Sequence record: PQ850627.1
Reading direction: 5' to 3' (one strand)
Length of the DNA stretch: 43,096 nt
Source: Escherichia phage SonjaBuckley_Bas74
Shown: positions 1 to 43,096 of the stretch, piece after piece
How positions within the stretch are numbered: the stretch's first letter is position 1
How the letters are laid out: each line of letters starts with the position of its first letter
Made by a program: the position numbers and the translations under genes
Notes under the pieces: model-generated
What the model saw: only the letters and a program-made list of their open reading frames with translations
The model's database searches: none
What the model was told of the DNA's origin: nothing

Positions 1-549
1 GTGCGCTCTGATGGTCAGACGCATATGCAAGGGGATTCTATGAAGCTGAAACTTAAGCAGCCATCGCCAGAGGTGGTACAAGCTGCACATGAAGAAGCTG
101 TTAGCGCAAACCGTCGCCGTAAACGACCGCGCGGTAAACAGAGCCTTTATCAATCATCCCGTAATTCTGCGGCATTGTGGGACCCGGACTACTGTGACGC
201 GTTAATCGAGTTCTTCGACCGCACGTCGTGGGAGCTTGTGCCAACGTCTAAGGGTGACGAACGCCCACTGATTCAGGATAAGCCGCCGTCACTGGCCCGC
301 TTCGCCTTACACATCGGCGTCACTATCCCTATTATTAAGCTTTGGCTGCGTGAGATTCCCGCATTTGCAGAAGCCTGGGAGACAGCACAGGCGCTGGAAG
401 AGGCATACTTCACTGAAACGGGGGCCGCGGGCATCTCTGCTACGTTTGCCGCCGCGAAACTGGGCCTGAATAAAACAGTTGTCGCCGAAGAAGTACGCGA
501 CGAGCCAATCAGCGAAGTAACAATTAAGGTGGTGTCCGGTGAACGTTAA
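1..549 (+). CDS. terminase small subunit (frame open from window edge; likely start ATG at 40)
   Basis: ATG at 40 preceded by AAGGGGA SD; basic N-terminal stretch RRRKRPRGK and HTH-like segment; immediately upstream of and overlapping the large terminase ORF. Confidence 0.6.
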   Translation: MRSDGQTHMQGDSMKLKLKQPSPEVVQAAHEEAVSANRRRKRPRGKQSLYQSSRNSAALWDPDYCDALIEFFDRTSWELVPTSKGDERPLIQDKPPSLARFALHIGVTIPIIKLWLREIPAFAEAWETAQALEEAYFTETGAAGISATFAAAKLGLNKTVVAEEVRDEPISEVTIKVVSGER

Positions 550-1810
550 TATCACGGCAACGGAGCCGCAAGGCGCGTTTCTCGGTATGCATTGCAAGTT
601 TCCGGCATTCGTAGCTGGCTTCGGTACGGGTAAATCCGAAGTTATGTGCAACTCTGCACTACTCGACAGCATGGAAGGTGGTAGCGATTCTATCATCGCC
701 ATGTATGAGCCGACTTATGACCTGGTGCGCCTCATCCTTGCACCGCGTATGGAAGAAAAGCTCACCGACTGGGGTATCCGGTACAAATACAACAAGTCTG
801 ACAACATAATCTATACGTCTTCCGGACAATTTGGGGATTTTGTTCTGCGTACACTTGATAATCCAGCACGAATCGTTGGCTACGAATCGTTTCGTGCGAA
901 AATCGACGAGTTGGACACCCTTAACATGGAGCACGCCGAGCACGCGTGGAACAAAGTCATCGCCCGTAACCGCCAGTTGCCGCGGACATATAAACCTATT
1001 ACACCGAAACCTGCTAATACCGTTTCCGTGTTCACTACCCCGGAAGGATTCCGTTTCGTACATGACCGCTGGGTAGTCAAAAAGAATCCAGGCTACGAGA
1101 TGATTCAGGCGTCCACCCTGTCTAACCCGTTCCTGCCAGAAGATTATGTGCAGTCGTTACGCGACACATACCCAGGTCAGTTGATTGACGCCTACATCAA
1201 CGGCGAGTTCGTCAACCTGACGGCGGGGACTGTCTATTACGCCTATGACCGCAGGAAAAACAGCAGCCGCGAAACAATAAAACCAGGCGAGACTCTGTAT
1301 ATCGGGCAGGACTTTAACGTAGGCCACATGGCTAGTACAGTTTACGTGCAACGTGGCAAAGTCTGGCATGCAGTCGCCGAGTTGGTGGATATGTTCGATA
1401 CGCCCGATGTGGTGAGAGCCGTAACAGAGCGCTGGAAAAGTAAGGGCCACTATATCGTTATGTACCCCGACGCAAGCGGTAAAAACCGTAAAAGTAACAA
1501 CGCCAGCACATCTGATATTGCCCAGTTACAGCAGGCCGGCTTCGAAGTGCGCGCTAAATCGACAAACCCACAGGTTAAAGACCGCGTAGCGGCGATGAAT
1601 AAGGCGCTTGAATCTGGTATGGTCATGATTAATGAGCAGGCTTGCCCGGTTACCGCGCGATGCCTGGAGCAACAGGCTTACGACAAGAACGGCGAACCGG
1701 ATAAATCGGGTGGTGTGGACCACCAGAATGACGGGACCACATATCCCATCGCGTATGAAATGCCGATTCGCAAACCAGTTATTAACGTCCCGGTGACTTT
1801 CGCACTTTAA
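539..1810 (+). CDS. terminase large subunit
   Basis: GTG start with AAGGTGG SD; Walker A-like GFGTGKS near N-terminus; sits between small terminase and portal. Confidence 0.7.
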   Translation: MNVNITATEPQGAFLGMHCKFPAFVAGFGTGKSEVMCNSALLDSMEGGSDSIIAMYEPTYDLVRLILAPRMEEKLTDWGIRYKYNKSDNIIYTSSGQFGDFVLRTLDNPARIVGYESFRAKIDELDTLNMEHAEHAWNKVIARNRQLPRTYKPITPKPANTVSVFTTPEGFRFVHDRWVVKKNPGYEMIQASTLSNPFLPEDYVQSLRDTYPGQLIDAYINGEFVNLTAGTVYYAYDRRKNSSRETIKPGETLYIGQDFNVGHMASTVYVQRGKVWHAVAELVDMFDTPDVVRAVTERWKSKGHYIVMYPDASGKNRKSNNASTSDIAQLQQAGFEVRAKSTNPQVKDRVAAMNKALESGMVMINEQACPVTARCLEQQAYDKNGEPDKSGGVDHQNDGTTYPIAYEMPIRKPVINVPVTFAL

Positions 1811-1822
1811 GAGGATTATTCA

Positions 1823-3304
1823 ATGTTAACTATGAACGGTCAGAATCAGGGTGTTAAGACAAAACACCGGGAATGGCTGCATCACTTCGATAAATGGCAG
1901 AAGGTGCGCCACGCGCTGGAAGGTGACCTTATCCGCTATCTGCGCAACGTCGGGAAGAACGAGCCTGACCCTACCTACGCGGCACAGCGCCAGGAAGAAT
2001 ATGAGAATGGTGCTATCTGCTACAACTTCACTAAACGTACCCTTGCGGGGATGGTGGGGTCGGTGATGCGCAAAGACCCTGAACAGATTATCCCGCCTGA
2101 ACTGGAGTACCTGTTACGTAATGCAGACGGTTCAGGTGTCGGTCTGTGGCAGCACGCGCAGGACACGCTGATGGAGATTGACTCGGTAGGCCGTGGCGGG
2201 TTGCTGGTGGACGCGCCGGAGACAGCTGCGGCAACGGCAGCCGAACAGAACGCGGGGTTACTAAACCCGGTCATTGCATTCTACACTGCTGAGAACATCA
2301 TCAACTGGCGACTGACCCGCATCGGCTCAGTGAACCGTGTGACGATGGTCGTGTTACGTGAGGTGTGGGAATACTCAGAACCAAGTGCAGAGTTCGAAAC
2401 AAAGTTCGGTGAACAATACCGCGTTCTCGATTTGATTGACGGGCGCTACCGCCAGCGAATCTATCGCTTCGATGCCGAAGGTGGCGCACAGGATGAAGTA
2501 ATCGAAATCTTCCCGGAACTCGGCGAACAGTTGCGCGGTAAAATCCCGTTCACGTTCATTGGCGCAAGCAACAACGACGCCACTATAGACGATGCGCCTT
2601 TACTGCCGTTAGCTGAGCTAAATATAGGACACTTCAGAAATTCGGCCGATGTGGAAGAGGCCAGCTTTATAGTAGGTCAACCGACACTGTTCATTGCCCC
2701 CGGCGAGAACATGAGCATGGAGCAGTGGAAAGAAGCCAACCCACACGGCATACGCATGGGGTCGCGTTCAGGCCACAACATCGGCTCCGGCGGAAATGCG
2801 TTTCTGGTTCAGGCGGCGGAAACTAACCTCGCCAAACAGAATATGCTGGATAAAGAGAATCAGGCCATCCAGATTGGCGCGCAGCTTATCACCCCGACGC
2901 AGCAAATCACCGCGGAATCGGCCCGCCTGCAACGCGGCGCCGACACGTCAGTCATGGCAACAATAGCACGTAATGTAAGCATGGCGTATACCGATGCGTT
3001 GCGCTGGGTTGCGGGTATGCTTGGGCTTAGTGAAGATACTGAGATTGAGTTCAAGCTGAATATGGAATTCTTCCTGCAACCTATGACAGCTCAGGACCGC
3101 GCTCAGTGGATGGCGGATATTAACGCTGGCCTGCTACCCGCCACCGCTTACTATGCTGCGTTGCGCAAGGCAGGTGTGACTGACTGGACAGATGAGGACA
3201 TTCAGAACGCTATTGAAGACGCACCTCTGCCGTTGGGTTCTGTTGCTCAGGTAGCGGGAGAGATTCCGCAGTCGGCGCAGCAACAGGACACCACTCAGCA
3301 GTAA
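1823..3304 (+). CDS. portal protein
   Basis: 493 aa ORF with AAGAGGA SD directly after terminase; followed by intrinsic terminator; size and position typical of portal. Confidence 0.65.
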   Translation: MLTMNGQNQGVKTKHREWLHHFDKWQKVRHALEGDLIRYLRNVGKNEPDPTYAAQRQEEYENGAICYNFTKRTLAGMVGSVMRKDPEQIIPPELEYLLRNADGSGVGLWQHAQDTLMEIDSVGRGGLLVDAPETAAATAAEQNAGLLNPVIAFYTAENIINWRLTRIGSVNRVTMVVLREVWEYSEPSAEFETKFGEQYRVLDLIDGRYRQRIYRFDAEGGAQDEVIEIFPELGEQLRGKIPFTFIGASNNDATIDDAPLLPLAELNIGHFRNSADVEEASFIVGQPTLFIAPGENMSMEQWKEANPHGIRMGSRSGHNIGSGGNAFLVQAAETNLAKQNMLDKENQAIQIGAQLITPTQQITAESARLQRGADTSVMATIARNVSMAYTDALRWVAGMLGLSEDTEIEFKLNMEFFLQPMTAQDRAQWMADINAGLLPATAYYAALRKAGVTDWTDEDIQNAIEDAPLPLGSVAQVAGEIPQSAQQQDTTQQ

Positions 3305-3314
3305 GTTCACCTAT

Positions 3315-3336
3315 AGCCCCGAAAGGGGCTTTCTTA
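3315..3336 (+). terminator. intrinsic terminator after portal gene
   Basis: AGCCCC-GAAA-GGGGCT hairpin followed by TTCTT. Confidence 0.6.
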
Positions 3337-3373
3337 TAGTATGCTATTAACTTTAGCGCCACAGGGTTGATCT

Positions 3374-4417
3374 ATGAGCTTACTTACATCCCTAATCAGC
3401 CATCAGATATGGCTGCAACGCACCGCATCCGGTGAGGTGAAAGACCTCACGCCGTTCATTCAGGAGATAAGGGATGAAATCAAACGGCAGGTGCTGTTAT
3501 TCGGTGACGACGGTCGCAGCACTGCGCGACTGAATAAACTGTTACGCGACCTGGAAGAAGCACTAACCGGTATTACGGGTGACTGGCAAACAAAGCTAAC
3601 AGACGACCTTAAGGAACTGGCGGCGTACGAGGCTGAGTGGAACGTAAAGACACTGACCGCCAACGTAGACGCGGAATTTGTTACGCCTACCGCTGAGCAG
3701 GTATGGGCCGCTGCCGAGTTTCAACCATTATCATTGAGCGACAAGCCCGTTGATTTCACCAAGCTGATGTCTGGATGGGGCGAAACGGAAGTAGCACGTC
3801 TTGTAACTGGAGTTAAGATGGGCTTTGTGCAAGGTCAAACCACACGGCAGATTGTTAAGAATGTTGTTGGCGCTGGTGGACTAGCCGACATCTCAGAACG
3901 TAACGCGACTACGGTAATCCGCACCGCGCTGTCCCACGTATCCAACGAGGCCCGTAACGAGACGTACCGCCAGAACGACGACATCATCGAGAAGTACGAG
4001 TGGGTGTCAACGCTTGACAGCCGCACCAGTACGATTTGCAGGGTCAGAGACGGGATGACGTGGGAAATTGGTAAGGGGCCGATGCCCCCAGCCCATCCGA
4101 ACTGCCGGTCGTGCACGGCTCCGGTAATCAGTTCCGAGTTCGACTTCCTCGATAAAGGCGCAAAACGCGCGGCTAAAGGCGCGGAAGGTGGCACTCAGGT
4201 AAGCGCAGACACCACTTACTACGAGTTCCTTAAACAACAACCGGCGTGGTTTCAGGACCAGGCGCTCGGCCCGGTGCGAGGTAAGATTTTCCGTAACAGC
4301 GGTATATCGCCGGAAGAGTTTCGCGTAATATCTGTAGATGGTTTCGGGAATCCGCTCACGCTTAAGCAGATGGCGGAACTCGATAAACGTGTTGCTGATT
4401 ATCTGAAAGGGGAATAA
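3374..4417 (+). CDS. head morphogenesis protein (SPP1 gp7 / Mu F-like)
   Basis: 347 aa; C-terminal HPNCRSC motif characteristic of this family; position after portal. Confidence 0.65.
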   Translation: MSLLTSLISHQIWLQRTASGEVKDLTPFIQEIRDEIKRQVLLFGDDGRSTARLNKLLRDLEEALTGITGDWQTKLTDDLKELAAYEAEWNVKTLTANVDAEFVTPTAEQVWAAAEFQPLSLSDKPVDFTKLMSGWGETEVARLVTGVKMGFVQGQTTRQIVKNVVGAGGLADISERNATTVIRTALSHVSNEARNETYRQNDDIIEKYEWVSTLDSRTSTICRVRDGMTWEIGKGPMPPAHPNCRSCTAPVISSEFDFLDKGAKRAAKGAEGGTQVSADTTYYEFLKQQPAWFQDQALGPVRGKIFRNSGISPEEFRVISVDGFGNPLTLKQMAELDKRVADYLKGE

Positions 4418-4878
4418 TGATGGGCTTTTTCAAAGTAACTGACGTACCGTCTCGTCGCGTAGTCCAGTACGCCCGCGTGTCTGGCTCTGGCGAGAACGTG
4501 GTATTTATTGAGGACGAAAGTGTACTCGGTACACCGGTAGATGATATGCCGTTTGCAGATAAAACCGGTATTGCGTTGCCCGCCGCCGGTATGCTTTATG
4601 AAATTCCGTATCTGGCGGACGCTGGCGACGTGTATTTCTCTGCGCAACCGCAGGACGCTGAACTGGCGGGCGGCAGCGCAACCATCACTGTCGAGGTTAA
4701 GGCAGGCAAAGCGCCGTATTCTCTGACCTGGTACAAAGACGGTAAGGAAGTGGTGAATGCGCCTGAGGAGGCTCTGTCTCTGACGGTTAATGCGGTCGGC
4801 GAATACTTCGTTAAAGTTACTGATGCCGATGGAGTAGAGGCGGTAAGCAAAGCGGCGAAGGTTACTAAGCCAGAATGA
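4417..4878 (+). CDS. Ig-like domain protein (putative head decoration/accessory)
   Basis: C-terminal segment TITVEV...APYSLTWYKDGKEV...GEYFVKVTD resembles an Ig-like beta-sandwich; start overlaps preceding stop (TAATG); paralogous to 7879-8223. Confidence 0.45.
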   Translation: MMGFFKVTDVPSRRVVQYARVSGSGENVVFIEDESVLGTPVDDMPFADKTGIALPAAGMLYEIPYLADAGDVYFSAQPQDAELAGGSATITVEVKAGKAPYSLTWYKDGKEVVNAPEEALSLTVNAVGEYFVKVTDADGVEAVSKAAKVTKPE

Positions 4879-4881
4879 TAA

Positions 4882-4908
4882 AAGGCCCCATTATGGGGCC
4901 TTAGTTTT
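4882..4908. terminator. bidirectional intrinsic terminator
   Basis: GGCCCCA-TTA-TGGGGCC hairpin with A-run upstream and T-run downstream, between convergent genes. Confidence 0.65.
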
Positions 4909-5111
4909 CAACGGAATCTTGTGTTTAAATCCTGCTCATGGACAACCCTCAGAACAGTGTCATAATCCCCGTATCTTCCAGGTTCAAATATATCTAATGC
5001 CTTGTAAGCAGACATTGCGTCAGGGAAAACCTGCAGAACCTTTTTAACCCGGCACAAGTCACCGTCGAACTCTTCATCGAACTCTTGAACTACTTCGCAA
5101 ATTGCATACAT
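4908..5111 (-). CDS. hypothetical protein (antisense moron, 67 aa)
   Basis: ATG with strong SD AGGAGGTG 5 nt upstream; own promoter TTGCAC-N17-TACTAT at 5139-5167; terminator hairpin at its 3' end. Confidence 0.55.
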   Translation of the reverse strand: MYAICEVVQEFDEEFDGDLCRVKKVLQVFPDAMSAYKALDIFEPGRYGDYDTVLRVVHEQDLNTRFR

Positions 5112-5138
5112 TTTTCACCTCCTGTTTAAGTTAACTGA

Positions 5139-5167
5139 ATAGTACCCTATTATATTGGGGTGTGCAA
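5139..5167 (-). promoter_or_regulatory. sigma70-type promoter TTGCAC-N17-TACTAT for moron 4908-5111
   Basis: Minus-strand reading TTGCACACCCCAATATAATAGGGTACTAT; 31-bp core identical to copy at 13662-13692. Confidence 0.55.
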
Positions 5168-5218
5168 ACTATTTATTTACGTATTCCAGTTATTCCTCGA
5201 ATTGTAAATGTTGGAATA

Positions 5219-5234
5219 AACTATTCGAATAGTT
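5219..5234. promoter_or_regulatory. perfect 16-bp palindrome AACTATTCGAATAGTT (operator candidate) abutting TTGACT
   Basis: Exact inverted repeat; half-site ACTATTC recurs in several promoters of this genome; overlaps a TTGACT -35-like hexamer at 5233-5238. Confidence 0.45.
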
Positions 5235-5441
5235 GACTTTTCACTAAAAATATGATAAGCTCCACCTGAGCTTGTGAAGTATGAACAAGCGACCGCGGCG
5301 CGGGCAGGTAACGGAGCGGGACGTAAGTCCTGAGTGCAGTTACGCTGACGCGTTCGGAAGGGCCATACTCTATTGCTTGTGTAAAAAGTAACTGGTTTAC
5401 TGAGATTACGCCGTTTCTATGTTTAAATGATAAGGACTAGC

Positions 5442-5468
5442 GCCCCGCTTTATGGCGGGGCTTTACTT
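5442..5468 (+). terminator. terminator-like hairpin upstream of spanin genes
   Basis: GCCCCGC-TTTATG-GCGGGGC followed by TTTACTT. Confidence 0.5.
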
Positions 5469-5485
5469 ATCGAGAAAGGGGAAAC

Positions 5486-5872
5486 ATGAATCTTAAAGCA
5501 ACTGTCGTAGCAGGAGCATGTTTCATCATCCTGGTTTACGCACACGGCATCTACCAGTATCGCAGCGGATGGAACGAAGGCCGGGCTAATCTCGTTTCGC
5601 AGCAACAGCAGAAAGCACAGGCTGAGTTAGCGAAGAAAACACAACGGCAGCAGCAGGATGAATCGAAGGCCGCCGCCGCTGACAACGAAGGCAAGACGAA
5701 ATCAGAGGTGATTACCCGTGAAGTCGTTAAGTACATTAAAACGCCTGGTCGCAGCGTGTGCACTTTTGACCCTGAGCGCGTGCAGCTCAAGTCCCGCGCC
5801 GTCGCCAACGCCAATTCCATCCCCGGATACGACGATGATGCAGCCGCCGTGCAAACTGGCGCAGCCAAGTAG
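5486..5872 (+). CDS. i-spanin (Rz-like)
   Basis: N-terminal TMD ATVVAGACFIILVYAHGIY followed by Q/K/E-rich coiled-coil region; contains an overlapping +1 frame lipoprotein ORF. Confidence 0.65.
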   Translation: MNLKATVVAGACFIILVYAHGIYQYRSGWNEGRANLVSQQQQKAQAELAKKTQRQQQDESKAAAADNEGKTKSEVITREVVKYIKTPGRSVCTFDPERVQLKSRAVANANSIPGYDDDAAAVQTGAAK

Positions 5873-5981
5873 CGACGCTGATGAGGATTTGGCCGTCGAC
5901 GTTCAGAATGCTGAATGCGTACGGCAACTGAGACTGAAAGTGTTCATGTTGCAGGATTACGTGAGGAATATTCTGGAATAG
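5718..5981 (+). CDS. o-spanin (Rz1-like outer membrane lipoprotein)
   Basis: +1 frame relative to the i-spanin, overlapping its 3' half; signal peptide with lipobox LSAC; proline-rich mature part SSSPAPSPTPIPSP. Confidence 0.65.
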   Translation: MKSLSTLKRLVAACALLTLSACSSSPAPSPTPIPSPDTTMMQPPCKLAQPSSDADEDLAVDVQNAECVRQLRLKVFMLQDYVRNILE

Positions 5982-6036
5982 TTGCCTTGCATGTTGGAAT
6001 AATTTATTCTTGACATGTAAATCCGGGTGGCCCGGA
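5965..6036 (+). promoter_or_regulatory. phased GGAATA repeats, TTGACA hexamer and TCCGGG-N3-CCCGGA palindrome upstream of scaffold gene (candidate late promoter / activator site)
   Basis: GGAATA at 5965, 5975 and 5996; 12-mer ATGTTGGAATAA shared with 5208-5219; TTGACA at 6010-6015 without a recognisable -10. Confidence 0.35.
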
Positions 6037-6063
6037 TTCCAACGTCCAGGGGACATACTGACT

Positions 6064-6765
6064 ATGAATCGTTTTTTACGTTATCCGTTCCAGGAAGAAG
6101 CTGGAGCAGAAGATAAAGCTGGTGGCGGTGACGCTCCTAAAATGTTCACCGCTGAAGAAGTTCAGGCGCTGATTGAGAAAGAAGTTGCCGGGCTTAAGGC
6201 TAATCAGGAAGCATTGTTGGCGGAGAAGAAAGAAGCCGCTCGCAAAGCAAAAGAGGCCGAAGAAGAACGGCAGCGCGCGCACCAGGAGGCGTTAAAAGCC
6301 GCTGGTAAGATGGATGAGTTCGAAAAGACGATTCGTAGCCAGTACGACCCTGTGTTAGCCGAGAAAGACGGTCGCATCTCCAGAATGGCAGAGCGTATCC
6401 TCGGCAGCGAACGTAAAGCGGTGCTAGGCTCTTTCGCGGGTGACTTTATTACCCCAGAAGCAGTGGACATTCTTGCGCCGTTCGTTAAGACTGAGTTCGA
6501 AGGCGATGATGTGGTTACTAAGTTTGTTGGTGCAGACGGTAACGTAATCACGACTGACCCGGAACAGTTCCGCAAATACCTGCGCGAACACAAGGCGTTT
6601 TCGCATTTGATCAAAGCAAATGCAGCTTCCGGCGGCGGGGCTTCCGGTAGCAAAGGCGGCGGGGCCGCACCAGCGTTTAAAGACATGAGTGAAGCAGAGC
6701 GTTTAGCCCTGTATAAATCGAACCCTGCCGAATTTGAACGGCAACTTAAAGCCCTGAGGAAATAA
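6064..6765 (+). CDS. scaffold protein (putative)
   Basis: ATG at 6064 with AGGGGA SD (ORF track extends to 6010 without SD); K/E/A-rich coiled-coil-like sequence; directly upstream of major capsid gene. Confidence 0.55.
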   Translation: MNRFLRYPFQEEAGAEDKAGGGDAPKMFTAEEVQALIEKEVAGLKANQEALLAEKKEAARKAKEAEEERQRAHQEALKAAGKMDEFEKTIRSQYDPVLAEKDGRISRMAERILGSERKAVLGSFAGDFITPEAVDILAPFVKTEFEGDDVVTKFVGADGNVITTDPEQFRKYLREHKAFSHLIKANAASGGGASGSKGGGAAPAFKDMSEAERLALYKSNPAEFERQLKALRK

Positions 6766-6767
6766 TA

Positions 6768-7817
6768 ATGGCAATTACCACTATCGGCGATATCGTAACT
6801 GGCAACATCCCGGTCCTGGCGTCTTATATGACCGAGGACCCGGTAGAAAAAACCGCGTTCTTCCAGTCTGGTATTCTGACCCCGACCCCGTACGCTGCCG
6901 AGATTGCCCGCGGCCCGTCCAACGTCGCTAATATTCCTTTCTGGAAAGCGATTGATACCTCTATCGAGCCGAACTACTCGAACGACGTATACCAGGACAT
7001 CGCCACCCCGCGTAACGTGCAGACCGGCGAGATGATGGCGCGCGTTGCGTACCTGAACGAAGGTTTCGGTCAGGCGGATTTGACCGTTGAACTGACCAGC
7101 CAGAACCCGCTGCAATCCGTAGCGTCACGTCTGGATAACTTCTGGCAGCGTCAGGCACAACGCCGTCTGATTGCTACCGCGCTCGGGCTGTACAATGACA
7201 ACGTAGCCGCTACCGACGCATACCACGAGCAGAATGACATGGTAATCGACGTGTCTGCTACTCTGGGCTTCGATGCGGGCGCGTTCATCGACGCTACCCA
7301 GACTATGGGCGATGCTCTGATGGGCAACGGCGGTGAAGTGCTGGGGGCTATCGCGATGCATAGCTTCGTTTATGCGCAGGCACGTAAGCAGCAGCTTATC
7401 GACTTCATCCGTGACGCGGACAACAACACCATGTTCGCCACCTACCAGGGCTACCGCGTGATTGTTGACGACAGCATGACCGTAGTCGGCACTGACCAGA
7501 CCCGTAAGTTCATCTCTATTATCTTCGGTAACGGCGCTATCGGTTACGGTGAAGGTTCTCCGTCCAACCCGCTGGAATACGAGCGCGAAGCGTCTCGCGG
7601 TAATGGTGGTGGCGTTGAAACCCTGTGGACCCGTAAGACCTGGTTGCTGCACCCACTGGGCTACAGCTTCACCAGCGCAGTAATCACCGGCAACGGCACC
7701 GAGACTACCTCGCGCTCTGCTTCCTGGCAGGACCTGGCGAACGCCTCCAACTGGAACCGTGTTGTTGAACGTAAGCACGTACCGATCGCCTTCCTGGTAA
7801 CTGGTGTCAGGTCTTAA
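6768..7817 (+). CDS. major capsid protein
   Basis: 349 aa ORF with GAGGAA SD immediately after scaffold gene and followed by strong intrinsic terminator; size and position typical. Confidence 0.7.
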   Translation: MAITTIGDIVTGNIPVLASYMTEDPVEKTAFFQSGILTPTPYAAEIARGPSNVANIPFWKAIDTSIEPNYSNDVYQDIATPRNVQTGEMMARVAYLNEGFGQADLTVELTSQNPLQSVASRLDNFWQRQAQRRLIATALGLYNDNVAATDAYHEQNDMVIDVSATLGFDAGAFIDATQTMGDALMGNGGEVLGAIAMHSFVYAQARKQQLIDFIRDADNNTMFATYQGYRVIVDDSMTVVGTDQTRKFISIIFGNGAIGYGEGSPSNPLEYEREASRGNGGGVETLWTRKTWLLHPLGYSFTSAVITGNGTETTSRSASWQDLANASNWNRVVERKHVPIAFLVTGVRS

Positions 7818-7832
7818 GGTTAAGCTATAATC

Positions 7833-7858
7833 GAGAGGGACTTCGGTCCCTCTTTTCA
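7833..7858 (+). terminator. intrinsic terminator after major capsid gene
   Basis: GAGGGAC-TTCG-GTCCCTC followed by TTTTCATTT. Confidence 0.65.
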
Positions 7859-7878
7859 TTTACTAAGAGGATTCCTAT

Positions 7879-8223
7879 ATGGCAGACGTATTGAAGCGGC
7901 GCATCACCGGCGTCTCCGCTGACGCCCCAGGTGCTAAGATTGACATGGCGACTATTTCTCCTGCGTCTTTTTCTACCCCACTTAACGCTACTACCGAGGT
8001 TACCGCTCCCGCCGCATTGACTCTCACTGTTGCGGTAACTGGTGGTCTGGCCCCTTATTCCTACCAGTGGTATAAGAATAACAACGCCATCGCAGGCGCT
8101 ACCGAGGCTACGTACACCAAGGCCACTACTGTTGCTACTACCGACTCCGGTACGTATAAAGTGGTTGTTCACGATGCGTATGGTAATATTATCTCCAGCA
8201 GCACTGTAGCAACTGTGTCTTAA
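7879..8223 (+). CDS. Ig-like domain protein (putative capsid decoration)
   Basis: AAGAGGA SD; LTLTVAVTGGLAPYSYQWYKNNNAI...GTYKVVVHDAYG matches Ig-like pattern shared with 4417-4878. Confidence 0.5.
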   Translation: MADVLKRRITGVSADAPGAKIDMATISPASFSTPLNATTEVTAPAALTLTVAVTGGLAPYSYQWYKNNNAIAGATEATYTKATTVATTDSGTYKVVVHDAYGNIISSSTVATVS

Positions 8224-8259
8224 TACAGCGGCCCTTCGGGGCCGTAATAAGGAAAGGTC

Positions 8260-8439
8260 ATGGCAGATAATTATGTAATCCGCGAAAAGTACACCCACGT
8301 TGATATTTTAGACGGTCAGGTGATGCCTGTTCGCGGTGTGGTAGAAGCGGATGAACTGGTTGCGACTCAACCGGACAACGAAGAAGCGCACAACAACGGC
8401 GGTGGTACTAAGCGTCGCCGCCGTAAGTCAGAGGAATAA
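8260..8439 (+). CDS. hypothetical protein (59 aa, missed by 60-aa ORF cutoff)
   Basis: ATG at 8260 with AAGGAAAGG SD; uninterrupted frame to TAA at 8437-8439; C-terminal basic tail KRRRRK. Confidence 0.45.
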   Translation: MADNYVIREKYTHVDILDGQVMPVRGVVEADELVATQPDNEEAHNNGGGTKRRRRKSEE

Positions 8440-8442
8440 TTT

Positions 8443-8955
8443 ATGCCGCTAATCGTGGAAGATGGGTCAATAGTACCTAATGCTGACAGTTACATTAGTC
8501 TGGCTGACGCCCGCGCGTTAGCGGCTAATTATGGTCTGGAGCTACCTGCAGACGATACCGCCGCAGAGGTGGCCCTGCGCAACGGTGCTACTTATGTCGG
8601 GCTTGCAGAGCCGCGGATGTGCGGTCGTCGGGTGTCCGCCGAACAGTCTCTGGCGTATCCCCGTACCGGGGTAACGTTAAACGGATTCCCGGTAGCGGAT
8701 AATGTTATTCCGAAACAGGTGATTCTTGCGCAGGTAGTCGCCGCCGTTACGTACGGCTCCGGTACTGAGGTGCGGGCTAACTCGGACGGTCGTTCCGTGC
8801 AGACTGAGCGCGTAGAAGGCGCAGTGACCGTGACCTACTTCAACAACGGCAGCAGTGGCGCCACAACCGCGATTACCGCTGCGGACGACGCCTTACGCCC
8901 GTTACTGTGTGGTGGTCTTAACAACGGCTTCTCATTTAATGTGTACCGGGGTTAA
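8443..8955 (+). CDS. head-tail connector / head completion protein (putative)
   Basis: 170 aa ORF in the connector region between capsid and tail genes; call is positional only. Confidence 0.4.
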   Translation: MPLIVEDGSIVPNADSYISLADARALAANYGLELPADDTAAEVALRNGATYVGLAEPRMCGRRVSAEQSLAYPRTGVTLNGFPVADNVIPKQVILAQVVAAVTYGSGTEVRANSDGRSVQTERVEGAVTVTYFNNGSSGATTAITAADDALRPLLCGGLNNGFSFNVYRG

Positions 8956-8957
8956 AA

Positions 8958-9572
8958 ATGGCGAAGACTAAATCAGAGATGTTTACTCTTATCGGCGCAA
9001 ACCTCCCCGATAACACTACCGGGCTTATTACCCCAGCAGCGTTGCGCGAGGTAATGACACAGATGGCTGACTCACCTATTTACGCCACTCCAGGTGTTAA
9101 AGAGGTTGAAGTTCTCCGTGCCGCGTCTACGGTAACCCAAGCGCCTACCGCGGTAGATACGGCATTGCAGTTAACTTTCGGTGCAGCTCAGGGTAGTGCA
9201 TCCGACCCGGTAATGATTAATGCTGCGGGGCTGGTTACATTCAACACCGCCGGTAACTACGCCGTTCGCATCAAGTTACAGGCAGGCCGCACAGGTGCCA
9301 GCGGAACGTCTATCCTGTTATCGCGCATTCTTCTTAACGGAGCTCAATACGGCTCACCAGCTGCCACGAAACTGGTAAGCGCCGATGTAACAATCCCGAT
9401 TGAATCCCGCGTCGTTATTAACCCAGCCGCAGGCCAGACGTTTGCCGTTCAGATTATGCGGGATAGCGTCGGAACTAACTTCGGTGGTGTATACCCGCAA
9501 GTAGCTACCGTAACCGCATGGGGTACAGCACCGTCAGCGTTACTGGTTATTTCGGGACTGGAGGCTGCGTAA
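8958..9572 (+). CDS. structural protein, unknown role
   Basis: 204 aa ORF tightly packed after 8443-8955 in structural block. Confidence 0.4.
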   Translation: MAKTKSEMFTLIGANLPDNTTGLITPAALREVMTQMADSPIYATPGVKEVEVLRAASTVTQAPTAVDTALQLTFGAAQGSASDPVMINAAGLVTFNTAGNYAVRIKLQAGRTGASGTSILLSRILLNGAQYGSPAATKLVSADVTIPIESRVVINPAAGQTFAVQIMRDSVGTNFGGVYPQVATVTAWGTAPSALLVISGLEAA

Positions 9573-9681
9573 TGGAGGTTAAAAAACGCCTAGTAATAAA
9601 ACGTAGTTACGGTTATAAGAAGCGGTTGTCTGATGCAAGTAAGGAATTAGCCAACATTCTTTCGACCAAGAGAGGGTTAGA

Positions 9682-10041
9682 ATGAGCACCGCTTTCAGTA
9701 AACGTATGCAAGGCGTAGGCACACGCCTGCTAACCAAGTTCGGCAGCACGGTATCTCTCGTCCGCGCTGGCTCGAAAGTGTGGGATGAAGTTCTCGGTGA
9801 ATACGTCTGGTCTGCGGATGAAGTGTTGCCGTTGAAGGCTGTTCCGGTTCCGGTAAACGCGGGACTGGTAAACGGTACGACGATTCAGGCTGGCGACATG
9901 ATTGTTAAAGCGGATTGCAGCGTCGTTCCGAAGATGGAAGACAAAGTGCAATTCGGTGGCGAGCAGTGGTCTGTCGTAGCCATTGAGAAGAAGATGGTTA
10001 ACGATGATGTCGTGGCATACTTTATTCAGGTGAGAAAATGA
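9682..10041 (+). CDS. head-tail joining protein (putative)
   Basis: 119 aa ORF with GAGGG SD; stop overlaps next start (ATGA); positional call. Confidence 0.4.
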   Translation: MSTAFSKRMQGVGTRLLTKFGSTVSLVRAGSKVWDEVLGEYVWSADEVLPLKAVPVPVNAGLVNGTTIQAGDMIVKADCSVVPKMEDKVQFGGEQWSVVAIEKKMVNDDVVAYFIQVRK

Positions 10042-10433
10042 GTTTCGCGCTTGATGTCTCTAAGTTCGTGGAAAAGGCGAAGAAGAACCCCGAGAAGGTG
10101 ATGCGTCAGGTGTCTATCAAGCTGTTTTCCGCTATTATAAAGGCGAGTCCGGTAGATACAGGCCGGTTCCGAATGAACTGGATGGCATCTGGTGGTACTC
10201 CTGCTTCCGGGATTACGGATGCTACGGATAAATCAGGAAACACAGCAACCGGAAACGCTACAAGTTTCGTGCTGAAAGCCACCGACTGGCATGAGTTCAC
10301 GCTGACAAATAACCTGCCGTATGCACAACGGCTGGAGTATGGCTGGTCGCAACAGGCCCCGCAAGGATTCGTCAGGACTAACGTGTCCCGCTTCCAGCAA
10401 CTCATTAACGAAGAAGCTAGCAAGGTGAGATGA
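10038..10433 (+). CDS. neck / tail completion protein (putative)
   Basis: 131 aa; translationally coupled to flanking genes; positional call. Confidence 0.4.
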   Translation: MSFALDVSKFVEKAKKNPEKVMRQVSIKLFSAIIKASPVDTGRFRMNWMASGGTPASGITDATDKSGNTATGNATSFVLKATDWHEFTLTNNLPYAQRLEYGWSQQAPQGFVRTNVSRFQQLINEEASKVR

Positions 10434-10846
10434 TGGGCTACTTTGAGGACTTAACAAAAGCGTTTGATGTGCCGCTGGTAGCCTTCGGAACCACCAACGG
10501 CATCAAGGTAGCGCTTGAAAACATCGACGCGCCGACGTCAACAGATACGCCGTATCTGGCAAGTTACATGTTGCTGGCGGATACCGAGCAGGCTGACTTA
10601 TTCTTCACGGAACAACGCGCCGGTGTCTATCAGATAGACATTAACTACGCATCGGTGAAAGGTAGCGCGCCAATCAATAAAATGGCAGACTTACTTAACA
10701 CGGCGTTTAAAGCAGGTAAGTCATTTTCGCGTAACGACATCTGCGCCGAGGTTCAATCGGTTAGCCTGGGGCCGCTGATTGTAGAAAACGGATGGGCCAA
10801 ACGGCCATTGTCAATTAACTTTATAGCATTCACCAAGAGGCTGTGA
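10430..10846 (+). CDS. tail terminator / tail completion protein (putative)
   Basis: 138 aa; immediately upstream of major tail gene; positional call. Confidence 0.4.
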   Translation: MMGYFEDLTKAFDVPLVAFGTTNGIKVALENIDAPTSTDTPYLASYMLLADTEQADLFFTEQRAGVYQIDINYASVKGSAPINKMADLLNTAFKAGKSFSRNDICAEVQSVSLGPLIVENGWAKRPLSINFIAFTKRL

Positions 10847-10848
10847 AT

Positions 10849-12015
10849 ATGGCTACAACTCCTTTTAAGGGCGCGAATACCGCGCAATTCTATGTGGCGG
10901 AAGTGACCCCGGGTGTAACACCGACTAACCCGGTCTGGTCACCATTACGTAACACGGGCGGTGTTCCTGCCATTACCCGTGACACACTGACCTCCAACGA
11001 ACTCGACGGCAGCCGTGAAACTACATCCATCCGCACCGGTAACAAACAGGTTAGCGGTGAATACGCAATTGAGCTTAGCTCTAAAAGCCAGGATGACTGG
11101 CTAGCCGGGGCTTTAGGCTCTACGTGGCAGGCTGGCGTATCTCTGTCAGGGCTATCGATTACCGTCGCACCGGCTGGCAAGACGTTCACACGTGCCACCG
11201 GCAGCTTTATCACTGACGGAGTTGGGGTAGGCGACCTGATTGCGTTTACCGATTTAACTGGCGATAATGCAAAACCATTTATTGTTACTGCAGTAACGGC
11301 TACGGTTGTTACTGGTGCAGGCATCCAACACACCCTGACCACCGAGACAAAAACTAGTAAGGCTAAAACTGGCGACACGCTGGAAACCGGTAATACGTGT
11401 AAGACGTTCTCTATCCTTACCTGGTACAAAGGCCAGTGCGGCGGTACTGACGCGTACACGTTAACCAAAGGCGTGGAAGTTTCTGGTTTTACCATCGAAC
11501 AGGCTGTTAACGCGATGGTAACTGGCAGCTTCCCATTCATCGGTCGCAGTCAGGAGATTCTCACCACGCCGCCGACCGGTTCCAACTTCTCATCTGTTAC
11601 TTTTGGTGATGAGCCGTTTTCTTCGGTTGACGTTTCCGTGTTCGATGGCTCCACGCCGTTGCGTTGCGACAGCCTGACCATCACCAACGACAACAGCGCA
11701 TCCGCGCAGTTCGAACTCGGCAACACTAACGTAGCGTTTGTAGAACGTAGCCGCGCGGCTAACACCTTCTCCATCTCCGGCAAGCTGTATGACATGGCGA
11801 TGATTCAGAAGTTTATCAACGAGCAGCAGGTAGAGATTAACTCTATTCTGGCGGGGGTAAACGGGGCTATGTCTTTCAGTTTGAAACGTGCGGAGCTTAC
11901 GGCAGTTACCCCAGAGATTGGCGGACCTGAGTCAATCACTCAGTCCATTGAAGGCCAGGCTACTGGCAACCAGTACCAGTCGTCTATTGTTATTCAGCGT
12001 ATCACCTACGCATAA
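10849..12015 (+). CDS. major tail protein (putative)
   Basis: ATG at 10849 with AAGAGG SD (ORF track GTG start at 10843); 388 aa; followed by bidirectional terminator; position before chaperone and tape measure. Confidence 0.5.
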   Translation: MATTPFKGANTAQFYVAEVTPGVTPTNPVWSPLRNTGGVPAITRDTLTSNELDGSRETTSIRTGNKQVSGEYAIELSSKSQDDWLAGALGSTWQAGVSLSGLSITVAPAGKTFTRATGSFITDGVGVGDLIAFTDLTGDNAKPFIVTAVTATVVTGAGIQHTLTTETKTSKAKTGDTLETGNTCKTFSILTWYKGQCGGTDAYTLTKGVEVSGFTIEQAVNAMVTGSFPFIGRSQEILTTPPTGSNFSSVTFGDEPFSSVDVSVFDGSTPLRCDSLTITNDNSASAQFELGNTNVAFVERSRAANTFSISGKLYDMAMIQKFINEQQVEINSILAGVNGAMSFSLKRAELTAVTPEIGGPESITQSIEGQATGNQYQSSIVIQRITYA

Positions 12016-12019
12016 AACT

Positions 12020-12045
12020 AAGGCCCCGAAAGGGGCCTTTTTTAT
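12020..12045. terminator. bidirectional intrinsic terminator
   Basis: AAGGCCCC-GAAA-GGGGCCTT followed by TTTTTT; between convergent major tail gene and moron operon. Confidence 0.7.
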
Positions 12046-12275
12046 TACTCATCAATGTTACTCCTGTACTCCCGTAACTTTTCCAGACTTTCAATTGCTT
12101 CCGCTAAGTCGGTTCCGGTGTCCTTGTGTCCACGTAAACCCATGCACAATAGCTTCTTCAATGCGTGCTGTAACGCCGGGTCGCGGATGTCGAAAGCGCG
12201 GAGCACATCATAAACGTCTACTGTCATAGTGCTGCCGTGAGTATTTGTCATTGTGCGGTTGTATTTTGAAGTCAT
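12045..12275 (-). CDS. hypothetical protein (moron operon, 76 aa)
   Basis: Start overlaps stop of upstream gene (ATGA); ends at bidirectional terminator. Confidence 0.5.
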   Translation of the reverse strand: MTSKYNRTMTNTHGSTMTVDVYDVLRAFDIRDPALQHALKKLLCMGLRGHKDTGTDLAEAIESLEKLREYRSNIDE

Positions 12276-13402
12276 CCCAGCATCTCCGGTGAAATAGTTA
12301 AACGTGCGACCTCGCCATATTCGGCGCTATAAGTAATTACGTTTGCGCTACGCCCAGACATCCATCCGCCGCGCGAGGCGTAGGCGTCTTTCGCCGCTAA
12401 GGTGCGGTGTTGCTCAACAATCATGTTACGGCTTTCTACAATCTTCTGGTGGTGCAGATGGCCTACGTGGGCGTAGCTGTAAACACTCTCGCCGAACGCT
12501 TTACGGAACTTGGCAATCATAACCGGTTCGATAGCGTCGAATCGTGCTTTATGCCCGTGATGGAAGAACAGCGTCGTTTTGCCGTGTTGCACCATCTTAT
12601 AAACATCCGGCGACGTATCGACGAATACACGAGGCTCGTTGTCGTACAGTGTGCTGAACATCTCCGCCAGCCAAATCATTCCGCTTTCGTCGTGGTTCCC
12701 TTGCACTATAAGCAAGCGAACATTTTTATGCTTAACCAGTGCCATATCTACAACACGGCGCACCATACGAATCATGTAGCGAACAAGTTTTTGGTAGCGA
12801 GTGTCCGCGTCAAGGGCGTGACCGCTTGCTGGCGTAACGGCAACCAGACTATCGAAGTGCGCGAAGTCACCTAACAGGTTAATAACTCCAGTTCCTGCAT
12901 CCGGTGCTTTCTGAAACGCCGCGTCGAACCAGCGGGAGAACAGGTCTTCCGCAATCTTCATGTCCCAGTCGTCGCCGCTCTCGTCGGCCCAGGCCAGCAT
13001 ACCGAGATGAAAATCAGATACCGTGTAAAGATTGAGTAGCTTGCCGTCGCGTTTGGCGCGTGCTGCTTTAACAGGGGCGACTGGTGTAATCTCTGATTTC
13101 ATTCCTTCGATTACGGCTTTCATCAACTCGACCTGACGTTCGGCATCGGTGTCTGTCTTAACCCATTGCAACTTAGTGTTGCCGAACTCGTCCACAAGTG
13201 ACGACGTTCCTTTAATCTTGTAGCCATCTGGCACAAGGTGACTAACGTCACGTCCGTGGCCTACGCCTTTCTTAGCCAGCTTCGCTTTACGGATACGAAT
13301 AACGCGGTCTGAGATGCCGTATTTACGGGCGATGTCTACATTCTTCATCCCGGCGTTCAATTCTTCCTGTAACTGTTCGTCGGTTATTTTCTTCTGGGCC
13401 AT
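12272..13402 (-). CDS. metallophosphoesterase (calcineurin/Mre11-SbcD-like) with N-terminal HTH
   Basis: Motifs SDFHLG, LLGDFAHFD, VQGNHDE, FFHHGHKA, VGHLHH match the phosphoesterase motif series; N-terminal KNVDIARKYGISDRVIRIRKAKL is HTH-like; GAGGAAG SD. Confidence 0.65.
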   Translation of the reverse strand: MAQKKITDEQLQEELNAGMKNVDIARKYGISDRVIRIRKAKLAKKGVGHGRDVSHLVPDGYKIKGTSSLVDEFGNTKLQWVKTDTDAERQVELMKAVIEGMKSEITPVAPVKAARAKRDGKLLNLYTVSDFHLGMLAWADESGDDWDMKIAEDLFSRWFDAAFQKAPDAGTGVINLLGDFAHFDSLVAVTPASGHALDADTRYQKLVRYMIRMVRRVVDMALVKHKNVRLLIVQGNHDESGMIWLAEMFSTLYDNEPRVFVDTSPDVYKMVQHGKTTLFFHHGHKARFDAIEPVMIAKFRKAFGESVYSYAHVGHLHHQKIVESRNMIVEQHRTLAAKDAYASRGGWMSGRSANVITYSAEYGEVARLTISPEMLG

Positions 13403-13441
13403 GCTTTACTTCCTCGTGTTTAGGATTTGTCCTATACTAGC

Positions 13442-13633
13442 TCACTTCTCGTTAACATTCGAGTTGCAGGCCCAGATTAAAATAAATACCCACGGCAGCA
13501 GAACCCAACCAAGAAACAGATTAGCCATGAATATCGCTAATTTCGCTTTATGGTTGCGGAAGTATGCAACCAAGAAAGGTGCGAAATAGGCGAGCAGTGC
13601 AAACAGAATTAAGGAAACTGGTAAACTTGACAT
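13442..13633 (-). CDS. superinfection immunity-like small membrane protein
   Basis: Likely start at second ATG (AAGGGG SD); sequence YFAPFLVAYFRNHKAKLAIFMANLFLGWVLLPWVFILIWA resembles the Imm superinfection-immunity family pattern; two predicted TMDs. Confidence 0.55.
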   Translation of the reverse strand: MSSLPVSLILFALLAYFAPFLVAYFRNHKAKLAIFMANLFLGWVLLPWVFILIWACNSNVNEK

Positions 13634-13663
13634 TTTAAACCCCTTCATTGTTGGTGTAAGCGA

Positions 13664-13692
13664 ATAGTACCCTATTATATTGGGGTGTGCAA
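13664..13692 (-). promoter_or_regulatory. sigma70-type promoter TTGCAC-N17-TACTAT for Imm-phosphoesterase moron operon
   Basis: Identical 31-bp sequence to 5137-5167; located 16 nt upstream of ORF start at 13648. Confidence 0.55.
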
Positions 13693-13799
13693 GTAATGTG
13701 ATAGAATAATTTTGCGCCTAGTGTCGCACACGAAAAGCGGGTGGTTCCCGTCTGGCGCGTCAATCTTAACCTGTAACCTCTTAACCAAAGGATTAAAGA

Positions 13800-14216
13800 A
13801 TGAAACTTTCTGATTTTTATTTCGAAGAGAAAGCGCTGGTAGGCAAGAAGATGCCGATTCTCCTGCCGAATGGCGAAGACTCCGGTGAGTGGCTTAACGT
13901 TGTAAGCCCGGATGCGGATGCCGCCGTTAAAGCGGGGCGTGCTTTCATTATCGCGTACCGTCGCGGACTGGCGCGTTTCGAAGAACTGGAAAAAGCTGCC
14001 AAAGAATCCGGCGACTATACTGAATATAACCTGGCGGTTAACGAACTGGCCGAAGACCTCAACCGGCAACTTGCAGCAGAAGTAGTAAACGGCTGGAGCT
14101 TTGACGAGCCTTTCTCTAAGGAAGCGTTTAGTAAATTGCTCGACCAGTTCAAGGCATTAGGCACACAAGTAGCGGCGTTCCATAACGCCGAGCGCAAAGC
14201 ATTACAGGAAAAGTAG
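13800..14216 (+). CDS. tail assembly chaperone (gpG-like)
   Basis: 138 aa acidic ORF directly upstream of tape measure; -1 frame is open across its 3' end. Confidence 0.55.
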   Translation: MKLSDFYFEEKALVGKKMPILLPNGEDSGEWLNVVSPDADAAVKAGRAFIIAYRRGLARFEELEKAAKESGDYTEYNLAVNELAEDLNRQLAAEVVNGWSFDEPFSKEAFSKLLDQFKALGTQVAAFHNAERKALQEK

Positions 14217-14581
14217 ACGCGCTGTACAGGTTCGCCACCTACGAGTTCGTCGATAAGCATAAAATCAGAGAGTTTGATTCTATAGCTGACGGACACGAAC
14301 AGGCGCTTATCGCGATGGGTGTAATCGATAAGAAAAAACGTGCAGCGCGACGGGGTGGGCCAGAATGCCCGCCCCTTTTTATATCCACCTTTGAGACGTA
14401 TTGCGACATTAAGTTTACGCGACACGTGCGCGAGGACGCTGTAGTATTGTTTGCAAGAGAATCCGTTACGTGGCAAGACCTGAAAGCCTATCTCGATGTT
14501 ACGCAAAAACAGCTTAGCCTGTTCGAGATAGACATTATCATGGGCTTAGAAGCAATCTTTGAAGGTAGAAATCATGGCTGA
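14186..14581 (+). CDS. tail assembly chaperone -1 frameshift extension (gpGT-like, putative)
   Basis: -1 frame open from 14186 to 14581, overlapping the last 10 codons of the chaperone; GGAAAAG immediately before the TAG stop; ends just inside tape measure start. Confidence 0.4.
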   Translation, partial: RRAQSITGKVDALYRFATYEFVDKHKIREFDSIADGHEQALIAMGVIDKKKRAARRGGPECPPLFISTFETYCDIKFTRHVREDAVVLFARESVTWQDLKAYLDVTQKQLSLFEIDIIMGLEAIFEGRNHG

Positions 14582-16847
14582 TACCGCTAGCTTGATAGTA
14601 CGAGTATCATCGACCGGCGTCGATAAAACCACATCACAACTGAATGGTCTAACCAAAGCCGCGGGGGCTGCTGCCGCTGCTGTTGTTAGCCTGGAAACCG
14701 CTAAGCAGGTGTTCAGTGCGCTGGTGGCCTCTCAGCGCAACTTCGATAAGCTGAACTCAGGCCTCATCACAATGACCGGGAGTGCTGAGAACGCGGCTAA
14801 GGCTTTCAGCGTCCTGCAACAGTTCGCAAAAGAAACCCCGTATGGTCTTAACCAGGCGGTGGAAGGCTTTACTAAACTTGTAGCCCTCGGCCTGAACCCC
14901 AGCAAAGAAGCGTTAATCTCCTACGGCAACACCGCCGCTGCGATGGGTAAAGACCTTAATCAGATGATTGAGGCTGTGGCGGACGCCAGTACCTTTGAGT
15001 TTGAGCGCTTAAAAGAGTTCGGTATCAAGTCCTCCCAACAGGCGGATACAGTTTCGTTTACGTTCCGCGGCGTAACGACCACGGTTAAAAAGAACTCCGA
15101 AGAGATTCAGAAATACCTTCTGAGCATCGGCAACACCGATTTCGCCGGGGCGATGGAGACGCGCTCGAAGACCTTAGACGGTCAGTTGTCTAGCCTCGCC
15201 GACTCCTTCGATGGTCTTGTACTTGCGGTGGCGCAGTCTGGTTTTGGAGACGCGGTAGGTGAACAAGCGGCAACAGCGGAAGATGCTATTACTGCACTCA
15301 CCGACGCTATCGCGTCTAATGAGATAGCCGCCACGCTCCAGGATTGGGTGACACTGTTCAATGAGTCGTTCAAGTTTATTTCTGATGCCCTGAATGACCT
15401 GGCATTTGACACCGAGGACAAATCCGCTGATATGTCCGACTCGCTGGGCACTATACCAGACGCTATCCGTGAGTGGCTGCCTGACATTCAGCAGACGTTC
15501 CACGAGGTTATTGCATGGTTCCAGCGCATTGACGATTACGCCGTAGCGTTAGGTCAGACCCTTGCCGACGTGTTTGACCCGAGCAAAACGGCAGCGCTCA
15601 CATTTAAAAACCTGACCGCAGAGGCCGACGCCGCATACGCCGCCAGTATAAAACGTGCGGAGGCTGAATCGCAGGCCATTACAGACAGGTCTAAGCAGCG
15701 TAAGAAAGAAATTGAGGAACAGCGCAAGCAGTACGACGAGCGCAAGAAGCAAGAAATTGACTTAGCCAGCCTTGTTAATAAAAAGGGTGGAACTGGTGGC
15801 ACCGGAAACGCTGACGATAAAGCGACAAAAGCGGCTGCCAAGAAAGCAGAACAATTGCGGAATCAGGCGCAAGATTACCTCGACACTTTGGCCCGCCAGA
15901 ACAACGATGAGTTAAAGGCTATCGACGCGCAGGAACAGCAGAAACTGGCTAAGGCAAAAGAGTTCTACAGCCAGGGCGCGCTGTCGCTGAAAGAATACGA
16001 GCAAGCAAAAACGGCTATTGTCCTTGAAGCAGGGCAAAAACGCCAAGATGAACTGGATAAACGTCAGAAAGAAGCCCTGGAAAAGCAGCAGAAAGGTGAC
16101 GACTTCATGTCTCAGATTATGGGCCAGAACGCCACTGAGCTTGAGCTTCTCGATATCCAGGAACAGCAGAAACTGGCTGTCGCAGATAAGTACCGCGAAC
16201 AGGGTCTGATTAGCGAGAAGCAGTACCAGGCCGCGCTTAACGCCATCAACGAGCAGTACGCCACGAAACGCGCCGACGCAACGGCAACCGCCTTTGGTAA
16301 CATGGCCTCAAACATCGGTTCGGCTTTGGGCGAGGCTTCTGGCGCGTATAAGGCATTCGCTATCGTACAGGCCACTATAGCCACATACACCGCAGCTATT
16401 GAGGCGTACAAGTCCACGGCTGCTATCCCTGTAGTTGGCCCGTTCCTGGCCCCTGTAGCCGCTGCCGCAGCCGTTGGGGCGGGTATGGCGCAGATTTCCG
16501 CTATCAGGTCCGCGCGTGAACAGGGCGGTCAGTTATCCGCGGGGCAGGCTTCTACTATCGCCGAACGCGGTAAACCTGAGGTAATTATGCCGGCGGGGGC
16601 GTCGCGAGTACGCACCGCGCAACAAATGAAAGAGATTATGGGCCAAAACGGGTCTTCTTCCGGCCCATCTAATGTTACTATCGTAAACAACACGAGTTCG
16701 CAAATCGGCAACGTATCTACTGAACAGGATGATGAAGGGCGTCTGCGCATCATCATCGAGGAGCAGGTAGCTGCCTCTTTGCAGAACAGTAATAGTAAGA
16801 TTAGCAAGGCCCGCAAGGCCACAAGAAACGCGCCGGGGTTTAAATAA
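14559..16847 (+). CDS. tail tape measure protein
   Basis: 762 aa, largest ORF in tail block; alanine- and coiled-coil-rich; glycine/alanine-rich hydrophobic C-terminal segment; alternative ATG at 14574 with AAGGTAG SD. Confidence 0.8.
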   Translation: MKVEIMADTASLIVRVSSTGVDKTTSQLNGLTKAAGAAAAAVVSLETAKQVFSALVASQRNFDKLNSGLITMTGSAENAAKAFSVLQQFAKETPYGLNQAVEGFTKLVALGLNPSKEALISYGNTAAAMGKDLNQMIEAVADASTFEFERLKEFGIKSSQQADTVSFTFRGVTTTVKKNSEEIQKYLLSIGNTDFAGAMETRSKTLDGQLSSLADSFDGLVLAVAQSGFGDAVGEQAATAEDAITALTDAIASNEIAATLQDWVTLFNESFKFISDALNDLAFDTEDKSADMSDSLGTIPDAIREWLPDIQQTFHEVIAWFQRIDDYAVALGQTLADVFDPSKTAALTFKNLTAEADAAYAASIKRAEAESQAITDRSKQRKKEIEEQRKQYDERKKQEIDLASLVNKKGGTGGTGNADDKATKAAAKKAEQLRNQAQDYLDTLARQNNDELKAIDAQEQQKLAKAKEFYSQGALSLKEYEQAKTAIVLEAGQKRQDELDKRQKEALEKQQKGDDFMSQIMGQNATELELLDIQEQQKLAVADKYREQGLISEKQYQAALNAINEQYATKRADATATAFGNMASNIGSALGEASGAYKAFAIVQATIATYTAAIEAYKSTAAIPVVGPFLAPVAAAAAVGAGMAQISAIRSAREQGGQLSAGQASTIAERGKPEVIMPAGASRVRTAQQMKEIMGQNGSSSGPSNVTIVNNTSSQIGNVSTEQDDEGRLRIIIEEQVAASLQNSNSKISKARKATRNAPGFK

Positions 16848-18247
16848 TGAGCGACTTATACTTTCCACGTAGCCTTAAGCCAGTGGTATCGAAAGGCTAC
16901 TCAATGACCAGACGCAACAACGTCTGGAGTGTAGATTTAGCCGGTGGCGGAGTGCGTCAAGGCCGTGACACGTATTATGATGTGTTCCCAATAAGCGTAA
17001 CCCTGATTACATCTGCACTAGGGCGACAGGCGTTCCTGTCGTTCCTTGAGAAAGTGGACGGCGGCGCGTCAAGTTTCTGGATGGCGCATGACTTCGGCAT
17101 GGGTATTGAAGATTATCAGGTAACCATCACGTCCACCATCGCGGAGTCCACCGAAGACGGCATTAACTGGACGATTACTTTCACGGCAACCGCCGAGAAA
17201 TCCCCGTTCCAGGACCTCGAGAACCAGTGTCTTGTCAATAATCTGCCGGATTTGTATGGTTGCTATGGTGACGGGCTGGGGTGTTTCCTGAAAATATACG
17301 CGAACTATGAGACAACGTTCCCGCGAATCTGGAGTAATGAAGGCCCTGCCGGATATCCGCCGATTAACCTTCTGGCGTCGACTCTTGATAGCCGCATTGT
17401 GTATGAAGGGCCGCAGGTTTATTACATCAACCGCAACGGCAATCTTGTGCAGTCCGCCACTAATGAATGGCCTCTTACGTTTATCGATGGAGTTGCTGTT
17501 GGGCGTGTACCACCGGAAAAGGCGGCTACCAATGTGGTAGAACATTCTAACAACTTACTATCTACATCATTTTCGCGCACCAGAACAACAACTACGGCGA
17601 GTTCTTTGGCGTTATTCCAAGAAACTTATGCTGCTAAATTAACCGCAACGTCGGTATCAGGTAACCATTATATAAACAAGGCAGAGGCCCCAGAACAAGA
17701 AACAAGATACTCTATTAGTGCTATTATAAAAGCAGATGAGTACCAGTCGGCAGCGGTATCCATCGGCAACCGAGCCGCTTTAGATAATTTCCAGTATGCC
17801 TATGTTGACTTAGCCTCCGGCTATTTGATATCAGGCGACACCTCAAGGTCGTTCGTAAGCAATCTTGGTGGTGGGTGGTATCACGTTTCAATGTCAGCGG
17901 ACACTAACGACTCCGGCGGATTGATTTATTCGCAGATAAACATGTTGTCTCCGTCTAACTCCCTCACCTTCACAGGGGATGATGTCAGTGGGTTCATTAT
18001 AGCCCTAATCCAGATGGAGCCTTCAGAGTTTGCCTCCTCCCCGATAGTGACCGAGGAGTCACCGGTAACTCGTCCAACGGCATCAGCAAAAGTGGCAATG
18101 AACGGCGCGACAAGCATCGACATTACCTATTCCGACGGCTCTGTGGTAAACGTTCTGGCGGCAGATGATTACGCAACCATCCCGCAGGCTGATTCCGCGT
18201 GGGGTAGCAAGTACATCACTCGTATTGATTTTAATGTGGACGGTTAA
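16847..18247 (+). CDS. distal tail / minor tail protein (putative)
   Basis: 466 aa ORF starting at TAATG overlap with tape measure stop; positional call. Confidence 0.45.
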   Translation: MSDLYFPRSLKPVVSKGYSMTRRNNVWSVDLAGGGVRQGRDTYYDVFPISVTLITSALGRQAFLSFLEKVDGGASSFWMAHDFGMGIEDYQVTITSTIAESTEDGINWTITFTATAEKSPFQDLENQCLVNNLPDLYGCYGDGLGCFLKIYANYETTFPRIWSNEGPAGYPPINLLASTLDSRIVYEGPQVYYINRNGNLVQSATNEWPLTFIDGVAVGRVPPEKAATNVVEHSNNLLSTSFSRTRTTTTASSLALFQETYAAKLTATSVSGNHYINKAEAPEQETRYSISAIIKADEYQSAAVSIGNRAALDNFQYAYVDLASGYLISGDTSRSFVSNLGGGWYHVSMSADTNDSGGLIYSQINMLSPSNSLTFTGDDVSGFIIALIQMEPSEFASSPIVTEESPVTRPTASAKVAMNGATSIDITYSDGSVVNVLAADDYATIPQADSAWGSKYITRIDFNVDG

Positions 18248-18250
18248 TTT

Positions 18251-18766
18251 ATGAGCCAGGAATCTGTAGAAGCCGCCTATCGCCGTAAGCTGGCCTCAAA
18301 TCCCGACGGCGAGATGGACTACATCACGTTGCAAATCAGCCACCCGTTGTTGTCAAAGACGTACTATCTTGTTCGTGGGCTACAGGAACTCACGGCAACA
18401 CTGGAGACAGGCGAAATTATCACGTTCGAGCCAACCCCGATGGAGGCGTCGGGGGCGGCTAACAACAGTGATATGGACCAGACGACTACGTTTACTTTAC
18501 CGGATATTCTCAATCAACTTGACGATGAGATGGATAAAATCCCTATGAGTAACACCGAGTTGCCGAAGTTCGTCTTCCGTCGTTACGTCAGCACAGACCT
18601 GTCTTATCCGGCTGACGGTCCTGTCATGTATGAGTTGCAGGCCATCAACCAGGAGAAGGGCGAGTTCTCCGCGGATGTTGGTACACCTATGCTGAACCAG
18701 CGAAGCACTGGTATACTGATGACACCTAAAGAGATACCGTTATTACGCGGCCTGTTGACCACATGA
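18251..18766 (+). CDS. minor tail protein (putative)
   Basis: 171 aa; tightly packed in tail tip gene set. Confidence 0.4.
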   Translation: MSQESVEAAYRRKLASNPDGEMDYITLQISHPLLSKTYYLVRGLQELTATLETGEIITFEPTPMEASGAANNSDMDQTTTFTLPDILNQLDDEMDKIPMSNTELPKFVFRRYVSTDLSYPADGPVMYELQAINQEKGEFSADVGTPMLNQRSTGILMTPKEIPLLRGLLTT

Positions 18767-19128
18767 ATATTAACGACTACACGGGCATACCTTACGACTT
18801 TCGCAAGCGCAATTGCTGGCATCACGTTCGCATTGTACGGGCCGATGCCGGGTTAGAAACCCCGGCGTTCGACGTTACAAGCCCAACGGCGATTAACGAA
18901 GCGTTCGACGAAGGCCATCGTGACACGAAGGGGCTTACAAAAATTGATAAGCCTGAAAACTTCTGTGCGGTTCTTATGGGGTATCGCCGTGGCGGTCGTA
19001 TCGTGTGGCACGCGGGAGTTTACTTCGACGGGATGGTGAGTCATTGCGAGCTTGCGTCCCGTCAGGTACGGCTTGACAGGCTGGCGGATCTCAGAGACAC
19101 GTACACGGAGATTGAATTTTGGCGATAA
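18763..19128 (+). CDS. tail assembly protein with NlpC/P60-like Cys-His signature (putative)
   Basis: 121 aa; NCWHHV and later His residues reminiscent of NlpC/P60 catalytic signature seen in lambda K-like proteins; ATGA coupling to upstream gene. Confidence 0.4.
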   Translation: MNINDYTGIPYDFRKRNCWHHVRIVRADAGLETPAFDVTSPTAINEAFDEGHRDTKGLTKIDKPENFCAVLMGYRRGGRIVWHAGVYFDGMVSHCELASRQVRLDRLADLRDTYTEIEFWR

Positions 19129-21686
19129 TCCTGCACTACACGCGAAACGCTGATGGCGCTTTCAACCGTACAAAACACGTCGGGATGCCGATGGAGTTTG
19201 TCGTTAACCGTATCCCGGACGGCGTTCCGGTACGCGTCTATCTTGGCGAGATTGGTGATGATACTGATGTTACAGACGACTTCGACGCGCTCAAAGACGA
19301 GGACGCCGTGTACCACATTATTGAGGGCGCTGGCGGCGGCATTGGCGACGCCATCGGGAGTGTATTCAGTTTCATCCTTAAGCCAATCGCCAAATTGTTC
19401 GGGCTAAACACAGCGGCTAACGCTAATTATTCCGCTACCAACAATCAGGCTACGTCGCCTAACAACAGTCTCACCGACCGCTCAAACAAGCCACGACCTT
19501 ATGAGCGTTCCTATGATATCTGCGGGACAGTGCAGACCATCCCCAATGACCTGATGCAGACATATAAGGTGTTTAATGCCGCGGGTGCGCTTATTGAATA
19601 TGCGTACTATGACGCCGGTCGAGGGTATCTGCATATTGAGGAAGACGGTGTAACTGAGGCAGATACCCGAATCAGCGAGATAACTGGCTCGTCGGTGACG
19701 GTGTATTCTCCTTACACTTCGCCGAATAACACCAGCACACCACAATTGCATATCGGCGACCCTATAGACCAGAAATTGTACGTTACATTTAAAAACGCCG
19801 ATGTCGATGGCGCTGTTCTTCCCGCCCCTAATGATATCGCTATAGACGTGCAGGACTACACTGTCCAGCGGCAGGGAACAACCGGCGTTGTAGTAGGCGA
19901 TGACGCTGGTTTCGATGAGTTTTTGGCGGTCGGGGACCTGGCATACTTCGATAACGTATATGCAGATACAACCCCAGGGTCTTTGGGTAATGAGGTTAAC
20001 CTGGACGGGAGGTACACGGTTCTTTCGGTTAGTGAAACCACCCTTATTGTGGACGTCAGTACAAATCAATCAGTATGGAACCAGCTAGGGGCGTCTGTGT
20101 GGTTTATAGGTGAAGAGGGTAACCATCTTATAGGCCCGGCGGACACTTACGCGGCTTCTCTCTCTGAATGGGCGTACATCACCCGCGGTACTGTCGACCG
20201 TGTTGTAGCCAATGTCGCCGCCAGCAACGGCATGTATAAATACAACGGCGACTATAACCGCGCTTCAGTGACAGTGGAACTGCAATACCAGATGGTTGAT
20301 GAGCTGAAACAGCCTGTAGGTGATATATTTACTGTACAAGGAACCGTAACAGGCCGGAACACGGATTACACAGGTATTACTCTTTACGGAAGTTTACCAA
20401 CTGCTTCCAGATTCCGCGCCCGTATGCGTCGTGTTTCCGACACCGATAAAGATTTTGAAGGTACTGTTAGTGATGAGGTTACTTTCACTAATCTGTACGG
20501 GCAGTCTCTGGACACAACCCCGCACTACGGCAACAGAACCACCGTACACTGCGCTCGTAAACAAACGCCACGTGCCGCGGAGGTGTCAGAACCGGAACTA
20601 CGCATGATAGCAACCGAGATGTGTTACAAATACTTAGGTAACGGCATATTCGATACTGTAATGACCACAAATACTCAGGCGGTGCAGTCGCTAATCAGAC
20701 TGGCCCGTGACCCGGCGGTAGGTAACTTAGAACTGACAACCGCAAACATGGACAAGTTACTCGCTGTGCAGGAAGAAATTGAGTCCTATTTCGGCAGTGA
20801 ATTAGCGGGACAATTCTGCTACACGTTCGACGACTACGACACCACGATGCAGGACATCGTTCAGACTATAGCGGAAGCCGTGTTCTGTACTGCGTACCGT
20901 AAAGGTGCGGATATTATGCTGCGATTCGACCGTCCGGTTGCTGGGCCTGAGATGGTGTTCACCCACCGCAGCAAAACTACTGGTACAGAGAAATGGACGC
21001 GCACGTTCAACGATTCGACAACCTATGATAGCCTGTCGTTCTCATACATCGACCCGGATACTAACGTACAGGAAACGATTTATATCCCGGAAGAACTCGG
21101 AGCAAACACCGAGGAATATGAATCGAAGGGCGTACGTAACTATCAGCAGGCATATTGGCTGGCGTGGCGTCGCTACCAGCGCAACGCGTTAAGTAAAGTT
21201 GTCGTAGAGTTCGAAGCTACCGAAGAAGGCGCTCTAGCTACTCCCGGCGGCGTAATCAGCGTGGTTAAAGGCTCCCGCATCGCGCCGCAGGATGGTTATG
21301 TTGTCGCCGTTAATGGGCTTACGCTTACGCTGTCGCAGCCGGTTACGTTTACTCCTGGTGATGACCATTCCATCATTCTTAAGAAGCGCGACGGCTCTGT
21401 GCAGAGTATTTCTGTTATCAAAGGAAGCCACGACCGCGAAGTGATTATGCTCTCCGCGCCGGAGGAGGCAATCTACACGGGGAATAGCGCGCTAAAAACT
21501 GAGTTTTCATTCGGCAACGAAGCAAGGCATAATGCTCAGAAGATAGTTGTTTCTTCAATCGACCCCGGCGACGACCGCACGGTCAAGATTACGGGCTACA
21601 ACTATGATGACGGATTCTATAAATACGACGGCGTCGCGCCATACGGCAGCGGTTTCTCCGACGGATTCAGCAATGGTTTTAATTAA
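19119..21686 (+). CDS. tail tip / central fiber host-specificity protein (putative)
   Basis: 855 aa ORF, apparent TTG start with GGAG SD; position after tail assembly proteins. Confidence 0.45.
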   Translation: MAIILHYTRNADGAFNRTKHVGMPMEFVVNRIPDGVPVRVYLGEIGDDTDVTDDFDALKDEDAVYHIIEGAGGGIGDAIGSVFSFILKPIAKLFGLNTAANANYSATNNQATSPNNSLTDRSNKPRPYERSYDICGTVQTIPNDLMQTYKVFNAAGALIEYAYYDAGRGYLHIEEDGVTEADTRISEITGSSVTVYSPYTSPNNTSTPQLHIGDPIDQKLYVTFKNADVDGAVLPAPNDIAIDVQDYTVQRQGTTGVVVGDDAGFDEFLAVGDLAYFDNVYADTTPGSLGNEVNLDGRYTVLSVSETTLIVDVSTNQSVWNQLGASVWFIGEEGNHLIGPADTYAASLSEWAYITRGTVDRVVANVAASNGMYKYNGDYNRASVTVELQYQMVDELKQPVGDIFTVQGTVTGRNTDYTGITLYGSLPTASRFRARMRRVSDTDKDFEGTVSDEVTFTNLYGQSLDTTPHYGNRTTVHCARKQTPRAAEVSEPELRMIATEMCYKYLGNGIFDTVMTTNTQAVQSLIRLARDPAVGNLELTTANMDKLLAVQEEIESYFGSELAGQFCYTFDDYDTTMQDIVQTIAEAVFCTAYRKGADIMLRFDRPVAGPEMVFTHRSKTTGTEKWTRTFNDSTTYDSLSFSYIDPDTNVQETIYIPEELGANTEEYESKGVRNYQQAYWLAWRRYQRNALSKVVVEFEATEEGALATPGGVISVVKGSRIAPQDGYVVAVNGLTLTLSQPVTFTPGDDHSIILKKRDGSVQSISVIKGSHDREVIMLSAPEEAIYTGNSALKTEFSFGNEARHNAQKIVVSSIDPGDDRTVKITGYNYDDGFYKYDGVAPYGSGFSDGFSNGFN

Positions 21687-21698
21687 AGAGGACTCTAT

Positions 21699-23879
21699 AT
21701 GTCAAGCGGATGCGGTGACGTTTTAAGCCTGGCGGATTTACAGACCGCCAAGAAGCACCAGATTTTTGAAGCTGAGGTTATCACCGGTAAAGCTGGCGGT
21801 GTAGCTACGGGTGCTGATATTGATTACGCAACTAATCAGGTTACGGGACAGACACAGAAGACGTTGCCAGCCGTGTTGCGTGACGCCGGGTTCAGACCTG
21901 CGCCATTCACATTCGAAACAGGTGGGACTTTGGGCGTTAACGACGCTGACCTGGCGGTGTTGTGGCCAGGGCCATCAGGCGACGGCAACTATTATGCATG
22001 GAAAGGTGCCCTGCCAAAAACCATCCCGGCATCTTCAACCCCGGCGTCTACGGGCGGAGTAGGCCAGACCGCATGGGTTGCCGTTAGTGAAGCTGCATTG
22101 CGCCGTGATTTGGCCCTAAGCACTGGCGCAGGGTTAGTTGGGACAACATCCGGCAGGACCGTACAGGCAGAGTTTGACTACCGCAAGACTCAAGCAGCAA
22201 AAACAGAGATAAACATACTTGACTACCTTCCAGCTAACGTGATCGCAGCTCTAAACGATGTTAACGCGTCAAAAGCACTAGGAAGCGTAAGGACATACAT
22301 TGAGCAGGCTTTAGCGGCAGCAACTAGCGAGAATATCGGTACTGGGGTTACTTTACGTTTCCCGGCTGGGTTCTTTTGGCTTGATTCTACTCTTAACCTT
22401 CCAAAAAGGACGCGTATTGTTGGGGTCTACCCAGAAACATACTTTATGGCTCTCCCTGACTTTACTGGCACTAACGTAATTGCCGGTTCCACAGGACCCG
22501 CTATAGTCGCTATTGATAACACAGGACAAGACCCGTTTTATATTGAAGGTTTCCAGATAAACGCAGATGGTTCCCAGCCGAATGTGGTTGGGCTGCACAT
22601 TGGCGGCTGCCGTAATTCCGTCGTCCGTCGGATATCTGTATCTGGAACCTTCGATGCTGCTGTTATTATCCACCCTAAAAACGCAACATCTGGAGACGTG
22701 GAGAACCTGGAATTAAGCCACGTATGGACATTAGGCGGTGGGCTTGTGCTCAGGACTAATACAGATATCGACCGTGGAAATTTAACAGGCCTGTCATTCC
22801 GGGATTGTATGTTTTTCAGCACAATCGACAACAACCCTTCATGGGCGACATCTGGCAACCCTAGTATCAGGTTCTCCTGCCATGTAGACCGACAGATTTT
22901 TGCATGTACATTCGACCGTGTAGGATGGGCGAGTCGCGCAACATACGCCATCTATTCAGAAAGCCTAGCCGGAAATAGTGCATCTGATGTCAAGGGCTTC
23001 CGCGATATTCATTTTACAGATTTCCACGGAGAAGCCCACAATGCCGATGGGTCATTAACAGCGGACTGTACTTTTGCCCTTCTTGCGAATATGCGTAACA
23101 GTACATTTACTAATATCCAACGCTCCGGCGCTGTGACTCGCGGCGGCATTATCATGGATGGGTGCGAATACGTAACATTCAACTCAGTATCATTTGCGGA
23201 CCCTAATATCACAACAGGAACAACGACACCTTGTTGCGTATACCAGAACTCCACCAACAGATTTAATAGATTTATTAACTGTGACTTAACAGATGCAACC
23301 GGGAGCATGTTTGATTTAGCCGGTCGGACCGTGTCAGCCAGTGTAATGTATTATTTTAATGGTCTTTTTTGGGACGATAGTGGGACAAGTACCTGGGATA
23401 GTGAACAAATGTCTTCAAAACCATTTGTTCTTTTTAAAAGGTCTGCGCTTAACGCTAATAACGGTTCTGCTTACCCGCAGGAATCAGGCGTAACTATGAC
23501 TACTTCTGGTGATAATCTACAGGTTACCTTTGCACGAGACGTTCCCCAAAAAACATTCACAATACCAATCACAACTACAAACGCGGTTTTCAACAATCAC
23601 GACCGCGTTTATGTTCTTTTCAGGCATCAATTTACCAGTTATGGGACAAATACTGTCGTAAAAATAGGACTAGGAACCTCATATGTGACTATATCACCAC
23701 AGAACGGTAACGATTATTTTGCAGCCATCAGTCTTGCCAGAAGCCAGGCAACTAGTTTTAATATCCAAGTTACCTATAGCGGCGCATCTGCAGACTGCAG
23801 CATATTAATCAGAGATTTAGTAATTTCTGACAGGATGCCGTGGGTGCCAAACTTCACCAAATCCTTACTTTGCGATTAA
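21699..23879 (+). CDS. tail spike / receptor-binding protein with beta-helix-like repeats (putative)
   Basis: 726 aa, last structural gene before bidirectional terminator; N/T/G/S-rich repetitive sequence suggestive of a right-handed beta-helix. Confidence 0.5.
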   Translation: MSSGCGDVLSLADLQTAKKHQIFEAEVITGKAGGVATGADIDYATNQVTGQTQKTLPAVLRDAGFRPAPFTFETGGTLGVNDADLAVLWPGPSGDGNYYAWKGALPKTIPASSTPASTGGVGQTAWVAVSEAALRRDLALSTGAGLVGTTSGRTVQAEFDYRKTQAAKTEINILDYLPANVIAALNDVNASKALGSVRTYIEQALAAATSENIGTGVTLRFPAGFFWLDSTLNLPKRTRIVGVYPETYFMALPDFTGTNVIAGSTGPAIVAIDNTGQDPFYIEGFQINADGSQPNVVGLHIGGCRNSVVRRISVSGTFDAAVIIHPKNATSGDVENLELSHVWTLGGGLVLRTNTDIDRGNLTGLSFRDCMFFSTIDNNPSWATSGNPSIRFSCHVDRQIFACTFDRVGWASRATYAIYSESLAGNSASDVKGFRDIHFTDFHGEAHNADGSLTADCTFALLANMRNSTFTNIQRSGAVTRGGIIMDGCEYVTFNSVSFADPNITTGTTTPCCVYQNSTNRFNRFINCDLTDATGSMFDLAGRTVSASVMYYFNGLFWDDSGTSTWDSEQMSSKPFVLFKRSALNANNGSAYPQESGVTMTTSGDNLQVTFARDVPQKTFTIPITTTNAVFNNHDRVYVLFRHQFTSYGTNTVVKIGLGTSYVTISPQNGNDYFAAISLARSQATSFNIQVTYSGASADCSILIRDLVISDRMPWVPNFTKSLLCD

Positions 23880-23883
23880 AACT

Positions 23884-23908
23884 AAGGCCCCGTTTGGGGC
23901 CTTTTCTC
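23884..23908. terminator. bidirectional terminator at structural / replication block junction
   Basis: AAGGCCCC-GTTT-GGGGCCTT followed by TTCTCT; convergent transcription units meet here. Confidence 0.65.
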
Positions 23909-24045
23909 TACTCTTCCGATAACTTCTCCAGCACAAACGCCAGTTGCGCATTAGCGGCATCTCTCTGTTGCCGTAGGCGTAGAACCTCCTCTTCGAGTTC
24001 CTTGATACGTTTTTGCAATGCTGGAATCGGGGCTATGATGTTCAT
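23908..24045 (-). CDS. hypothetical coiled-coil protein (45 aa)
   Basis: ATG overlaps helicase stop (ATGA); uninterrupted frame to TAG; not in ORF track because under 60 aa. Confidence 0.4.
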   Translation of the reverse strand: MNIIAPIPALQKRIKELEEEVLRLRQQRDAANAQLAFVLEKLSEE

Positions 24046-25466
24046 TTCTTACCTCGTCTCTTCATGTAGTTAAGCAACTCTTCCTGTACCGATTTCTTCT
24101 CGTCGGTACGCGCGGCAACAACCTCGTCCAGCGTGTCTTTAGCGACTATGTGATAAAGGAACACCGGGCGCTCGTGCCCAGCTTGTTTCTGACGGACCGG
24201 GCCTATACGCTCGACAACCTGCAAATAGTGCTCAAGGTTCCAGCCTTGTGAGATGAATGCCAGATGATGTCCGCCGTCTTGTAAATTCAAACCATGGCCC
24301 GCTGACGCAGGATGTACGCATAAGATTTCTACTTCACCGCGGTTCCACGCTTCCATCTGCTTATTACCCCTGACACCTTTGGCAAAGGCCTGTGCTTGTG
24401 GGAATCGCTTAAGGATGCGCTCCAGTTCGTGCTTGAACTGATAGGCCACCAGTAACGGTGCCCCCTGTAACTCCTCAACAATGGACTCGAGCGCATCAAG
24501 TTTCGTGTCGTGCACTTTCTCCCATTCTTTGGTTGATTCGCCATCTGGCCCCGATACATACACGGCACCGGAGGCAATCTGTAGGCACTTCGACGTCTTC
24601 GCCGCAGCGTTAGCCGCTTCAACTTCTCCGCTTTCCAGTTCCGCGAATAACTTCTCCTCCATATCGATGTACGCCTGACGTGCTTTCTTCGGCAGGTCGA
24701 TTTCAACCGGCACAATAATCGGCGCTTCACACCCGAACCACTCGGCGGCGTCAATCGTGAGACTAATGTCCTTCATCTTCTGGTGAATTTCATTATCCGC
24801 ACCCGGGCGTGCGTGGTATTCACGGGCCATCGCAGATTTCCCTTTCTGTACCGAGTTAAACCAGCGGTCGGTGAATGCTGTGTACGATGACCCCAGGCGC
24901 TCGCCTGCGTCGATAAACCAGTTCTGCCCCCACAAGTCCTTGAGGCCGTTTGGTGACGGCGTGCCAGTCAGGTTAATGAAACGCTTAACTTTGCCAAATG
25001 CCACTTTACTAAGCGCCTTTGCCCTCTTGCTGCCGCCTGAACGGCTGCGGAATGACTTCAGTTTCGTGCTTTCATCGGCAACGATAACGGTAAAAGGCCA
25101 GTCGTCTTTGCCGTAGTAGTCAATCAACCACTCTATTACCTCATAGTTCGTGCACACCACGTTAGCGTCCGACTCCAGCGCCGCGATGCGGCGCTTCTCT
25201 GAACCGGTCGCGTCTACGACACGCAGACATGGGAAATTCCACTTAGTTTGTTCCGCCGGCCATGTGCCTGATGCAACGCGCAACGGGGCGAGGATTAACA
25301 CGCGGTCCTCTTCTGTAAGCTGCCCGTTGCGGAACAGTCGGTTTAATGTCCACAGTACGCTGCCAGTCTTCCCGGCGCCCATGCTCGCCCAAATATTACA
25401 GCGATGGTGCCGCAACATGAACGAAGTCATTAGCTTCTGGTATTCGCGCCTTTGAAACTTACTCAT
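24042..25466 (-). CDS. SNF2-like superfamily 2 DNA helicase
   Basis: Walker A GAGKTG, motif II VIVADESTKLK, motif III LTGTPSPNGL. Confidence 0.75.
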   Translation of the reverse strand: MSKFQRREYQKLMTSFMLRHHRCNIWASMGAGKTGSVLWTLNRLFRNGQLTEEDRVLILAPLRVASGTWPAEQTKWNFPCLRVVDATGSEKRRIAALESDANVVCTNYEVIEWLIDYYGKDDWPFTVIVADESTKLKSFRSRSGGSKRAKALSKVAFGKVKRFINLTGTPSPNGLKDLWGQNWFIDAGERLGSSYTAFTDRWFNSVQKGKSAMAREYHARPGADNEIHQKMKDISLTIDAAEWFGCEAPIIVPVEIDLPKKARQAYIDMEEKLFAELESGEVEAANAAAKTSKCLQIASGAVYVSGPDGESTKEWEKVHDTKLDALESIVEELQGAPLLVAYQFKHELERILKRFPQAQAFAKGVRGNKQMEAWNRGEVEILCVHPASAGHGLNLQDGGHHLAFISQGWNLEHYLQVVERIGPVRQKQAGHERPVFLYHIVAKDTLDEVVAARTDEKKSVQEELLNYMKRRGKK

Positions 25467-26253
25467 TTACGGCCCCTATGAACGCCTTTATAAATTCAGC
25501 GGCTACTTGCGGGACGATAGCATTGCCGTAACCGCGCAATCGTCCCACTCTGGCGGGTACCCCATTAGCCAGCGGGAATGCGCCGGGTTCAACTGGCCTG
25601 AATTTTCCATCCCGGCATCCGAGCCAGTCAGCATCTGACCAGAACCCGTTAGGCGGATTGGCTGTGTCAGAGATGCCTCTGTTTGCAGATTGTGGCCCCC
25701 GTTCCTGCCCTGATGGCCTGCTCCCGCCGAGTTGTTCGCACACGGTGTTGGCCAGTTGCTGCGCTCCGAAGAACAATCGATTCCTTTTGTGCGGTGCGCC
25801 GACGCTACAAGCTGGGAGTACGGCAAACCCGACGGCGTAGTCTTCTCTTTCCAGGTGAGTTTGTAAATCGCACATCCACGATTTTGCAATTGCTGCCGCA
25901 ACCTGCTCCCCAAAGATGACTGGAGGGTGGCACTCGCTGATGAGGTCGAGGAGCACAGGTGCGAGGTGTCTCTGGTCGAACTGTCCGAGTTGCTTTCCTG
26001 CCGTGCTAAACGGTTGGCAAGGCGGACTTCCCGTCCATATAGGCGTATCTTCAGAAACTCCCGCAAGTCTGAGCGCGAGAGGCCAGCCGCCGATACCCGC
26101 GAAAAAATGACACTGGGTGAACCCGTCAAGGTCTTCTGGCTTAACTTCGGTAATGCTTCTTTCATCTACAACTCCAAAAGGTATGTGACCCTGTTTTATC
26201 AACTCACGCAGCCACGCGGCTGCGCCTTTATCCCATTCGTTGTAATAGTTCAT
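25459..26253 (-). CDS. DNA (cytosine-5)-methyltransferase, short form
   Basis: FAGIGG (motif I), PPCQPFS (catalytic PCQ motif IV), [16 protein letters not shown]; only 264 aa. Confidence 0.6.
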
Positions 26254-26441
26254 TTCGCCACCAGAACTAACTCTTTACGCCCGAACGCCGTAACGTTACC
26301 GGTTACGTCTTCAATAACCAGTTTACCGTTCGACTCGACGAACACCGTATCAACGGCAACAGGACGACGGGTCTTAACGTTGAAAATCATGTCGCCTGGT
26401 ACGATGTCACGTGCTGGTTTGCGGTCATATTCGTGTTTCAT
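26250..26441 (-). CDS. hypothetical protein (63 aa)
   Basis: ATG with AAGGAA SD; preceded by TTGACA-N17-TATAGT promoter; ATGA coupling to methyltransferase. Confidence 0.5.
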   Translation of the reverse strand: MKHEYDRKPARDIVPGDMIFNVKTRRPVAVDTVFVESNGKLVIEDVTGNVTAFGRKELVLVAK

Positions 26442-26757
26442 TTCTAAATTCCTTATATTGTTGGGGTATGTGCTTACTATAATAGTCTGCTATTAGGGTG
26501 TCAATCTGTTTTATCGAACCAACGACAAAAACATTTGCGCCACGTTTACGTATACGCTCGTGTTCCCGTAGCTGGTGCGGGTCTGGCTTAGTGTTTTCGT
26601 CTTTCTTCACCTCGACGAACCAGACGATGCCGCCGGGTAGAATTGCCAGCAGGTCAGGAGCGCCTGAACGTCCTTCGTAGGAAAGTTTACGAACGAGGCC
26701 ACCAATGGCCTCGAATCGCTCTTTTGCGTATTTCTGGATGCGGCCCTCTTTAGTCAT
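26425..26757 (-). CDS. VRR-NUC domain nuclease
   Basis: GAPDLLAIL...VWFVEVKK...HQLREHERIRKRGANVFVV matches the VRR-NUC pattern (PD-(D/E)XK-type core). Confidence 0.6.
   Translation of the reverse strand: MTKEGRIQKYAKERFEAIGGLVRKLSYEGRSGAPDLLAILPGGIVWFVEVKKDENTKPDPHQLREHERIRKRGANVFVVGSIKQIDTLIADYYSKHIPQQYKEFRNETRI
26476..26504 (-). promoter_or_regulatory. promoter TTGACA-N17-TATAGT (internal to 3' end of VRR-NUC gene)
   Basis: Minus-strand reading TTGACACCCTAATAGCAGACTATTATAGT; perfect -35, near-consensus -10, 17-bp spacer. Confidence 0.5.
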
Positions 26758-26906
26758 GACCGCAGCATCCAGGTAAGGAAAACCCAGCCTAGAATGGCAA
26801 CACCGGCAAACTGAAAGAACAGGCCGTAACAGAACATAGCAGCTATTCCCGCACCGAGTAACAGTGCGAGCATGGTTACTATGGTCCTAAATACAAACAT
26901 TGTCAT
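26754..26906 (-). CDS. small hydrophobic membrane protein (50 aa)
   Basis: Uninterrupted frame; stop overlaps VRR-NUC start (ATGA); sequence almost entirely hydrophobic. Confidence 0.4.
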   Translation of the reverse strand: MTMFVFRTIVTMLALLLGAGIAAMFCYGLFFQFAGVAILGWVFLTWMLRS

Positions 26907-26988
26907 AATACGCACCCCTCACGTTTCGTATGCTCAATCCCGCAGCGCGGGCAGATTCGGCAGTCTTCTTCATAAAACCAGTAAATTT

Positions 26989-27120
26989 TCATTCCAGCAC
27001 CCACATATAAATTGCGATGAACATGCCCAATATGGCAACCATCATGCCGTATTGTCCCTCGTGACAGTAGACACCGGCGGCAAATCCCGCCAGTACCGCG
27101 ATAATCAGTTTACTTGGCAT
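26989..27120 (-). CDS. small hydrophobic membrane protein (43 aa)
   Basis: ATG with AAGGAGA SD; two hydrophobic segments. Confidence 0.4.
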   Translation of the reverse strand: MPSKLIIAVLAGFAAGVYCHEGQYGMMVAILGMFIAIYMWVLE

Positions 27121-27805
27121 CTCTACATTCTCCTTCAGGCCACCTATTAGGAAAAGACGGTATATGTGAAACTTCTCTCGCCGCTTTTATTCTTTTAATG
27201 GTGGGACCTATCTCCGTAACCATTTCAATGAATGTAAACCGGTGTCCTCTGGTAAGATTACATGTCTGACAACAAGAAACGCAGTTAGATACTATGTGCC
27301 CGCTTGTATTATCTATGCGGTCTACCCCGACTTTTGTAGTGCTTCCGCAATAATGGCATGGCTGTGATATTAGTTTAATAACGCTTTCCAGTGTTAAATC
27401 GCAGATAAGCCCTTTTCCTGAATCTGCTCTTTTGTATCCTAACAAAAGCGCGTACGCCCGCGTCCTTTGGTCCTTATTCACCAGTTCCCTGCGTTGCTTG
27501 TTGAGACACTCCCGGCAATCTTTCCTGATATGAGAGCCATTACTTTTATTTCCTTTCCTGAAGTTTTCCTCTGTTAAAGGTTTTACCTCCCCACACTTTC
27601 TGCATTTAACAGGCTTCCCAGTGAAAACATACCAAGGGCTTTCTCGTCTGGATTTACCTTGTAATTTAAGTTTTTCGTCATACTTTTCCTTCCTGTTAGC
27701 ATTTACACACTCTTTACACCAGCGTTGCAGCCCGAGGCGCGTTGACTTTGAAAAATACTCTGTAGTCGCCGGTTTATCTTCGCCGCATCTTGAACACTTT
27801 TTCAT
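27110..27805 (-). CDS. HNH homing-type endonuclease
   Basis: Cys pairs CSRCG, CKEC, CRKCG, CREC plus CHYCG...GVDRIDN...H core; ATG at 27805 with GGAG SD (ORF track TTG start at 27817); inserted between polymerase terminator and nuclease genes. Confidence 0.7.
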   Translation of the reverse strand: MKKCSRCGEDKPATTEYFSKSTRLGLQRWCKECVNANRKEKYDEKLKLQGKSRRESPWYVFTGKPVKCRKCGEVKPLTEENFRKGNKSNGSHIRKDCRECLNKQRRELVNKDQRTRAYALLLGYKRADSGKGLICDLTLESVIKLISQPCHYCGSTTKVGVDRIDNTSGHIVSNCVSCCQTCNLTRGHRFTFIEMVTEIGPTIKRIKAAREVSHIPSFPNRWPEGECRDAK

Positions 27806-27815
27806 TAATAACTCC

Positions 27816-27850
27816 AAAAAAAAATACCGACATAGCCATTATATCGGTAT
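27816..27850 (-). terminator. intrinsic terminator after DNA polymerase gene (minus strand)
   Basis: ATACCGA/TCGGTAT stem followed on the minus strand by a run of nine T. Confidence 0.7.
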
Positions 27851-27882
27851 TTACATTTTCTACAACGTATTTCCTAAATCTA

Positions 27883-30063
27883 CTACTTGGCGTATCTGTA
27901 CATTTCGCTACCTTCTGCTACAAGAGGGAACCCCTCCGCCCATTCCGGTAATTCACACATCAACCGCTCAAGCTCTGCAACATTGTATTCCGGTAAATCA
28001 GGTGTCTCGCAGATAATCTCATCGTGTACGTGAAGTACAATCGGGTAGCCGTTTGCTTCTACGTTCAGCAGGGCATTAGCCAGCAAATCACGGCACAATG
28101 CCTGAGTGCAGTTTTCCACCAGTTTACCCGAGTAGGTGTACTGGAACCCCCACTGACGGGTTAGCTGATTTTCGCCCTGGTACTTAATGCGCACGTTAGT
28201 AGACACTTTTCCATCTTCGTCTGTTTCTTTCGACACGCTCAACCCGACGCCCGGATAAGACATAACGCGACCCGACGGCAACGTCATGCGCAACCACCAG
28301 CCGGCGACTTTGTTGCCGTTGTTGTCTGTCTCTACGTTGCGCGAAAACTTAACCCCCCTAGGCCCCGCGGTGAACTCTTTACCTGGATTGCGGATAGCGG
28401 CCATAGCTGCGTCTTCAATATCTCGCCAGAAAGCTACTGTTTCAGGGTGTGACTCTCGCCACATACGCTTGATAGCGTCACAGGTACGCCACACTTTCTT
28501 ATCAAGAATATACGATGGTCGGTCATCCTTCTCCCCGGGTCGCGGCGGTCGCTTGGCTTCCTGAATACGTGCCCATTCATAGCCGCGTGCAGTAGCCGCC
28601 CAGATGTGGTCCGGGAAAGTACCGTCCATTGTTTTTGACATATCAACAAGGTCAAGTCCGAGGTTCTTAGCAAACTGAACGAAAGCGCCAACACCACCAG
28701 CGTAGCCGAGGCCAAGCTCGCAGGCTTTACCAATCTGGCGCAAGTCTTTGCGTTCCTTCTTAATGTAATCCGGCTCCATGCCGAACATCTTACCCGCGGT
28801 TACACAGTAAATGTCCAGCCCGGCGCGGAACGTATCTAGCGCGGTTTCTTCGCCTGCCAGCCACGCAAGCCCCCGACCTTCAACGTTAGAGTAATCGGCG
28901 ACGACAAACTTTTTTCCGGCTTCCGGGATAATGCAGCTACGCACCGTCGATGCCGTTAGCTTAGCGACATCGAAACGGCGATGCGCGCGGCCCTTAAGTA
29001 ACGCTGAAATACCTTTATCCAGTTCATCATCGTGATAGTACCCACGCGCGAGGTTCTGCGGCTGAAATCCTTTACCGGCAAATCGTAATGTACGCTTGGC
29101 TCCGCCGTACTGAATGCAACCACGACGGCGGTCGTCCGACGAGCGCCCTAACAGCAGCGGGTTATATTTCGTTGACGCTGTGGACGCGGCCCCGAGGCGC
29201 ATTTCGATAATCGTGCGTGCGTCGTCCGGTAAATCATCATCCGCCAACAGGTCGTTAAGCGTAGACTTCTGCGCGTTGTGGATGCGGTGCGCTGGTGCAA
29301 GTTCACGCAGAATCGGCAGGAAGTCTTTACCAGTAAGCGAGCCGCCGTATTTGCGCTGTGCTTCTTCCTGTAGCTGGGCCTTGTGTTTTTCCACGGCTTC
29401 AATCGCGGCTTCCGCCAGCGTCACATCAACCTTAAACCCACGGTCGTTAATCAACTGGTCCAGTTCCAGTACACGGTCTTCGAACTCGGAGTTACCCCAA
29501 CGCGGCAGCTTATGGAAGACTTCACGCATCGCAGTGATGTCGCTCACGGCGTACCTGATGAACATCGCCCACTCGTCAGGGTGAGTTTCTGCGGTGTAGC
29601 GGCGGATTTTGTAGTTCTTCGGCGTCGGTTTAGAGAAACGCTTAATCAGAGCCTTGCCGCGTTTATCTTTCGCGTTGTCTGCAGACACGCCCAGCACTTC
29701 GCACAGCGCATCAAGAGAACCCGGCAGCGCGTGACGGAACGCCCAAATCATAGTATCAATGGTGTTACTTACCGGAATATCAAAGTCCCAGCAGTGTTTC
29801 ATGATTAGGCGATCGAAAAGTCCACCGTTGTGCCACACCATCTTGATGCGGCTGTTGGGCTTAACAAGGCGGCGCAGTGCGCGGTGTAAATCCCCCGGCA
29901 TGTCGCTGCCGTCGGTGCAATCCCATACCCGCACAGGTTCGTCGTCAAAAGCATATGTACAGATAAGCACTTCGGTTGACGGGTGTTCGGCGTAAGCGTA
30001 AGAACCGACTTTCTTCAAATCGGCTTCTGAGAATGTTTCAAAGTCTAAGAACAGGTAACTCAT
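27883..30063 (-). CDS. DNA polymerase I family (family A) with N-terminal 3'-5' exonuclease domain
   Basis: N-terminal FLDFETFS exonuclease motif; C-terminal RQIGKACELGLGYAGG and VLHVHDEIICE polymerase motifs; 726 aa. Confidence 0.85.
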   Translation of the reverse strand: MSYLFLDFETFSEADLKKVGSYAYAEHPSTEVLICTYAFDDEPVRVWDCTDGSDMPGDLHRALRRLVKPNSRIKMVWHNGGLFDRLIMKHCWDFDIPVSNTIDTMIWAFRHALPGSLDALCEVLGVSADNAKDKRGKALIKRFSKPTPKNYKIRRYTAETHPDEWAMFIRYAVSDITAMREVFHKLPRWGNSEFEDRVLELDQLINDRGFKVDVTLAEAAIEAVEKHKAQLQEEAQRKYGGSLTGKDFLPILRELAPAHRIHNAQKSTLNDLLADDDLPDDARTIIEMRLGAASTASTKYNPLLLGRSSDDRRRGCIQYGGAKRTLRFAGKGFQPQNLARGYYHDDELDKGISALLKGRAHRRFDVAKLTASTVRSCIIPEAGKKFVVADYSNVEGRGLAWLAGEETALDTFRAGLDIYCVTAGKMFGMEPDYIKKERKDLRQIGKACELGLGYAGGVGAFVQFAKNLGLDLVDMSKTMDGTFPDHIWAATARGYEWARIQEAKRPPRPGEKDDRPSYILDKKVWRTCDAIKRMWRESHPETVAFWRDIEDAAMAAIRNPGKEFTAGPRGVKFSRNVETDNNGNKVAGWWLRMTLPSGRVMSYPGVGLSVSKETDEDGKVSTNVRIKYQGENQLTRQWGFQYTYSGKLVENCTQALCRDLLANALLNVEANGYPIVLHVHDEIICETPDLPEYNVAELERLMCELPEWAEGFPLVAEGSEMYRYAK

Positions 30064-30077
30064 TATTTTTGACCCCT

Positions 30078-30108
30078 AGTAAAAAGGCCCAATGAAGGGC
30101 CTTAGTTA
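30078..30108 (-). terminator. intrinsic terminator after SSB gene (minus strand)
   Basis: AAGGCCC-N6-GGGCCTT hairpin followed on the minus strand by TTTTT. Confidence 0.65.
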
Positions 30109-30122
30109 AATTGATTCAGATA

Positions 30123-30749
30123 TTAGCGGCGGCGACGTTCGCGGCGCGGTGCTTCATCTTCTTCGTCGTCTTCCAGGTCATTGACGCTCGCAGCGACTTT
30201 AGAACCGCCGAACGCTTTGCCTTCGCCAACGTATTTAATCGCCAGCAGGTTAACGCCGAGGACTTTGTATTTCTGGCTGAACCAGATTTCAACGCTTACG
30301 TTAGCTAAGCATCCGCTGTAAACCTGTTCACCTTCAATCTGTTCGCCGTCTACGTTGAAGTCCTGCTCTACCTGAGTCTCACCTTTTTTAGAGGTTACAA
30401 TCAGCGGCTGTTTCTGTGCCTTCGCTTTGAAGTAGAAGCCTTCCGGGAAGTCTTCAAACGGATTGTCGCGCTCGGCAATGTCTTTAATCGCGCATTTATC
30501 CATGTGCTTACCTTCACCGTAGTTGGACTTCATCCATTTCTCGGCAGCGGCTGCGCCTAACGCTTCTTCAACTACAGCGTAAACGGTGTCGTAGAGTGCA
30601 TCGATTTGAGCATGGTCAGACGGCAGGATGATAGTCGCGCTGTACTGGCCTTTAGTGATTGAGCCATCATCGTTTTCACGGTCTTTTTCACGTTCAAATA
30701 CGTTAACCCAAGCAGTGTTTACTTTACGCAGATTCAGTTTAATACCCAT
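30123..30749 (-). CDS. single-stranded DNA-binding protein (DUF2815-like) with acidic C-terminal tail
   Basis: 208 aa; C-terminus DLEDDEEDEAPRRERRRR; located between DUF2800-like nuclease and polymerase; own promoter and terminator. Confidence 0.55.
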   Translation of the reverse strand: MGIKLNLRKVNTAWVNVFEREKDRENDDGSITKGQYSATIILPSDHAQIDALYDTVYAVVEEALGAAAAEKWMKSNYGEGKHMDKCAIKDIAERDNPFEDFPEGFYFKAKAQKQPLIVTSKKGETQVEQDFNVDGEQIEGEQVYSGCLANVSVEIWFSQKYKVLGVNLLAIKYVGEGKAFGGSKVAASVNDLEDDEEDEAPRRERRRR

Positions 30750-30808
30750 CTTAATTTCTCGCTTTTAAGTTTCGTTTACTCCGGGAAGCTGCCCGGTCAG
30801 TGATTAGA

Positions 30809-30837
30809 ACTATAATAGCTAACTATTCAGGTGTCAA
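30809..30837 (-). promoter_or_regulatory. promoter TTGACA-N17-TATAGT upstream of SSB gene
   Basis: Minus-strand reading TTGACACCTGAATAGTTAGCTATTATAGT; spacer contains AATAG-N5-CTATT inverted repeat. Confidence 0.55.
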
Positions 30838-31026
30838 ATAAAATTTCGCAATACGGACTATGTTCTCGAAATCATTCATATCAACGGGTTCGAATTCATC
30901 CTCCACATGGTTGTATCGCACCATCGTGCCGTTCAGGAACGTAAACGATTCCGAATGGATATAACCGCCCCAGCGCCATATCATCACAAAATCTTTATCT
31001 GTGGGCATTTCATTTACTTGAATCAT
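30823..31026 (-). CDS. hypothetical protein (67 aa)
   Basis: ATG at 31026 with GAGGAGGA SD, overlapping stop of upstream nuclease (ATGA). Confidence 0.45.
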   Translation of the reverse strand: MIQVNEMPTDKDFVMIWRWGGYIHSESFTFLNGTMVRYNHVEDEFEPVDMNDFENIVRIAKFYLTPE

Positions 31027-32264
31027 TCCAAATCCTCCTCTGTTACCTGATTCCACTCAGGACGTTTGTCGTCTGCCGTTGCGACACATGGTGCGCCTGG
31101 CTTACGGGTAATGAAGTCTTTCAGTTCTTCTTCCGGTATGACTTTAACAGCTTCGGTAGGTGACATGAGCACTTCTTTAGTCAGCTTGTCGCCGTAGAGT
31201 TCTGTTACTTTCTCCGCGTCTTTCCATGCACGATTACCCGGGCGGCCTTCAACCAACTTGTAACCATGAACTTTCTTACCTGAATGCAACGCGGCCGCCA
31301 TAGCTTTCTCAACCTTGTCGATGTGCTGGCGCAACAGCGGCAACTTCTCATACTCAGCTACGAGTTGCTCCGGCGTCAGTTCCAGCACAAAGTCGTCTTC
31401 CAGTTCTTCCGCCAGTACAGAATTAACCGTCTTTGTACGCGCAGCGCATTGTTCAGAGAACCGGCACCACTGACAACCATCTACCGATGGCTTGAAGTCC
31501 GACGCTTTCAGGTTCTTCTTGCCACGGAAATACGCATCAAGCGCTAACAGCGCGCGTTTCTGTGCGAACTTAGCGAACAGTTCCAGTCCTTCAACCGGGA
31601 TGTCCCACTCTGTCGCGCCCCCAGCGTAAGGCTGGAAGATGACCAGACGAACGGTTGTTATGTTATAACGTCTCTTGAGTCGACGATAAACACCGAGAGC
31701 GTAAAGCATAAGCTGCTTGTTTTCTTTCGCTTCGACGCGATGCCGCCCGGTTTTCAGGTCGCCGATAATGAGCATGTGCTCGTCGGTGTTTGCCAGTTCC
31801 TGGACAGCAACGAGGTCAGCGGTTCCGAACGTCTCAACGCCTTCATACCCCGGATGCAATACCTCAGTAAGATTGACACGCATTTCCAGCTTGGCGTAAG
31901 TCGCTACGTCTATAATCGCTTTGCAGTAGTCGGTGTACTTGCGCACCTGCTCAATCATGTCCGCCGTAATCAGTACCGCGCCTTTCATCGGGCTGATTAG
32001 CGCCTTAATCTGACCTTTGCCTTCATCCAGTACGTAAGCGCCGACTTCACGCTCCAACGGCAACGCAGTGCCGCGTATATAGGCGTTGAGATGGACCTCA
32101 GCTATGGTGTGCATGGCGGTCCCCGTAACGGCAGCTTTACCTGACGTGTTAGGAATATCTTTTTCACAGGCCAGTGATGCACTGCACGTCAGCCACTTCT
32201 TAGCACCTGACGGCGACAATAAGGCGTGCACATCATTATTGCCACCGCGTTCTTTTAGAATCAT
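31023..32264 (-). CDS. PD-(D/E)XK nuclease, Cas4/RecB-like (DUF2800-like)
   Basis: N-terminal LLSPSGAKKWLTCSAS; C-terminal cysteines CQWCRFSEQC typical of Cas4-like Fe-S nucleases; start likely ATG at 32264 (GGGAGA SD), ORF track GTG at 32279. Confidence 0.6.
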   Translation of the reverse strand: MILKERGGNNDVHALLSPSGAKKWLTCSASLACEKDIPNTSGKAAVTGTAMHTIAEVHLNAYIRGTALPLEREVGAYVLDEGKGQIKALISPMKGAVLITADMIEQVRKYTDYCKAIIDVATYAKLEMRVNLTEVLHPGYEGVETFGTADLVAVQELANTDEHMLIIGDLKTGRHRVEAKENKQLMLYALGVYRRLKRRYNITTVRLVIFQPYAGGATEWDIPVEGLELFAKFAQKRALLALDAYFRGKKNLKASDFKPSVDGCQWCRFSEQCAARTKTVNSVLAEELEDDFVLELTPEQLVAEYEKLPLLRQHIDKVEKAMAAALHSGKKVHGYKLVEGRPGNRAWKDAEKVTELYGDKLTKEVLMSPTEAVKVIPEEELKDFITRKPGAPCVATADDKRPEWNQVTEEDLE

Positions 32265-32533
32265 GCTCTGTTCTCCCACTGGTCAATTAAATGCCGTGTC
32301 TTGTGGTCGCAATGTAAGGCCCATCCATACATCGACTCGAAGACATAAAAGTCAGGCTTGGCGAAAGTTGTGCGCTTAATCTGTGACACGTGACGGCCTA
32401 TATCTTTAGGCCGTGGTACTTTTCCTAAGTACGCCATCTCTTCCATCTGGTGCGCACCGGACGGAGCACGCAATAGCCATAGCGCCTCTGTGTTATCCCG
32501 CCTGTCGACGGCTCGGTAGAGTTGGTAAATCAT
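32261..32533 (-). CDS. hypothetical protein (90 aa)
   Basis: ATG start; ATGA coupling to downstream nuclease gene. Confidence 0.5.
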   Translation of the reverse strand: MIYQLYRAVDRRDNTEALWLLRAPSGAHQMEEMAYLGKVPRPKDIGRHVSQIKRTTFAKPDFYVFESMYGWALHCDHKTRHLIDQWENRA

Positions 32534-32576
32534 AATTCCGACCCTCAGTTAAAGCGGCCCGAAGGCCGCGAGATAG

Positions 32577-33077
32577 TTATTCTTCTTCGAAATACTTGTT
32601 CTTGATTGCTGTCAGGCGTTCCAGGTATTCAGCCAGGTCTTCGTCTTTAATCGCTGCAATCTTCATTTTCTTACCTGTGAACTCTTCCAGCAGTTCATCA
32701 GAATCATCGCACGCGGCATCGCTCGGACCTTCGTTAATTGCATCGTCGATAGCCTGAATCTGGTCGCGCAGAGACTTATAGTCTACTTCTTCTTTCTCTT
32801 CTTCCGGCTCTGGCGTCGTTTCCTCTACTTTAGCTTTACGCGGCTTGCGTTTTGGCTTCTCTTCCTCCGCCGGTTTAGTGTCAACTACGTCTTCACCTTC
32901 AACCGGGATTTCTTTTGTTGCTTCTTCAGCGCACTCAGCTACCGCTTCTTTGGTGTACGATACCGTCTCTACTTCCAGCGGCGTGGCAACCTGAACAACT
33001 TGTTTCGCACTGTTCGCGGCAATCAGTTCGTGCGCAACTACGAAACGTTCCAGTAATACTAAGAATTTCTCTAACAT
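32577..33077 (-). CDS. highly acidic hypothetical protein, first gene of minus-strand early operon
   Basis: GAGGAGAG SD; 166 aa with long D/E-rich segments and a short basic patch KPKRKPRKAK; immediately downstream of TTGACA-N17-TATAGT promoter. Confidence 0.5.
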   Translation of the reverse strand: MLEKFLVLLERFVVAHELIAANSAKQVVQVATPLEVETVSYTKEAVAECAEEATKEIPVEGEDVVDTKPAEEEKPKRKPRKAKVEETTPEPEEEKEEVDYKSLRDQIQAIDDAINEGPSDAACDDSDELLEEFTGKKMKIAAIKDEDLAEYLERLTAIKNKYFEEE

Positions 33078-33108
33078 TTGTTTCTCTCCTCTCGTTTGGT
33101 ATGGGCTA

Positions 33109-33137
33109 ACTATAATAGCGAACTATTCACATGTCAA
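33109..33137 (-). promoter_or_regulatory. promoter TTGACA-N17-TATAGT for minus-strand early operon
   Basis: Minus-strand reading TTGACATGTGAATAGTTCGCTATTATAGT; differs at three positions from the 30809-30837 copy. Confidence 0.55.
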
Positions 33138-33176
33138 TGGGCTTTTCTAAAATAATTAATATGGTACTATTCACAT
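33122..33176 (+). promoter_or_regulatory. pair of 11-bp direct repeats ACTATTCACAT spaced 44 bp (operator candidates) with weak plus promoter for HTH gene
   Basis: Exact repeats at 33122-33132 and 33166-33176; second copy overlaps TACTAT -10-like hexamer 32 nt upstream of the regulator ATG. Confidence 0.4.
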
Positions 33177-33201
33177 ATCAACTGACTAAGGAGTAATTGA
33201 C

Positions 33202-33417
33202 ATGCAACCATCTGAACTAGGCATCCGTGTAGAACAACGCCGCAAAGAACTCGGCATCTCCCAGCGCCGTTTGGCGGCCCTGACCGGCGTTTCCCAGGGC
33301 GCGATTAACCAACTGGCACTTGGAGTAACTCAGGACGTCCGCCCGGCAACGCTGTTCAAACTGGCGGAAGTTCTGGAAGTAGACGCCAAGTGGCTGGCGT
33401 TAGGTGAAGGGGCTTAA
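33202..33417 (+). CDS. XRE/Cro-type helix-turn-helix transcriptional regulator
   Basis: 71 aa; LGISQRRLAALTGVSQGAINQL is a classic HTH; AAGGAG SD; lone plus-strand gene convergent with primase, followed by terminator. Confidence 0.7.
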   Translation: MQPSELGIRVEQRRKELGISQRRLAALTGVSQGAINQLALGVTQDVRPATLFKLAEVLEVDAKWLALGEGA

Positions 33418-33431
33418 AGCCCCTTTCTTTT
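33409..33431 (+). terminator. intrinsic terminator after HTH regulator gene
   Basis: GGGGC-TTAAA-GCCCC followed by TTTCTTTTT. Confidence 0.6.
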
Positions 33432-33434
33432 TAC

Positions 33435-35657
33435 CTATTCCAAATCCTCCTCTGTCACCACCAGCATCTCATTTGGTTCGTATAGTGTCTTCGGCCTTAA
33501 TCTATCCCCTATTCTTTCGGGTATACGATATGTTCTCGGTACTACTTCGCCGTTAGCATCGCAACCAAGCATTAGTTCTCCATCTTTCAACATTTTATCA
33601 AGATGGGTGTTAGTCACAGAGAAGTCACCGGAACGAGCCACTATCTGCTGCTGAGTAAAACCGCGACCTGTGTCATCTGACTGTTGCAGGTCTTCCAGTG
33701 CCGAAAGTATTGACTCCTTCCTTACTTCATCCCTGCCGCGTTTAACTTCTTCCTTTACTTTTTGCTTACCTTCTTTCGTCAACCCTTCTTCCCGCTCTTT
33801 CTCCTCGTCAGTTTTGAACGGCTCGAAACCCCACGGCATCAACACAAGCGCCTTGTGTGGTTCAGGAAGGTCCAGGTTTACGATTGTGCCGTATTCTTCT
33901 GTGCCCCCCAGGAACTCAACCGCACGGTACTCTTTCGGCGGCGGAGCTTCGCGGAACTGCACAGACTCCAGCACCATGCCAACCGTTTTCTGTTGAGGAC
34001 CGTGCTTAAATTTCGAGTGGTATACGTTTATTTGACGGTCGGTTGCACGTTCGATTGTCAGTTCCACGTCAACACCCGCATACAGCGCCCCACTGCCGCG
34101 TGCTTTCTTTCCACCCTTCGGCGTATGGTGGACAACGCCTACTGCGGCTTTAGTTGCATCGCGTACTTCTTTCAGAATGGCGATAACTTTACCCATGCCG
34201 ATTGCTGTTGATGAACTGTTCTCGTCGAACTTATCAATCGTCAGTGCCAGGGTCTGGTTAAGGGTGTCGAACGCAACCATGCCAATTGGCTCGTCGCCAG
34301 CAGTTTCGCGCATTAACTTAATCAGGCTTTTAAGTTTGCCGACTTCGCCCATATCGATGACGTGTACATAATCTTTACCTTCCCCGCCATATTTAGCCGC
34401 TAGTGCATCAATACGGGTGCGTGTAGCTGCGCCACCCTCACCATCAATATAGAAATGGTGGCAACGCTGGGTATCCGCCCCCGCAAACCTGTACCCGGCG
34501 GCGCTGAGGTACATCATCCCCAGCGTATAGAACGATTTGTACGTGCCAGATTCCCCGACGATATCCCAGATACAATCCGACGGCATGTACCCCTCAACGA
34601 CGAAATCAGCCTTTACCGGCTCCGGTAACTCGTCCTCCTCTGAGTCCTCGTCGTCTTCCAGGTCGTCGAGGCTGCAAGTTACTGGGTCCTCGTTCTCTGT
34701 GCGGTGTAGTTCTTCAATCTCTTCTTCCGGTAAATCAGGCAGAGCCGCACGAATGCTGTTAATGCTGATAGGTTGCTTATCTATGTTAAGCTCGTCGGGT
34801 AGGCCACACATACGCAGGGCCAAATGCTGCCTACGGTTAAGCTCGGTGCAAGCGCCGTTGTTTGTATGCTGGCAGACAAAGCGCACTTCTTTACCGTCGA
34901 GCATTATGCTGGTGGAGCCCTTGCCTGTATGCAGATGTTCGTTAGGGCATGGCACTTCGTACCCGCGCCCGGAAGATAAAGCGTCAAGGCCAAGCTCGGC
35001 TTCGCAGAAGTGTGCTATATCCGCGTTAAGCCCATGCTCATCAGCGGCAAGTGTTTTAGCCTCACGCTTACGCAACCCCATCTCTTCGGCTTTCTTGATG
35101 TACCGCTCAGCACGGATAACACGCCCTTCTGTAACCGTTATCTTCGACTCTTTATGCGGCAGGTAGATAAGGCGGTTGCCGTCTTCTGTGCAGTGGTCGC
35201 GCAACGCTTCGTCTATTTCTAACTCTGCACAAATAGCACGTTGCACCATCCACGCGTCGTTAGAGTTAAACGGCGTGCGAGCTGGAACCAGAACGCGGAA
35301 AGCGTAATCTCCATTTTTACATGCGTGCTGATGCGATGCCGTTGTGTGCAGAATATTGAAGAACGGCGCGTTCTTGAATTTGCGTGTCAGGTCGCGGTAC
35401 TGAGTACGGTTGAGATGGTCGAAATCGAACTTAACCACACTGTCTTCCAGGATAGCGTTTTTACGGCGACCACCAACAGGCGCAATAGCTTTCTGTTTAA
35501 TCTTGGCAGCGTCGTACTCTTCCTTAGTCCATGACGGGTCCACGGATAAACGCTTCGATGTATCGCAGACATACTCGACAAACTGCTCCAGCGGCATTTC
35601 ACGCGCTACAGGGTTTTTATCGAATGTGTTACGCAGCGTTGCAAAAACAATATTCAT
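33435..35657 (-). CDS. DNA primase-helicase (primase domain plus RecA-like ATPase)
   Basis: 740 aa; Walker A GESGTYKS; N-terminal region with Cys/His cluster; synteny with PolA, SSB and nuclease genes. Confidence 0.6.
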   Translation of the reverse strand: MNIVFATLRNTFDKNPVAREMPLEQFVEYVCDTSKRLSVDPSWTKEEYDAAKIKQKAIAPVGGRRKNAILEDSVVKFDFDHLNRTQYRDLTRKFKNAPFFNILHTTASHQHACKNGDYAFRVLVPARTPFNSNDAWMVQRAICAELEIDEALRDHCTEDGNRLIYLPHKESKITVTEGRVIRAERYIKKAEEMGLRKREAKTLAADEHGLNADIAHFCEAELGLDALSSGRGYEVPCPNEHLHTGKGSTSIMLDGKEVRFVCQHTNNGACTELNRRQHLALRMCGLPDELNIDKQPISINSIRAALPDLPEEEIEELHRTENEDPVTCSLDDLEDDEDSEEDELPEPVKADFVVEGYMPSDCIWDIVGESGTYKSFYTLGMMYLSAAGYRFAGADTQRCHHFYIDGEGGAATRTRIDALAAKYGGEGKDYVHVIDMGEVGKLKSLIKLMRETAGDEPIGMVAFDTLNQTLALTIDKFDENSSSTAIGMGKVIAILKEVRDATKAAVGVVHHTPKGGKKARGSGALYAGVDVELTIERATDRQINVYHSKFKHGPQQKTVGMVLESVQFREAPPPKEYRAVEFLGGTEEYGTIVNLDLPEPHKALVLMPWGFEPFKTDEEKEREEGLTKEGKQKVKEEVKRGRDEVRKESILSALEDLQQSDDTGRGFTQQQIVARSGDFSVTNTHLDKMLKDGELMLGCDANGEVVPRTYRIPERIGDRLRPKTLYEPNEMLVVTEEDLE

Positions 35658-35782
35658 TTCTTTTTCTCCGCACGTTCTAAGGCTTCCTGCATACGGCGCA
35701 TTGCGCGGTTCATCTTTACCGGCGCGAAGAAATCGGCGCCGTGTTTCTGTCGGCGCAGCTGTGGAACTATTAACTTCGTCAT
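35654..35782 (-). CDS. hypothetical small basic protein (42 aa)
   Basis: ATG with AAGGAT SD; stop overlaps primase start (ATGA). Confidence 0.35.
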   Translation of the reverse strand: MTKLIVPQLRRQKHGADFFAPVKMNRAMRRMQEALERAEKKK

Positions 35783-35851
35783 TGTATAATCCTTGTGCTT
35801 ACTTTGATGATTTGTGCTTTGGCCCCGACGTTCTTGCGTTGGGGTTTCTTT

Positions 35852-36142
35852 TTACCGTTTAGCCAACCCTTCCAGCAAATTTTTATACTCTTCAAAATAT
35901 TCCTCGACCAAATCATCGCCGAAATAGAAGTCGATATACTCGAGATTATCTCTTACGTTAAGCGATGCCGACATGGTGCTTAGTTGGCGTAAGCTAATTA
36001 GCTTCATTTCTGTTTCTACGCAGAAAGGCCGGTAGGTATCAAGATGGCAAGAGATATTGAAGCATAAAGCGAACTCTCCGGCCACGGAGTGAACCATATA
36101 CACTTCGTTTTCTGCTTTATTGTGGAAAATTACGCCTTTCAT
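35852..36142 (-). CDS. hypothetical protein (96 aa)
   Basis: ATG with AAGGAGA SD; ATGA coupling to upstream HTH gene. Confidence 0.5.
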   Translation of the reverse strand: MKGVIFHNKAENEVYMVHSVAGEFALCFNISCHLDTYRPFCVETEMKLISLRQLSTMSASLNVRDNLEYIDFYFGDDLVEEYFEEYKNLLEGLAKR

Positions 36143-36321
36143 TTCACGTTCTCCTTAATCCATGCTTCGACTTTATTACGGTCAAATGTTCCCGGTAAAC
36201 GGCGGCCCATAACCTTAATACAGCAGTCAGGGAATTTGCCGCTGCGCAACCAGTTATTAATGGTCTGACGTGTCACCCCGATACGCTCGGCTACCTCATT
36301 CTGTGTCATGTAATGTTGCAT
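36139..36321 (-). CDS. AlpA/excisionase-type HTH DNA-binding protein
   Basis: Likely ATG start at 36321 with AGGGGAT SD (ORF track GTG at 36435); MTQNEVAERIGVTRQTINNWLRSGKFP matches the HTH_17 pattern; first gene downstream of TTGCTT-N17-TATACT promoter. Confidence 0.55.
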   Translation of the reverse strand: MQHYMTQNEVAERIGVTRQTINNWLRSGKFPDCCIKVMGRRLPGTFDRNKVEAWIKENVK

Positions 36322-36352
36322 TTTTATATCCCCTGTTTGTTTAGTGAAACCG

Positions 36353-36381
36353 AGTATAGGATAGCGGGAATGTAAAAGCAA
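36353..36381 (-). promoter_or_regulatory. promoter TTGCTT-N17-TATACT for AlpA-like HTH operon
   Basis: Minus-strand reading TTGCTTTTACATTCCCGCTATCCTATACT, about 30 nt upstream of ATG at 36321. Confidence 0.45.
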
Positions 36382-36418
36382 CCAATCCCTGCAATATTTA
36401 ATCTTTACAAAAAAGTTA

Positions 36419-36448
36419 TTGAAAGTTCTTGACACATGTTTGTATAAT
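36419..36448 (+). promoter_or_regulatory. promoter TTGAAA-N18-TATAAT driving a non-coding transcript
   Basis: Consensus -10 TATAAT at 36443-36448; divergent from the minus promoter at 36353-36381. Confidence 0.45.
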
Positions 36449-36455
36449 GGTTTTG

Positions 36456-36675
36456 GGACTTGTATATATTACGGAGTTGACGAACCCTCCCCGAGGGATT
36501 CGTCAACCCCTCCCAGACAGCTGAGATGCTTGCCTTGTGGTTTAAGGATAAGTGTATCTAAATCTCATTTAAAGAAGTAACCCGCTGAAATATCTACTGT
36601 TTCTTAATGTGCCGTAGATTCGCAACCGTAAAAATGTAACGATTATTGGGCAGGCTTAGGGCCTGCCCTTTAGTT
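36456..36675 (+). ncRNA. candidate small non-coding RNA (about 220 nt)
   Basis: Promoter upstream, strong 5' hairpin at 36476-36507, intrinsic terminator at 36648-36675, no ORF with SD (only an 11-codon ATG frame). Confidence 0.3.
36648..36675 (+). terminator. intrinsic terminator closing the candidate sRNA
   Basis: GGGCAGGC-TTAGG-GCCTGCCC followed by TTTAGTT. Confidence 0.6.
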
Positions 36676-36740
36676 ACCAAGTAATAAGAATAAAGGCACA
36701 ACAGTTTCGAAAGAATCACAACGGCAACGTAACTATTCTC

Positions 36741-36769
36741 TTGCACACCCCAACATAATAGGATACTAT
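36741..36769 (+). promoter_or_regulatory. sigma70-type promoter TTGCAC-N17-TACTAT for plus-strand small-gene cluster
   Basis: TTGCACACCCCAACATAATAGGATACTAT; 29 of 31 positions identical to the moron promoter repeat. Confidence 0.55.
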
Positions 36770-36803
36770 TCACTTATCGAAACGAGACAGAGGAGTGAAG
36801 GTT

Positions 36804-36989
36804 ATGTTTAAGAAGGGTCAGTTGGTTCGTAATAGATTGAGCGGCGATTTATTTACAGTAATAGAATCAAATCTAATGTGGTTTGGTTTTGTGGAGGTTA
36901 ATAGCGTAGCGGGTTTCGGTAAAGGGTTACTCCGTAAATGTGATTTAGAACTCATCGGCAACAATTTTAAATTCAAAGGGGCGAAGTGA
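36804..36989 (+). CDS. hypothetical protein (61 aa)
   Basis: ATG with AGGAGTGAAGG SD (ORF track GTG at 36795); first gene downstream of TTGCAC-N17-TACTAT promoter. Confidence 0.45.
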   Translation: MFKKGQLVRNRLSGDLFTVIESNLMWFGFVEVNSVAGFGKGLLRKCDLELIGNNFKFKGAK

Positions 36990-37348
36990 TGGATAAGCAA
37001 GTTTTACGAACAGCCGCTGAAGGCGCTATTGAGAAATATGGGGACGAATGGTTTGGGACTGGAAGTCAAATTTGCACCGTTCACAAGTCAAAGATTAAGC
37101 TTATATCTTATGCCAGCCCTAATCTCGTAATTGAATTGCTGGATGAAATAGCAGCCCTAACAGAGGAGAATATTAAACTTAATCAAAAAATTGATAAGTT
37201 ATTAATATGGCCCGGTATAGAGTTTGATTCGTCAGCGTGGGGTTTCTCTAACAATGATGGTGATGCCGCGCTTGAATTAATATGCGACCACACGGCATCG
37301 GATCCTGATGCTCGTGCCGACGACTCTGAGGGAGGTTGCCGTAAATGA
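36986..37348 (+). CDS. hypothetical protein (120 aa)
   Basis: ATGA coupling to upstream gene; uninterrupted frame. Confidence 0.5.
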   Translation: MMDKQVLRTAAEGAIEKYGDEWFGTGSQICTVHKSKIKLISYASPNLVIELLDEIAALTEENIKLNQKIDKLLIWPGIEFDSSAWGFSNNDGDAALELICDHTASDPDARADDSEGGCRK

Positions 37349-37536
37349 GAATTCGAATAACTGATGTTGATTATGCGGACCCGCGCGACGGTGACGATTT
37401 GCCGCTTAGTTACTGGGGTGTTGCTCTTGGTGGTGAGTTTGAAGTGGACGACGTAGCTGACGGTACATTCGTAATTGAATGTGACGCCGGGTATGTAGTT
37501 GTGTACCCCTGTGAATGCGAAGTCCTGGAGGACTAA
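37345..37536 (+). CDS. hypothetical acidic protein (63 aa)
   Basis: ATGA coupling; D/E-rich. Confidence 0.45.
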   Translation: MRIRITDVDYADPRDGDDLPLSYWGVALGGEFEVDDVADGTFVIECDAGYVVVYPCECEVLED

Positions 37537-37539
37537 GTT

Positions 37540-37683
37540 ATGAGAGAAGCATTTGAACGGTGGGCCGTCGTTGAGGGTCTGCCCGTTAACAAGGGTTCGA
37601 AGAAAGAGTACCTGAACGCTAAGACGCGTCTCGCGTGGCGGGCGTGGAAGGCTGGTATGCAAGCTGTGATGAATAAGGGGTGA
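37540..37683 (+). CDS. hypothetical protein (47 aa)
   Basis: ATG with GGAGGA SD; uninterrupted frame to TGA; under ORF-track cutoff. Confidence 0.4.
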   Translation: MREAFERWAVVEGLPVNKGSKKEYLNAKTRLAWRAWKAGMQAVMNKG

Positions 37684-37686
37684 TTT

Positions 37687-37887
37687 ATGAGTCAGTGGAT
37701 TAAGTGTAGTGAGCGGATGCCGGAAGAAGGCGAGATGGTCCTTACTGCGTTTCGTGGTGTTGTTAGGTCGGGCGTGTGTAAGGCTGTAGATGTTATCGGC
37801 GGTAAGTGTTTTGTAAGTGAGATTGACAGATGCCACGGGACACCGGCGACCCACTGGATGCCGTCACCAAGGCCGCCGGAACAATAG
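37687..37887 (+). CDS. hypothetical protein, DUF551-like C-terminus
   Basis: 66 aa ending THWMPSPRPPEQ, resembling the conserved C-terminal motif of the DUF551 phage protein family; followed by strong terminator. Confidence 0.45.
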   Translation: MSQWIKCSERMPEEGEMVLTAFRGVVRSGVCKAVDVIGGKCFVSEIDRCHGTPATHWMPSPRPPEQ

Positions 37888-37910
37888 TTTAAGATTTTAC
37901 TGAGTGACTT

Positions 37911-37948
37911 ACGCTGCTACACAGCAGCGTATCATTTTTCTCATTTTT
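37911..37948 (+). terminator. intrinsic terminator after 37687-37887
   Basis: ACGCTGCT-ACAC-AGCAGCGT followed by ATCATTTTTCTCATTTTT. Confidence 0.65.
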
Positions 37949-38001
37949 GTTCTATTTCACCAAACGCAACAATCGAAGCGACTATTGCAGGAGATGCAAC
38001 A

Positions 38002-38100
38002 ATGAAACTGAATGACATCGTAACCTGGACCGGTAGAAACGGAGAAAAGCGATTCGGGCTTATTGTTGCGTCAAACGGCAACAAGTACCGTGTTATGTGA
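38002..38100 (+). CDS. hypothetical small protein (32 aa)
   Basis: ATG with AGGAGA SD 8 nt upstream; short frame to TGA. Confidence 0.3.
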   Translation: MKLNDIVTWTGRNGEKRFGLIVASNGNKYRVM

Positions 38101-38179
38101 TGGCGTCAGTGGGCACGACGCCCGAGGTACTACTGGATTAGTGGAGAACGATTATCTTTAAAACACCAATAAAATTTAC

Positions 38180-38208
38180 TTGCACACTGTGATAGAATAG
38201 GCTACTAT
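38180..38208 (+). promoter_or_regulatory. sigma70-type promoter TTGCAC-N17-TACTAT
   Basis: TTGCACACTGTGATAGAATAGGCTACTAT followed by leader ACAAACGAGAGGAGAG and ATG at 38240. Confidence 0.5.
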
Positions 38209-38239
38209 TCATTTACACAAACGAGAGGAGAGACAGAAG

Positions 38240-38368
38240 ATGTATAAGTATCTGACGGTAGAAAAACTGGAACAGATTTATGCGGAGTTGCGAGTTTGCT
38301 GCGTATGCAGCGGCAACTACAAACTTGTTTACGGAGAACTGGAGGTAGACGATGCTCCTGGAATGTAA
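38240..38368 (+). CDS. hypothetical small protein (42 aa)
   Basis: ATG with GAGAGGAGAG leader downstream of TTGCAC-N17-TACTAT promoter; CCVCSG cysteine cluster. Confidence 0.35.
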   Translation: MYKYLTVEKLEQIYAELRVCCVCSGNYKLVYGELEVDDAPGM

Positions 38369-38570
38369 ATCCCATGATCGCTATTGGGTGCTCACTAAAA
38401 ATGACTTGTACCACCTCAAAGAAGACGGCGACGAGAGCCGCTGCTACATAATAGACGACAATGGCACTGAACTTGATGTCTATTACACCGGGTATGGTCG
38501 GTGGGCGTTATCAGCGGACGATGAATTTGTGTTTGAAGAATATAACGGGGAGGAGCCAGAAGATGAGTAA
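38352..38570 (+). CDS. hypothetical acidic protein (72 aa)
   Basis: ATG with GGAGGT SD; overlaps end of previous small ORF. Confidence 0.5.
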   Translation: MLLECKSHDRYWVLTKNDLYHLKEDGDESRCYIIDDNGTELDVYYTGYGRWALSADDEFVFEEYNGEEPEDE

Positions 38571-38982
38571 CAAAAACGAAGTATTCGAGTACCTGATTGA
38601 CCAGCTACGGCAGCAGGTAAATAACAACCAGTGCGAAGACCTGGCGCATGAGGTGCAGTCACTTAAGAATCAGTTACGCGATGCGTCTGCACAGATTAAG
38701 GAGTTGCATCTGGCGCTGGTTACAGCTACCGGTGATGTGGAGGCGTACAAACTTATCCGCAAAGGTGGGTACGTTTCCGCAGGCCAGCGCTACGTGGTTG
38801 GCGAACATGCGCCCGGGCCAACGGTAAATTGTCGGCGCACCCAGACGCCTGTACCGCCGGAGCAATCTGGTTGCCGTAAAGAAGATGCCCAGGAAGGGCC
38901 CTACCGTTTCTATTATGTAGTGATAGATGGCTCCGCGCCGTTCGGTACGAAAGTATGTAAAACGTGCGGGGGATACTTCTGA
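38563..38982 (+). CDS. hypothetical protein with coiled-coil segment and C-terminal CxxC (139 aa)
   Basis: ATG at 38563 with GGGGAGGAG SD, overlapping upstream stop; ORF-track start 38461 lies inside the preceding gene and lacks an SD. Confidence 0.5.
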   Translation: MSNKNEVFEYLIDQLRQQVNNNQCEDLAHEVQSLKNQLRDASAQIKELHLALVTATGDVEAYKLIRKGGYVSAGQRYVVGEHAPGPTVNCRRTQTPVPPEQSGCRKEDAQEGPYRFYYVVIDGSAPFGTKVCKTCGGYF

Positions 38983-39185
38983 TGACCAGCATCTTATTTA
39001 TCTGGGTATTGTACGCAGGCCAGATGCAACTAGCGGCATCAGAAACGTTTTACTCGATGGAGGCGTGCCAGTCAGCGGCACGCGCCGCAGAGAACGCGCA
39101 CTTCCTGTTTCAGGGCGACAAGCCCAACGATTCAGAGGTACGCGCTATCTGCTCACCTAAGAGACTTGGTAAACAGGAGAAATAA
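38982..39185 (+). CDS. small secreted/membrane-anchored protein (putative signal peptide)
   Basis: ATG overlapping upstream TGA; N-terminus MTSILFIWVLYAGQMQLAAS is signal-peptide-like. Confidence 0.4.
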   Translation: MTSILFIWVLYAGQMQLAASETFYSMEACQSAARAAENAHFLFQGDKPNDSEVRAICSPKRLGKQEK

Positions 39186-39186
39186 C

Positions 39187-39390
39187 ATGGTACAGAGATA
39201 TTCTAAGTATGGGTCCGACAACCATTTCATTGACCGCCACGGGAAGTGGGTTAAGTTTGAGGACTACCAGAATCTTGACCTAAAGCTGTTGGAAGTTGAA
39301 GCCGAGTTACAGAAATACAAGGACCAGTTCCCGGATTACGTCGAGTGCGCGAACTGTGGGTCAGTTACACATGTGGGAGGGGTGGAGTAA
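39187..39390 (+). CDS. hypothetical protein (67 aa)
   Basis: ATG with CAGGAGA SD; CANCG near C-terminus. Confidence 0.45.
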   Translation: MVQRYSKYGSDNHFIDRHGKWVKFEDYQNLDLKLLEVEAELQKYKDQFPDYVECANCGSVTHVGGVE

Positions 39391-39683
39391 TGTCGTTAGC
39401 AACTGACATCCTGAAACGAAGCGGCCTTGCGCCGCTGTCACCGAGAGCGAAGACACGTATACACAAGCGTCGCCGTAACGTGCTGTACCCTGAGATTCAG
39501 GCCAGACGCAAAGTTGTCCGCGCCTGTGGATTCCAGAACGGGAAGGCCGTGAATCTGGGTGAGTTCAAAACACAGGAACGCGCAGCTATCGCTAATCGGT
39601 TATTTAATTACTGGAAATCGCTGGGGTATGAAGATATTCCGACGAAACCGCAGAGACGACAATACATCTGGCGTCATAAATAA
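39390..39683 (+). CDS. AP2-like DNA-binding domain protein (putative)
   Basis: ATG with GGGAGGGGTGGAG SD; GFQNGKAVNLGEFKTQERAAIANRLFNYW resembles the AP2 domain pattern common in phage HNH-associated proteins. Confidence 0.4.
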   Translation: MSLATDILKRSGLAPLSPRAKTRIHKRRRNVLYPEIQARRKVVRACGFQNGKAVNLGEFKTQERAAIANRLFNYWKSLGYEDIPTKPQRRQYIWRHK

Positions 39684-39758
39684 ACCGTTATTAGGATAAT
39701 TCCTACCCGTGGTATCCTCCAGTTACTGCATACTTAATACGCACCTGGAGGATTCATC

Positions 39759-40067
39759 TTGGATAAATTTACTGAAACAGTGACAGGCTGGCTTCTGGCA
39801 GCCGCACTAGCTGGTGGGGTAATCGGACTACGACAACATAAGTCCGCTATTTCCGGCCCTATCGACGGATTCTGCTTTATTGCAACTGGCTTCACTTGCG
39901 CCGTATTTGGCGCGCCTCTCGCCGCTCAATGGTTCGGTATTACCGGAGAGCGCGAGATAGCTGGCCTCGGATTCATCATCGCAATTCTCTGGATGCCCAT
40001 CTATTCCCGTCTCTCCGGTATCGTCGCCGGAGAATACATCGCACGTCGAGGAGGCACAGATGAATGA
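39759..40067 (+). CDS. holin (three predicted TMDs)
   Basis: Apparent TTG start 6 nt after GGAGGA SD; three hydrophobic helices and charged C-terminus; directly upstream of endolysin cassette. Confidence 0.55.
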   Translation: MDKFTETVTGWLLAAALAGGVIGLRQHKSAISGPIDGFCFIATGFTCAVFGAPLAAQWFGITGEREIAGLGFIIAILWMPIYSRLSGIVAGEYIARRGGTDE

Positions 40068-40332
40068 ATTATTCTGGTTCGGCGGTATGCTGGCAATCGG
40101 AGGCACATCGCTGTTTAATGTATATCACCCCAGCGCGGATGACGGATTATTTGGCCGTGTGCTATATATCCTGACCGCTATTGTCTGCGCCGCAGGATGT
40201 ATCCACCTGTTACAGGGCAGCATGTCTCCGACGCTGCCTGAGACATTAATCACATTAGTTGCGCTGCGCCAGATTCGTCAGGCGTGGCTGTCATACGGAG
40301 GACATAAGCGTGTCTCGAAATATTTCAGATAA
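40060..40332 (+). CDS. membrane protein, second holin/antiholin-like component (putative)
   Basis: 90 aa with two hydrophobic helices; overlaps holin stop; between holin and endolysin. Confidence 0.45.
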   Translation: MNELFWFGGMLAIGGTSLFNVYHPSADDGLFGRVLYILTAIVCAAGCIHLLQGSMSPTLPETLITLVALRQIRQAWLSYGGHKRVSKYFR

Positions 40333-40422
40333 TGGACTTACCGCAGATAAGCTGCGCGAGGTTTTACACTACGACCCCGATACCGGAGTTTTCGCGAACC
40401 ATAAATTACGGGAAGGTGCTTT

Positions 40423-40908
40423 ATGAGAAACATTAGCAACAATGGCATCAAATTCACCGCCGCGTTCGAGGGATTCCGCGGAACTGCGTATCGTGCTACG
40501 CCAAATGAGAAGTACCTGACTATTGGGTACGGTCATTATGGGCCAGACGTAACGCCAGGCAAGACCATCACCCCGGGACAAGGCCTCCTGTTACTGAATC
40601 GTGATATGGCTAAGGCTGTAGCTGCGGTTGACGCAGCAGCACACCATTCATTGACACAGGCACAGTTCGATGCAGTGTGCGACCTGGTATACAACGCAGG
40701 TGCTGGTGTGATTGCTGCTACTACCGGCACGGGTAAGGCACTGCGTTCTGGTGATATTGCAACGCTGCGGGCTAAGCTGACACTGTTCATCAACCAGAAC
40801 GGCAGACCGTTACTTGGTCTGCGCCGCCGTACTGCCGGTCGTCTGGCGCTGTTCGACGGTAAACCGTGGCAAGAGGCAGAGGCTATCGGGCGCGCGGTGA
40901 AAGGTTGA
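40423..40908 (+). CDS. endolysin, T4-type lysozyme (GH24-like)
   Basis: FEGFRGTAY...TIGYGH and QFDAVCDLVYNAG match the catalytic region pattern of phage lysozymes; followed by strong intrinsic terminator. Confidence 0.75.
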   Translation: MRNISNNGIKFTAAFEGFRGTAYRATPNEKYLTIGYGHYGPDVTPGKTITPGQGLLLLNRDMAKAVAAVDAAAHHSLTQAQFDAVCDLVYNAGAGVIAATTGTGKALRSGDIATLRAKLTLFINQNGRPLLGLRRRTAGRLALFDGKPWQEAEAIGRAVKG

Positions 40909-40974
40909 CACCTGAGACTAATCCGACGATACTTAAATCACCTCCTGTTCCATACCTCTGCTCTCCAGTTTTAT

Positions 40975-41003
40975 CCCGGCCCTGACCCAGCCGGGATTTT
41001 TTT
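40975..41003 (+). terminator. intrinsic terminator after endolysin
   Basis: CCCGGC-N9-GCCGGG followed by ATTTTTTT. Confidence 0.7.
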
Positions 41004-41025
41004 ATCTATTTTCTGCAATGACTAG

Positions 41026-41054
41026 TTGACTATTACCTACGACCCTATTATATT
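41026..41054 (+). promoter_or_regulatory. promoter TTGACT-N17-TATATA after endolysin terminator
   Basis: TTGACTATTACCTACGACCCTATTATATA followed by leader CAACGAGAACGGAG and ATG at 41088. Confidence 0.45.
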
Positions 41055-41087
41055 TACTCCATCGACAACGAGAACGGAGTAGAGAAG

Positions 41088-41336
41088 ATGAGTAACGTAC
41101 AGACAATCGCAATAACCGAGGAACTTGAAGCCAAATGTATCGCATGGACTATGGGTAATGACCCGGTTGCTATGCGTAAATTTCCAATGAAAATCACAGA
41201 TACCGAAGCATTCAAAGACGCACAACTGATGGCGCGTATCGCCGTTAGTAACCTGAGCCGCAATATCCCTGCGGATGCGTTCTGGTTCGCGGCTATGCAG
41301 ACACTGAAAGCAGCTTATGCAGGAGAGAAGAAATGA
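41088..41336 (+). CDS. hypothetical protein (82 aa)
   Basis: ATG with GGAGTAGAGAAG leader downstream of TTGACT-N17-TATATA promoter. Confidence 0.5.
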   Translation: MSNVQTIAITEELEAKCIAWTMGNDPVAMRKFPMKITDTEAFKDAQLMARIAVSNLSRNIPADAFWFAAMQTLKAAYAGEKK

Positions 41337-41530
41337 AAGTTAAAGCCGCTAAAATTCTCTGGTTAGCCGCCCTTGACTATGTCACAGAGGGTAAAGTGTA
41401 TGATGTATACAACCCGACAGCTACTGGTTTCGGTTATATAGACTCCGACGACGACTGCCATATTTTCATAGACTTTGGTAACGATGACGGTGATGGTTTC
41501 CACGGCGTTAAATGGGAGGTTGTAGAATGA
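41333..41530 (+). CDS. hypothetical acidic protein (65 aa)
   Basis: ATGA coupling to upstream gene. Confidence 0.45.
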   Translation: MKVKAAKILWLAALDYVTEGKVYDVYNPTATGFGYIDSDDDCHIFIDFGNDDGDGFHGVKWEVVE

Positions 41531-41688
41531 GCGAACAAGGTCAAGTAAGCCAACCATTACGAGTAGGCCGTAAGGTGAGTCACACCCCGTTCCCGACACG
41601 CGAGGAACTGATGAAACGTAACAGTTTCCCTGGGCCGGACAAGAACAAGTATCTCAACCGCATGTGGGGAGAGCGTAAAAATGACTGA
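41527..41688 (+). CDS. hypothetical protein (53 aa)
   Basis: ATGA coupling; uninterrupted frame; under ORF-track cutoff. Confidence 0.35.
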   Translation: MSEQGQVSQPLRVGRKVSHTPFPTREELMKRNSFPGPDKNKYLNRMWGERKND

Positions 41689-41866
41689 CCGTGAATATGA
41701 AAAGATGATGGTAGAGGCCGTTAACGGCGGCGTAGACATTAGCCACGTGATGTGCGTCCTGAATAATAAAATCGCGGTAGCCGAGCAAATGGTGGAGTCG
41801 CTTTATGAGGCGCGCCGCGAACTGATTAACCGCTTCAACCTGAACAAAGGTGACACCAATGCATAA
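41681..41866 (+). CDS. hypothetical protein (61 aa)
   Basis: ATG overlapping upstream gene by 8 nt. Confidence 0.45.
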   Translation: MTDREYEKMMVEAVNGGVDISHVMCVLNNKIAVAEQMVESLYEARRELINRFNLNKGDTNA

Positions 41867-42158
41867 AATCACAATTGCATCGCTCGAGCGCCGTATTATG
41901 GTGCTTGAGTCGGAGAAACAGACGTTAGGCGGGCAACTGTCAATTAACGGTGAGTTTCAACTGGAGGCGTATAAAGAACTTCTAGAGGCGTTTAAAGAGC
42001 TACAAGCCATCGCGTCTGACATAGAAAATATGATTGGATTGTTGCAATCCGGGGAGTGGGCCGAACACTGCACTAAATCGGCGTTAGGAAAACGGCTTGA
42101 GACGGAGATTACTGACATGCTGAGTTGTCTTGTTGAGGCGCCAGATGAGCACGCCTGA
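41859..42158 (+). CDS. hypothetical coiled-coil protein (99 aa)
   Basis: ATG at 41859 with AAAGGTGA SD (ORF-track GTG at 41850). Confidence 0.45.
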   Translation: MHKITIASLERRIMVLESEKQTLGGQLSINGEFQLEAYKELLEAFKELQAIASDIENMIGLLQSGEWAEHCTKSALGKRLETEITDMLSCLVEAPDEHA

Positions 42159-42327
42159 GCCGGTAGTTATCGATGGCGTCCTGTGGAAACCTTACTCGGT
42201 TAACCACATCGACGCCGATGGGAAGAAGTTCAGTTTCTACATTTTTGCGATTAGCCGTGAGCACGCTGCGTGTGTAGTAGACGATATACGAGAAACGGCG
42301 TGGCTTGGCGATGAGATAGTGGGGTGA
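42145..42327 (+). CDS. hypothetical protein (60 aa)
   Basis: ATG overlapping upstream gene end; ORF-track start 42130 lacks an SD. Confidence 0.4.
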   Translation: MSTPEPVVIDGVLWKPYSVNHIDADGKKFSFYIFAISREHAACVVDDIRETAWLGDEIVG

Positions 42328-42331
42328 GAGC

Positions 42332-42415
42332 ATGAGTCTTGAGGTTGTTATAAGTCTGGTTGGTATTAGTTACTTCATTGGGCTATTGGTCGGTTTTCTG
42401 TGGGGTAGATACTAA
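42332..42415 (+). CDS. hydrophobic micropeptide (27 aa, single TMD)
   Basis: ATG after GGGGTGAGAG; sequence MSLEVVISLVGISYFIGLLVGFLWGRY; stop overlaps next start (TAATG). Confidence 0.3.
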   Translation: MSLEVVISLVGISYFIGLLVGFLWGRY

Positions 42416-42585
42416 TGTTCAGCGACATCAACGCAGCAATCGAAGAAGCAATCTGGCGCCGTTACAACGGCGAGCAACAGCGTCACTTCTGCCTGGTGCA
42501 ACGTGGTAACATGGTCGCCGTGGTGCAGGACCGCGATAACAAATATCCGAATGCGATGTGGACAACGAGGAATTTCTTAGGATGA
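42415..42585 (+). CDS. hypothetical protein (56 aa)
   Basis: Translationally coupled on both sides; uninterrupted frame. Confidence 0.35.
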   Translation: MFSDINAAIEEAIWRRYNGEQQRHFCLVQRGNMVAVVQDRDNKYPNAMWTTRNFLG

Positions 42586-42818
42586 TTACCAGCATTCCTA
42601 ACCTGATTAAAGAATTTGGTACGATGGCGGAGACATGCCGACAAACCGGTATCAACGAAATGACGATTGCTAAGTACAGTAAAGACGTTGATTGTGAGCG
42701 CCACGTAATTTATAACAATCGTCTGATGACGCACGTTAAGACTAGCCCGGTGTTATTCACGCGCCGTGGTATCACTAAAACTGAGCAACGTATTGCTAAA
42801 GAGGAGAGTGGAGAATGA
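42582..42818 (+). CDS. hypothetical protein (78 aa; alternative start 42558)
   Basis: ATGA coupling at 42582; same frame as ORF-track start 42558. Confidence 0.4.
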   Translation: MITSIPNLIKEFGTMAETCRQTGINEMTIAKYSKDVDCERHVIYNNRLMTHVKTSPVLFTRRGITKTEQRIAKEESGE

Positions 42819-43000
42819 AAAAGTTAACTATCTACTGGAAAACAGGGGCTACGTCAGAACTCGATGTTTTCAGCGTAACGCAGTGTGAAAAGTTCTGGTA
42901 TGCCGAAACATTCAACGGTGAAGTGAGAATACCAATCGCACTGGTATACGGCGGCGATATAACAGAATACCAATCGCACTGGTATACGGCGGCGATATAA
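42815..43000 (+). CDS. hypothetical protein whose 3' end runs through a 38-bp tandem duplication
   Basis: ATGA coupling; stop codon lies in the second repeat copy; followed by intrinsic terminator. Confidence 0.4.
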   Translation: MKKLTIYWKTGATSELDVFSVTQCEKFWYAETFNGEVRIPIALVYGGDITEYQSHWYTAAI

Positions 43001-43001
43001 C
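42926..43001 (+). repeat. perfect 38-bp tandem duplication (2 copies)
   Basis: AGAATACCAATCGCACTGGTATACGGCGGCGATATAAC at 42926-42963 and again at 42964-43001, followed by partial third start AGAATAA. Confidence 0.9.
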
Positions 43002-43018
43002 AGAATAACCAACCCACA

Positions 43019-43043
43019 AGCCCTCTACGGAGGGCTTTTCTGT
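43019..43043 (+). terminator. intrinsic terminator at right end of window
   Basis: AGCCCTC-TACG-GAGGGCT followed by TTTCTGT. Confidence 0.6.
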
Positions 43044-43096
43044 ACATCCCGCCCAATCCCCTTATATAATCCATTTAGACGCGTAGGGCGCGTCTG

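What the first reader, a model, noticed from the sequence alone, without database searches (positions are those of the whole stretch)
12045..13692. Antisense three-gene moron inside the tail module: Imm-like membrane protein, HTH-metallophosphoesterase and a small ORF under their own promoter
Between the major tail gene and the tail assembly chaperone, three translationally coupled minus-strand genes are embedded in an otherwise plus-strand structural block. They are bracketed by a bidirectional terminator (12020-12045) and a sigma70-type promoter (13664-13692). The first product resembles the superinfection-immunity small membrane protein family. The second carries the full calcineurin/Mre11-SbcD phosphoesterase motif series fused to an N-terminal HTH-like segment, an unusual architecture. 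A membrane exclusion protein co-transcribed with a DNA-binding phosphoesterase or nuclease suggests a phage-carried superinfection-exclusion or anti-defense unit rather than a morphogenesis function. That functional reading is inference.
Basis: partly seen in the sequence, partly recalled or inferred. Interest (0 to 1): 0.8.

Follow-up and report, generated by a model that had tools for sequence, protein, structure and literature searches.

The report
Antisense accessory gene island in tail module
Three backward-facing genes between two tail genes of this E. coli phage are real, but they are three independently swappable accessory genes that are already seen and annotated in hundreds of related phages, not one new defence device.

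Summary
Three minus-strand genes lie between the tail tube gene and the tail assembly chaperone gene of a Kagunavirus genome. They are Imm (63-68 aa), an HTH-metallophosphoesterase (376 aa) and a 76-aa ORF. A conserved bidirectional terminator and a promoter-like region bracket them.

The site is a variable accessory hot spot. In relatives it is empty, or holds only a small envelope protein, or holds this cassette with other cargo. One complete relative (Serratia phage Smarc3) has no phosphoesterase at all.

The three genes do not behave as one unit:
- Imm is replaced by an exported 108-aa protein in a third of the cassettes.
- The 76-aa gene alternates with a PNKP phosphatase plus P-loop kinase, HNH endonucleases or an Ant-like protein.
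- The HTH-phosphoesterase is not an unusual architecture. It is the phage T1 gp16 family (PHROG 704), found full-length in about 1,950 phage genomes of many families, usually among DNA-metabolism or lysis genes.

Its fold is closest to Mre11/SbcD and PolD-DP1 nucleases. It is repeatedly linked to PNKP, DNA ligase and 5'-3' exonuclease genes. The best reading is a DNA-binding nuclease or phosphodiesterase of phage DNA end-processing, with no biochemical evidence. Novelty is low: already annotated, function uncharacterised.

The parts
12020..12039 (.). Bidirectional intrinsic terminator hairpin (8-bp stem, GAAA loop). It ends both the tail tube transcript (+) and the island transcript (-).
   Evidence: Scored on both strands. 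The stem is invariant in phage 26, fEg-Eco19, SETP7 and K1ind2.
12045..12275 (-). 76-aa protein of unknown function (PHROG 2452). It is the interchangeable 3' cargo of the island, and its start overlaps the MPE stop (ATGA).
   Evidence: phrog_2452 E 2e-36, no Pfam, NCBIfam or PADLOC family. Found in 767 phage records. It occurs as a stand-alone early-region gene in a Drexlerviridae phage and as the C-terminal part of a 186-aa protein in Acinetobacter phage LZ35. Other genes replace it in relatives.
12272..13402 (-). HTH-metallophosphoesterase of the T1 gp16 / PHROG 704 family ('DNA repair exonuclease'), 376 aa.
13271..13381 (-). N-terminal three-helix HTH domain of the MPE protein (aa 8-44).
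13091..13222 (-). Linker module of the MPE protein: a beta-hairpin (aa 61-85) plus a helix (aa 87-104), with family-invariant S67, G74, Q79 and W80.
   Evidence: No separate structural match was identified.
12275..13048 (-). Catalytic metallophosphoesterase domain (aa 119-376). It has conserved family-specific loops at aa 135-146, 186-202 and 336-349.
13410..13415 (-). Ribosome-binding site GAGGAA, 7 nt upstream of the MPE start codon.
   Evidence: Read directly from the sequence.
13442..13648 (-). Imm-family small inner-membrane protein with two transmembrane segments. The likely real start is 13633 (63 aa).
   Evidence: Pfam Imm_superinfect E 9.3e-13, 48.3 bits against a cut-off of 27.9. phrog_1039 'immunity to superinfection' E 1e-22. 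Two hydropathy peaks at aa 9-29 and 37-62. Weak tblastn link to Imm genes of T4-like phages.
13664..13702 (-). Promoter-like region for the island. TTGCAC-17-TACTAT (13692->13664) is conserved across genera. It overlaps ATCACA-17-TATAAT (13702->13674).

Best explanation
The segment is an independently transcribed antisense accessory island. It sits at a recombination hot spot between the tail tube and tail-assembly-chaperone genes of a virulent Kagunavirus. It is a composite of three separately mobile genes that share one promoter and one terminator. They share these because non-structural genes placed inside the late operon need their own expression, not because they form one machine.

Slot 1 encodes an Imm-family two-pass inner-membrane protein. 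It probably blocks DNA entry of superinfecting phages; this is inferred from T4 Imm.

Slot 2 encodes a T1 gp16-family protein. An N-terminal resolvase/LuxR-type HTH tethers a di-metal phosphoesterase domain of the Mre11/SbcD/PolD-DP1 kind to DNA. It most likely acts as a DNA phosphodiesterase or nuclease in phage DNA end-processing or repair. In other phages this role sits next to a PNKP phosphatase, a kinase, a DNA ligase and a 5'-3' exonuclease.

Slot 3 holds a small PHROG 2452 protein of unknown role, one of several interchangeable cargos.

Shown: the gene content, the family assignments, the folds and the variability. Inferred: Imm function, the MPE substrate and expression timing.
For: Hot spot:
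- In 74 tube-anchored relatives the tube-to-chaperone gap ranges from 94 nt (empty) to 3.1 kb. 33 lack MPE, and one has Imm alone.
- The smaller inserts are mostly antisense genes for membrane or exported proteins.
- Serratia phage Smarc3 has the same backbone but no MPE anywhere.
- Two relatives carry an MPE that is 83-84% identical elsewhere in the genome. In the one examined (L046) it is antisense in the head module.

Independent slots:
- Imm alternates with an exported phrog_14165 protein.
- The 3' cargo alternates among the 76-aa ORF, a 66-aa ORF plus the 76-aa ORF, HAD_PNKP phosphatase plus P-loop kinase, HNH endonuclease and an Ant-like protein.
- In phage celemicas the MPE is only 55% identical while the 76-aa ORF is 91% identical.

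MPE family:
- Full-length PHROG 704 match, present in 2041 phage records.
- Found in T1, Dhillonvirus, Bonnellvirus, Vibrio and Rhodobacter phages, next to Dam, helicase, SSB, exonuclease or lysis genes.
- Catalytic residues are invariant.
- MPE is followed by PNKP phosphatase, P-loop kinase and ATP-dependent DNA ligase in 4 of 49 diverse loci. A PNKP phosphatase follows within two genes in 6 of 49, and a 5'-3' exonuclease lies upstream in 8.

Expression: a published Kagunavirus transcriptome places the Imm gene in a different temporal class from the capsid and tail genes (PMC12645636). This is weak evidence.
Against: - No biochemical or genetic data exist for any member of the MPE family in the literature I could search.
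- Foldseek ranks the cyclic-nucleotide phosphodiesterase Rv0805 first.
- Most diverse MPE loci (about 85%) show no PNKP or ligase neighbour.
- The window itself has no PNKP or ligase.
- No Rad50/SbcC partner and no capping domain were seen.
- Imm function outside T4 is untested.
- Promoter use and timing are not measured for this phage.
Confidence: 0.6

Rival explanations
1. One reading: Imm and the HTH-phosphoesterase act together as a phage-carried superinfection-exclusion or anti-defence unit. The membrane protein blocks entry, and the nuclease destroys incoming DNA or a host defence component.
For: The two genes are co-transcribed from one promoter-like region to one terminator. Imm family membership is solid. 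The island is dispensable and variable, as morons are.
Against: MPE occurs without Imm in 13 of 40 cassettes and in roughly 1,700 genomes of other phage families, in DNA-metabolism contexts. One locus has Imm without MPE (L118). An unrelated exported protein takes Imm's place. There is no PADLOC match. Kagunaviruses remain highly sensitive to restriction-modification systems and variably sensitive to Old (PMC11990801).
Confidence: 0.1
2. The phosphoesterase degrades a nucleotide second messenger (cyclic mono-, di- or oligonucleotides). In that role it would be an anti-CBASS, anti-Pycsar or anti-Thoeris style counter-defence enzyme.
For: The top Foldseek hit is the class III cyclic-nucleotide phosphodiesterase Rv0805 (E 5.6e-8). 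The family is very widespread in virulent phages.
Confidence: 0.1
3. The protein is mainly a transcription factor. Its HTH would control late or lysis genes, and the phosphoesterase domain would act as a regulatory or sensor module.
For: The HTH resembles LuxR and sigma region 4. There is a weak match to PHROG 836 'late transcriptional activator' (E 9e-4). The gene lies next to lysis genes in T1, vojen, Dhillonvirus and RcAqua. In the window it lies beside a strongly conserved intergenic element upstream of the chaperone/tape-measure operon.
Against: All catalytic metal ligands are invariant across the 77 aligned sequences, which argues for enzymatic activity. Smarc3 has the same late-gene backbone and lacks the gene.
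Confidence: 0.1
4. The phosphoesterase is an RNA (tRNA) end-healing enzyme. It would work with PNKP-type kinase and phosphatase against host anticodon nucleases, like the phosphoesterase module of bacterial Pnkp.
For: In K1G-type Kagunaviruses a HAD_PNKP phosphatase follows the MPE, with its start overlapping the MPE stop, and a P-loop kinase follows that. A PNKP phosphatase gene follows MPE in podophage loci as well.
Against: The window lacks PNKP, a kinase and a ligase. Where a ligase is present it is an ATP-dependent DNA ligase with a DNA-ligase OB domain. The HTH points to DNA. Most MPE loci lack PNKP.
Confidence: 0.1

Closest known systems
Phage T1 gp16 (ST16) / PHROG 704 'DNA repair exonuclease', annotated as calcineurin-like phosphoesterase in K1G, K1ind, SETP3 and RP180
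   Same: Same family and same full-length architecture: HTH, beta-hairpin/helix linker, then MPE. The match to the T1-like homolog in phage vojen is 46% identity, and phrog_704 scores E 1e-166. In K1G and K1ind the protein is 97-99% identical and sits in the same cassette position.
   Different: Nothing structural differs. Only the 3' cargo differs: the 76-aa ORF here, against PNKP phosphatase plus P-loop kinase in K1G. No member of the family has a tested function.
Mre11 / SbcD nucleases and the archaeal PolD DP1 exonuclease
   Different: There is no capping domain and no Rad50/SbcC partner in the genome. Sequence identity is only 11-15%. It has an N-terminal HTH instead. Pfam Metallophos scores are below their cut-offs.
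Phage T4 Imm (Pfam Imm_superinfect, PF14373)
   Same: A small protein with two transmembrane segments. The Pfam HMM match is above the curated cut-off. There is a weak direct similarity to the Imm genes of T4-like phages.
   Different: It is shorter (63-68 aa) and is encoded in a siphovirus tail module. Its exclusion activity and target are untested.
Pseudomonas putida MPE in the Lhr-MPE-Exo-Lig repair cluster, and the bacterial Pnkp phosphoesterase module (from my own knowledge of the Shuman-lab literature; only the PDB title 'Nuclease MPE' was seen here)
   Same: A stand-alone metallophosphoesterase genetically linked to end-healing and sealing enzymes. Four phage loci have MPE, PNKP phosphatase, kinase and DNA ligase in a row. 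One database entry names the phage protein after PDB 'Nuclease MPE'.
   Different: The sequence match to 6nvo is only at the GNHD motif (E 2.2). The phage protein has an HTH and is about 160 aa longer. The window lacks the partner enzymes.
Morons and superinfection-exclusion genes embedded in tail modules (for example T1 cor)
   Same: An antisense small envelope-protein gene with its own terminator, placed next to tail genes. T1 cor is annotated this way at 29623-29850 (-). It is absent from related genomes.
   Different: Here the island also carries a DNA enzyme that is a common phage gene rather than a host-fitness factor. The phage is virulent.

Membership tests
Imm_superinfect (PF14373, T4 Imm-like) | Match to the family HMM above the curated cut-off | tested here: met
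   48.3 bits against a cut-off of 27.9, E 9.3e-13, covering model positions 2-42 of 42. phrog_1039 E 1e-22.
Imm_superinfect (PF14373, T4 Imm-like) | Small protein with two transmembrane segments | tested here: met
   Kyte-Doolittle 19-residue window above 1.6 at aa 9-29 and 37-62, with the basic loop RNHKAK between them.
Imm_superinfect (PF14373, T4 Imm-like) | Blocks DNA injection of superinfecting phage | not testable with these tools
   Needs plasmid expression and a phage challenge.
Metallophosphoesterase (calcineurin-like) superfamily | Conserved motifs DxH, GD, GNH(D/E), H, GH and GHxH that supply the di-metal ligands | tested here: met
   D130-x-H132, G178-D179, G235-N-H-D238, H281-H-G-H284 and G314-H-L-H317 are invariant in the 4-sequence and 77-sequence alignments.
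Metallophosphoesterase (calcineurin-like) superfamily | Pfam Metallophos or Metallophos_2 score above the gathering threshold | tested here: not met
   21.4 against 27 and 18.9 against 21.5. The family is too divergent for the Pfam models.
Metallophosphoesterase (calcineurin-like) superfamily | Four-layer alpha/beta-beta/alpha phosphoesterase fold | tested here: met
Mre11/SbcD nuclease family | Capping domain C-terminal to the phosphoesterase domain | tested here: not met
Mre11/SbcD nuclease family | Rad50/SbcC ATPase partner encoded alongside | tested here: not met
   No such ORF appears in the 43-kb genome. The large ORFs of the replication block scanned with PHROGs are helicase, DNA polymerase, exonuclease and helicase-primase; the remaining large ORFs lie in the plus-strand structural block.
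T1 gp16 / PHROG 704 HTH-MPE family | Full-length match including the N-terminal HTH and the linker | tested here: met
   phrog_704 covers aa 3-375 against model positions 1-389 of 390. 1956 of 2041 phage hits cover at least 80% of the query.
Moron / accessory island | Own promoter and terminator, inserted between conserved genes | tested here: met
   The promoter is by consensus and conservation only, with no transcript mapping.
Moron / accessory island | Absent from otherwise collinear relatives | tested here: met
   The gap is 94-185 nt in 7 relatives and 33 of 74 lack MPE. Smarc3 lacks MPE genome-wide.
Moron / accessory island | Atypical base composition | tested here: inconclusive
   The Imm region has GC 0.42 against about 0.51 in the flanks. 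The MPE gene is 0.50-0.55, like the rest of the genome.
Known anti-phage defence or candidate defence proteins (PADLOC) | Match to any PADLOC model | tested here: not met
   No family at E<=0.01 for any of the seven proteins tested.
Pnkp-type RNA/DNA end-healing and sealing system | Kinase, phosphatase and ligase present with the phosphoesterase | tested here: not met
   No PNKP phosphatase, kinase or ligase lies in the window's island, and the PHROG scan of the replication block shows none. They are present in K1G-type relatives and in 4 podophage loci.

The most novel reading that the evidence does not exclude
The T1 gp16-type HTH-phosphoesterase is one of the most widespread uncharacterised enzymes of virulent phages, covering about 4% of sequenced phage genomes. 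On this reading it is the nuclease arm of a modular phage nucleic-acid end-repair pathway made of MPE, PNKP phosphatase, kinase and ligase. That pathway would counter host nucleases that leave 3'-phosphate or 5'-OH ends. Kagunaviruses would carry it as a portable antisense cassette that can jump between structural-module junctions.
Probability: 0.2. Interest if true: 0.55.

Novelty: already known. Interest (0 to 1): 0.27.

Why it matters
For this window it matters little. The cassette is a 92-99% identical copy of one already deposited and annotated in many Kagunavirus and Jerseyvirus genomes.

The comparison does yield three useful points:
1. The tube/chaperone junction of Guernseyvirinae is a well-defined hot spot. 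There, virulent phages swap small envelope-targeted genes that are candidates for superinfection exclusion.
2. The HTH-phosphoesterase is dispensable for the backbone, yet it is among the commonest unassigned enzymes of lytic phages.
3. Its repeated linkage to PNKP, ligase and exonuclease genes gives a concrete, testable hypothesis for its role.

Kagunaviruses are small and are now available on E. coli K-12 derivatives (BASEL collection, PMC11990801), so knockouts are feasible.

Tried and rejected
- I first took the 76-aa ORF for a C-terminal remnant of the K1G P-loop ATPase, because its PHROG hits fall on the ends of longer profiles. BLASTP shows no similarity, and the DNA alignment shows a replacement rather than a deletion.
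- I tested whether the small ORFs that follow MPE in Dhillonvirus (gp62) and Bonnellvirus (glasur_30) are homologs of the 76-aa ORF, which would have indicated a conserved partner. Forced alignments give only 21-27% identity, so I rejected this.
- I tested whether the 76-aa ORF is related to the dATP/dGTP diphosphohydrolase N-terminal domain proteins that neighbour MPE in podophages. hhalign probability was 0.2%, so I rejected this.
- Sequence searches of the MPE against PDB, as a single sequence and as a 4-sequence profile, gave only marginal GerE and 'Nuclease MPE' hits.
- The second homolog search, with a 4-sequence profile, returned the same near-identical proteins and was wasted.
- Six literature searches for functional work on this family or cassette found nothing. 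One preprint I opened was irrelevant.
- The conserved intergenic element at 13713-13760 is unique in the genome and does not fold better than shuffled sequence.
- Whether the HTH docks on the active site could not be assessed, because no coordinates or PAE are returned.
Full report
**What the window is.** Megablast of 11500-14500 finds 303 phage records. The nearest is Escherichia phage 26 at 92.6% identity, followed by K1G, K1ind, RP180 and other Kagunavirus (Guernseyvirinae) phages. The 43-kb window looks like a complete genome. Structural genes run on the + strand to about 23.9 kb. A minus-strand replication block follows, with helicase, methylase, endonuclease VII, family-A DNA polymerase, gp2.5-like SSB, exonuclease and helicase-primase.

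**The observation.** The three minus-strand ORFs exist exactly as described.
- MPE (12272-13402) and the 76-aa ORF (12045-12275) overlap by ATGA.
- Imm (13442-13648) is separated from MPE by 39 nt, and MPE has its own GAGGAA ribosome-binding site. Only one junction is therefore translationally coupled.
- Relatives annotate Imm from the inner ATG at 13633 (63 aa), which has the better Shine-Dalgarno sequence.
- The hairpin at 12020-12039 is scored as a terminator on both strands. Its stem is invariant in five relatives.
- The scan tool's best promoter is ATCACA-17-TATAAT (13702->13674). Which site fires is not known.

**Family assignments.**
- Imm matches Pfam Imm_superinfect above the curated cut-off (E 9e-13) and PHROG 1039. 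It has two hydrophobic segments and a weak direct match to the Imm genes of T4-like phages.
- The 376-aa protein scores below the Pfam Metallophos cut-offs. It nevertheless matches PHROG 704 'DNA repair exonuclease' over its full length (E 1e-166). It keeps every metal-ligand motif invariant in 77 aligned sequences, four near-identical to it and 73 at 39-45% identity.
- The 76-aa protein belongs to PHROG 2452 (unknown function). It has no Pfam, NCBIfam or PADLOC family.

**Is the architecture unusual? No.** tblastn finds the protein in 2041 of 50,697 phage records, and 1956 of those hits cover at least 80% of it. An exhaustive HMMER search finds 4635 clusters at 50% identity, mostly 370-420 aa long. 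Homologs include:
- T1 gp16, between dam and the lysis genes;
- Hanrivervirus vojen;
- Dhillonvirus StarDew gp61, after the lysis genes;
- the podophage glasur, in the order DNA polymerase, exonuclease, endonuclease, MPE, then PNK;
- Vibrio phage K121, after SSB and an endonuclease;
- Rhodobacter phage RcAqua.

**Is the cassette variable? Yes, in every slot.** I anchored on the tail tube protein and examined 74 IMG/VR relatives that have both tube and chaperone genes.
- The gap between the two genes ranges from 94 nt to 3.1 kb. 33 relatives lack MPE there, 7 are essentially empty, and one has Imm alone.
- The intermediate inserts are mostly antisense genes for small membrane proteins, lipoproteins or signal-peptide proteins.
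- Of the 40 MPE-bearing gaps, 13 lack Imm. Where I inspected the Imm-less loci, an exported protein of about 108 aa takes its place; in L029 it belongs to phrog_14165.
- Downstream of MPE the cargo is the 76-aa ORF, or a 66-aa ORF plus the 76-aa ORF, or a HAD_PNKP phosphatase plus P-loop kinase, or an HNH endonuclease, or an Ant-like DNA-binding protein, or nothing.
- Mosaicism is visible. In phage celemicas the MPE is 55% identical while the 76-aa ORF is 91% identical.
- Two relatives keep an MPE that is 83-84% identical elsewhere in the genome. In the one I examined (L046) it lies antisense between the Hoc-like gene and the scaffold gene of the head module.
- Serratia phage Smarc3 shares the backbone but has no MPE anywhere.

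Equally, Imm, MPE and the small ORF are not a co-inherited unit.

**What the MPE probably does.** I looked at 49 diverse MPE loci (40-84% identity to the window protein) and clustered the three genes on each side.
- A PNKP-type phosphatase follows MPE, directly or after one small ORF, in 6 loci.
- In four loci (L209, L211, L216, L242) the order is MPE, PNKP phosphatase, P-loop kinase, ATP-dependent DNA ligase. Three of the four also have a 5'-3' exonuclease just upstream.
- Dam methylase and endolysin recur as neighbours in T1-like genomes.
- Pfam confirms HAD_PNKP and DNA_ligase_A_M above their cut-offs.

Taken together with the invariant catalytic residues, the fused HTH and the Mre11/SbcD/DP1-like fold, the most economical reading is a DNA-tethered metal-dependent phosphodiesterase or nuclease used in DNA end-processing or repair. 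This is an inference. No experimental study of any family member turned up. About 85% of the diverse loci show no such neighbours. The window itself has no PNKP or ligase.

**Why the genes share an operon.** A non-structural gene placed inside the late structural block needs its own promoter and terminator, and reading antisense insulates it from the late transcript. A published Kagunavirus time-course puts the Imm gene in a different temporal class from the capsid and tail genes, alongside the DNA polymerase and the methylases (PMC12645636). The resolution of that study is low, so this is weak support.

**Comparison and novelty.** The cassette is already deposited and annotated. K1ind2 RefSeq lists 'immunity to superinfection', 'DNA repair exonuclease', 'polynucleotide kinase' and 'ATP-binding protein'. 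The exact three-gene form is present in phage 26 and SETP7.
- It is a member of the Imm_superinfect family and of the T1 gp16 / PHROG 704 family.
- It is a metallophosphoesterase by motifs and fold.
- It is not an Mre11/SbcD family member: it has no capping domain and no Rad50 partner.
- No product matches PADLOC defence models.

Interest is low for the window itself. There is a modest residual interest in the uncharacterised but very common HTH-phosphoesterase family and in the junction hot spot.

Noticed in passing
window 13713-13760: A stretch of about 45 nt (GCGCCTAGTGTCGCACACGAAAAGCGGGTGGTTCCCGTCTGGCGC) is nearly invariant between Kagunavirus and Jerseyvirus, although the rest of the Imm/chaperone intergenic region diverges. 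It is unique in the genome and does not fold better than shuffled sequence. It may be a restart promoter or regulatory site for the chaperone/tape-measure operon downstream of the 12020-12039 terminator.
   Followed up: partly
window 4908-5111 (-), 5486-5872 (+), 5718-5981 (+): A second antisense ORF (67 aa) sits in the head module between the Hoc-like decoration gene and an apparent spanin pair (the inner ORF has the motif LSAC, read as a lipobox). The spanin reading rests on annotated relatives (L046, Smarc3), not on a scan of the window ORFs. In relative L046 the MPE island occupies this same head-module junction.
   Followed up: partly
L245 (Serratia phage Smarc3) 16575-17064: The GenBank record annotates nothing in the tube/chaperone gap. 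The gap contains a minus-strand ORF that begins with a signal-peptide-like N-terminus (MKIAIAAVLLAVSFSAAAG...). By eye it resembles the exported proteins found at this site in other relatives; I did not test this with a family search.
   Followed up: partly
L209, L211, L216, L242 (IMG/VR podophage-like contigs): A conserved gene string reads MPE, HAD_PNKP phosphatase, P-loop kinase, ATP-dependent DNA ligase; three of the four loci also have a 5'-3' exonuclease just upstream. It looks like a compact end-healing and sealing module that I did not find described in the literature I searched.
   Followed up: partly
window 13800-14216 and 14315-14581; 14352-14375: The tail assembly chaperone gene is followed by a second ORF. 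RefSeq relatives join the two as a programmed-frameshift product. A strong terminator-like hairpin lies inside that second ORF.
   Followed up: no
window 12045-12275 versus L013 2656-3216: The 76-aa PHROG 2452 sequence also occurs as the C-terminal part of a 186-aa protein in Acinetobacter phage LZ35. That suggests it is a portable domain with the motif DVYxVLxxFxxxDPxxQHAxKKLLCxGxRGxKD.
   Followed up: no

What the first reader, a model, noticed from the sequence alone, without database searches (positions are those of the whole stretch)
14186..14216. Probable programmed -1 frameshift producing a gpG/gpGT-like tail chaperone pair
The -1 frame is open from 14186, overlapping the last 10 codons of the chaperone ORF, and continues 131 codons to just inside the tape measure start. 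The sequence GGAAAAG lies immediately before the zero-frame TAG, so an A-site AAG to AAA slip next to a stop codon is possible. The heptamer is non-canonical, so the exact slip site is uncertain.
Basis: partly seen in the sequence, partly recalled or inferred. Interest (0 to 1): 0.45.

Follow-up and report, generated by a model that had tools for sequence, protein, structure and literature searches.

The report
Tail chaperone frameshift, already annotated
This is the usual phage trick of making a short and a long tail-assembly chaperone from one gene by a ribosome slipping back one base; it is real as far as sequence comparison can show, but it is already annotated in near-identical phages and is ordinary.

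Summary
The window is a Kagunavirus (K1G-like coliphage), 95-97% identical to published genomes. The chaperone ORF is 13800-14216 and ends GAA AAG TAG. The -1 frame is open 14186-14581 and ends 8 nt inside the tape measure gene (ATG 14574).

- **Coding.** The -1 frame is under purifying selection from the first codon after the slip: 25 of 29 variable sites are third positions, and 9 of 10 in the stretch before the first ATG.
- **No own start.** There is no ATG/GTG/TTG for 34 codons. The Met at 14315 is Ile or Gln in two lineages.
- **Conserved signal.** Across 19 lineages with about 40-60% protein identity, the only invariant nucleotides at the junction are A_AAG_T. The codon before it encodes Glu, Gly, Ser or Ala and always ends in A. 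A stop follows directly in 17 of 19.
- **No stimulator.** No conserved RNA structure or suitably spaced SD-like element was found.

The most likely mechanism is a tRNA-Lys slip from AAG to AAA at 14210-14213, giving a 260-aa fusion. RefSeq already annotates this joined CDS in K1ind2, and GenBank or RefSeq records do so for fKuEco01, fFiEco02 and Shemara. Other records call two separate genes. Nothing here is experimentally verified. Low interest.

The parts
13800..14216 (+). gpG-like tail assembly chaperone ORF (138 aa, stop TAG 14214-14216)
   Evidence: ORF list. Pfam PF08748 Phage_TAC_4, 26.7 bits against a cut-off of 21.1. phrog_15027 tail assembly chaperone, E 2e-71, profile positions 1-138. 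Annotated as tail assembly chaperone in relatives.
14207..14213 (+). Heptamer G_GAA_AAG. It is non-canonical: P-site re-pairing of GAA to GGA would need a middle G.U pair.
   Evidence: Sequence. One close relative (L018) has the canonical G_GGA_AAG. Other lineages have G_TCA_AAG, G_GCA_AAG or C_GCA_AAG.
14210..14213 (+). A_AAG, the proposed slip site. tRNA-Lys moves from AAG (14211-13) to AAA (14210-12), and the next codon read is GTA (14213-15).
   Evidence: Invariant in all 37 loci, together with the following T. In some close relatives the -1 frame opens only 16 nt before the stop, which confines the slip to the last 5 codons. A_AAG is the most efficient Z_ZZN tetramer in E. coli (PMC4066793).
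14214..14216 (+). Zero-frame stop TAG directly 3' of the slip codon, a possible pause element ('shifty stop')
   Evidence: TAG or TAA follows AAG directly in 17 of 19 lineage representatives. In L020 and L036 one Leu codon (TTA, TTG) intervenes.
14213..14581 (+). T part: 122 codons read in the -1 frame after the slip (VDALYRF...EGRNHG), stop TGA 14579-14581. The -1 frame itself is open from 14186.
   Evidence: Translation. Pfam PF23812 Phage_TAC_18, 67.7 bits against a cut-off of 27. phrog_15027 profile positions 134-259. 25 of 29 variable sites are third codon positions. Gap-free alignment from residue 1 in all lineages.
14315..14317 (+). First ATG in the -1 frame. Gene callers use it to call an 88-aa ORF. 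It is not a conserved start.
   Evidence: ORF list. The Met is replaced by Ile (Shemara) and Gln (L020). The only upstream SD-like element is an AGG 11 nt away (sequence).
14574..16847 (+). Tape measure protein gene. Its ATG overlaps the end of T (ATGGCTGA).
   Evidence: phrog_1538, E 6e-195. PF20155 TMP_3, 38.1 bits, which is below the 41-bit cut-off. The overlap sequence is invariant in all 13 lineages checked.
10843..12015 (+). Tail tube protein gene, the expected binding partner of the T domain by analogy with lambda
   Evidence: PF18906 Phage_tube_2, 128 bits. phrog_290, tail.

Best explanation
A programmed -1 ribosomal frameshift at the last sense codon of the tail assembly chaperone gene. 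Most ribosomes terminate at TAG 14214 and make the 138-aa G-like chaperone.

A minority slip back one base on A_AAG (14210-14213). The single host tRNA-Lys (anticodon mnm5s2UUU) leaves AAG and re-pairs with AAA. The ribosome then reads GTA GAC GCG CTG... and makes a 260-aa G-T fusion (13800-14213 joined to 14213-14581). The fusion ends 8 nt inside the tape measure gene.

The slip is most likely a single-tRNA event, aided by the slowly decoded stop codon directly 3' of the slip codon, rather than a classical two-tRNA heptamer slip. By analogy with lambda gpG/gpGT, the shared G part would bind the tape measure protein. The T part would recruit the tail tube protein (10843-12015).

Shown: ORF geometry, coding constraint, absence of a conserved start, nucleotide-level conservation of A_AAG, and family membership of both halves. 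Inferred: that the slip occurs, its efficiency, whether the tRNA slips in the P or the A site, the contribution of the stop codon, and the protein functions.
For: 1. **Geometry.** The -1 frame is open 14186-14581, overlaps the G 3' end, and abuts the tape measure gene.
2. **Coding constraint.** The T frame evolves as coding sequence right from the junction. Among 19 close relatives, 25 of 29 variable sites are third positions, and 9 of 10 in the part before the ATG. There are only 4 distinct proteins among 19 distinct DNA sequences.
3. **Alignment to the junction.** tblastn matches in 491 of 493 phage records cover at least 80% of the T part, and in nearly all of the 60 rows listed the match starts at residue 1 or 2. 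T proteins at 40-55% identity align gap-free from Val1.
4. **No start codon.** There is no ATG/GTG/TTG between 14186 and 14315. The Leu codon that some annotators used as a start is CTG in the window and most lineages, and TTG only in 5 of the 19 representatives (the SE2/SP-101/Golestan/Snoke group and Logan L035). Met 14315 is not conserved.
5. **Invariant A_AAG_T.** It is invariant in 37 loci. The preceding residue is E, G, S or A, always with the A-ending codon, and Lys is always AAG.
6. **Short overlap.** The overlap can be as short as 16 nt.
7. **Family membership.** Both halves hit chaperone families above Pfam cut-offs. phrog_15027, a 259-position profile, matches both halves, G at positions 1-138 and T at 134-259.
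8. **Existing annotation.** The joined CDS is annotated in K1ind2 (RefSeq), fKuEco01, fFiEco02 and Shemara.
9. **Known precedent.** A_AAG is the best tetramer for -1 frameshifting in E. coli (PMC4066793). NNA_AAG sites are used by IS1222 and occur in B. subtilis cdd. E. coli has one tRNA-Lys for both AAA and AAG (PMC5009743). The phage carries no tRNA gene.
Against: - There is no protein-level or reporter evidence for this phage group in anything I could search.
- The heptamer is non-canonical. One genome announcement for a related phage explicitly states there is no canonical slippery sequence (PMC6776780).
- In reporter assays, tetramers without a stimulator were barely above background, 0.147% against 0.112% (PMC4066793).
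- I found no conserved downstream RNA structure. The single-sequence fold has z = -0.32, and the consensus fold has 3 pairs and no covariation. No SD-like element lies at the known stimulatory distance.
- Two lineages (L020, L036) have a Leu codon between AAG and the stop, so stop adjacency is not strictly conserved.
- Many records annotate T as a separate gene.
Confidence: 0.85

Rival explanations
1. No frameshift. The downstream ORF is a separate gene translated from its own start. The start would be either ATG 14315 (88 aa), or a near-cognate or TTG start at the conserved Leu codon (14222), coupled to termination at TAG 14214, with AGGA (14206-14209) acting as a Shine-Dalgarno element.
For: Many deposited records annotate it this way: DUEC01, Golestan, SP-101, SE2, Eta, Jersey, ZCSE9, Snoke and Tsm2. 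In the SE2/Golestan/Snoke group the Leu codon is TTG, and AGGA lies about 12 nt upstream. Automatic gene calls on metagenome contigs give an 87-88 aa PF23812 protein from the ATG.
Against: - The window and 13 of the other 18 lineage representatives have CTG, not TTG, at that codon.
- The AGGA is absent in Eta (TCGTCAAAG), Tsm2, L020 and L036-L038.
- The GTG used in DUEC01 is GTC or GTT in the window and other close relatives.
- Met 14315 is Ile or Gln in two lineages, and the 34 upstream codons are under purifying selection.
- This model does not explain why four different amino acids before the Lys all use the A-ending codon, or why Lys is always AAG.
Confidence: 0.08
2. The fusion is made by transcriptional slippage. 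RNA polymerase would add or drop an A in the A-run, rather than the ribosome slipping.
For: A short A-run (AAAA, 14209-14212) lies at the junction.
Against: The run is only 4 A, and 3 A in relative L018 (GGGAAAG) and in the TCAAAG and GCAAAG lineages. From established knowledge, productive transcriptional slippage needs runs of roughly 7 or more identical bases. The invariant G and T after the As fit a codon-anticodon constraint, not a homopolymer.
Confidence: 0.02
3. The frameshift occurs, but as a classical two-tRNA slip on the heptamer G_GAA_AAG. tRNA-Glu would re-pair on GGA through a middle G.U pair, and the stop codon would play no role.
For: In the sequenced relatives the heptamer begins with G in 16 of 19 lineages, and GAA is the commonest P-site codon. 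One relative has the fully canonical G_GGA_AAG used by lambda. The product would be identical. Stop adjacency is lost in L020 and L036.
Against: The P-site codons TCA and GCA, preceded by G or C, allow little or no re-pairing in the -1 frame, yet those lineages keep the same architecture.
Confidence: 0.3

Closest known systems
Annotated tail assembly chaperone pair ORF21A/ORF21B of Escherichia phage K1ind2 (NC_041898; also fKuEco01, fFiEco02, Shemara)
   Same: Same genus, with 95.7% nucleotide identity over this kilobase. The ORF lengths are the same (417 nt short form, 782-nt joined form). The junction sequence CAGGAAAAGTAGACGCGCTG is identical, and so is the overlap with the tape measure start.
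   Different: Nothing material. The window's G protein differs by 3 residues (97.8% identity). That annotation is itself a prediction, and other records of the same genus annotate two separate genes.
Bacteriophage lambda gpG/gpGT (Levin, Hendrix & Casjens 1993; Xu, Hendrix & Duda 2004, as cited in PMC5009743)
   Same: [quoted passage not shown] The A-site codon is the same (A_AAG). No strong RNA stimulator is evident here, and from my own recall of the lambda work none is needed there either.
   Different: Lambda uses the canonical G_GGA_AAG. Here the heptamer is G_GAA_AAG and only A_AAG is conserved. The slip codon here is the last sense codon, directly followed by the stop. There is no detectable sequence similarity to lambda G or T; the families are PF08748 and PF23812. 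Three reverse-strand genes separate the tube gene from the chaperone gene.
Tetra- and hexanucleotide -1 frameshift sites NNA_AAG: IS1222 (G_CGA_AAG) and Bacillus subtilis cdd (A_CGA_AAG)
   Same: The slip depends on tRNA-Lys moving from AAG to AAA, with a P-site codon that cannot re-pair well (PMC5009743). A_AAG is the most shift-prone tetramer in E. coli (PMC4066793).
   Different: From my own recall, not checked in a paper here, those sites have identified stimulators: an upstream SD-like sequence for cdd and downstream structure for IS elements. Neither was found here. The only conserved neighbour is the stop codon, or at least its first base T.
E. coli dnaX (A_AAA_AAG)
   Same: Same host translation machinery and the same A-site codon and tRNA (PMC5009743).
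   Different: From my own recall, dnaX has a perfect heptamer, an SD-like stimulator upstream and a stem-loop downstream, and shifts at about 50%. None of these features is present here.

Membership tests
gpG/gpGT-type tail assembly chaperone pair made by -1 frameshift (Xu, Hendrix & Duda 2004) | Two ORFs located between the tail tube gene and the tape measure gene, immediately upstream of the latter | tested here: met
   G 13800-14216, T frame to 14581, tape measure ATG 14574. Tube protein 10843-12015 (PF18906). Caveat: three reverse-strand genes (12045-13648) sit between the tube gene and G.
gpG/gpGT-type tail assembly chaperone pair made by -1 frameshift (Xu, Hendrix & Duda 2004) | Second ORF in the -1 frame, overlapping the 3' end of the first and lacking a conserved start of its own | tested here: met
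   The -1 frame is open from 14186, and the first ATG/GTG/TTG is at 14315. The region before the ATG is conserved and under purifying selection. Candidate starts are not conserved.
gpG/gpGT-type tail assembly chaperone pair made by -1 frameshift (Xu, Hendrix & Duda 2004) | Canonical X_XXY_YYZ slippery heptamer in the overlap | tested here: not met
   The window has G_GAA_AAG. Only one relative (L018) has G_GGA_AAG, and others have G_TCA_AAG or G/C_GCA_AAG. The tetramer A_AAG is present and invariant.
gpG/gpGT-type tail assembly chaperone pair made by -1 frameshift (Xu, Hendrix & Duda 2004) | Sequence membership of the two halves in tail assembly chaperone families | tested here: met
   PF08748, 26.7 bits (cut-off 21.1), and PF23812, 67.7 bits (cut-off 27). 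phrog_15027 covers both halves.
gpG/gpGT-type tail assembly chaperone pair made by -1 frameshift (Xu, Hendrix & Duda 2004) | Chaperone fold of the G part | tested here: inconclusive
   The AlphaFold model from a 7-sequence alignment had pLDDT 65 and pTM 0.41. Foldseek against the PDB gave no match with E below 1. phmmer against PDB sequences found nothing.
gpG/gpGT-type tail assembly chaperone pair made by -1 frameshift (Xu, Hendrix & Duda 2004) | A fusion protein is made at a low fixed ratio and is needed for tail assembly, but is absent from virions | not testable with these tools
   This needs western blot or mass spectrometry of infected cells, and genetics.
Z_ZZN tetranucleotide / NNA_AAG -1 frameshift sites | In-frame A_AAG inside the window allowed by the two frames | tested here: met
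   14210-14213. It is the only in-frame A_AAG in G, and it lies within the 16-nt minimal overlap.
Z_ZZN tetranucleotide / NNA_AAG -1 frameshift sites | A stimulatory element: an SD-like sequence 10-14 nt upstream, or a hairpin or pseudoknot 5-9 nt downstream | tested here: not met
   Fold of 14207-14330 gave z = -0.32. The consensus fold of 9 lineages had 3 invariant pairs, -0.96 kcal/mol and no covariation. The only SD-like AGGA abuts the slip site and is not conserved. The nearest strong hairpin (14352-14375) is 139 nt downstream.
Z_ZZN tetranucleotide / NNA_AAG -1 frameshift sites | Host decodes AAA and AAG with a single tRNA-Lys (UUU anticodon) | not testable with these tools
   The host of the window is not given. 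Relatives at 95-97% identity infect E. coli, which has one tRNA-Lys (PMC5009743). The phage itself has no tRNA gene.

The most novel reading that the evidence does not exclude
Across the whole Guernseyvirinae-like group, the programmed signal may be a minimal one: a bare A_AAG tetranucleotide placed as the last sense codon (or last but one), with the adjacent stop codon acting as the only stimulator. This would be a P-site 'shifty stop' slip with no heptamer and no RNA structure. The natural series of preceding codons (GAA, GGA, TCA, GCA) would then tune the G:GT ratio. That would be a distinct and experimentally convenient variant of tail-chaperone frameshifting.
Probability: 0.4. Interest if true: 0.35.

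Novelty: already known. Interest (0 to 1): 0.2.

Why it matters
For this window it matters mainly for correct annotation. The 88-aa 'hypothetical protein' that gene callers report from ATG 14315 is most likely the C-terminal half of a 260-aa frameshift product.

More broadly, records of this phage subfamily disagree: some have a joined CDS, others two genes with TTG, CTG or GTG starts, and one paper states there is no slippery sequence. The comparison made here gives a single consistent rule (invariant A_AAG_T at the end of G) that could harmonise them. It also offers a natural test set for how a tetranucleotide plus a neighbouring stop codon sets a low frameshift ratio. It does not open a new question.

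Tried and rejected
- **Downstream RNA stimulator.** The single-sequence fold of 14207-14330 was no better than shuffles. The consensus fold of nine lineages gave three invariant pairs only. Rejected.
- **Upstream SD-like stimulator.** Only AGGA directly abutting the slip site was found. That is the wrong spacing, and it is absent in several lineages. Rejected.
- **Internal promoter for separate T expression.** No plus-strand promoter-like site lies in 13400-14700.
- **Phage-encoded tRNA that might alter Lys decoding.** None found.
- **Solved-structure relatives of G or T by sequence.** None credible.
- **Structure prediction of G and fold search.** The model was low confidence and the matches were meaningless.
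- **Protein database search with the predicted 260-aa fusion.** The aim was to find annotated fusions and their junction. It returned only 7 hits, all G-length proteins. These were still useful as entry points to six more loci.
- **Literature.** I found no experimental demonstration for Kagunavirus or Jerseyvirus. The Jerseyvirinae paper cited in the Snoke record (PMID 25663216) is not held.
- **Chance open frame.** Rejected on the codon-position pattern.
- **Transcriptional slippage.** Rejected because the A-run is 3-4 bases.

Full report
**What the window is.** A 1-kb query around the finding matches 116 phage records, all K1G-like coliphages of the genus Kagunavirus (Guernseyvirinae). The best is Escherichia phage DUEC01 at 97.2%, followed by K1ind2, K1ind3 and K1G at about 95-96%. 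The local gene order is as follows.
- Tail tube protein, 10843-12015: PF18906 at 128 bits and phrog_290.
- Three reverse-strand genes, 12045-13648. One is a metallophosphoesterase or DNA repair exonuclease (phrog_704). Another is a superinfection immunity protein (PF14373).
- The chaperone ORF, 13800-14216.
- The tape measure gene, from ATG 14574 to 16847 (phrog_1538, E 6e-195).

**The observation.** It is correct in every detail.
- The zero frame ends CAG GAA AAG TAG, with the stop at 14214-14216.
- The -1 frame has TAA at 14183-14185 and is open from 14186 to TGA 14579-14581, which is 131 codons.
- Its last 8 nt overlap the tape measure start (ATGGCTGA).
- GGAAAAG occupies 14207-14213.
- The first ATG, GTG or TTG in the -1 frame is the ATG at 14315.

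**Is the -1 frame a real coding sequence, and from where?** Several lines of evidence say it codes from the junction onward.
- Among 19 close relatives there are 19 different DNA sequences of the 369-nt T region but only 4 different proteins.
- 25 of 29 variable sites are third positions of the -1 frame. In the stretch from the junction to the ATG at 14315 the count is 9 of 10.
- A tblastn search with the T part finds 493 phage records, 491 of which cover at least 80% of the query. In nearly all of the 60 rows listed the match starts at query residue 1 or 2, that is, right after the G stop.
- T-part proteins from 13 lineages at 40-55% identity align without a gap from the first residue, with the pattern V-x-A-L-(Y/F/L)-x-(F/Y)-A. 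The 34 residues before the Met are as conserved as the rest.
- That Met is Ile in Shemara and Gln in IMG/VR locus L020.

The coding sequence therefore begins where the G frame ends, and nothing there can serve as a conserved initiation codon. The conserved Leu codon that several annotators used as a start (6 nt after the stop) is CTG in the window and in most lineages. It is TTG in only 5 of the 19 representatives: the SE2/SP-101/Golestan/Snoke group and Logan L035. The GTG used in DUEC01 is GTC in the window and GTT in other close relatives.

**Where is the slip?** In some close relatives a synonymous change (CGC to CGT) creates TAA in the -1 frame only 16 nt before the G stop. The shift must therefore occur within the last five codons.

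I compared 19 lineage representatives:
- the window;
- a K1-like variant;
- Golestan, Snoke, SE2 and SP-101;
- fFiEco02;
- Jersey and ZCSE9;
- Shemara;
- Serratia phages Eta and Tsm2;
- an IMG/VR contig;
- four contigs from Logan assemblies;
- two NCBI metagenome contigs.

Within 30 nt upstream of the G end, the only invariant nucleotides are A_AAG and one second-position T of a Leu codon. Downstream there is the T that follows AAG and the Ala-Leu codons GCG-NTG. The codon before AAG is GAA in 12, GGA in 1, TCA in 1 and GCA in 5. That is four different amino acids, each using its A-ending codon, and Lys is always AAG. This is selection on the nucleotides A_AAG, not on the protein. The base before that codon is G or C, so P-site re-pairing is not conserved. 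A stop (TAG or TAA) follows AAG directly in 17 of 19. In L020 and L036 one Leu codon (TTA, TTG) intervenes, and the -1 reading still gives V-x-A-L-Y in register.

**Stimulators.** None was found.
- The 124 nt from the slip site fold no better than shuffled sequence, z = -0.32.
- The consensus fold of nine lineages gives three invariant pairs, -0.96 kcal/mol and no covariation.
- The only SD-like element (AGGA, 14206-14209) abuts the slip site. It is missing in the Eta, Tsm2 and GCA-type lineages.
- The phage has no tRNA genes.

**Mechanism.** The best-supported reading is a -1 slip of tRNA-Lys from AAG to AAA at 14210-14213, followed by decoding of GTA. This yields a 260-aa fusion, 138 aa of G plus 122 aa of T.

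It matches established knowledge. E. coli has one tRNA-Lys for AAA and AAG, and A_AAG is markedly shift-prone (PMC5009743). A_AAG is the most efficient of the 16 tetramers in E. coli, but it is weak without a stimulator (PMC4066793). NNA_AAG sites with poor P-site re-pairing occur in IS1222 and B. subtilis cdd (PMC5009743).

The near-universal stop codon directly after AAG suggests a 'shifty stop' contribution: tRNA-Lys in the P site, with a slow A site. This is inference, and the two lineages with an intervening Leu codon argue that it is not obligatory. A dual-tRNA slip on G_GAA_AAG, with a middle G.U pair for tRNA-Glu on GGA, would give the same protein. It cannot be excluded for the window itself. 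One close relative (L018) even carries the canonical lambda heptamer G_GGA_AAG.

**Function.** This is by analogy only. G carries PF08748 (Phage_TAC_4) and T carries PF23812 (Phage_TAC_18), both above the curated cut-offs. phrog_15027, a 259-position tail assembly chaperone profile, matches both halves: G at positions 1-138 and T at 134-259. In lambda, G and the G part of GT bind the tape measure protein, and the T part binds the tube protein (PMC5009743). Structure-based confirmation failed: the model had pLDDT 65 and there were no credible PDB matches.

**Comparison with what is known.**
- The RefSeq record of K1ind2 already carries ORF21A (417 nt) and a joined ORF21B (782 nt span), both named tail assembly chaperone. 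Joined CDSs are also annotated in fKuEco01, fFiEco02 and Shemara. The junction sequence in K1ind2 is identical to the window's. The feature is therefore already known as an annotation.
- Many other records give two separate genes.
- The Shashou genome announcement states that there is no canonical slippery sequence between chaperone and tape measure (PMC6776780).
- I found no experimental test in the searchable literature.
- The small addition here is the subfamily-wide rule: invariant A_AAG_T, a variable P-site codon, and no RNA structure.

**Verdict.** Novelty is already known, and interest is low (0.2). The most novel reading not excluded is a minimal tetranucleotide-plus-stop signal used throughout the subfamily (probability about 0.4, modest interest).

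Noticed in passing
window 14352-14385 (+): A strong terminator-like hairpin lies inside the T coding region: GGGGTGGGCC-AGAATG-CCCGCCCC followed by TTTTTATATC (9 pairs, 8 G-C, -20.6 kcal/mol). Its core follows from the conserved GPECP codons. The extended stem and a T-run recur in fFiEco02, Serratia Tsm2 and Eta, and L020, but not in SE2, Golestan or Jersey. The stem variants in close relatives keep pairing: T.G to C-G, T.G to T-A, and G-C to G.T. It is 139 nt from the slip site, so it is not a frameshift stimulator. It could be an attenuator ahead of the tape measure gene.
   Followed up: partly
window 12045-13648 (-): Three reverse-strand genes are inserted between the tail tube gene and the chaperone gene. 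They are a 76-aa ORF, a 376-aa metallophosphoesterase or DNA repair exonuclease (phrog_704), and a 68-aa superinfection immunity protein (PF14373). This interrupts the usual tube-G-T-tape measure order. Relatives have the same layout.
   Followed up: partly
window 14219-14224: The Ala codon two codons after the slip is GCG in all 19 lineage representatives, and the next codon is always NTG (Leu). The lineages otherwise differ at about half their residues. It may simply be codon preference and shared ancestry. No pairing partner or function was found.
   Followed up: no
window 14574-14581: The overlap of the T stop and the tape measure start, ATGGCTGA, is identical in all 13 lineages checked. 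The ORF lister starts the tape measure ORF at TTG 14559, but relatives annotate the ATG.
   Followed up: partly
L020:1486-1501 and L036:1624-1638: Two diverged lineages have one extra zero-frame Leu codon between A_AAG and the stop (AAG TTA TAG and AAG TTG TAG), and the -1 reading stays in register. They are natural variants for testing whether stop adjacency matters.
   Followed up: partly
relatives L001, L022-L025, L027, L028, L030, L031: Public records disagree on this locus. Some give a joined frameshift CDS. Others give a separate CDS starting at TTG, CTG (Jersey, Eta) or GTG (DUEC01), or at the internal ATG (Tsm2, ZCSE9-like). Automatic calls on metagenome contigs give an 87-88 aa protein or nothing.
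   Followed up: yes

What the first reader, a model, noticed from the sequence alone, without database searches (positions are those of the whole stretch)
25459..26253. Short C5-cytosine methyltransferase with no obvious target-recognition domain
The 264-aa ORF has the FxGxGG and PCQ catalytic motifs but is much shorter than typical C5-methyltransferases, leaving little room for a variable target-recognition domain. It is a likely anti-restriction self-methylation function with unknown specificity.
Basis: partly seen in the sequence, partly recalled or inferred. Interest (0 to 1): 0.4.

Follow-up and report, generated by a model that had tools for sequence, protein, structure and literature searches.

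The report
Cytosine methyltransferase with hidden overlapping subunit
The short phage cytosine-methyltransferase gene is real, and its "missing" DNA-recognition part is most likely made from a second gene hidden in another reading frame of the same DNA, an arrangement shown by experiment in 1995 for the E. coli enzyme M.EcoHK31I but left out of this phage's closest annotated relative.

Summary
The 264-aa ORF exists at 25459-26253, on the minus strand. It is a C5-cytosine methyltransferase (Pfam PF00145 E 5e-16; motifs I, IV, VI, VIII and X). It has only a 41-aa variable linker where a target-recognition domain should be.

A 220-aa ORF lies wholly inside it in the +1 frame (25503-26165, minus strand), with its own GGAG-N6-ATG start. 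This frame stays open in 160 of 160 diverged relatives (212-497 codons). The +2 frame reaches at most 181 codons. Synonymous-codon shuffling gives P = 3.5e-4. The ORF has strongly conserved motifs ([26 protein letters not shown]). It also lowers third-position variability in the outer gene. In the variable middle, substitutions fall mainly on its own third codon positions, so it is the selected frame there.

This matches M.EcoHK31I. [quoted passage not shown]

Best reading: a two-polypeptide methyltransferase of the M.EcoHK31I type, with the nested product most likely supplying target recognition. The target sequence is unknown. Assembly of the two products is inferred, not shown. Both structure predictions failed. 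This is a new member of a known kind, and it is poorly annotated.

The parts
25459..26253 (-). alpha ORF (264 aa): large, catalytic C5-cytosine methyltransferase subunit with motifs I, IV, VI, VIII and X
   Evidence: ORF list; PF00145 E 5e-16; profile hit to M.HhaI structures; phrog_363 1e-81; motif coordinates
25503..26165 (-). beta ORF (220 aa), +1 frame relative to alpha and wholly nested in it: proposed small subunit (target recognition plus a motif IX-like segment)
   Evidence: The +1 frame is open in 80/80 viral and 80/80 bacterial relatives. A beta HMM scores at least 204 bits in 80/80 genomic +1 frames and 0/80 +2 frames. Synonymous permutation gives P = 3.5e-4. phrog_1008 matches at 8e-53. 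Some relatives annotate it as 'Mte8-like protein / methyltransferase'.
26172..26175 (-). GGAG Shine-Dalgarno for beta, 6 nt upstream of its ATG (26163-26165), embedded in alpha codons F-G-V-V-D
   Evidence: An SD-preceded start in the +1 frame is found in 64/78 distinct relatives, most often at alpha offsets +106 (AGGAGcatnnnnG-ATG) and +88.
26086..26106 (-). alpha motif I, FFAGIGG (AdoMet binding)
   Evidence: aligned to M.HhaI FAGLGG
26005..26025 (-). alpha motif IV, PPCQPFS, with the catalytic Cys79
   Evidence: aligned to M.HhaI FPCQAFS; invariant in the family
25768..25797 (-). alpha motif [14 protein letters not shown]. The same nucleotides encode part of beta block 1.
25782..25880 (-). 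beta block 1, [33 protein letters not shown], one of the best-conserved beta segments; overprinted on alpha motifs VI-VIII
   Evidence: Alpha third-position entropy falls to 1.16 here, against 1.60 in alpha-only codons.
25645..25767 (-). Shared hypervariable module. In alpha it is a 41-aa linker (GAQQLAN...TANPPNG). In beta it holds the WPTP-containing candidate target-recognition segment (WPTP at 25743-25754).
   Evidence: Length varies only here. The module is mosaic among phages. Substitutions between close relatives fall on alpha position 1, which is beta position 3 (57:25:28), and beta amino-acid identity exceeds alpha.
25536..25664 (-). beta block 2 ([23 protein letters not shown]) followed by the motif IX-like [20 protein letters not shown]
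   Evidence: Alpha third-position entropy is 0.98 here. hhalign lines it up with M.HhaI RKLHPRECARVMGYP, but not significantly.
25501..25644 (-). alpha C-terminal block [37 protein letters not shown] plus motif [12 protein letters not shown]

Best explanation
The locus encodes a two-polypeptide C5-cytosine DNA methyltransferase of the M.EcoHK31I type.

Alpha (25459-26253, minus strand, 264 aa) is the large AdoMet-binding and catalytic subunit. It has motifs I, IV (Cys79), VI, VIII and X, joined by a short, poorly constrained linker where a monomeric enzyme has its small domain.

Beta (25503-26165, minus strand, 220 aa) is translated independently from an internal GGAG-N6-ATG in the +1 frame of the same mRNA. 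Its conserved part (about aa 78-213) is proposed to supply the missing small domain: the variable WPTP-containing target-recognition segment plus the motif IX-like [13 protein letters not shown]. Alpha and beta would assemble into the active enzyme. That enzyme would methylate replicating phage DNA at a specific, still unknown sequence, giving narrow protection against cognate host restriction enzymes.

Shown here:
- alpha belongs to the C5-methyltransferase family;
- beta exists, is conserved, is under purifying selection and has an SD-preceded start;
- the variable module is selected in the beta frame.

Inferred:
- heterodimer assembly and the requirement for both chains, by analogy with experiments on M.EcoHK31I;
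- target recognition residing in beta;
- the anti-restriction role.
For: 1. Alpha is a C5-methyltransferase.

2. The +1 frame stays open over nearly the whole gene in every relative examined. This holds in 80/80 IMG/VR loci with 43-73% alpha identity (220-453 codons, median 273; the +2 frame reaches at most 181). It also holds in 80/80 bacterial genomes from many phyla (212-497 codons, median 276; +2 median 39). All 80 genomic +1 translations match a beta HMM at 204 bits or more, and no +2 translation does.

3. Shuffling synonymous codons of the window gene gives a +1 run of 220 or more codons with P = 3.5e-4 (the +2 control gives P = 0.48). All eight +1 stops lie outside the nested ORF. In controls the longest open +1 run is 88 codons in E. 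coli dcm and 39-147 in neighbouring genes.

4. Beta has strongly conserved motifs, including in the region where alpha is hypervariable.

5. Alpha third-position entropy drops from 1.60-1.63 in alpha-only codons to 1.16 and 0.98 under the two conserved beta blocks.

6. In the variable module, differences between close relatives concentrate on alpha position 1, which is beta position 3. For L002/L004 the counts are 17:4:3, with alpha 78% and beta 93% amino-acid identity. The total over 9 pairs is 57:25:28.

7. An SD-preceded start sits in the +1 frame in 64/78 relatives. It is built from alpha's conserved D-E-R-S-I-x-D-V codons (AGG AGC ... G ATG) or, as in this window, from ttGGAGttgtagATG.

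8. The same +1 arrangement occurs in distant phages (Vequintavirinae, epsilon15, a Lacticaseibacillus phage).

9. There is an experimental precedent. M.EcoHK31I needs alpha and beta, and beta is encoded entirely within alpha in another frame. [quoted passage not shown] 1995 and Fung et al. 2006).
Against: - No direct evidence here that beta is translated or that it binds alpha.
- AlphaFold2 models of alpha (pLDDT 41) and beta (pLDDT 48) were unusable, so the idea that beta is the small domain has no structural test.
- Beta has no Pfam, NCBIfam or PDB sequence match.
- Its alignment to motif IX of M.HhaI and Dcm is not significant (hhalign probability below 1%).
- Alpha's own frame reads a weaker IX-like pattern ([15 protein letters not shown]) from the same nucleotides. 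hhalign places that pattern on M.HhaI motif IX, so alpha might not strictly lack motif IX.
- The literature on M.EcoHK31I places the TRD in alpha, not beta.
- Part of beta's apparent conservation follows automatically from alpha's conservation.
- The codon-position test in the variable module rests on few pairs, and some of them are related.
Confidence: 0.75

Rival explanations
1. Alpha alone is a complete, minimal monomeric C5-methyltransferase with a very short TRD. The +1 ORF is not translated or has no role in methylation.
For: Alpha has every catalytic motif, plus a weak IX-like segment that hhalign aligns to M.HhaI motif IX. Most annotations, including the 98%-identical Bas73, list only alpha. 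Beta has no recognised domain.
Against: The +1 frame is open in 160/160 relatives, with P = 3.5e-4 per sequence under synonymous shuffling. Beta has conserved motifs exactly where alpha is hypervariable. Substitutions in the variable module spare the beta protein, not alpha. A conserved internal SD and ATG is present. M.EcoHK31I alpha alone is inactive once beta starts are removed.
Confidence: 0.08
2. A single fusion protein is made by programmed +1 ribosomal frameshifting (alpha N-terminus, then the beta frame, and possibly back to alpha), rather than two separate polypeptides.
For: The parts would add up to a classical order: I-VIII, TRD, IX, X. Beta's N-terminal 77 or so residues are poorly conserved.
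Against: Beta's best-conserved block 1 (25782-25880) is encoded by the same nucleotides as alpha motifs VI-VIII, so one chain cannot contain both. The +1 frame is kept open from alpha codon 30 or so, far upstream of any useful shift point. It begins at an SD-preceded ATG in most relatives. The M.EcoHK31I beta chain works when expressed from a separate plasmid. I did not search for a slippery site.
Confidence: 0.05
3. Beta is a real protein but functionally unrelated to methylation, for example a regulator or anti-defence factor that was overprinted on a conserved gene.
For: Beta has no detectable homology to known methyltransferase domains. Some long beta-like proteins are fused to Dam or to PD-(D/E)XK/DUF2800 domains rather than to PF00145.
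Against: Beta-like sequence was found only under cytosine-methylase genes in 250 phage records. It always sits in the +1 frame, even with a differently organised alpha in Lacticaseibacillus phage R23.9. Its variable module coincides with the position where a TRD is expected. The M.EcoHK31I precedent shows such a nested chain is required for methylation.
Confidence: 0.1

Closest known systems
M.EcoHK31I (E. coli HK31; YGGCCR), a two-polypeptide C5-methyltransferase (Lee, Kam & Shaw 1995; Fung et al. 2006; summarised in PMC2836561)
   Same: [quoted passage not shown] Beta has its own internal start or starts. The N-terminal part of beta is dispensable for catalysis.
   Different: M.EcoHK31I belongs to a restriction-modification pair, whereas this gene sits in a lytic phage's replication module with no endonuclease partner. 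The literature places the TRD in alpha, whereas the selection pattern here points to beta. The target sequence here is unknown.
M.AquI, a naturally split C5-methyltransferase (alpha and beta from adjacent genes). From my own knowledge.
   Same: A C5-methyltransferase assembled from two polypeptides.
   Different: To my knowledge the M.AquI subunits are encoded by consecutive genes split within the variable region, not by two frames of the same DNA. Not tested here.
Monomeric bacterial C5-methyltransferases (M.HhaI, E. coli Dcm; Pfam PF00145)
   Same: The catalytic core motifs I, IV, VI, VIII and X align.
   Different: Those enzymes carry the TRD and motif IX in frame between motifs VIII and X. 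Their genes have no long open +1 frame: the longest in dcm is 88 of 473 codons. Alpha has a 41-aa unconstrained linker instead. Alpha also has an N-terminal YYNEWD segment that resembles motif II but lies before motif I.
Phage families phrog_363 (alpha-like) and phrog_1008 / phrog_31772 (beta-like; called 'Mte8-like protein' in K1-phage annotations)
   Same: The window proteins match at 1e-81 and 8e-53. K1ind2 and fTaEco03 annotate both overlapping CDSs.
   Different: These are annotation clusters without an assigned mechanism. Neither the records I opened nor the papers I searched connect them to the M.EcoHK31I architecture.

Membership tests
C5-cytosine DNA methyltransferase (Pfam PF00145) | Profile score above the curated threshold | tested here: met
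   59.4 bits against a cut-off of 22, E 5.1e-16. Only aa 72-164 are aligned.
C5-cytosine DNA methyltransferase (Pfam PF00145) | Catalytic Pro-Cys (motif IV), ENV-like motif VI, FxGxG motif I, RxR motif VIII and GNxxxP motif X | tested here: met
   [27 protein letters not shown] and [11 protein letters not shown] are present. They align to M.HhaI and are invariant in the family.
C5-cytosine DNA methyltransferase (Pfam PF00145) | In-frame TRD and motif IX between motifs VIII and X | tested here: not met
   The alpha frame has only a 41-aa hypervariable linker. The IX-like and conserved variable-region motifs are in the +1 frame. Alpha keeps only a weak IX-like pattern.
C5-cytosine DNA methyltransferase (Pfam PF00145) | 5-methylcytosine formed in DNA | not testable with these tools
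   Needs bisulfite, EM-seq or long-read methylation calling of phage DNA.
M.EcoHK31I-type alpha/beta methyltransferase | Second ORF nested entirely within the methyltransferase gene, same strand, different frame | tested here: met
   25503..26165 lies within 25459..26253 in the +1 frame. The arrangement is conserved in 160/160 relatives.
M.EcoHK31I-type alpha/beta methyltransferase | Alpha has motifs I-VIII and X; beta has motif IX | tested here: inconclusive
   The alpha motifs are met. Beta's [13 protein letters not shown] resembles Dcm LTPRECARLMGF and M.HhaI LHPRECARVMGYP, and hhalign aligns it there, but without significance.
M.EcoHK31I-type alpha/beta methyltransferase | Beta is independently translated from an internal start | tested here: inconclusive
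   GGAG-N6-ATG in the window. SD-preceded starts occur in 64/78 relatives at recurrent positions. Translation itself was not observed.
M.EcoHK31I-type alpha/beta methyltransferase | Both polypeptides are required and associate | not testable with these tools
   This is known only for M.EcoHK31I itself. The tools offered no complex prediction, and the monomer models failed.
M.EcoHK31I-type alpha/beta methyltransferase | Sequence homology to M.EcoHK31I alpha and beta | not tested
   The sequence could not be obtained: the Lee 1995 paper is not held, and PMC2836561 has no supplement held.

The most novel reading that the evidence does not exclude
In this very large family, the whole target-recognition function may sit on the overprinted beta chain, and alpha would be a recognition-less catalytic module. 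Specificity would then be exchanged among phages by swapping one short dual-coded DNA cassette that is selected in the beta frame. This would revise the textbook description of M.EcoHK31I, which places the TRD in alpha. In addition, most members (not the Lacticaseibacillus phage) may have a rearranged catalytic domain, with the motif II-III segment placed ahead of motif I.
Probability: 0.4. Interest if true: 0.6.

Novelty: new member of a known kind. Interest (0 to 1): 0.5.

Why it matters
This gene is easy to misread as a TRD-less enzyme. Annotating only alpha hides half of the enzyme. Anyone who clones alpha alone to determine its specificity, or who deletes or re-codes it in a synthetic phage genome, would probably get an inactive or altered enzyme.

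The nested frame is kept in every relative examined: phages of Gram-negative and Gram-positive hosts, and bacterial genomes from many phyla. The beta family has 9,650 clusters at 50% identity (E-value at most 0.001). That makes it one of the more widespread long same-strand overlapping gene pairs in prokaryotic viruses. It is a good natural system for studying dual-frame constraint, and a source of naturally split methyltransferases for targeted-methylation engineering.

Tried and rejected
- AlphaFold2 on beta (64-sequence alignment, pLDDT 48) and alpha (45-sequence alignment, pLDDT 41). Both models were unusable, probably because only close relatives were permitted in the alignments. No fold search was run.
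- Beta against Pfam, NCBIfam and PDB sequences: nothing found.
- Search for single-chain relatives with the beta-like region in frame with PF00145. Ten long beta-like proteins carried Dam, DUF2800/PD-(D/E)XK or no domain, and none carried PF00145. The Cr-LKS3 'methyltransferase' CDS that appeared to be in frame is simply the beta frame annotated.
- hhalign of the beta profile against Dcm and M.HhaI: the alignment falls on motif IX but is not significant.
- Retrieving the M.EcoHK31I sequence or the original paper failed.
- 'Mte8' could not be traced to a characterised protein.
- A literature search for this overlap in phage methyltransferases found nothing relevant.
- The N-terminal YYNEWD fragment scanned alone against Pfam gave no PF00145 hit, so the motif-permutation idea stays a lead.
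- I did not try to predict the methylated sequence.

Full report
**The observation.** The window is a Kagunavirus-like E. coli siphophage. The region 24000-28000 is 98.4% identical to Escherichia phage GertrudWoker_Bas73. The reported ORF exists exactly at 25459..26253, but on the minus strand, and encodes 264 aa. It lies in the replication module, which is tightly packed. Its ATG overlaps the stop of a 63-aa ORF, and its last codons overlap the start of an SNF2-type helicase gene. It scores well above threshold on Pfam PF00145 (E 5.1e-16), although only aa 72-164 align. It matches phrog_363 'DNA methyltransferase' over its full length (1.4e-81). A profile of the family hits the solved M.HhaI structures (E 1.7e-10). 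Motifs I (FFAGIGG), IV (PPCQPFS), VI (FGEQV), VIII (HKRNRLFF) and X ([11 protein letters not shown]) are all present.

**Why the protein is short.** The 120 closest database relatives range from 264 to 359 aa. An alignment shows a nearly invariant N-terminal part (aa 1-168) and C-terminal part (aa ~200-264). Between them is a single hypervariable insert of very different lengths. In the alpha frame this insert is rich in R, G, E and Q and does not look like a folded domain. In the window it is only 41 aa.

**The overlapping ORF.** The ORF list also shows a 220-aa ORF on the same strand at 25503..26165. It is in the +1 frame and lies wholly inside the methyltransferase gene. Bas73 does not annotate it. 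K1ind2 and fTaEco03 do, as 'putative Mte8-like protein / methyltransferase'. It matches phrog_1008 (8e-53) and phrog_31772. Below I call the 264-aa product alpha and the 220-aa product beta.

**Is beta real? Frame openness.**
- In 80 IMG/VR relatives whose alpha proteins are only 43-73% identical to the window's, the +1 frame is open for 220-453 codons (median 273) in every case. The +2 frame never exceeds 181 codons.
- In 80 bacterial genomes, one per species and spanning Proteobacteria, Acidobacteriota, Planctomycetota, Verrucomicrobiota, Nitrospira and others, the +1 frame is again open in all (212-497 codons, median 276). The +2 median is 39.
- A beta HMM built from the viral set scores at least 204 bits on all 80 genomic +1 translations and on none of the +2 translations. 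Part of that score follows automatically from conservation of alpha.
- Shuffling synonymous codons within the window gene gives a +1 run of 220 or more codons in 0.035% of 20,000 trials. The +2 control gives P = 0.48.
- All eight +1 stop codons of the gene lie in the 44 codons outside the nested ORF.
- Controls have no comparable open +1 frame. The longest open +1 run is 88 of 473 codons in E. coli dcm and 39-147 codons in four neighbouring window genes.

**Is beta real? Sequence and selection.**
- Beta has strongly conserved motifs: L..SL..RL...[16 protein letters not shown]....LRASARRTSG, WPTP / GWPTPTA, QP.RLT, and [37 protein letters not shown]. Some of them sit where alpha is hypervariable.
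- Alpha's third-codon-position entropy is 1.60 and 1.63 in the codons that beta does not cover. It is 1.42 under beta's poorly conserved N-terminal tail, and 1.16 and 0.98 under the two conserved beta blocks.
- In the hypervariable module, differences between close relatives pile up on alpha position 1, which is beta position 3. K1ind2 against Golestan-type gives 17:4:3, with alpha 78% and beta 93% amino-acid identity. K1ind2 against EP-M-A gives 11:3:4. The total over nine pairs is 57:25:28. In that module beta is therefore the frame under purifying selection.

**How beta is made.** In the window the beta ATG (26163-26165) is preceded by GGAG with a 6-nt spacer. Of 78 distinct relatives, 64 have an SD-preceded start in the +1 frame. 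The starts recur at two positions. One is offset +106, where alpha's conserved D-E-R-S-I-x-D-V is written as GAx GAA AGG AGC ATx xxx GAT G. The other is offset +88, as in this window. This points to independent initiation rather than frameshifting. A fusion product is also unlikely because beta's best-conserved block (25782-25880) uses the same nucleotides as alpha motifs VI-VIII, so no single chain could contain both.

**What is known.** M.EcoHK31I is a C5-methyltransferase made of alpha and beta chains that must associate. [quoted passage not shown] Alpha carries motifs I-VIII, X and, as described there, the TRD. Beta carries motif IX. Removing the internal beta starts abolishes activity, and alpha and beta expressed from two plasmids restore it. 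The N-terminal 42-67 residues of beta contribute to association but not to catalysis (PMC2836561, citing Lee et al. 1995 and Fung et al. 2006). The window locus has the same architecture. Beta's [13 protein letters not shown] resembles Dcm's LTPRECARLMGF and M.HhaI's LHPRECARVMGYP, and hhalign puts it there, but the score is not significant. I could not obtain the M.EcoHK31I sequence. Membership is therefore supported at the level of architecture, not sequence.

**Proposed mechanism.** Alpha is the large catalytic domain (motifs I-VIII plus X), with an unconstrained linker in place of the small domain. Beta, from about aa 78 to 213, is roughly the size of the M.HhaI small domain. I propose that it supplies target recognition and motif IX in trans. 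This differs from the published M.EcoHK31I description, which places the TRD in alpha. It rests on the selection pattern in the variable module, on that module being mosaic among phages, and on the conserved WPTP motifs. It is an inference.

**Limits of the evidence.** Both AlphaFold2 runs failed (pLDDT 48 and 41). Beta has no Pfam, NCBIfam or PDB match. One oddity remains. The same nucleotides read a IX-like pattern in both frames: [13 protein letters not shown] in alpha and [13 protein letters not shown] in beta, sharing the CCCG and GGGG runs. hhalign aligns alpha's version to M.HhaI motif IX too.

**Biological role.** The gene sits among replication genes with no endonuclease partner. Self-methylation of phage DNA against a cognate Type II system is the natural reading, but it is untested. 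Kagunavirus isolates Bas70-76 are reported as highly sensitive to the RM systems tested (PMC11990801). That fits a narrow, site-specific modification rather than broad protection.

**Distribution.** Beta-like proteins form 9,650 clusters at 50% identity with E at most 0.001. tblastn of beta aa 96-220 finds 250 phage records, and in the rows listed the match lies under a gene annotated as a methylase or methyltransferase, or under a CDS with no named function. In five distant phages that I opened, the beta-like ORF is the +1 frame of the annotated methyltransferase CDS. These are Salmonella phage NINP13076, Escherichia phage CarlMeissner, epsilon15, Salmonella phage 65FD and Lacticaseibacillus phage R23.9. 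In Cylindrospermopsis phage Cr-LKS3 the annotated CDS is the beta frame itself. R23.9's alpha has the classical motif order. The overprinted beta is therefore not tied to the N-terminal arrangement seen in the window's family.

**Verdict.** This is a new, poorly annotated member of a known kind, the M.EcoHK31I-type two-polypeptide C5-methyltransferase. It has one possibly new twist, that target recognition sits in beta. Its taxonomic spread is, as far as my literature searches show, not described.

Noticed in passing
window 26230-26247 (-) versus 26086-26106 (-): Alpha starts with [13 protein letters not shown], close to M.HhaI motif II (YSNEWDKYA), followed by [10 protein letters not shown], which looks like motif III. 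Both lie BEFORE motif I (FFAGIGG). Only about 14 residues separate motif I from motif IV, where motifs II-III normally sit. This suggests a rearranged order II-III-I-IV. The TIGR00675 alignment (aa 3-163 to profile positions 25-158) and an alternative hhalign path (E 0.012) agree with this. The fragment alone gives no PF00145 hit. Lacticaseibacillus phage R23.9 alpha has the classical order.
   Followed up: partly
window 25536-25580 (-): The same nucleotides read a motif IX-like pattern in both frames: alpha [13 protein letters not shown] and beta [13 protein letters not shown]. The shared Pro and Gly come from CCCG and GGGG runs. It is unclear whether this reflects how the overlap arose or selection on both chains.
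   Followed up: partly
window 27110-27817 (-): A 235-aa ORF with repeated CxxC...CxxC zinc-ribbon-like units and a C-terminal HNH-like CHYCG...N..SCC..CN segment. Bas73 annotates it as 'endonuclease VII'; Pfam gives only a weak Stc1 hit. Several close relatives cover only 76-81% of the 4-kb query, which may reflect absence of this ORF (a mobile homing endonuclease?); I did not check which part is missing.
   Followed up: no
window 21699-23879 (+): The 726-aa tailspike-like ORF is longer than the annotated tail spike of the otherwise 98%-identical Bas73 (1932 nt). This suggests an exchanged receptor-binding module.
   Followed up: no
L087 (phage P AB-2017), L088 (phage ST20), L174 (Cr-LKS3): In phage P AB-2017 and phage ST20 the only CDS annotated across the methyltransferase region is short ('Mte8-like protein' in P AB-2017, 'hypothetical protein' in ST20) rather than a full-length methylase CDS; I did not check its frame. 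In Cr-LKS3 the annotated 'methyltransferase' CDS is the beta frame. Bas73 annotates only alpha. Gene callers handle this locus inconsistently.
   Followed up: partly
P0243, P0244: Some beta-like proteins continue in frame into a Dam N6-adenine methyltransferase domain (497 aa) or a DUF2800/PD-(D/E)XK nuclease domain (758 aa). These could be real fusions or read-through of adjacent genes.
   Followed up: no
L086 (Escherichia phage vB_EcoM_SHAK7693): This record is classified as Autographiviridae/Kayfunavirus, yet it carries a Kagunavirus-type helicase, methyltransferase and resolvase block. Its alpha frame appears disrupted at the 5' end (annotated CDS 289 aa). This may be a taxonomy error or an assembly error.
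   Followed up: no

What the first reader, a model, noticed from the sequence alone, without database searches (positions are those of the whole stretch)
26476..33137. Second promoter family TTGACA-N17-TATAGT with an embedded AATAG-N5-CTATT inverted repeat, found three times in the replication block
On the minus strand, 26476-26504, 30809-30837 and 33109-33137 all read TTGACA, then a 17-bp spacer containing GAATAGT...CTAT, then TATAGT. The 30809 and 33109 copies differ at only three positions. The embedded dyad lying between -35 and -10 is the classic position for a repressor operator. One copy is inside the 3' end of the VRR-NUC coding sequence, which suggests an internal promoter.
Basis: seen in the sequence. 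Interest (0 to 1): 0.55.

Follow-up and report, generated by a model that had tools for sequence, protein, structure and literature searches.

The report
Repressor-controlled promoters in a lytic coliphage
Three near-perfect bacterial promoters in the replication genes of a Kagunavirus coliphage each carry a conserved 14-base symmetric protein-binding site, which is most likely the operator of a small phage-encoded Cro-like repressor; this is an ordinary, partly already noticed kind of phage gene switch.

Summary
The three sites exist exactly where stated. All read TTGACA-N17-TATAGT on the minus strand (0.22 expected by chance). The embedded dyad is AATAG-N4-CTATT, not N5.

The window is a Kagunavirus (Guernseyvirinae), about 96% identical to phage Bas73.

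The dyad is not special to this promoter family. It occurs 7 times exactly (0.04 expected). It is in the spacer of the three family-2 promoters and over the -10 of four TTGCAC-N17-TACTAT promoters. One-mismatch copies lie at the XRE gene's own promoter and over the -35 of two plus-strand promoters.

Across about 45 related phages, the -35, the -10 and both dyad arms are nearly invariant. The 4-base centre and the -35-to-dyad linker vary freely.

The most likely binder is the 71-aa XRE protein at 33202-33417. Its closest solved relatives are 434 Cro and 434 repressor, which use 14-bp operators. The AlpA-like protein cannot be excluded.

The repeat was already published as a PHIRE "phage promoter" motif, and two of the sites are annotated as promoters in phage Jersey. 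No transcript or binding data exist. This is a new member of a known kind, of modest interest.

The parts
26476..26504 (-). Family-2 promoter 1 (TTGACA-N17-TATAGT). It lies inside the last ~26 codons of the VRR-NUC ORF and drives the 63-aa gene (ATG 26441), the methyltransferase and the helicase.
   Evidence: orthologue annotated as a promoter in Jersey and as a PHIRE motif in fBC-Eco01
26481..26494 (.). Operator dyad AATAG-N4-CTATT in the spacer of promoter 1 (about -25 to -12).
   Evidence: arms 43/45 and 44/45 conserved, centre has 10 variants
30809..30837 (-). Family-2 promoter 2, upstream of the Enc34/gp2.5-like ssDNA-binding protein gene (ATG 30749). It overlaps the stop codon of ORF 30823-31056.
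   Evidence: annotated as a promoter in Jersey
30814..30827 (.). Operator dyad in the spacer of promoter 2.
33109..33137 (-). Family-2 promoter 3, upstream of the 166-aa gene (ATG 33077) and divergent from the XRE gene.
   Evidence: -35 39/39, -10 38/39
33114..33127 (.). Operator dyad in the spacer of promoter 3.
   Evidence: arms 38/39 and 39/39, centre 6 variants, linker 11 variants
33158..33171 (.). One-mismatch dyad AATATGGTACTATT at the XRE gene's own promoter region. It overlaps TACTAT (33165-33170). The imperfect arm is itself conserved.
   Evidence: the first regex match picked this copy: GAATAG 39/39, ATATT 36/39
33202..33417 (+). XRE/HTH_3 protein of 71 aa, the favoured dyad-binding repressor. 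It is monocistronic and ends at bidirectional terminator 33406-33427.
   Evidence: conserved in Kaguna-, Jersey- and Cornellvirus
36139..36321 (-). AlpA-like HTH_17 protein of 60 aa, the alternative candidate binder. It is the first gene of the leftward helicase-primase operon, and its own upstream region has no dyad.
5139..5167 (-). Family-1 promoter TTGCAC-N17-TACTAT with the same dyad (5138-5151) over the -10.
13664..13692 (-). Family-1 promoter with dyad 13663-13676 over the -10. It drives the superinfection-immunity-like gene and the exonuclease gene.
36741..36769 (+). Family-1 promoter with dyad 36757-36770 over the -10.
38180..38208 (+). Family-1 promoter with dyad 38196-38209 over the -10.
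41021..41054 (+). Promoter TTGACT-N17-TATATT with one-mismatch dyad ACTAG-TTGA-CTATT (41021-41034) over the -35.
5228..5241 (+). One-mismatch dyad AATAG-TTGA-CTTTT over a TTGACT -35-like hexamer, in the same register as 41021.

Best explanation
The three sites are strong host-sigma70 promoters spaced along the leftward replication/recombination gene block of a virulent Kagunavirus. Each carries a 14-bp two-fold symmetric operator, AATAG-N4-CTATT, in its spacer, at roughly -25 to -12 and touching the -10. A dimeric phage-encoded helix-turn-helix protein binds this operator and blocks RNA polymerase. The most likely binder is the 71-aa 434-Cro-like XRE protein encoded at 33202-33417, divergently from site 3.

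The same operator lies over the -10 of four family-1 promoters. Weakened one-mismatch versions lie at the XRE gene's own promoter and over the -35 of two plus-strand promoters. One small repressor would therefore control about ten promoters through three different registers. It would probably turn non-structural transcription down as it accumulates, and it would autoregulate through its weaker site.

Shown: the sequences, their statistical excess, their positions relative to genes, and the conservation pattern. Inferred: that transcription starts here, that a protein binds, that binding represses, and that the protein is XRE.
For: Promoter quality and uniqueness. Start codons with SD sequences lie 25-53 nt downstream.

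Dyad excess: 7 exact copies against 0.038 expected. It is by far the most frequent perfect 5-bp-arm dyad in the window, in fBC-Eco01 and in Jersey.

Conservation across about 45 Kaguna/Jersey loci: arms, -35 and -10 are nearly invariant. The centre and the linker vary in sequence, and the linker also in length. This holds at all three sites and at two family-1 sites.

Arm variants are single-sided with no compensating change, as expected for protein half-sites rather than for a hairpin.

The dyad sits in three registers and both orientations relative to the core hexamers. In Cornellvirus it sits in yet another register relative to the -10. It is therefore an independent element, not part of a hexamer.

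Cornellvirus lacks any AlpA-like homologue but keeps XRE. It still has 4-5 promoter-located 5-4-5 dyads (AWTAS-N4-STAWT) against 0.6 expected.

A more distant relative, L107, keeps the XRE/166-aa-gene synteny and the TATAGT -10 but has no AATAG dyad, and its XRE recognition helix is different.

XRE is HTH_3. Its best solved relatives are 434 Cro (also 71 aa) and 434 repressor, aligned over residues 6-68. By established knowledge these bind 14-bp operators with conserved outer bases and a variable centre.

The XRE gene is flanked by two dyads 44 bp apart, and the one at its own promoter has a conserved weakened arm.

XRE and the AlpA-like protein are the only recognisable HTH proteins among the 22 non-structural ORFs scanned.
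Against: There is no experimental evidence for transcription starts or protein binding in any relative (literature searches).

The XRE recognition helix differs between Kagunavirus (QGAINQ) and Jerseyvirus (QSLITH), at about 48% overall identity, yet both genera use the same AATAG dyad. Jersey and Cornell helices are more alike (QSLITH/QSAISH) although their dyads differ. This is the opposite of simple helix/operator covariation.

The AlpA-like protein is 80-100% conserved exactly in the two genera that share the strict AATAG dyad.

The right arm abuts the -10 in family 2, so part of its conservation could be promoter-intrinsic.

The Cornellvirus motif was defined after looking at two of its sites, so it is post hoc.
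Confidence: 0.6

Rival explanations
1. The dyad is a real operator, but its binder is the 60-aa AlpA-like HTH_17 protein (36139-36321), an early gene product acting as repressor or activator. XRE would regulate something else.
For: AlpA-like is 80-100% identical across Kagunavirus and Jerseyvirus, the two genera with the strict AATAG dyad. It is undetectable in two complete Cornellvirus genomes, whose dyads are relaxed or different. It is the first gene of the leftward operon and has no dyad in its own promoter region. In Kagunavirus K1B4 RNA-seq, an HTH-domain gene is one of only 4 early genes. Mapping that gene to AlpA-like is my inference from gene order.
Against: Cornellviruses keep promoter dyads of the same 5-4-5 geometry without any AlpA-like gene. 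Loci L010 and L028 carry an AlpA-like variant of 69.6% identity with a changed recognition helix (VTRQTINNW to VSTMTLNRW), yet their dyad arms are unchanged. By established knowledge, HTH_17/excisionase-type proteins usually bind direct repeats as monomers, not 14-bp palindromes. The family-2 promoters are near-consensus and need no activator.
Confidence: 0.15
2. No dedicated binding protein exists. The arms are conserved because they belong to an extended core promoter, or because the promoters are recent paralogous copies, and the symmetry is incidental (TATAGT and TACTAT resemble each other's reverse complement).
For: The right arm overlaps or abuts the -10 in families 1 and 2. The promoters of one family are clearly paralogous; sites 2 and 3 differ at 3 of 29 positions. 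A distant relative keeps the -35 and -10 without the dyad.
Against: The distal arm of family 2 lies at about -25 to -21, where sigma70 promoters have little sequence requirement. It is nevertheless 38/39 to 43/45 invariant at sites 1 and 3 (46/49 for the 5-bp core at site 2), while bases on both sides of it drift. The same dyad occurs over the -35, in the spacer and over the -10, and in both orientations. Paralogy cannot explain selective conservation within each orthologous site across about 45 genomes.
Confidence: 0.12
3. A host (E. coli/Salmonella) transcription factor binds the dyad.
For: Kagunavirus (E. coli) and Jerseyvirus (Salmonella) share the dyad although their XRE proteins have diverged. 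The two hosts share most transcription factors.
Against: Cornellviruses also infect Salmonella but use a different half-site. I could not recall any E. coli factor with an AATAG-N4-CTATT site; this rests on my own knowledge and was not tested.
Confidence: 0.05
4. The dyad is a loading site for a Q/AlpA-type processive antiterminator, which lets polymerase read through the terminators inside the replication block.
For: The Q-binding element of lambda and the AlpA-binding element of P. aeruginosa lie between the -35 and -10. Several terminator-like hairpins lie inside the block.
Against: P. aeruginosa AlpA binds as a monomer to an asymmetric 6-bp element. It needs an N-terminal ring domain, and its HTH is at residues about 128-142. 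The window protein is only 60 aa and is HTH only. The dyad register differs by 6 bp between families, and differs again in the third class, which is incompatible with a fixed loading geometry. No obvious -10-like pause element follows the start sites (by eye).
Confidence: 0.03

Closest known systems
Phage 434 Cro / 434 repressor with their 14-bp operators (ACAA-N6-TTGT)
   Same: The candidate binder is a 71-aa HTH_3 protein whose best solved relatives are 434 Cro (71 aa) and the 434 repressor DNA-binding domain. The operator is 14 bp and two-fold symmetric, with conserved outer bases and a variable centre. Operators overlap core promoter elements. Two operators flank the regulator gene, and the weaker one is at its own promoter.
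   Different: There is no cI partner, no integrase and no tripartite OR/OL. The phage is virulent and has no relatives in 185,579 bacterial genomes. Operators are dispersed over about ten promoters genome-wide in three registers, rather than clustered at two sites. The half-site sequence is different (AATAG).
Phage P1 C1 repressor regulon (many dispersed operators) - from my own knowledge, not tested
   Same: One phage repressor controls many promoters scattered around the genome through a short shared operator.
   Different: P1 operators are asymmetric 17-bp sites bound by a 283-aa monomeric, non-XRE repressor that maintains lysogeny. Here the site is a palindrome and the phage is lytic.
Aca-type (anti-CRISPR-associated) HTH repressors of strong early phage promoters - from my own knowledge
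   Same: A small HTH protein binds inverted repeats within a strong early promoter to damp transcription after an initial burst in a lytic infection.
   Different: Aca genes sit in the operon they repress and control one promoter. Here the XRE gene is monocistronic with its own promoter and terminator, and the operator is genome-wide.
PHIRE 'phage promoter' motif reported for Kagunavirus fBC-Eco01 (consensus tgAATAGTa-ccTATTat-T; PMC9825357) and Golestan (PMC7203180)
   Same: It is the same repeated element. The 20-mers annotated in OM272052 coincide with the dyads, including the orthologue of site 1 and the XRE promoter.
   Different: Those papers attribute the motif to a phage-encoded RNA polymerase. 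No RNA polymerase gene is annotated in these genomes. The palindromic, operator-like nature and its position inside sigma70 promoters were not described.

Membership tests
Bacterial sigma70-dependent promoter | -35 TTGACA-like and -10 TATAAT-like hexamers spaced 17 +/- 1 bp | tested here: met
   11/12 match with a 17-bp spacer at all three sites. Relatives have 17 or 18 bp.
Bacterial sigma70-dependent promoter | Correct orientation and distance to a downstream gene with a ribosome-binding site | tested here: met
   ATG at 26441, 30749 and 33077 with AAGGA, GAGAAA and GAGAGGAGAG upstream.
Bacterial sigma70-dependent promoter | Hexamers conserved in relatives | tested here: met
   Jersey record annotates two orthologues as promoters.
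Bacterial sigma70-dependent promoter | Transcription initiation observed | not testable with these tools
   No TSS data were found. The K1B4 RNA-seq paper gives gene-level timing only.
Cro/cI-type (HTH_3) repressor-operator system | Small HTH_3 DNA-binding protein encoded next to its operators | tested here: met
   PF01381 E=3.9e-13. 434 Cro and 434 repressor are the best PDB hits. Dyads lie 31 and 75 bp upstream of its ATG.
Cro/cI-type (HTH_3) repressor-operator system | Two-fold symmetric operator with conserved half-sites and a variable centre | tested here: met
Cro/cI-type (HTH_3) repressor-operator system | Operator overlaps core promoter elements so that binding occludes polymerase | tested here: met
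   Dyad at about -25..-12 (family 2), about -19..-6 (family 1), and over the -35 (third class). Occlusion itself is inferred.
Cro/cI-type (HTH_3) repressor-operator system | Recognition helix and operator half-site co-vary between lineages | tested here: inconclusive
   Kaguna and Jersey helices differ but the dyad is the same. Cornellvirus and L107 have different helices and a different or absent dyad.
Cro/cI-type (HTH_3) repressor-operator system | Direct, specific protein-DNA binding | not testable with these tools
   Needs EMSA, footprinting or ChIP.
Lambdoid immunity region (cI-OR-cro with lysogeny module) | Divergent cI and cro genes around a tripartite operator, plus integrase | tested here: not met
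   There is only one XRE gene, two dyads 44 bp apart, and no integrase or cI in annotated relatives. No prophage relatives were found.
MerR-type activator promoter | Dyad in an over-long 19-20 bp spacer of a weak promoter | tested here: not met
   Spacers are 17-18 bp and the hexamers are near-consensus.
Q / P. aeruginosa AlpA antiterminator loading site | Antiterminator with an RNAP exit-channel ring domain; asymmetric binding element; fixed register | tested here: not met
   The window AlpA-like protein is 60 aa and HTH_17 only, whereas the AlpA HTH is at residues 128-142 and its ABE is a 6-bp element bound by a monomer. The dyad register varies.
Phage-RNA-polymerase promoter (PHIRE interpretation) | Phage encodes its own RNA polymerase | tested here: not met
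   No RNAP gene is annotated in Bas73, fBC-Eco01 or Jersey.

The most novel reading that the evidence does not exclude
A strictly virulent siphovirus subfamily runs essentially its whole transcription programme through one 14-bp operator placed in three registers: over the -35, in the spacer, and over the -10. Affinity would be graded, with perfect sites at non-structural promoters and conserved one-mismatch sites at structural promoters and at the repressor's own promoter. A single 71-aa Cro-like protein would then act as a genome-wide timer. It could also act as an immunity-like factor against superinfecting relatives, or support a carrier state, without any lysogeny module.
Probability: 0.15. 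Interest if true: 0.55.

Novelty: new member of a known kind. Interest (0 to 1): 0.3.

Why it matters
Kagunavirus and Jerseyvirus phages are among the most frequently isolated E. coli and Salmonella phages proposed for therapy and biocontrol, yet nothing is known about how they time gene expression.

This analysis defines about ten operator-bearing promoters and one or two candidate regulators. That gives a directly testable circuit, using EMSA, promoter-reporter fusions and operator mutants. It also gives handles for engineering these phages.

It corrects a published attribution of the motif to a non-existent phage RNA polymerase.

Conceptually it is a familiar Cro-type repressor/operator arrangement, so the gain is in annotation and testability rather than a new principle.

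Tried and rejected
(1) AATAG-N5-CTATT as written: 0 matches. The real spacing is N4.

(2) RNA or DNA hairpin as the selected feature. The dyad lies upstream of the predicted transcription start, and arm variants are never compensated. Rejected.

(3) Bidirectional promoter. A perfect TATAAT lies on the plus strand inside ACTATAATAG, but no -35 lies at 16-18 bp upstream of it (read). Rejected.

(4) De novo approximate-repeat search in Cornellvirus VSiA. It returned only GC-rich coding noise and was uninformative. Reading the intergenic regions directly was what revealed the variant dyad.

(5) Looking for AlpA-like homologues outside Kaguna/Jersey as an outgroup test. All 442 hits are within these genera, so no test was possible.

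(6) Searching 185,579 bacterial genomes for the 166-aa neighbour protein. No relatives were found, so there is no prophage context.

(7) Rfam scan of the whole window: no family matched.

(8) Literature searches for experimental work on Guernseyvirinae transcription, operators or TSS. Only PHIRE or consensus predictions and one gene-level RNA-seq time course were found.

(9) Restriction-modification target or replication-origin iterons. Rejected because the sites are enriched, not avoided, and all sit inside promoters.

Full report
WHAT THE WINDOW IS. Region 26000-34000 is about 96% identical to Escherichia phage Bas73, and 456 phage records match. Nearly all are Kagunavirus (E. coli) or Jerseyvirus (Salmonella) of the subfamily Guernseyvirinae. 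These are about 43-kb virulent siphoviruses. In the window, structural genes run on the plus strand from 1 to about 24000. A replication/recombination block runs on the minus strand from 24042 to about 36435. Small early-type genes and the lysis genes run on the plus strand from about 36800.

THE OBSERVATION. The three stated intervals read TTGACA-N17-TATAGT on the minus strand. They are the only matches at up to 1 mismatch, against 0.22 expected. They are the best-scoring (11/12) sigma70-like sites on the minus strand of this half of the window, equalled only by one plus-strand site. The embedded inverted repeat is AATAG-N4-CTATT, not N5. The N5 pattern has no match. The N4 pattern has 7 exact matches, against a mean of 0.038 and a maximum of 1 in 500 dinucleotide shuffles. 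It is by far the commonest perfect 5-bp-arm dyad in the window, in Kagunavirus fBC-Eco01 (7 copies) and in phage Jersey (4 copies, as TAATAG-N4-CTATTA).

Site 1 lies inside the VRR-NUC ORF, where the promoter encodes IDTLIADYYS. Site 2 overlaps the end of a small conserved gene, and the TAG of the left arm is that gene's stop codon. Site 3 is intergenic. Start codons with Shine-Dalgarno sequences follow 25-53 nt downstream of the predicted starts.

THE DYAD IS SHARED BY OTHER PROMOTER FAMILIES. The four other exact dyads (5138, 13663, 36757, 38196) belong to a second promoter type, TTGCAC-N17-TACTAT. There the dyad covers the -10, at about -19 to -6. In the three family-2 sites it lies in the spacer, at about -25 to -12. 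A one-mismatch copy (33158-33171) overlaps the TACTAT of the XRE gene's own promoter region, 44 bp from the site-3 dyad. It is part of a degenerate tandem copy of the site-3 promoter. Two further one-mismatch copies (5228, 41021) overlap TTGACT -35 hexamers of plus-strand promoters. At 41021 the imperfect dyad is conserved in Kagunavirus as ACTAG-TTGA-CTATT. Jerseyvirus has the mirror arrangement, AATAG-TTGA-CTAGT. The dyad is thus an independent element that occurs in three registers and both orientations relative to the core hexamers.

COMPARATIVE TEST. I fetched 80 loci around XRE homologues from IMG/VR and five annotated genome records, four of them complete. I then aligned the orthologues of each site.
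- Site 1 (45 sequences): left arm TAATAG 43/45, right arm CTATT 44/45, centre 10 variants, linker 5 variants.
- Site 2 (49 sequences): core arms 46/49 and 48/49, centre 10 variants, linker 11 variants of 3-4 nt.
- Site 3 (39 Kagunavirus sequences): -35 39/39, arms 38/39 and 39/39, -10 38/39, centre 6 variants, linker 11 variants of 3-4 nt.
- Family-1 sites at 36757 and 38196: same pattern.
The rare arm variants are single-sided and uncompensated. This pattern is what a dimeric DNA-binding protein imposes: half-sites under constraint while the centre and flanks drift. A hairpin or plain promoter function would not impose it.

MORE DISTANT LINEAGES.
- Cornellvirus genomes have no exact AATAG dyad. 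Their promoters carry 4-5 copies of a related 5-4-5 dyad, AWTAS-N4-STAWT, against 0.6 expected. These occur in spacer-type and -10-type registers, and the -10-type register is shifted by 3-4 bp relative to Kagunavirus. This motif was defined post hoc.
- A still more distant contig, L107, keeps the helicase-primase/XRE/166-aa-gene synteny and a TTGCAA-N18-TATAGT promoter. It has no AATAG dyad, and its XRE helix is different.
So the dyad is lineage-specific, whereas the hexamers are not.

WHO BINDS. Among the 22 non-structural ORFs I scanned, only two have recognisable DNA-binding domains.

(a) The 71-aa XRE/HTH_3 protein (33202-33417). It is monocistronic on the opposite strand, between site 3 and a bidirectional terminator. 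Its best solved relatives are 434 Cro (71 aa) and the 434 repressor DNA-binding domain, aligned end to end. By established knowledge these bind 14-bp operators with conserved outer bases and a variable centre. XRE is present in all three genera and in L107. Two dyads flank its gene, and the one at its own promoter has a conserved weakened arm.

(b) The 60-aa AlpA-like HTH_17 protein (36139-36321). It is 80-100% conserved between Kaguna- and Jerseyvirus, is absent from Cornellvirus, and is restricted to these genera.

Covariation is ambiguous.
- The XRE recognition helix differs between Kaguna (QGAINQ) and Jersey (QSLITH), although the dyad is the same. This counts against XRE.
- Cornellviruses keep promoter dyads without any AlpA-like gene. 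Loci L010 and L028 have an AlpA-like variant with a changed recognition helix but unchanged dyads. Both points count against AlpA-like.
Taken together with the palindromic 14-bp geometry, I favour XRE at roughly 0.5-0.6 given that a protein binds, with AlpA-like second.

MECHANISM. Near-consensus promoters need no activator. A dimer bound at -25..-12, at -19..-6, or over the -35 would occlude RNA polymerase, as established for 434 and lambda operators and for synthetic lacO/tetO promoters. I therefore read the element as a repressor operator. The three sites would be serial, repressible promoters for the exonuclease, ssDNA-binding protein/polymerase and methylase/helicase gene groups. Perfect operators at non-structural promoters, and conserved imperfect ones at the regulator's own promoter and at two plus-strand promoters, suggest graded, time-dependent shut-off with autoregulation. 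All of this is inference.

The only transcript data are from Kagunavirus K1B4 RNA-seq. They place an HTH-domain gene among 4 early genes, and a 'specific DNA binding' gene next to the helicase-primase gene among the middle genes. Mapping these to AlpA-like and XRE respectively is my inference from gene order.

RIVALS REJECTED OR DOWN-WEIGHTED.
- MerR-type activation: spacers are 17-18 bp, not 19-20.
- Q/AlpA-type antiterminator loading: P. aeruginosa AlpA is much larger, binds an asymmetric 6-bp element as a monomer and needs a fixed geometry.
- Phage-RNAP promoter: no such polymerase is encoded.
- Host factor: Cornellviruses, which also infect Salmonella, use a different half-site.
- Purely promoter-intrinsic conservation: the distal arm lies in a region that sigma70 does not read, and the dyad changes register between families.

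PRIOR KNOWLEDGE AND NOVELTY. The fBC-Eco01 paper reported seven PHIRE repeats with the consensus tgAATAGTa-ccTATTat-T and assigned them to a phage RNA polymerase. The annotated 20-mers coincide with the dyads, including the orthologue of site 1 and the XRE promoter. Golestan likewise reported seven PHIRE promoters. The Jersey GenBank record annotates the orthologues of sites 1 and 2 as TTGACA/TATAAT-like promoters. Many records call the XRE gene 'Cro' or 'repressor'. I found no description of the element as an operator and no experimental work. The finding is therefore real, and its operator interpretation is well supported by comparative data.

Noticed in passing
window 36419-36670 (+): A strong sigma70-like promoter, TTGAAA-N18-TATAAT (36419-36448), is followed by about 215 nt with no credible ORF and by an intrinsic terminator (36648-36668). 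The transcript folds unusually well (z = -4.07) and matches no Rfam family. This is a candidate phage small RNA between the AlpA-like gene and the rightward early genes. Jersey annotates a promoter at the equivalent place.
   Followed up: partly
window 30781-30796 (-): The 5' UTR of the ssDNA-binding protein gene, downstream of site 2, contains the hairpin CCGGGCAGCTTCCCGG. The surrounding CACTGGCCGGGCAG is conserved even in Cornellvirus. It may be a translational or stability element.
   Followed up: no
window 5228-5241 and 41021-41054 (+): This is a third register of the same dyad. One-mismatch copies overlap TTGACT -35 hexamers of plus-strand promoters. At 41021 Kagunavirus has ACTAG-TTGA-CTATT, while Jerseyvirus has the mirror-image imperfection AATAG-TTGA-CTAGT.
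   Followed up: partly
L004, L005, L053-L056 (Cornellvirus loci): The promoters carry a related but relaxed 5-4-5 dyad, AWTAS-N4-STAWT (for example ATTAG-TTTA-GTATT and AATAC-TCAG-CTAAT). There are 4-5 copies per genome against 0.6 expected. These genomes lack any AlpA-like homologue.
   Followed up: partly
window 33152-33181 (-): A degenerate tandem copy of the site-3 promoter, TTGATATGTGAATAGTACCATATTAATTAT, lies 44 bp upstream of site 3. It supplies the imperfect dyad at the XRE promoter. The -35 of a possible XRE promoter (TTCACA, 33126-33131) abuts the -35 of site 3 (33132-33137), so the two promoters are back to back.
   Followed up: partly
window 26425-26481 (-): In most relatives the VRR-NUC ORF stops at a TAG immediately after the -10 (TAT AGT TAG). 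In the window and a minority of relatives this reads TAT AGT AAG. The ORF then runs 16 codons further and overlaps the start of the next gene.
   Followed up: partly
window 33202-33417: The XRE gene has 57.9% G+C, against 50.6% for the window and 50.3% for the replication block. This could indicate separate origin or codon bias.
   Followed up: no
window 32577-33077 (-): The 166-aa acidic protein of unknown function (phrog_3127), the first gene downstream of site 3, is conserved across all three genera and L107. It has no detectable relative in 185,579 bacterial and archaeal genomes, consistent with a strictly virulent lineage.
   Followed up: partly
window 13442-13648 and 12272-13402 (-): A family-1 promoter embedded in the tail-gene module drives a superinfection-immunity-like protein (PF14373) and an SbcD/Mre11-like exonuclease, on the strand opposite to the structural genes.
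   Followed up: no
literature: PMC9825357: The fBC-Eco01 paper assigns the dyad-containing repeats to 'the phage-encoded RNA polymerase'. Neither that genome's annotation nor its relatives list an RNA polymerase gene.
   Followed up: yes

Follow-up and report, generated by a model that had tools for sequence, protein, structure and literature searches.

Two probable hydrophobic micro-protein genes around a conserved 29-codon gene between the polymerase and VRR-NUC genes of Guernseyvirinae phages

Results

Gene order and start signals at the locus

The window analysed here is the whole 43,096-nt stretch of record PQ850627.1, from Escherichia phage SonjaBuckley_Bas74. A 1.5-kb query around the micro-ORFs shares about 99.9% identity with Escherichia phage GertrudWoker_Bas73 (PQ850603, Kagunavirus) and matches 439 GenBank phage records, nearly all from Guernseyvirinae (Kagunavirus phages of E. 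coli and Jersey-like phages of Salmonella).

An earlier note on this sequence had described two uninterrupted ORFs of 43 and 50 aa, wedged between an HNH gene and a VRR-NUC gene. Both were found as described, on the minus strand (Table 1), and are called here p43 (translation MPSKLIIAVLAGFAAGVYCHEGQYGMMVAILGMFIAIYMWVLE) and p50 (translation MTMFVFRTIVTMLALLLGAGIAAMFCYGLFFQFAGVAILGWVFLTWMLRS). The note was right about their position but missed a third gene, p29 (translation MKIYWFYEEDCRICPRCGIEHTKREGCVL, 29 codons), which fills the 83-nt gap between them. Since p29 also overlaps both of its neighbours by ATGA, p50 is coupled to p29 and not to p43. The proposal that the frames are translationally coupled or preceded by a Shine-Dalgarno (SD) sequence is supported. 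The description of the two ORFs as unannotated holds only against a 60-aa ORF cut-off, because all three genes are listed as hypothetical proteins in Bas73 and belong to PHROG families.

Table 1. Positions in the window of the micro-gene cluster, its surroundings and other features cited in the text
Feature	Position	Strand	Remarks
Sigma-70-like promoter, TTGACA-17-TATAGT	30837..30809	minus	consensus scan; upstream of the ssDNA-binding protein gene
DNA polymerase gene (pol)	30063..27883	minus	
8-nt repeat GCCAAGTA, first copy	27891..27884		flanks the HNH cassette
HNH/endonuclease VII-like gene	27817 or 27805..27110	minus	27805 is the ATG in the Bas73 annotation
SD of p43, AAGGAGA	27135..27129	minus	8 nt before the p43 ATG; inside the HNH 3' end
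p43	27120..26989	minus	43-aa hydrophobic ORF; homologue of Bas73_0041; phrog_10404
8-nt repeat, second copy	27118..27111		flanks the HNH cassette
p43 stop/p29 ATG overlap, ATGA	26992..26989		
p29	26992..26903	minus	29-codon CCHC zinc-knuckle-like ORF; Bas73_0040; phrog_38225
SD-like GAGGGG of p50	26920..26915	minus	8 nt before the p50 ATG; inside the p29 coding sequence
p29 TGA/p50 start overlap, ATGA	26906..26903		
p50	26906..26754	minus	50-aa hydrophobic ORF; homologue of Bas73_0039; phrog_14925
p50 stop/VRR-NUC ATG overlap, ATGA	26757..26754		
VRR-NUC/Holliday-junction-resolvase gene	26757..26425	minus	ORF and PHROG matches; downstream boundary
Second strong promoter-like site	26504..26476	minus	consensus scan; within the VRR-NUC 3' end
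63-aa ORF (p63)	26441..26250	minus	
C5 DNA methyltransferase gene	26253..25459	minus	helicase gene next in order
+1-frame ORF in the methyltransferase gene	26165..25503		220 codons
Antisense 92-aa ORF	26872..27150	plus	rejected candidate
Imm_superinfect (PF14373) gene	13633..13445		7.5e-13, 48.6 bits (cut-off 27.9)

The AAGGAGA that had been named as the SD of the 43-aa ORF was confirmed. It is carried by the HNH gene, whose 3' end reaches 11 nt into p43, and among relatives the SD before p43 comes from whatever gene is upstream: GCGGAG from the 3' end of pol, AAGGAGA from the window HNH (HNH-235), or GGAGG from a different HNH of 171 aa (HNH-171, locus L046). The GAGGGG upstream of p50 is kept in relatives, and the 4-nt ATGA start/stop overlaps are kept in all variants of the region.

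The three micro-genes are set in a DNA-replication operon with the genes for ssDNA-binding protein, polymerase, VRR-NUC, methyltransferase and helicase. The early-region setting assumed in the earlier note was therefore not borne out, as this is not a classic early host-takeover region. The promoter-like site upstream of the ssDNA-binding protein gene is the nearest strong one upstream of the micro-ORFs, and its extended consensus is common to two further sites. No minus-strand terminator-like site was detected by consensus scan within or between the three micro-ORFs and VRR-NUC. With such a promoter-like site upstream and no terminator-like site, the micro-genes would most simply be co-transcribed with the replication genes, and this promoter is the likely source of a transcript that carries ssb, pol, HNH, p43, p29, p50 and VRR-NUC. 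An Rfam scan of 25500-28500 gave no match above noise.

The neighbouring methyltransferase gene has a peculiarity of its own. It holds a 220-codon ORF in the +1 frame, which matches its own PHROG families (phrog_1008, 8e-53) and in some records is annotated in place of, or beside, the methyltransferase. The +1 frame is open across 220-355 codons in five very divergent phage genes, with 13-20 stops in the +2 frame, and an open +1 frame was reproduced in 0 of 1000 synonymous-resampling simulations. Moreover, variability by codon position is flat inside the overlap and normal outside it. This ORF has the appearance of a long overlapping gene of ancient origin, or of an isoform that depends on frameshifting.

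Selection on the small reading frames

Selection was estimated by the Nei-Gojobori method on 50 Guernseyvirinae loci from IMG/VR plus phage K1G. The dN/dS ratio was 0.21 for p43 (39 distinct sequences), 0.19 for p50 (21) and 0.06 for p29 (44), compared with 0.07-0.13 for the neighbours p63, VRR-NUC and the polymerase C-terminus. Shifted frames of the same DNA gave 0.9-3.2, and for p43 and p50 0.9-2.1. No internal stop was present in any of these distinct homologues of p43, p50 and p29. The earlier note had proposed disruption of the frames in close relatives as grounds for discarding them; instead they are intact and under purifying selection. These comparisons indicate that selection acts on p43 and p50 at the level of the peptide.

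Two other readings of the same DNA were rejected: the antisense 92-aa ORF does not stay open in 35 of 49 relatives, and an ORF in another frame of the same strand (MKKT...) is cut short both in several relatives and in the window itself. Taken together, the open frames, the dN/dS values, the conservation of SD and ATGA signals and the broken antisense ORF make translation very likely, and p43 and p50 are very probably real genes.

Predicted structure and membrane location

All six frames of the window together contain 153 ORFs of 38-60 aa, with a mean GRAVY of -0.13 (sd 0.60); the two highest values, about 1.58-1.64 and 1.30, belong to the pair p43 and p50. This bears out the earlier description of near-wholly hydrophobic proteins with one or two membrane helices. 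The best 15-17-residue windows on the Hessa scale reach -2.3 and -0.8 kcal/mol in p43 and -1.8 and -0.5 kcal/mol in p50, values compatible with bilayer spans. From composition and models together, it is highly probable that both proteins are located in a membrane.

The AlphaFold2 model of p43, built from an alignment of 59 sequences, has helices at residues 2-20 and 23-42 (pLDDT 90.5, pTM 0.64), and that of p50 is one continuous helix from 2 to 49 (pLDDT 90); since both alignments are shallow (Neff about 1.5), the models mainly reflect helical propensity. The first helix of p43 shows a small-xxx-small face (A8-x3-G12-x3-G16) and is nearly invariant from L10 to H20, followed by a conserved polar turn, HEGQYG. 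Variability along helix 2 has a helical periodicity whose level was reached by only 101 of 5000 shuffles. p50 hardly varies at residues 10-31, the polar residue at position 32 differs among homologues (K/Q/N/E/R), and R49 is conserved. The predicted topology of p50 is either a hairpin or a single span plus an interfacial helix, and the first helix of p43 could be a cleaved signal peptide with an A-A-G site. A lipoprotein or secreted peptide with an essential cysteine was discarded: the lipobox [LVI][ASTVI][GAS]C is absent, the cysteine contexts being G-V-Y-C in p43 (Tyr at -1) and A-M-F-C in p50, and several homologues of p43 have R or Y in place of C19.

Homology searches

Full-length PHROG matches (1e-22 to 1e-32) place the three proteins in phrog_10404 (p43, 8e-32, positions 1-43 of 43), phrog_14925 (p50, 2.7e-28, positions 1-50 of 50) and phrog_38225 (p29, 2.5e-22). 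These families have no functional annotation, so membership explains nothing on mechanism. When p43, p29, p50 and the other occupants of the slots were scanned against Pfam, NCBIfam and PHROG, uncharacterised PHROGs were the only matches, and sub-threshold matches to EMC6, PufX and CcoS were set aside as composition noise.

A search of 5.8 billion proteins with p43 and p50 found only relatives at 69% identity or more, on contigs of 40-45 kb, and a p43 profile run against 1.84 billion representatives retrieved its own family and low-complexity noise. PDB sequence searches gave no match below E 0.2, and Foldseek with the p43 model gave none below E 1, only generic transmembrane hairpins. The two proteins are mutually unrelated by hhalign, and a literature search found no publication on them.

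Distribution and architecture of the slots

By tblastn against 50,697 GenBank phage records, p43 was found in 223 (102/102 Escherichia, 11/11 Kagunavirus and 106/324 Salmonella phages) and p50 in 120, with no homologue of either outside Guernseyvirinae. Among the 50 IMG/VR loci, 43 have p43 and 22 have p50. All four combinations of presence and absence occur in this set, so p43 and p50 are independent of each other. Both are very probably accessory or dispensable, judging from this distribution. As p43 is lost in about half of the relatives and p50 in about three quarters, their benefit would be conditional at most.

In phages without p43 the DNA between two TGATTAT copies, located at p43 codons 5-7 and at the p43-stop/p29-start overlap, has been cleanly deleted; this leaves MLSKLII joined in frame to the body of p29. 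The p50 cassette is ORF-precise, with an ATGA overlap at each end, and phages without it have p29 coupled directly to VRR-NUC by the same ATGA. Its slot can hold other occupants: a single-TM peptide of 23 or 25 aa (L043; L028 and L052), a soluble protein of 64 aa that contains Cys (phrog_25645; p50 may be present beside it or absent), an HNH endonuclease of 168 aa (L015, L024) or the remnant of a decayed HNH gene (L037).

HNH genes have inserted at these very slots in the window, L021, L046, L015 and L024. The window HNH (phrog_1035, 7.6e-30) lies between pol and p43 and forms the upstream boundary of the cluster. It is included in the match coverage of only 3 of the 439 records, its cassette lies between two copies of an 8-nt repeat (Table 1), and homology with HNH-less relatives restarts near 27120-27125. 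By this comparison the gene is mobile. Its mobility and the slot variants together define the anatomy of the region as a core p29 with an exchangeable slot on each side, open to micro-genes or homing endonucleases.

p29 is the universally and truly conserved element of the cluster, as far as its distribution indicates. It was found in all 50 IMG/VR loci and in 444 GenBank records, essentially all relatives, and is kept where both p43 and p50 are lost. Its conserved pattern is C14-x2-C17-x3-H21-x5-C27, with EED and TKREGC invariant. Against PDB sequences nothing was found below E 0.2, and resemblances to zinc-ribbon knuckles were non-significant. Many GenBank records carry no annotation for this 29-aa zinc-knuckle gene.

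Discussion

Our best explanation, which we hold tentatively and with slightly less than even confidence, is that p43 and p50 are genuine, lineage-restricted and non-essential inner-membrane accessory micro-proteins of Guernseyvirinae. They would be transcribed with the DNA-replication operon and translated by SD-assisted initiation together with ATGA termination-reinitiation, in the order pol/HNH, p43, p29, p50 and VRR-NUC. p43 would form a two-helix hairpin with both ends probably in the cytoplasm, and p50 a single hydrophobic helix, long or kinked, whose first half hardly varies. Both may enter the membrane by Sec/YidC-type insertion, after which their conserved helix faces could dock on a host or phage membrane protein, or self-associate. 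The result may be a non-lethal change of envelope physiology in the replication phase, of use in host manipulation or inter-phage competition; lethal pores are probably not formed.

A role as non-lethal modulator of a membrane protein, or in competition, is possible and is favoured because the proteins would be made while the phage still depends on an energised cell and because phages that have lost them stay viable. AcrZ, MgtS and MgrB are bacterial small membrane-protein regulators of at most 50 aa that consist essentially of a TM helix and bind larger membrane proteins. p43 and p50 resemble them in size and as near-pure predicted TM helices, and the binding of a larger membrane protein is also the mode of action that we propose here. 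Unlike these regulators, p43 and p50 are phage-encoded, confined to one phage subfamily and without sequence relationship to them.

Superinfection exclusion in the strict sense of T4 Imm or P22 SieA, in which inner-membrane p43 and/or p50 block DNA entry of a secondary phage, is an unlikely alternative. The earlier note had suggested a role in host takeover or membrane-level exclusion, a plausible guess of which this is the narrow form. Like T4 Imm and other members of PF14373, p43 and p50 are small, phage-encoded, non-essential and predicted to lie in the inner membrane, with about two hydrophobic helices, and would be made before lysis, from mid-infection onward. They are shorter (43 and 50 aa, whereas T4 Imm has 83 aa) and lack sequence or profile similarity: neither matches PF14373 even at E <= 1, and hhalign gives a probability below 1% against the Imm-family protein of the window itself. 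Their presence or absence differs among close relatives, as would be expected of inter-phage competition genes, and the exclusion proteins T4 Imm and P22 SieA are also inner-membrane proteins (PMC11436027). However, a true Imm_superinfect gene is already present elsewhere in the window (Table 1), which makes such a role for p43 and p50 less needed.

A wider version of the competition idea has a small chance of being right. Here the pol-VRR-NUC junction would be a two-slot exchange site for ATGA-delimited micro-genes, whose hydrophobic occupants would counter membrane-associated host defences or rival phages and would be swapped by co-conversion with homing endonucleases.

It is equally improbable that p43 and p50 are membrane-active host shut-off toxins, depolarising peptides comparable to Hok or TisB. 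Pore-forming peptides typically have such a size, extreme hydrophobicity and small-residue motifs. However, type I toxins (Hok, TisB, Ldr, Ibs) are stand-alone, antisense-repressed genes, whereas p43 and p50 lie inside an operon, ATGA-coupled to the gene on either side, with no antisense-RNA architecture. They do not match the family profiles of these toxins, NCBIfam and Pfam gave no toxin match, and the Rfam scan of the region was likewise negative. Moreover, depolarisation in the replication phase would reduce the ATP supply, and the two genes are dispensable.

The peptides themselves might be irrelevant, either as translational-coupling spacers or as hitch-hikers co-converted with neighbouring homing endonucleases. 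The slots are indeed HNH insertion sites, including that of the decayed HNH, and both genes are often lost. We consider this reading improbable in view of the dN/dS of about 0.2, the near-invariant p50 helix and the helical periodicity of p43, all of which argue for selection at the amino-acid level. In addition, a spacer is unnecessary, since phages without p50 couple p29 to VRR-NUC by the same ATGA.

Very little weight can be given to lysis timing by holin-, pinholin- or antiholin-like factors: the glycine-zipper-like motifs on two short hydrophobic helices are reminiscent of pinholin transmembrane domains, and the Met-Thr-Met start of p50 (Met-Lys-Met in some relatives) recalls dual-start holins, but a complete lysis cassette of two holins, endolysin and spanins lies at least 13 kb off (in Bas73 at 40615-41764 and 5509-6004, with the micro-ORFs at 27162-27528), and many relatives lack p43 or p50 with no lysis defect reported. 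As in pinholin S21 and class II holins, size is small and the TM helices carry Gly/Ala/Ser zipper motifs; unlike them, p43 and p50 have no charged C-terminal domain or tail (they end in ...WVLE and ...MLRS) and would be expressed with the replication genes, at a time when holes would abort infection. The region has a single 'holin' label, in phage SGP007. It was discarded as a mis-annotation, because it sits on the 63-aa neighbour, which is unrelated, and the record is clearly wrong in its annotations.

Just as doubtful is a membrane tether, by which p43 and p50 would anchor the polymerase/VRR-NUC machinery, perhaps via the p29 zinc knuckle. phi29 p16.7 and p1 are membrane organisers of phage DNA replication with soluble DNA- or protein-binding domains; p43 and p50 are likewise predicted membrane proteins encoded among replication genes, closely coupled in the pol-VRR-NUC operon, but they are almost wholly hydrophobic and have no soluble domain able to bind DNA or protein. 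The persistence of p29 where both are lost, together with the four combinations of presence and absence, speaks against an obligate partnership. In a distant phage group (L054-L060), an ORF of 69 aa with two TM segments immediately precedes VRR-NUC and is coupled to it by ATGA, which would fit a tether; GenBank phages gave no match to this ORF, so its position may be due to chance.

On present evidence, the accessory membrane proteins p43 and p50 reveal no new mechanism and are best filed as uncharacterised members of a broad, well-known class of small phage membrane proteins. Small hydrophobic proteins of this kind are abundant in phages, almost never characterised and often dropped by annotation pipelines. 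If the exchange-site reading were true, the hydrophobic slot occupants would form a class of phage micro-proteins for anti-defence or competition that has not been described before. The presence or absence of p43 and of p50 and the alternative slot peptides form an allelic series that occurs naturally among cultivable E. coli phages (BASEL collection), in which phenotype tests would be easy. The case also illustrates how translational coupling survives the gain and loss of cassettes and homing endonucleases.

A reading frame nested in the methyltransferase gene

The C5-cytosine methyltransferase gene harbors in its +1 frame an open reading frame of 220 codons (Table), which is assigned to PHROGs of its own, phrog_1008 (8e-53) and 31772, and which matched 245 phage records from diverse hosts by tblastn. 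In five very divergent homologues, from Kagunavirus, Klebsiella phage Salado, Pseudomonas PMG1, Burkholderia BcepC6B and Rhodobacter RcPacific, the +1 frame is free of stops across 220-355 codons, whereas the +2 frame contains 13-20. When codons were resampled synonymously, none of 1000 replicates was free of stops. Variability among codon positions is flat where the two frames overlap, and the normal third-position excess is found beyond the overlap. GenBank records differ in annotating the methyltransferase (frame A), the +1 frame (frame B, 'Mte8-like') or both. The nested frame is a candidate for an ancient, long same-strand overlapping gene or for a frameshift isoform.

Table. Features and their positions
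Feature	Position	Strand	Match or remark
C5-cytosine methyltransferase gene	25459..26253	-	PF00145, phrog_363
220-codon ORF nested in it, +1 frame	25503..26165	-	
63-aa two-TM protein	13445..13633 (alternative ATG 13648)	-	Pfam Imm_superinfect (PF14373), 7.5e-13
Promoter-like site 1	33109..33137	-	11/12 to sigma-70 consensus
Promoter-like site 2	30809..30837	-	11/12 to sigma-70 consensus
Promoter-like site 3	26476..26504	-	11/12 to sigma-70 consensus; within VRR-NUC 3' end
Terminator-like hairpin	27822..27852	-	13-bp stem then T run; RNA fold z-score -3.4
8-nt direct repeat, both flanks of HNH cassette	27884..27891 and 27111..27118	-	GCCAAGTA
p29, 29-aa CCHC zinc-knuckle-like micro-protein	26903..26992	-	C14-x2-C17-x3-H21-x5-C27
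69-aa two-TM ORF and ~34-aa TM ORF (distant high-GC group, coordinates of its loci)	about 2795..3004 and 3310..3412		

The micro-ORF region and its signals

Insertion of the HNH cassette duplicated the overlap between the pol stop and the start of p43, one of the hydrophobic micro-proteins; therefore pol and p43 are both intact, and the HNH ORF ends at the same TAA, 11 nt within p43. The mobile cassette carries the terminator-like hairpin, with the pol stop on one side and the HNH start on the other, and this hairpin could lessen the read-through that reaches HNH and the micro-genes. With a dN/dS of 0.06, p29 is the best-conserved DNA in this region; it was found in 50 out of 50 IMG/VR loci and in 444 GenBank records; no annotated feature covers it in 14 of 40 GenBank records sampled at even spacing.

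The three promoter-like sites are near-identical (TTGACA-N4-AATAG-N4-CTATTATAGT), the third lying upstream of the 63-aa ORF that neighbors the methyltransferase gene. Each contains an AATAG/CTATT inverted repeat, which may serve as an operator.

In a distant high-GC phage group (loci L054-L057, L059 and L060; VRR-NUC 44% identical), the 69-aa two-TM ORF is located directly 5' of VRR-NUC and ATGA-coupled to it, and the ~34-aa TM ORF comes after VRR-NUC. The 69-aa protein had no match among GenBank phages.

A variable accessory locus and annotation

The Imm_superinfect protein shares 97% identity with a protein of phage P AB-2017 named 'superinfection immunity protein'. Since the related phage Bas73 has a different gene in this slot, encoding a 108-aa product with a signal-peptide-like N-terminus, the slot is a further variable accessory locus.

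In Salmonella phage SGP007 (PV654122, locus L074) the 63-aa neighbor of the methyltransferase gene is named 'holin protein' and the methyltransferase itself 'portal protein'. Both labels are plainly wrong, and they could misdirect naming by similarity.

Follow-up and report, generated by a model that had tools for sequence, protein, structure and literature searches.

A probable homing endonuclease gene with a PacI-like catalytic domain at the 3' end of a K1G-like Kagunavirus's DNA polymerase gene

A 773-bp cassette sits at the 3' end of the family-A DNA polymerase gene of Escherichia phage SonjaBuckley_Bas74 (sequence record PQ850627.1; the whole 43,096-nt stretch analysed is called the window). 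Comparison with related phage sequences indicates that the cassette is probably a free-standing homing endonuclease gene aimed at the polymerase 3' junction. Its product is, by sequence profile and structure model, a nuclease of the PacI-like His-Me finger type, for which three Cys4 zinc sites are predicted and which has two zinc-ribbon modules in tandem. In kind such a gene is ordinary: homing genes of the HNH superfamily that stand free beside a polymerase gene belong to a selfish-gene type common in phages. There is modest novelty in a PacI-type catalytic domain joined to duplicated zinc ribbons, in the cassette's own terminator, and in the existence of near-isogenic carrier and non-carrier phages. 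Our search of the literature found neither a description of this nuclease gene nor one of PacI-like homing enzymes.

For the 2 kb around the nuclease gene there are 441 matching phage records, nearly all of them Guernseyvirinae (Escherichia Kagunavirus and Salmonella Jerseyvirus), and the best match to window positions 26400-28400 is Escherichia phage GertrudWoker_Bas73, at 98.5% identity. These matches, and a gene order that agrees with annotated Bas73, identify the window as a K1G-like Kagunavirus genome. The nuclease gene and the neighbours described with it all lie on the minus strand. Upstream is PolA, the gene for the 726-aa family-A DNA polymerase (27883..30063, minus strand; Pfam DNA_pol_A, E 2.6e-15), which is annotated as a DNA polymerase in Bas73, KMB35 and K1G. 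On the 3' side follow, in order, three small ORFs, a VRR-NUC nuclease gene (26425-26757, minus strand), a small ORF, a C5-cytosine methyltransferase gene (25459-26253) and an SNF2-type helicase gene. An earlier note, made from the DNA letters, had placed the nuclease gene between the polymerase terminator and nuclease genes; the post-PolA position stands, and the VRR-NUC gene is three small ORFs away. Directly adjoining is a 43-aa membrane-type ORF (26989..27120, minus strand; phrog_10404, E 8e-32) whose ATG has an 11-nt overlap with the nuclease stop. In the gene-less relatives Bas71 and K1G, it is the polymerase stop that the start of the 43-aa ORF overlaps, also by 11 nt.

What marks the cassette as an insertion? 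Aligned with Bas71 and K1G, the segment at 27110..27882 (minus strand), made up of a leader, the nuclease ORF and a right-hand remnant of the polymerase tail, appears as a single clean gap. It is positioned exactly at the polymerase stop codon, and the hairpin with its T-run, the Shine-Dalgarno sequence and the 231-aa ORF come as one self-contained unit. The sequence that is continuous in gene-less relatives, and that the insertion breaks, is ...CGTTATGCCAAGTAA|ACTGATTATCG.... The subfamily as a whole conserves this sequence, and the reading frames on both sides of the insert stay intact. The exact empty site, with the polymerase stop overlapping the start of the 43-aa ORF, is present in four Guernseyvirinae (Bas71, K1G, phiWAO78-1 and Salmonella phage L223), which include, besides Bas71 and K1G, another Kagunavirus and a Salmonella Jerseyvirus. 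The polymerase gene of Bas71 and K1G ends in ...GAGATGAAGCGTTATGCCAAGTAA, a tail whose internal ATG is the start codon of the 43-aa ORF. A direct repeat with the exact core GCCAAGTA on the gene strand flanks the insert (family D3 of the repeat search, spacing 773). The left copy, at 27884..27897, reads TACTTGGCGTATCT on the plus strand and is visible in the alignment as well; the right copy, at 27111..27124, takes in both the former polymerase stop TAA and the 43-aa ORF's ATG. The nuclease ORF ends on that old TAA, within the polymerase tail remnant that supplies the ATG of the 43-aa ORF. By taking over the old stop and the overlapping start of the next gene, the nuclease ORF keeps downstream translational coupling in place. 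The insert is not an intron, since Rfam reports neither a group I intron nor any other RNA that passes its threshold in 26700-28300.

Carriers are few. With carrier status defined by query coverage of at least 80%, the gene is present in 3 of the 441 flank-matching records (Bas73, Bas72 and KMB35). Copies at 99% identity or more are found by tblastn in exactly these three phages, and IMG/VR scans turn up one further contig with the gene and no more. The alignment of related genomes that the earlier note had proposed as a check thus gives a gene confined to this small set, with an exact empty site elsewhere, and not one uniformly present at the locus. Presence/absence polymorphism of this sort, at one precise site among close relatives, is what is expected of a homing gene.

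The polymerase tail next to the insert has been recoded. Its last 10 codons (27886..27915, minus strand) specify EGSEMYRYAK, versus EGAEMKRYAK in gene-less relatives; the stop codon, formerly TAA, is a TAG at 27883-27885 that is followed by a second in-frame TAG, and the internal ATG has been lost. Alignments place about 10 differences in the roughly 33 nt beside the junction, with near-identity farther upstream, and the polymerase C-terminus in the window is full-length despite the recoding. All four carriers have this tail at 100% identity. In IMG/VR the exact 23-nt pattern of the recoded tail occurs solely on the one contig that has the nuclease gene. A split junction together with a recoded polymerase tail, as is looked for at the target site of a homing gene, is found in both Kagunavirus and Dhillonvirus.

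The insert also stands apart in composition, at 41.4% GC versus 53.6% in the polymerase gene and 50.6% over the whole window. GC3 is 0.40 in the nuclease gene and 0.59 in the polymerase gene, and nuclease GC3 lies below that of the neighbouring polymerase in five lineages, four others having the same deficit as ours. The four carriers agree at 99.9-100% over the insert and the final 35 nt of the polymerase gene, whereas identity is only 91-94% over the 480 nt of that gene that come next, which puts a recombination boundary right at the element. When the window is compared with Bas73, the drop to 91-94% holds in the adjacent polymerase sequence, though the other blocks compared are at least 99.5% identical. 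The element is therefore more alike among carriers than its flanks are, and atypical in composition, as homing genes tend to be; phage homing endonuclease genes are known to cluster beside polymerase genes and at recombination boundaries (PMC10448857). Nor do the carriers look like a simple clade, because the flanks of the non-carrier Bas71 are as close to the window as are the flanks of the carriers.

Kagunavirus genomes are mosaic throughout, and blocks of 100% identity are found away from the nuclease gene as well. Given this general mosaicism, ordinary recombination could account for the spread of the cassette.

Related cassettes are found in other phages. The closest non-identical homologues are metagenomic, at 60-64% identity, and the homologues in Dhillonvirus (SO-1 gp37, Gluttony and others) are 49% identical. 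In Dhillonvirus and in three metagenomic lineages the gene occupies the same place, directly 3' of PolA, and these homologues share a module of exonuclease, SSB, polymerase, small ORFs, VRR-NUC and helicase. The nuclease gene is carried by 26 of 158 Dhillonvirus records; among the others there are empty sites, with an overlap of polymerase stop and VRR-NUC start, and sites with a different 63-aa ORF. The Dhillonvirus carriers, too, have a recoded polymerase tail, with changes that are mostly synonymous. A more distant relative, 36% identical, has a tail gene on either side in the T1-like phage ESCO41, and about 13 relatives lack it. Compared between lineages, the polymerases give values of 68-75% and the nucleases 60-82%. 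With divergence of the same order, the association of this nuclease family with the polymerase must be old; the Kagunavirus copies have nonetheless spread recently.

The nuclease ORF was listed as 27110..27817, from a TTG codon. We prefer the ATG at 27805, as in the Bas73 annotation, which gives a 231-aa ORF (27110..27805, minus strand) whose product combines two zinc ribbons and a helical linker with a PacI-like beta-beta-alpha-metal domain. The letters themselves show a GGAG Shine-Dalgarno element (27812..27815, minus strand) 6 nt before this ATG, and the protein has 16 cysteines, with six CxxC pairs (C4/7, C30/33, C68/71, C97/100, C150/153 and C179/182), which confirms the gene's own Shine-Dalgarno sequence and multiple Cys pairs as first described. 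Homologues with E values down to 1e-153, purifying selection and a structure model with a mean pLDDT of 88 place the ORF beyond chance. The selection on the family is strong, with dN/dS estimates spanning 0.04-0.09 (0.086 for SO-1 versus Gluttony, 0.038 for L010 versus L013, two of the three closest cassettes). At the C-terminus, residues 219-231 (...WPEGECRDAK; 27113..27151, minus strand) are modelled with pLDDT below 50 and appear disordered, in agreement with an ORF that runs on into what is left of the polymerase 3' end, and this ending differs from the ...YETGETK of the three closest cassettes (L009, L010 and L013).

What sort of nuclease is encoded? The AlphaFold model, built from a 32-sequence family alignment, has the beta-beta-alpha-metal fold with the metal-binding Asp and Asn that defines the HNH, or His-Me finger, superfamily. 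Zinc ribbon 1 (residues 1-47, with C4, C7, C30 and C33; 27665..27805, minus strand) has invariant cysteines and is modelled as strands plus a helix. Zinc ribbon 2 (residues 65-112, with C68, C71, C97 and C100; 27470..27613, minus strand) is a duplicate of ribbon 1, the internal repeat having 44% identity at E 1e-9, and distant family members of 160-185 aa have one ribbon only. The catalytic core spans residues 147-213 (27167..27367, minus strand) and includes C150/C153, D162-R163-I164-D165, G169-H170, N174, C179/C182 and N183; catalytic and zinc columns are nearly invariant across the 32 sequences. The best PHROG family is phrog_1035, labelled 'endonuclease VII' (E 2e-29). Pfam, at E<=1, and NCBIfam supply no HNH model that matches the nuclease, so that the HNH assignment rests on the PHROG, fold and profile evidence. 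Pfam was also run on six other family members and on a zinc-ribbon-only relative (P0033), and gave one sub-threshold match, to PF01844 (HNH). The description of a stand-alone HNH gene in the earlier note is accordingly right as to a free-standing insertion and off the mark as to a canonical HNH domain, the protein being a PacI-like His-Me finger with Arg in place of the catalytic His and with no Pfam HNH match.

The link to PacI depends on the family profile. Searched against the PDB, the single sequence gives weak matches only, and the profile finds PacI at E 1.6e-9. PacI is the best solved relative both by sequence profile and by fold. The motif here is G-V-D-R-I-D-N-T-S-G-H-x3-N-x4-C-x2-C-N, versus G-V-D-R-S-D-S-F-E-G-Y-x3-N-x4-C-x2-C-N in PacI. 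Where the first beta strand ends, the position of the canonical catalytic His is occupied by Arg163 of DRID, as in PacI. The predicted Cys4 zinc site C150/C153/C179/C182 hardly varies, and the N-terminal part has a CxxC...CxxC ribbon, again as in PacI. For the catalytic roles in PacI we rely on two reviews, according to which the canonical His is absent, an omega-loop Tyr is positioned as general base, and a single metal is held by one Asp and one Asn (PMC5714182, PMC4081073). The omega-loop column has His170 in the window protein and in close relatives, and Tyr in distant members (P0020-P0032). An exhaustive profile search returned 68,269 cluster representatives at E<=0.001, of which 1,723 reached E<=1e-30; in many of the representatives several stretches matched. 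The PacI-like domain is thus very common, yet the copy of Pfam that was used missed it in the window protein and in six other members.

The leader of the cassette carries a hairpin of 13 pairs, counting A-T extensions (27822..27852, minus strand; inverted repeat I3), followed by a T9 run at 27816-27824; the terminator scan reports it, and it resembles an intrinsic terminator. The hairpin begins 30 nt past the PolA stop codon, and the RNA fold has a z of -3.0. All six cassettes examined have a stable hairpin and a U-run before the Shine-Dalgarno sequence, with stems of differing sequence. Since the element lies inside the insert, and relatives without the gene lack a terminator at this place, it is the cassette's and not the polymerase gene's own; the strong polymerase terminator noticed earlier is real as a structure and misattributed as to owner. 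A possible sigma-70-type promoter, TTGTAG-N16-TATAAT (27838..27865, minus strand), has its -10 box within the hairpin. The pattern occurs once in the window, with 0 expected in shuffles, and the three closest cassettes have TTGTAG or TTGCAG, a spacing of 16-17 nt, and TATAAT or TATTGT. The element falls below the threshold of the sigma-70 promoter scan, which did not report it, and we therefore hold the promoter assignment at low confidence; the element is not conserved in the Dhillonvirus cassettes. The leader block AAATRCGTTGYAG was considered as a phage-wide motif and ruled out, as its exact occurrence is confined to the cassette. The sole Rfam match in 26700-28300, a sub-threshold one to STnc240, falls on the leader.

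Is a mobile element needed to explain these observations? One might think of an accessory nuclease of the replication and recombination module, old and vertically inherited, often lost and sometimes moved by homologous recombination, with a job such as the processing of replication or recombination intermediates or the degradation of host DNA. The post-polymerase position conserved in five lineages at 49-64% identity would fit, as would nuclease divergence that roughly tracks that of the polymerase, the low dN/dS and the general mosaicism. Such a history would however require very many independent clean deletions to leave carriers at the frequencies seen in the two genera, each deletion restoring the overlap of polymerase and ORF. 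Nor does it sit well with a cassette that is 99.9% identical in backgrounds 6-9% different right beside it, with GC and GC3 that are atypical in every lineage, or with family members at unrelated loci in other phages, and we regard it as unlikely. It is decidedly less plausible that the nuclease is a PacI-type, restriction-like weapon against host or competitor-phage DNA, with the phage's own DNA protected by the C5-cytosine methyltransferase, the two genes forming a restriction-modification-like pair. PacI is the closest solved structure, one GenBank record says 'restriction endonuclease', and the four carriers share one methylase allele (99.5% identity) even though the intervening DNA is only 89% identical in two of them. 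But the same allele, at 99% identity or more, is found in NTEC3, Bas70, 590B and DUEC01, which have no nuclease, and a methylase is present in every relative, nuclease or not. The two added zinc ribbons point to a site that is longer and asymmetric, PADLOC gives no defence-system match, and protection by methylation leaves unexplained both the site-splitting insertion and the polymerase tail recoded in two genera. The genomic context, in short, argues against a classical restriction role.

Two further roles come from annotation and from the habits of siphophages. Bas72 and Bas73 are annotated as encoding an endonuclease VII-type Holliday-junction resolvase here, in keeping with the phrog_1035 label, and both kinds of protein belong to the wider beta-beta-alpha-metal superfamily. 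The Endo VII/DHHRN family is marked by a DHDH motif, its first His invariant, between CX2-4C and CX2C (PMC6083498); that defining motif is missing, DRID standing in its place, and a resolvase is very improbable. A terminase-associated HNH protein for DNA packaging, of the HK97 gp74 type, would be a role known for many siphophage HNH proteins (PMC3592412), and we give it scarcely any weight, for the resolvase and terminase-partner roles alike fail on motif, fold or position.

If the cassette is a homing endonuclease gene, as we favour, how would it work? In a mixed infection the enzyme would cut gene-less genomes at or near the junction of the polymerase 3' end and the 43-aa ORF. The break would be repaired from the cassette-bearing genome, so that the cassette and a short flank, namely the recoded polymerase tail, would be copied into the recipient. 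A carrier genome would be immune, its own site being interrupted and recoded. It is possible however that the recoded tail could be mere donor sequence rather than selected immunity. It also counts against homing that PacI itself is no homing enzyme but a homodimeric restriction enzyme with a short site. Catalysis of the PacI type would use one metal, held by D162 and N183, and H170 of the omega loop would act as general base, replacing the missing beta-strand His (R163 here). More speculatively, the cassette terminator might limit read-through from the polymerase gene and so shield the nuclease gene, and the promoter-like element in the hairpin may restart transcription of the nuclease and of the downstream genes that lost their upstream transcript. 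Transcripts from a -10 box within the hairpin would lack the 5' arm and might hence escape termination. The strong purifying selection, unlike what one would think of for a purely selfish, decaying element, suggests that the gene may benefit the phage.

The nuclease had also been paired with an AP2-like gene elsewhere in the genome. This 97-aa ORF (39390..39683, plus strand), outside the element, is real: it is Bas73_0067, a 'hypothetical protein', and is conserved, with phrog_9632, a PHROG label without function, as its family. It matches no Pfam family at E<=1, no NCBIfam model and nothing in PADLOC. Its model has a pLDDT of 69, with a confident beta-hairpin and helix at residues 43-77, and the similarity to the AP2 fold is weak. 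The HMM searches for HNH and AP2 that had been suggested gave no significant Pfam or NCBIfam match for either ORF. The AP2-like ORF lies 12 kb from the nuclease gene and occurs also in HNH-less Kagunaviruses, such as K1ind2 and fKuEco01. Being widely conserved without the nuclease, with neither a physical nor a phyletic link to it, the ORF is ruled out as a partner.

That free-standing homing endonuclease genes drive phage mosaicism is known, and one more is no surprise. If activity were confirmed, however, a homing role would be extended to a His-Me subfamily known so far from one restriction enzyme, and there would be an explanation for why these phages have a recombination breakpoint at the polymerase 3' end, which is relevant as Kagunaviruses serve as phage-engineering chassis. 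The carriers Bas73 and Bas72 and the near-isogenic non-carriers Bas71 and Bas70 are in one public collection, on E. coli K-12 with restored O16 O-antigen, so that PacI-type homing is directly testable with natural carrier and non-carrier pairs. As database labels for the gene, both 'endonuclease VII' and 'restriction endonuclease' are probably mistaken and due for correction. We also put forward a broader proposal, which is possible though we would hesitate to call it probable: PacI-like nucleases may include a distinct, uncharacterised class of phage homing enzymes, with catalysis by an omega-loop His or Tyr, tandem ribbons that lengthen the site, and self-insulating cassettes with a promoter inside the terminator hairpin. 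The present lineage would then be one specialised on family-A polymerase 3' ends across several siphophage genera.

How does the cassette compare with known systems? It resembles the intronless homing genes of the T4 type, MobE and SegF/SegG, as a stand-alone nuclease gene of patchy presence beside essential DNA-metabolism genes (PMC2790892, PMC10448857), with altered flanking sequence and adjoining recombination boundaries. Its catalytic subfamily is PacI-like, whereas that of the Mob proteins is HNH_3 and that of the Seg proteins GIY-YIG; homing is proven for those genes, and we infer it here. The present cassette differs further in having a terminator directly upstream and a 3' end fused to a remnant of the upstream gene. 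With F-CphI and the DHHRN proteins, of the Endo VII motif, the nuclease shares a free-standing phage gene, a zinc-bound beta-beta-alpha-metal core, CxxC flanks and the 'endonuclease VII' annotation, but it has DRID where they have an invariant DHDH, and lacks their defining His. The IPA-HNH homing endonucleases of ICP1-like phages, in which HNH is joined to AP2, the pairing that the earlier note had in view, are likewise often found beside DNA polymerase genes, in 29% of neighbourhoods (PMC10448857). Those enzymes combine HNH at the N-terminus with AP2 at the C-terminus in one protein, unlike the present nuclease, whose DNA-binding modules are N-terminal zinc ribbons. R.PacI itself (PDB 3ldy/3m7k; His-Me finger group 20, Jablonska et al. 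2017) is a bacterial restriction enzyme of 142 aa with one ribbon and an omega-loop Tyr, a homodimer that cuts the short site TTAATTAA. The protein described here has 231 aa, two ribbons with a helical linker, and His170 in the omega loop, and its gene is a sporadic insert in phage genomes.

The 3' part of the polymerase gene adjoining the nuclease cassette (27921-28400) is just 94% identical between the window and phage Bas73, another carrier of the cassette, although these two genomes share at least 99.5% identity in every remaining block compared across 25460-29900. Phage Bas71, a non-carrier, is as distant from the window across 27921-28400 as Bas73 is. This segment is a recombination patch adjoining the element. 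The C5-methylase gene (25459-26253, minus strand) is represented by a single allele in all four nuclease carriers, at 99.5% identity, and that allele is found in nuclease non-carriers too. The DNA from methylase to nuclease shows just 89% identity in two of the four carriers. The ORF listing also includes a 220-aa alternative-frame ORF (25503-26165) that overlaps the methylase gene, and whose counterpart in phage K1G is annotated as a second 'methyltransferase'.

What might the conserved part of the cassette leader do? The block AAAT(A/G)CGTTG(T/C)AG (27860-27872, minus strand), just 3' of the polymerase stop, is kept in the cassettes of the window and of the metagenomic contigs L009, L010 and L013, despite the divergence of their hairpin stems, and it has one exact occurrence in the window. 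It could be a promoter -35 region or a protein-binding site; both are candidates. The leader (27815-27882, minus strand) also gives a full-length, sub-threshold Rfam match to STnc240, an enterobacterial sRNA family, scoring 27 bits versus a gathering score of 55, with E values of 0.04-0.22. Common to the leader and STnc240 are AUUUAG..AAAUACG, an ACCGA/UCGGU hairpin and a U-run. The likeness may be that of a terminator, and possibly nothing further.

The nuclease belongs to a large family: at E<=0.001 the family profile, A4, picks up 68,269 cluster representatives. Many of these matches consist of two to five tandem matched stretches, in proteins whose lengths reach 1070 aa. Two relatives carry the precomputed Pfam accession PF27269, which a local Pfam scan of those two did not return. 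The gene call for the L010 nuclease, P0005 (253 aa), starts within the cassette leader, so that the hairpin region is translated (L010 3469-3537); the true start is probably the methionine of MKFCSRC, which matches the other cassettes.

In Bas73 a gene for a 'peptidase HslV family protein' (PQ850603 40115-40555) is placed between the 97-aa ORF and the genes for holins. In the window the 97-aa ORF runs nearly directly into the holin-like ORF (about 39683-39759), so the window lacks the peptidase gene.

In Sodalis phage SO-1 the polymerase gene (L005 246-3434) also contains a group I intron, which has an HNH gene of its own, and 3' of the methylase comes a third HNH gene, a small one (L005 6972-7295); this replication module therefore gathers several nuclease genes. 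In many Dhillonviruses the post-polymerase junction holds a third allele, in which an unrelated 63-aa ORF replaces the nuclease, as in phage UDS3lw (L016 840-1031).
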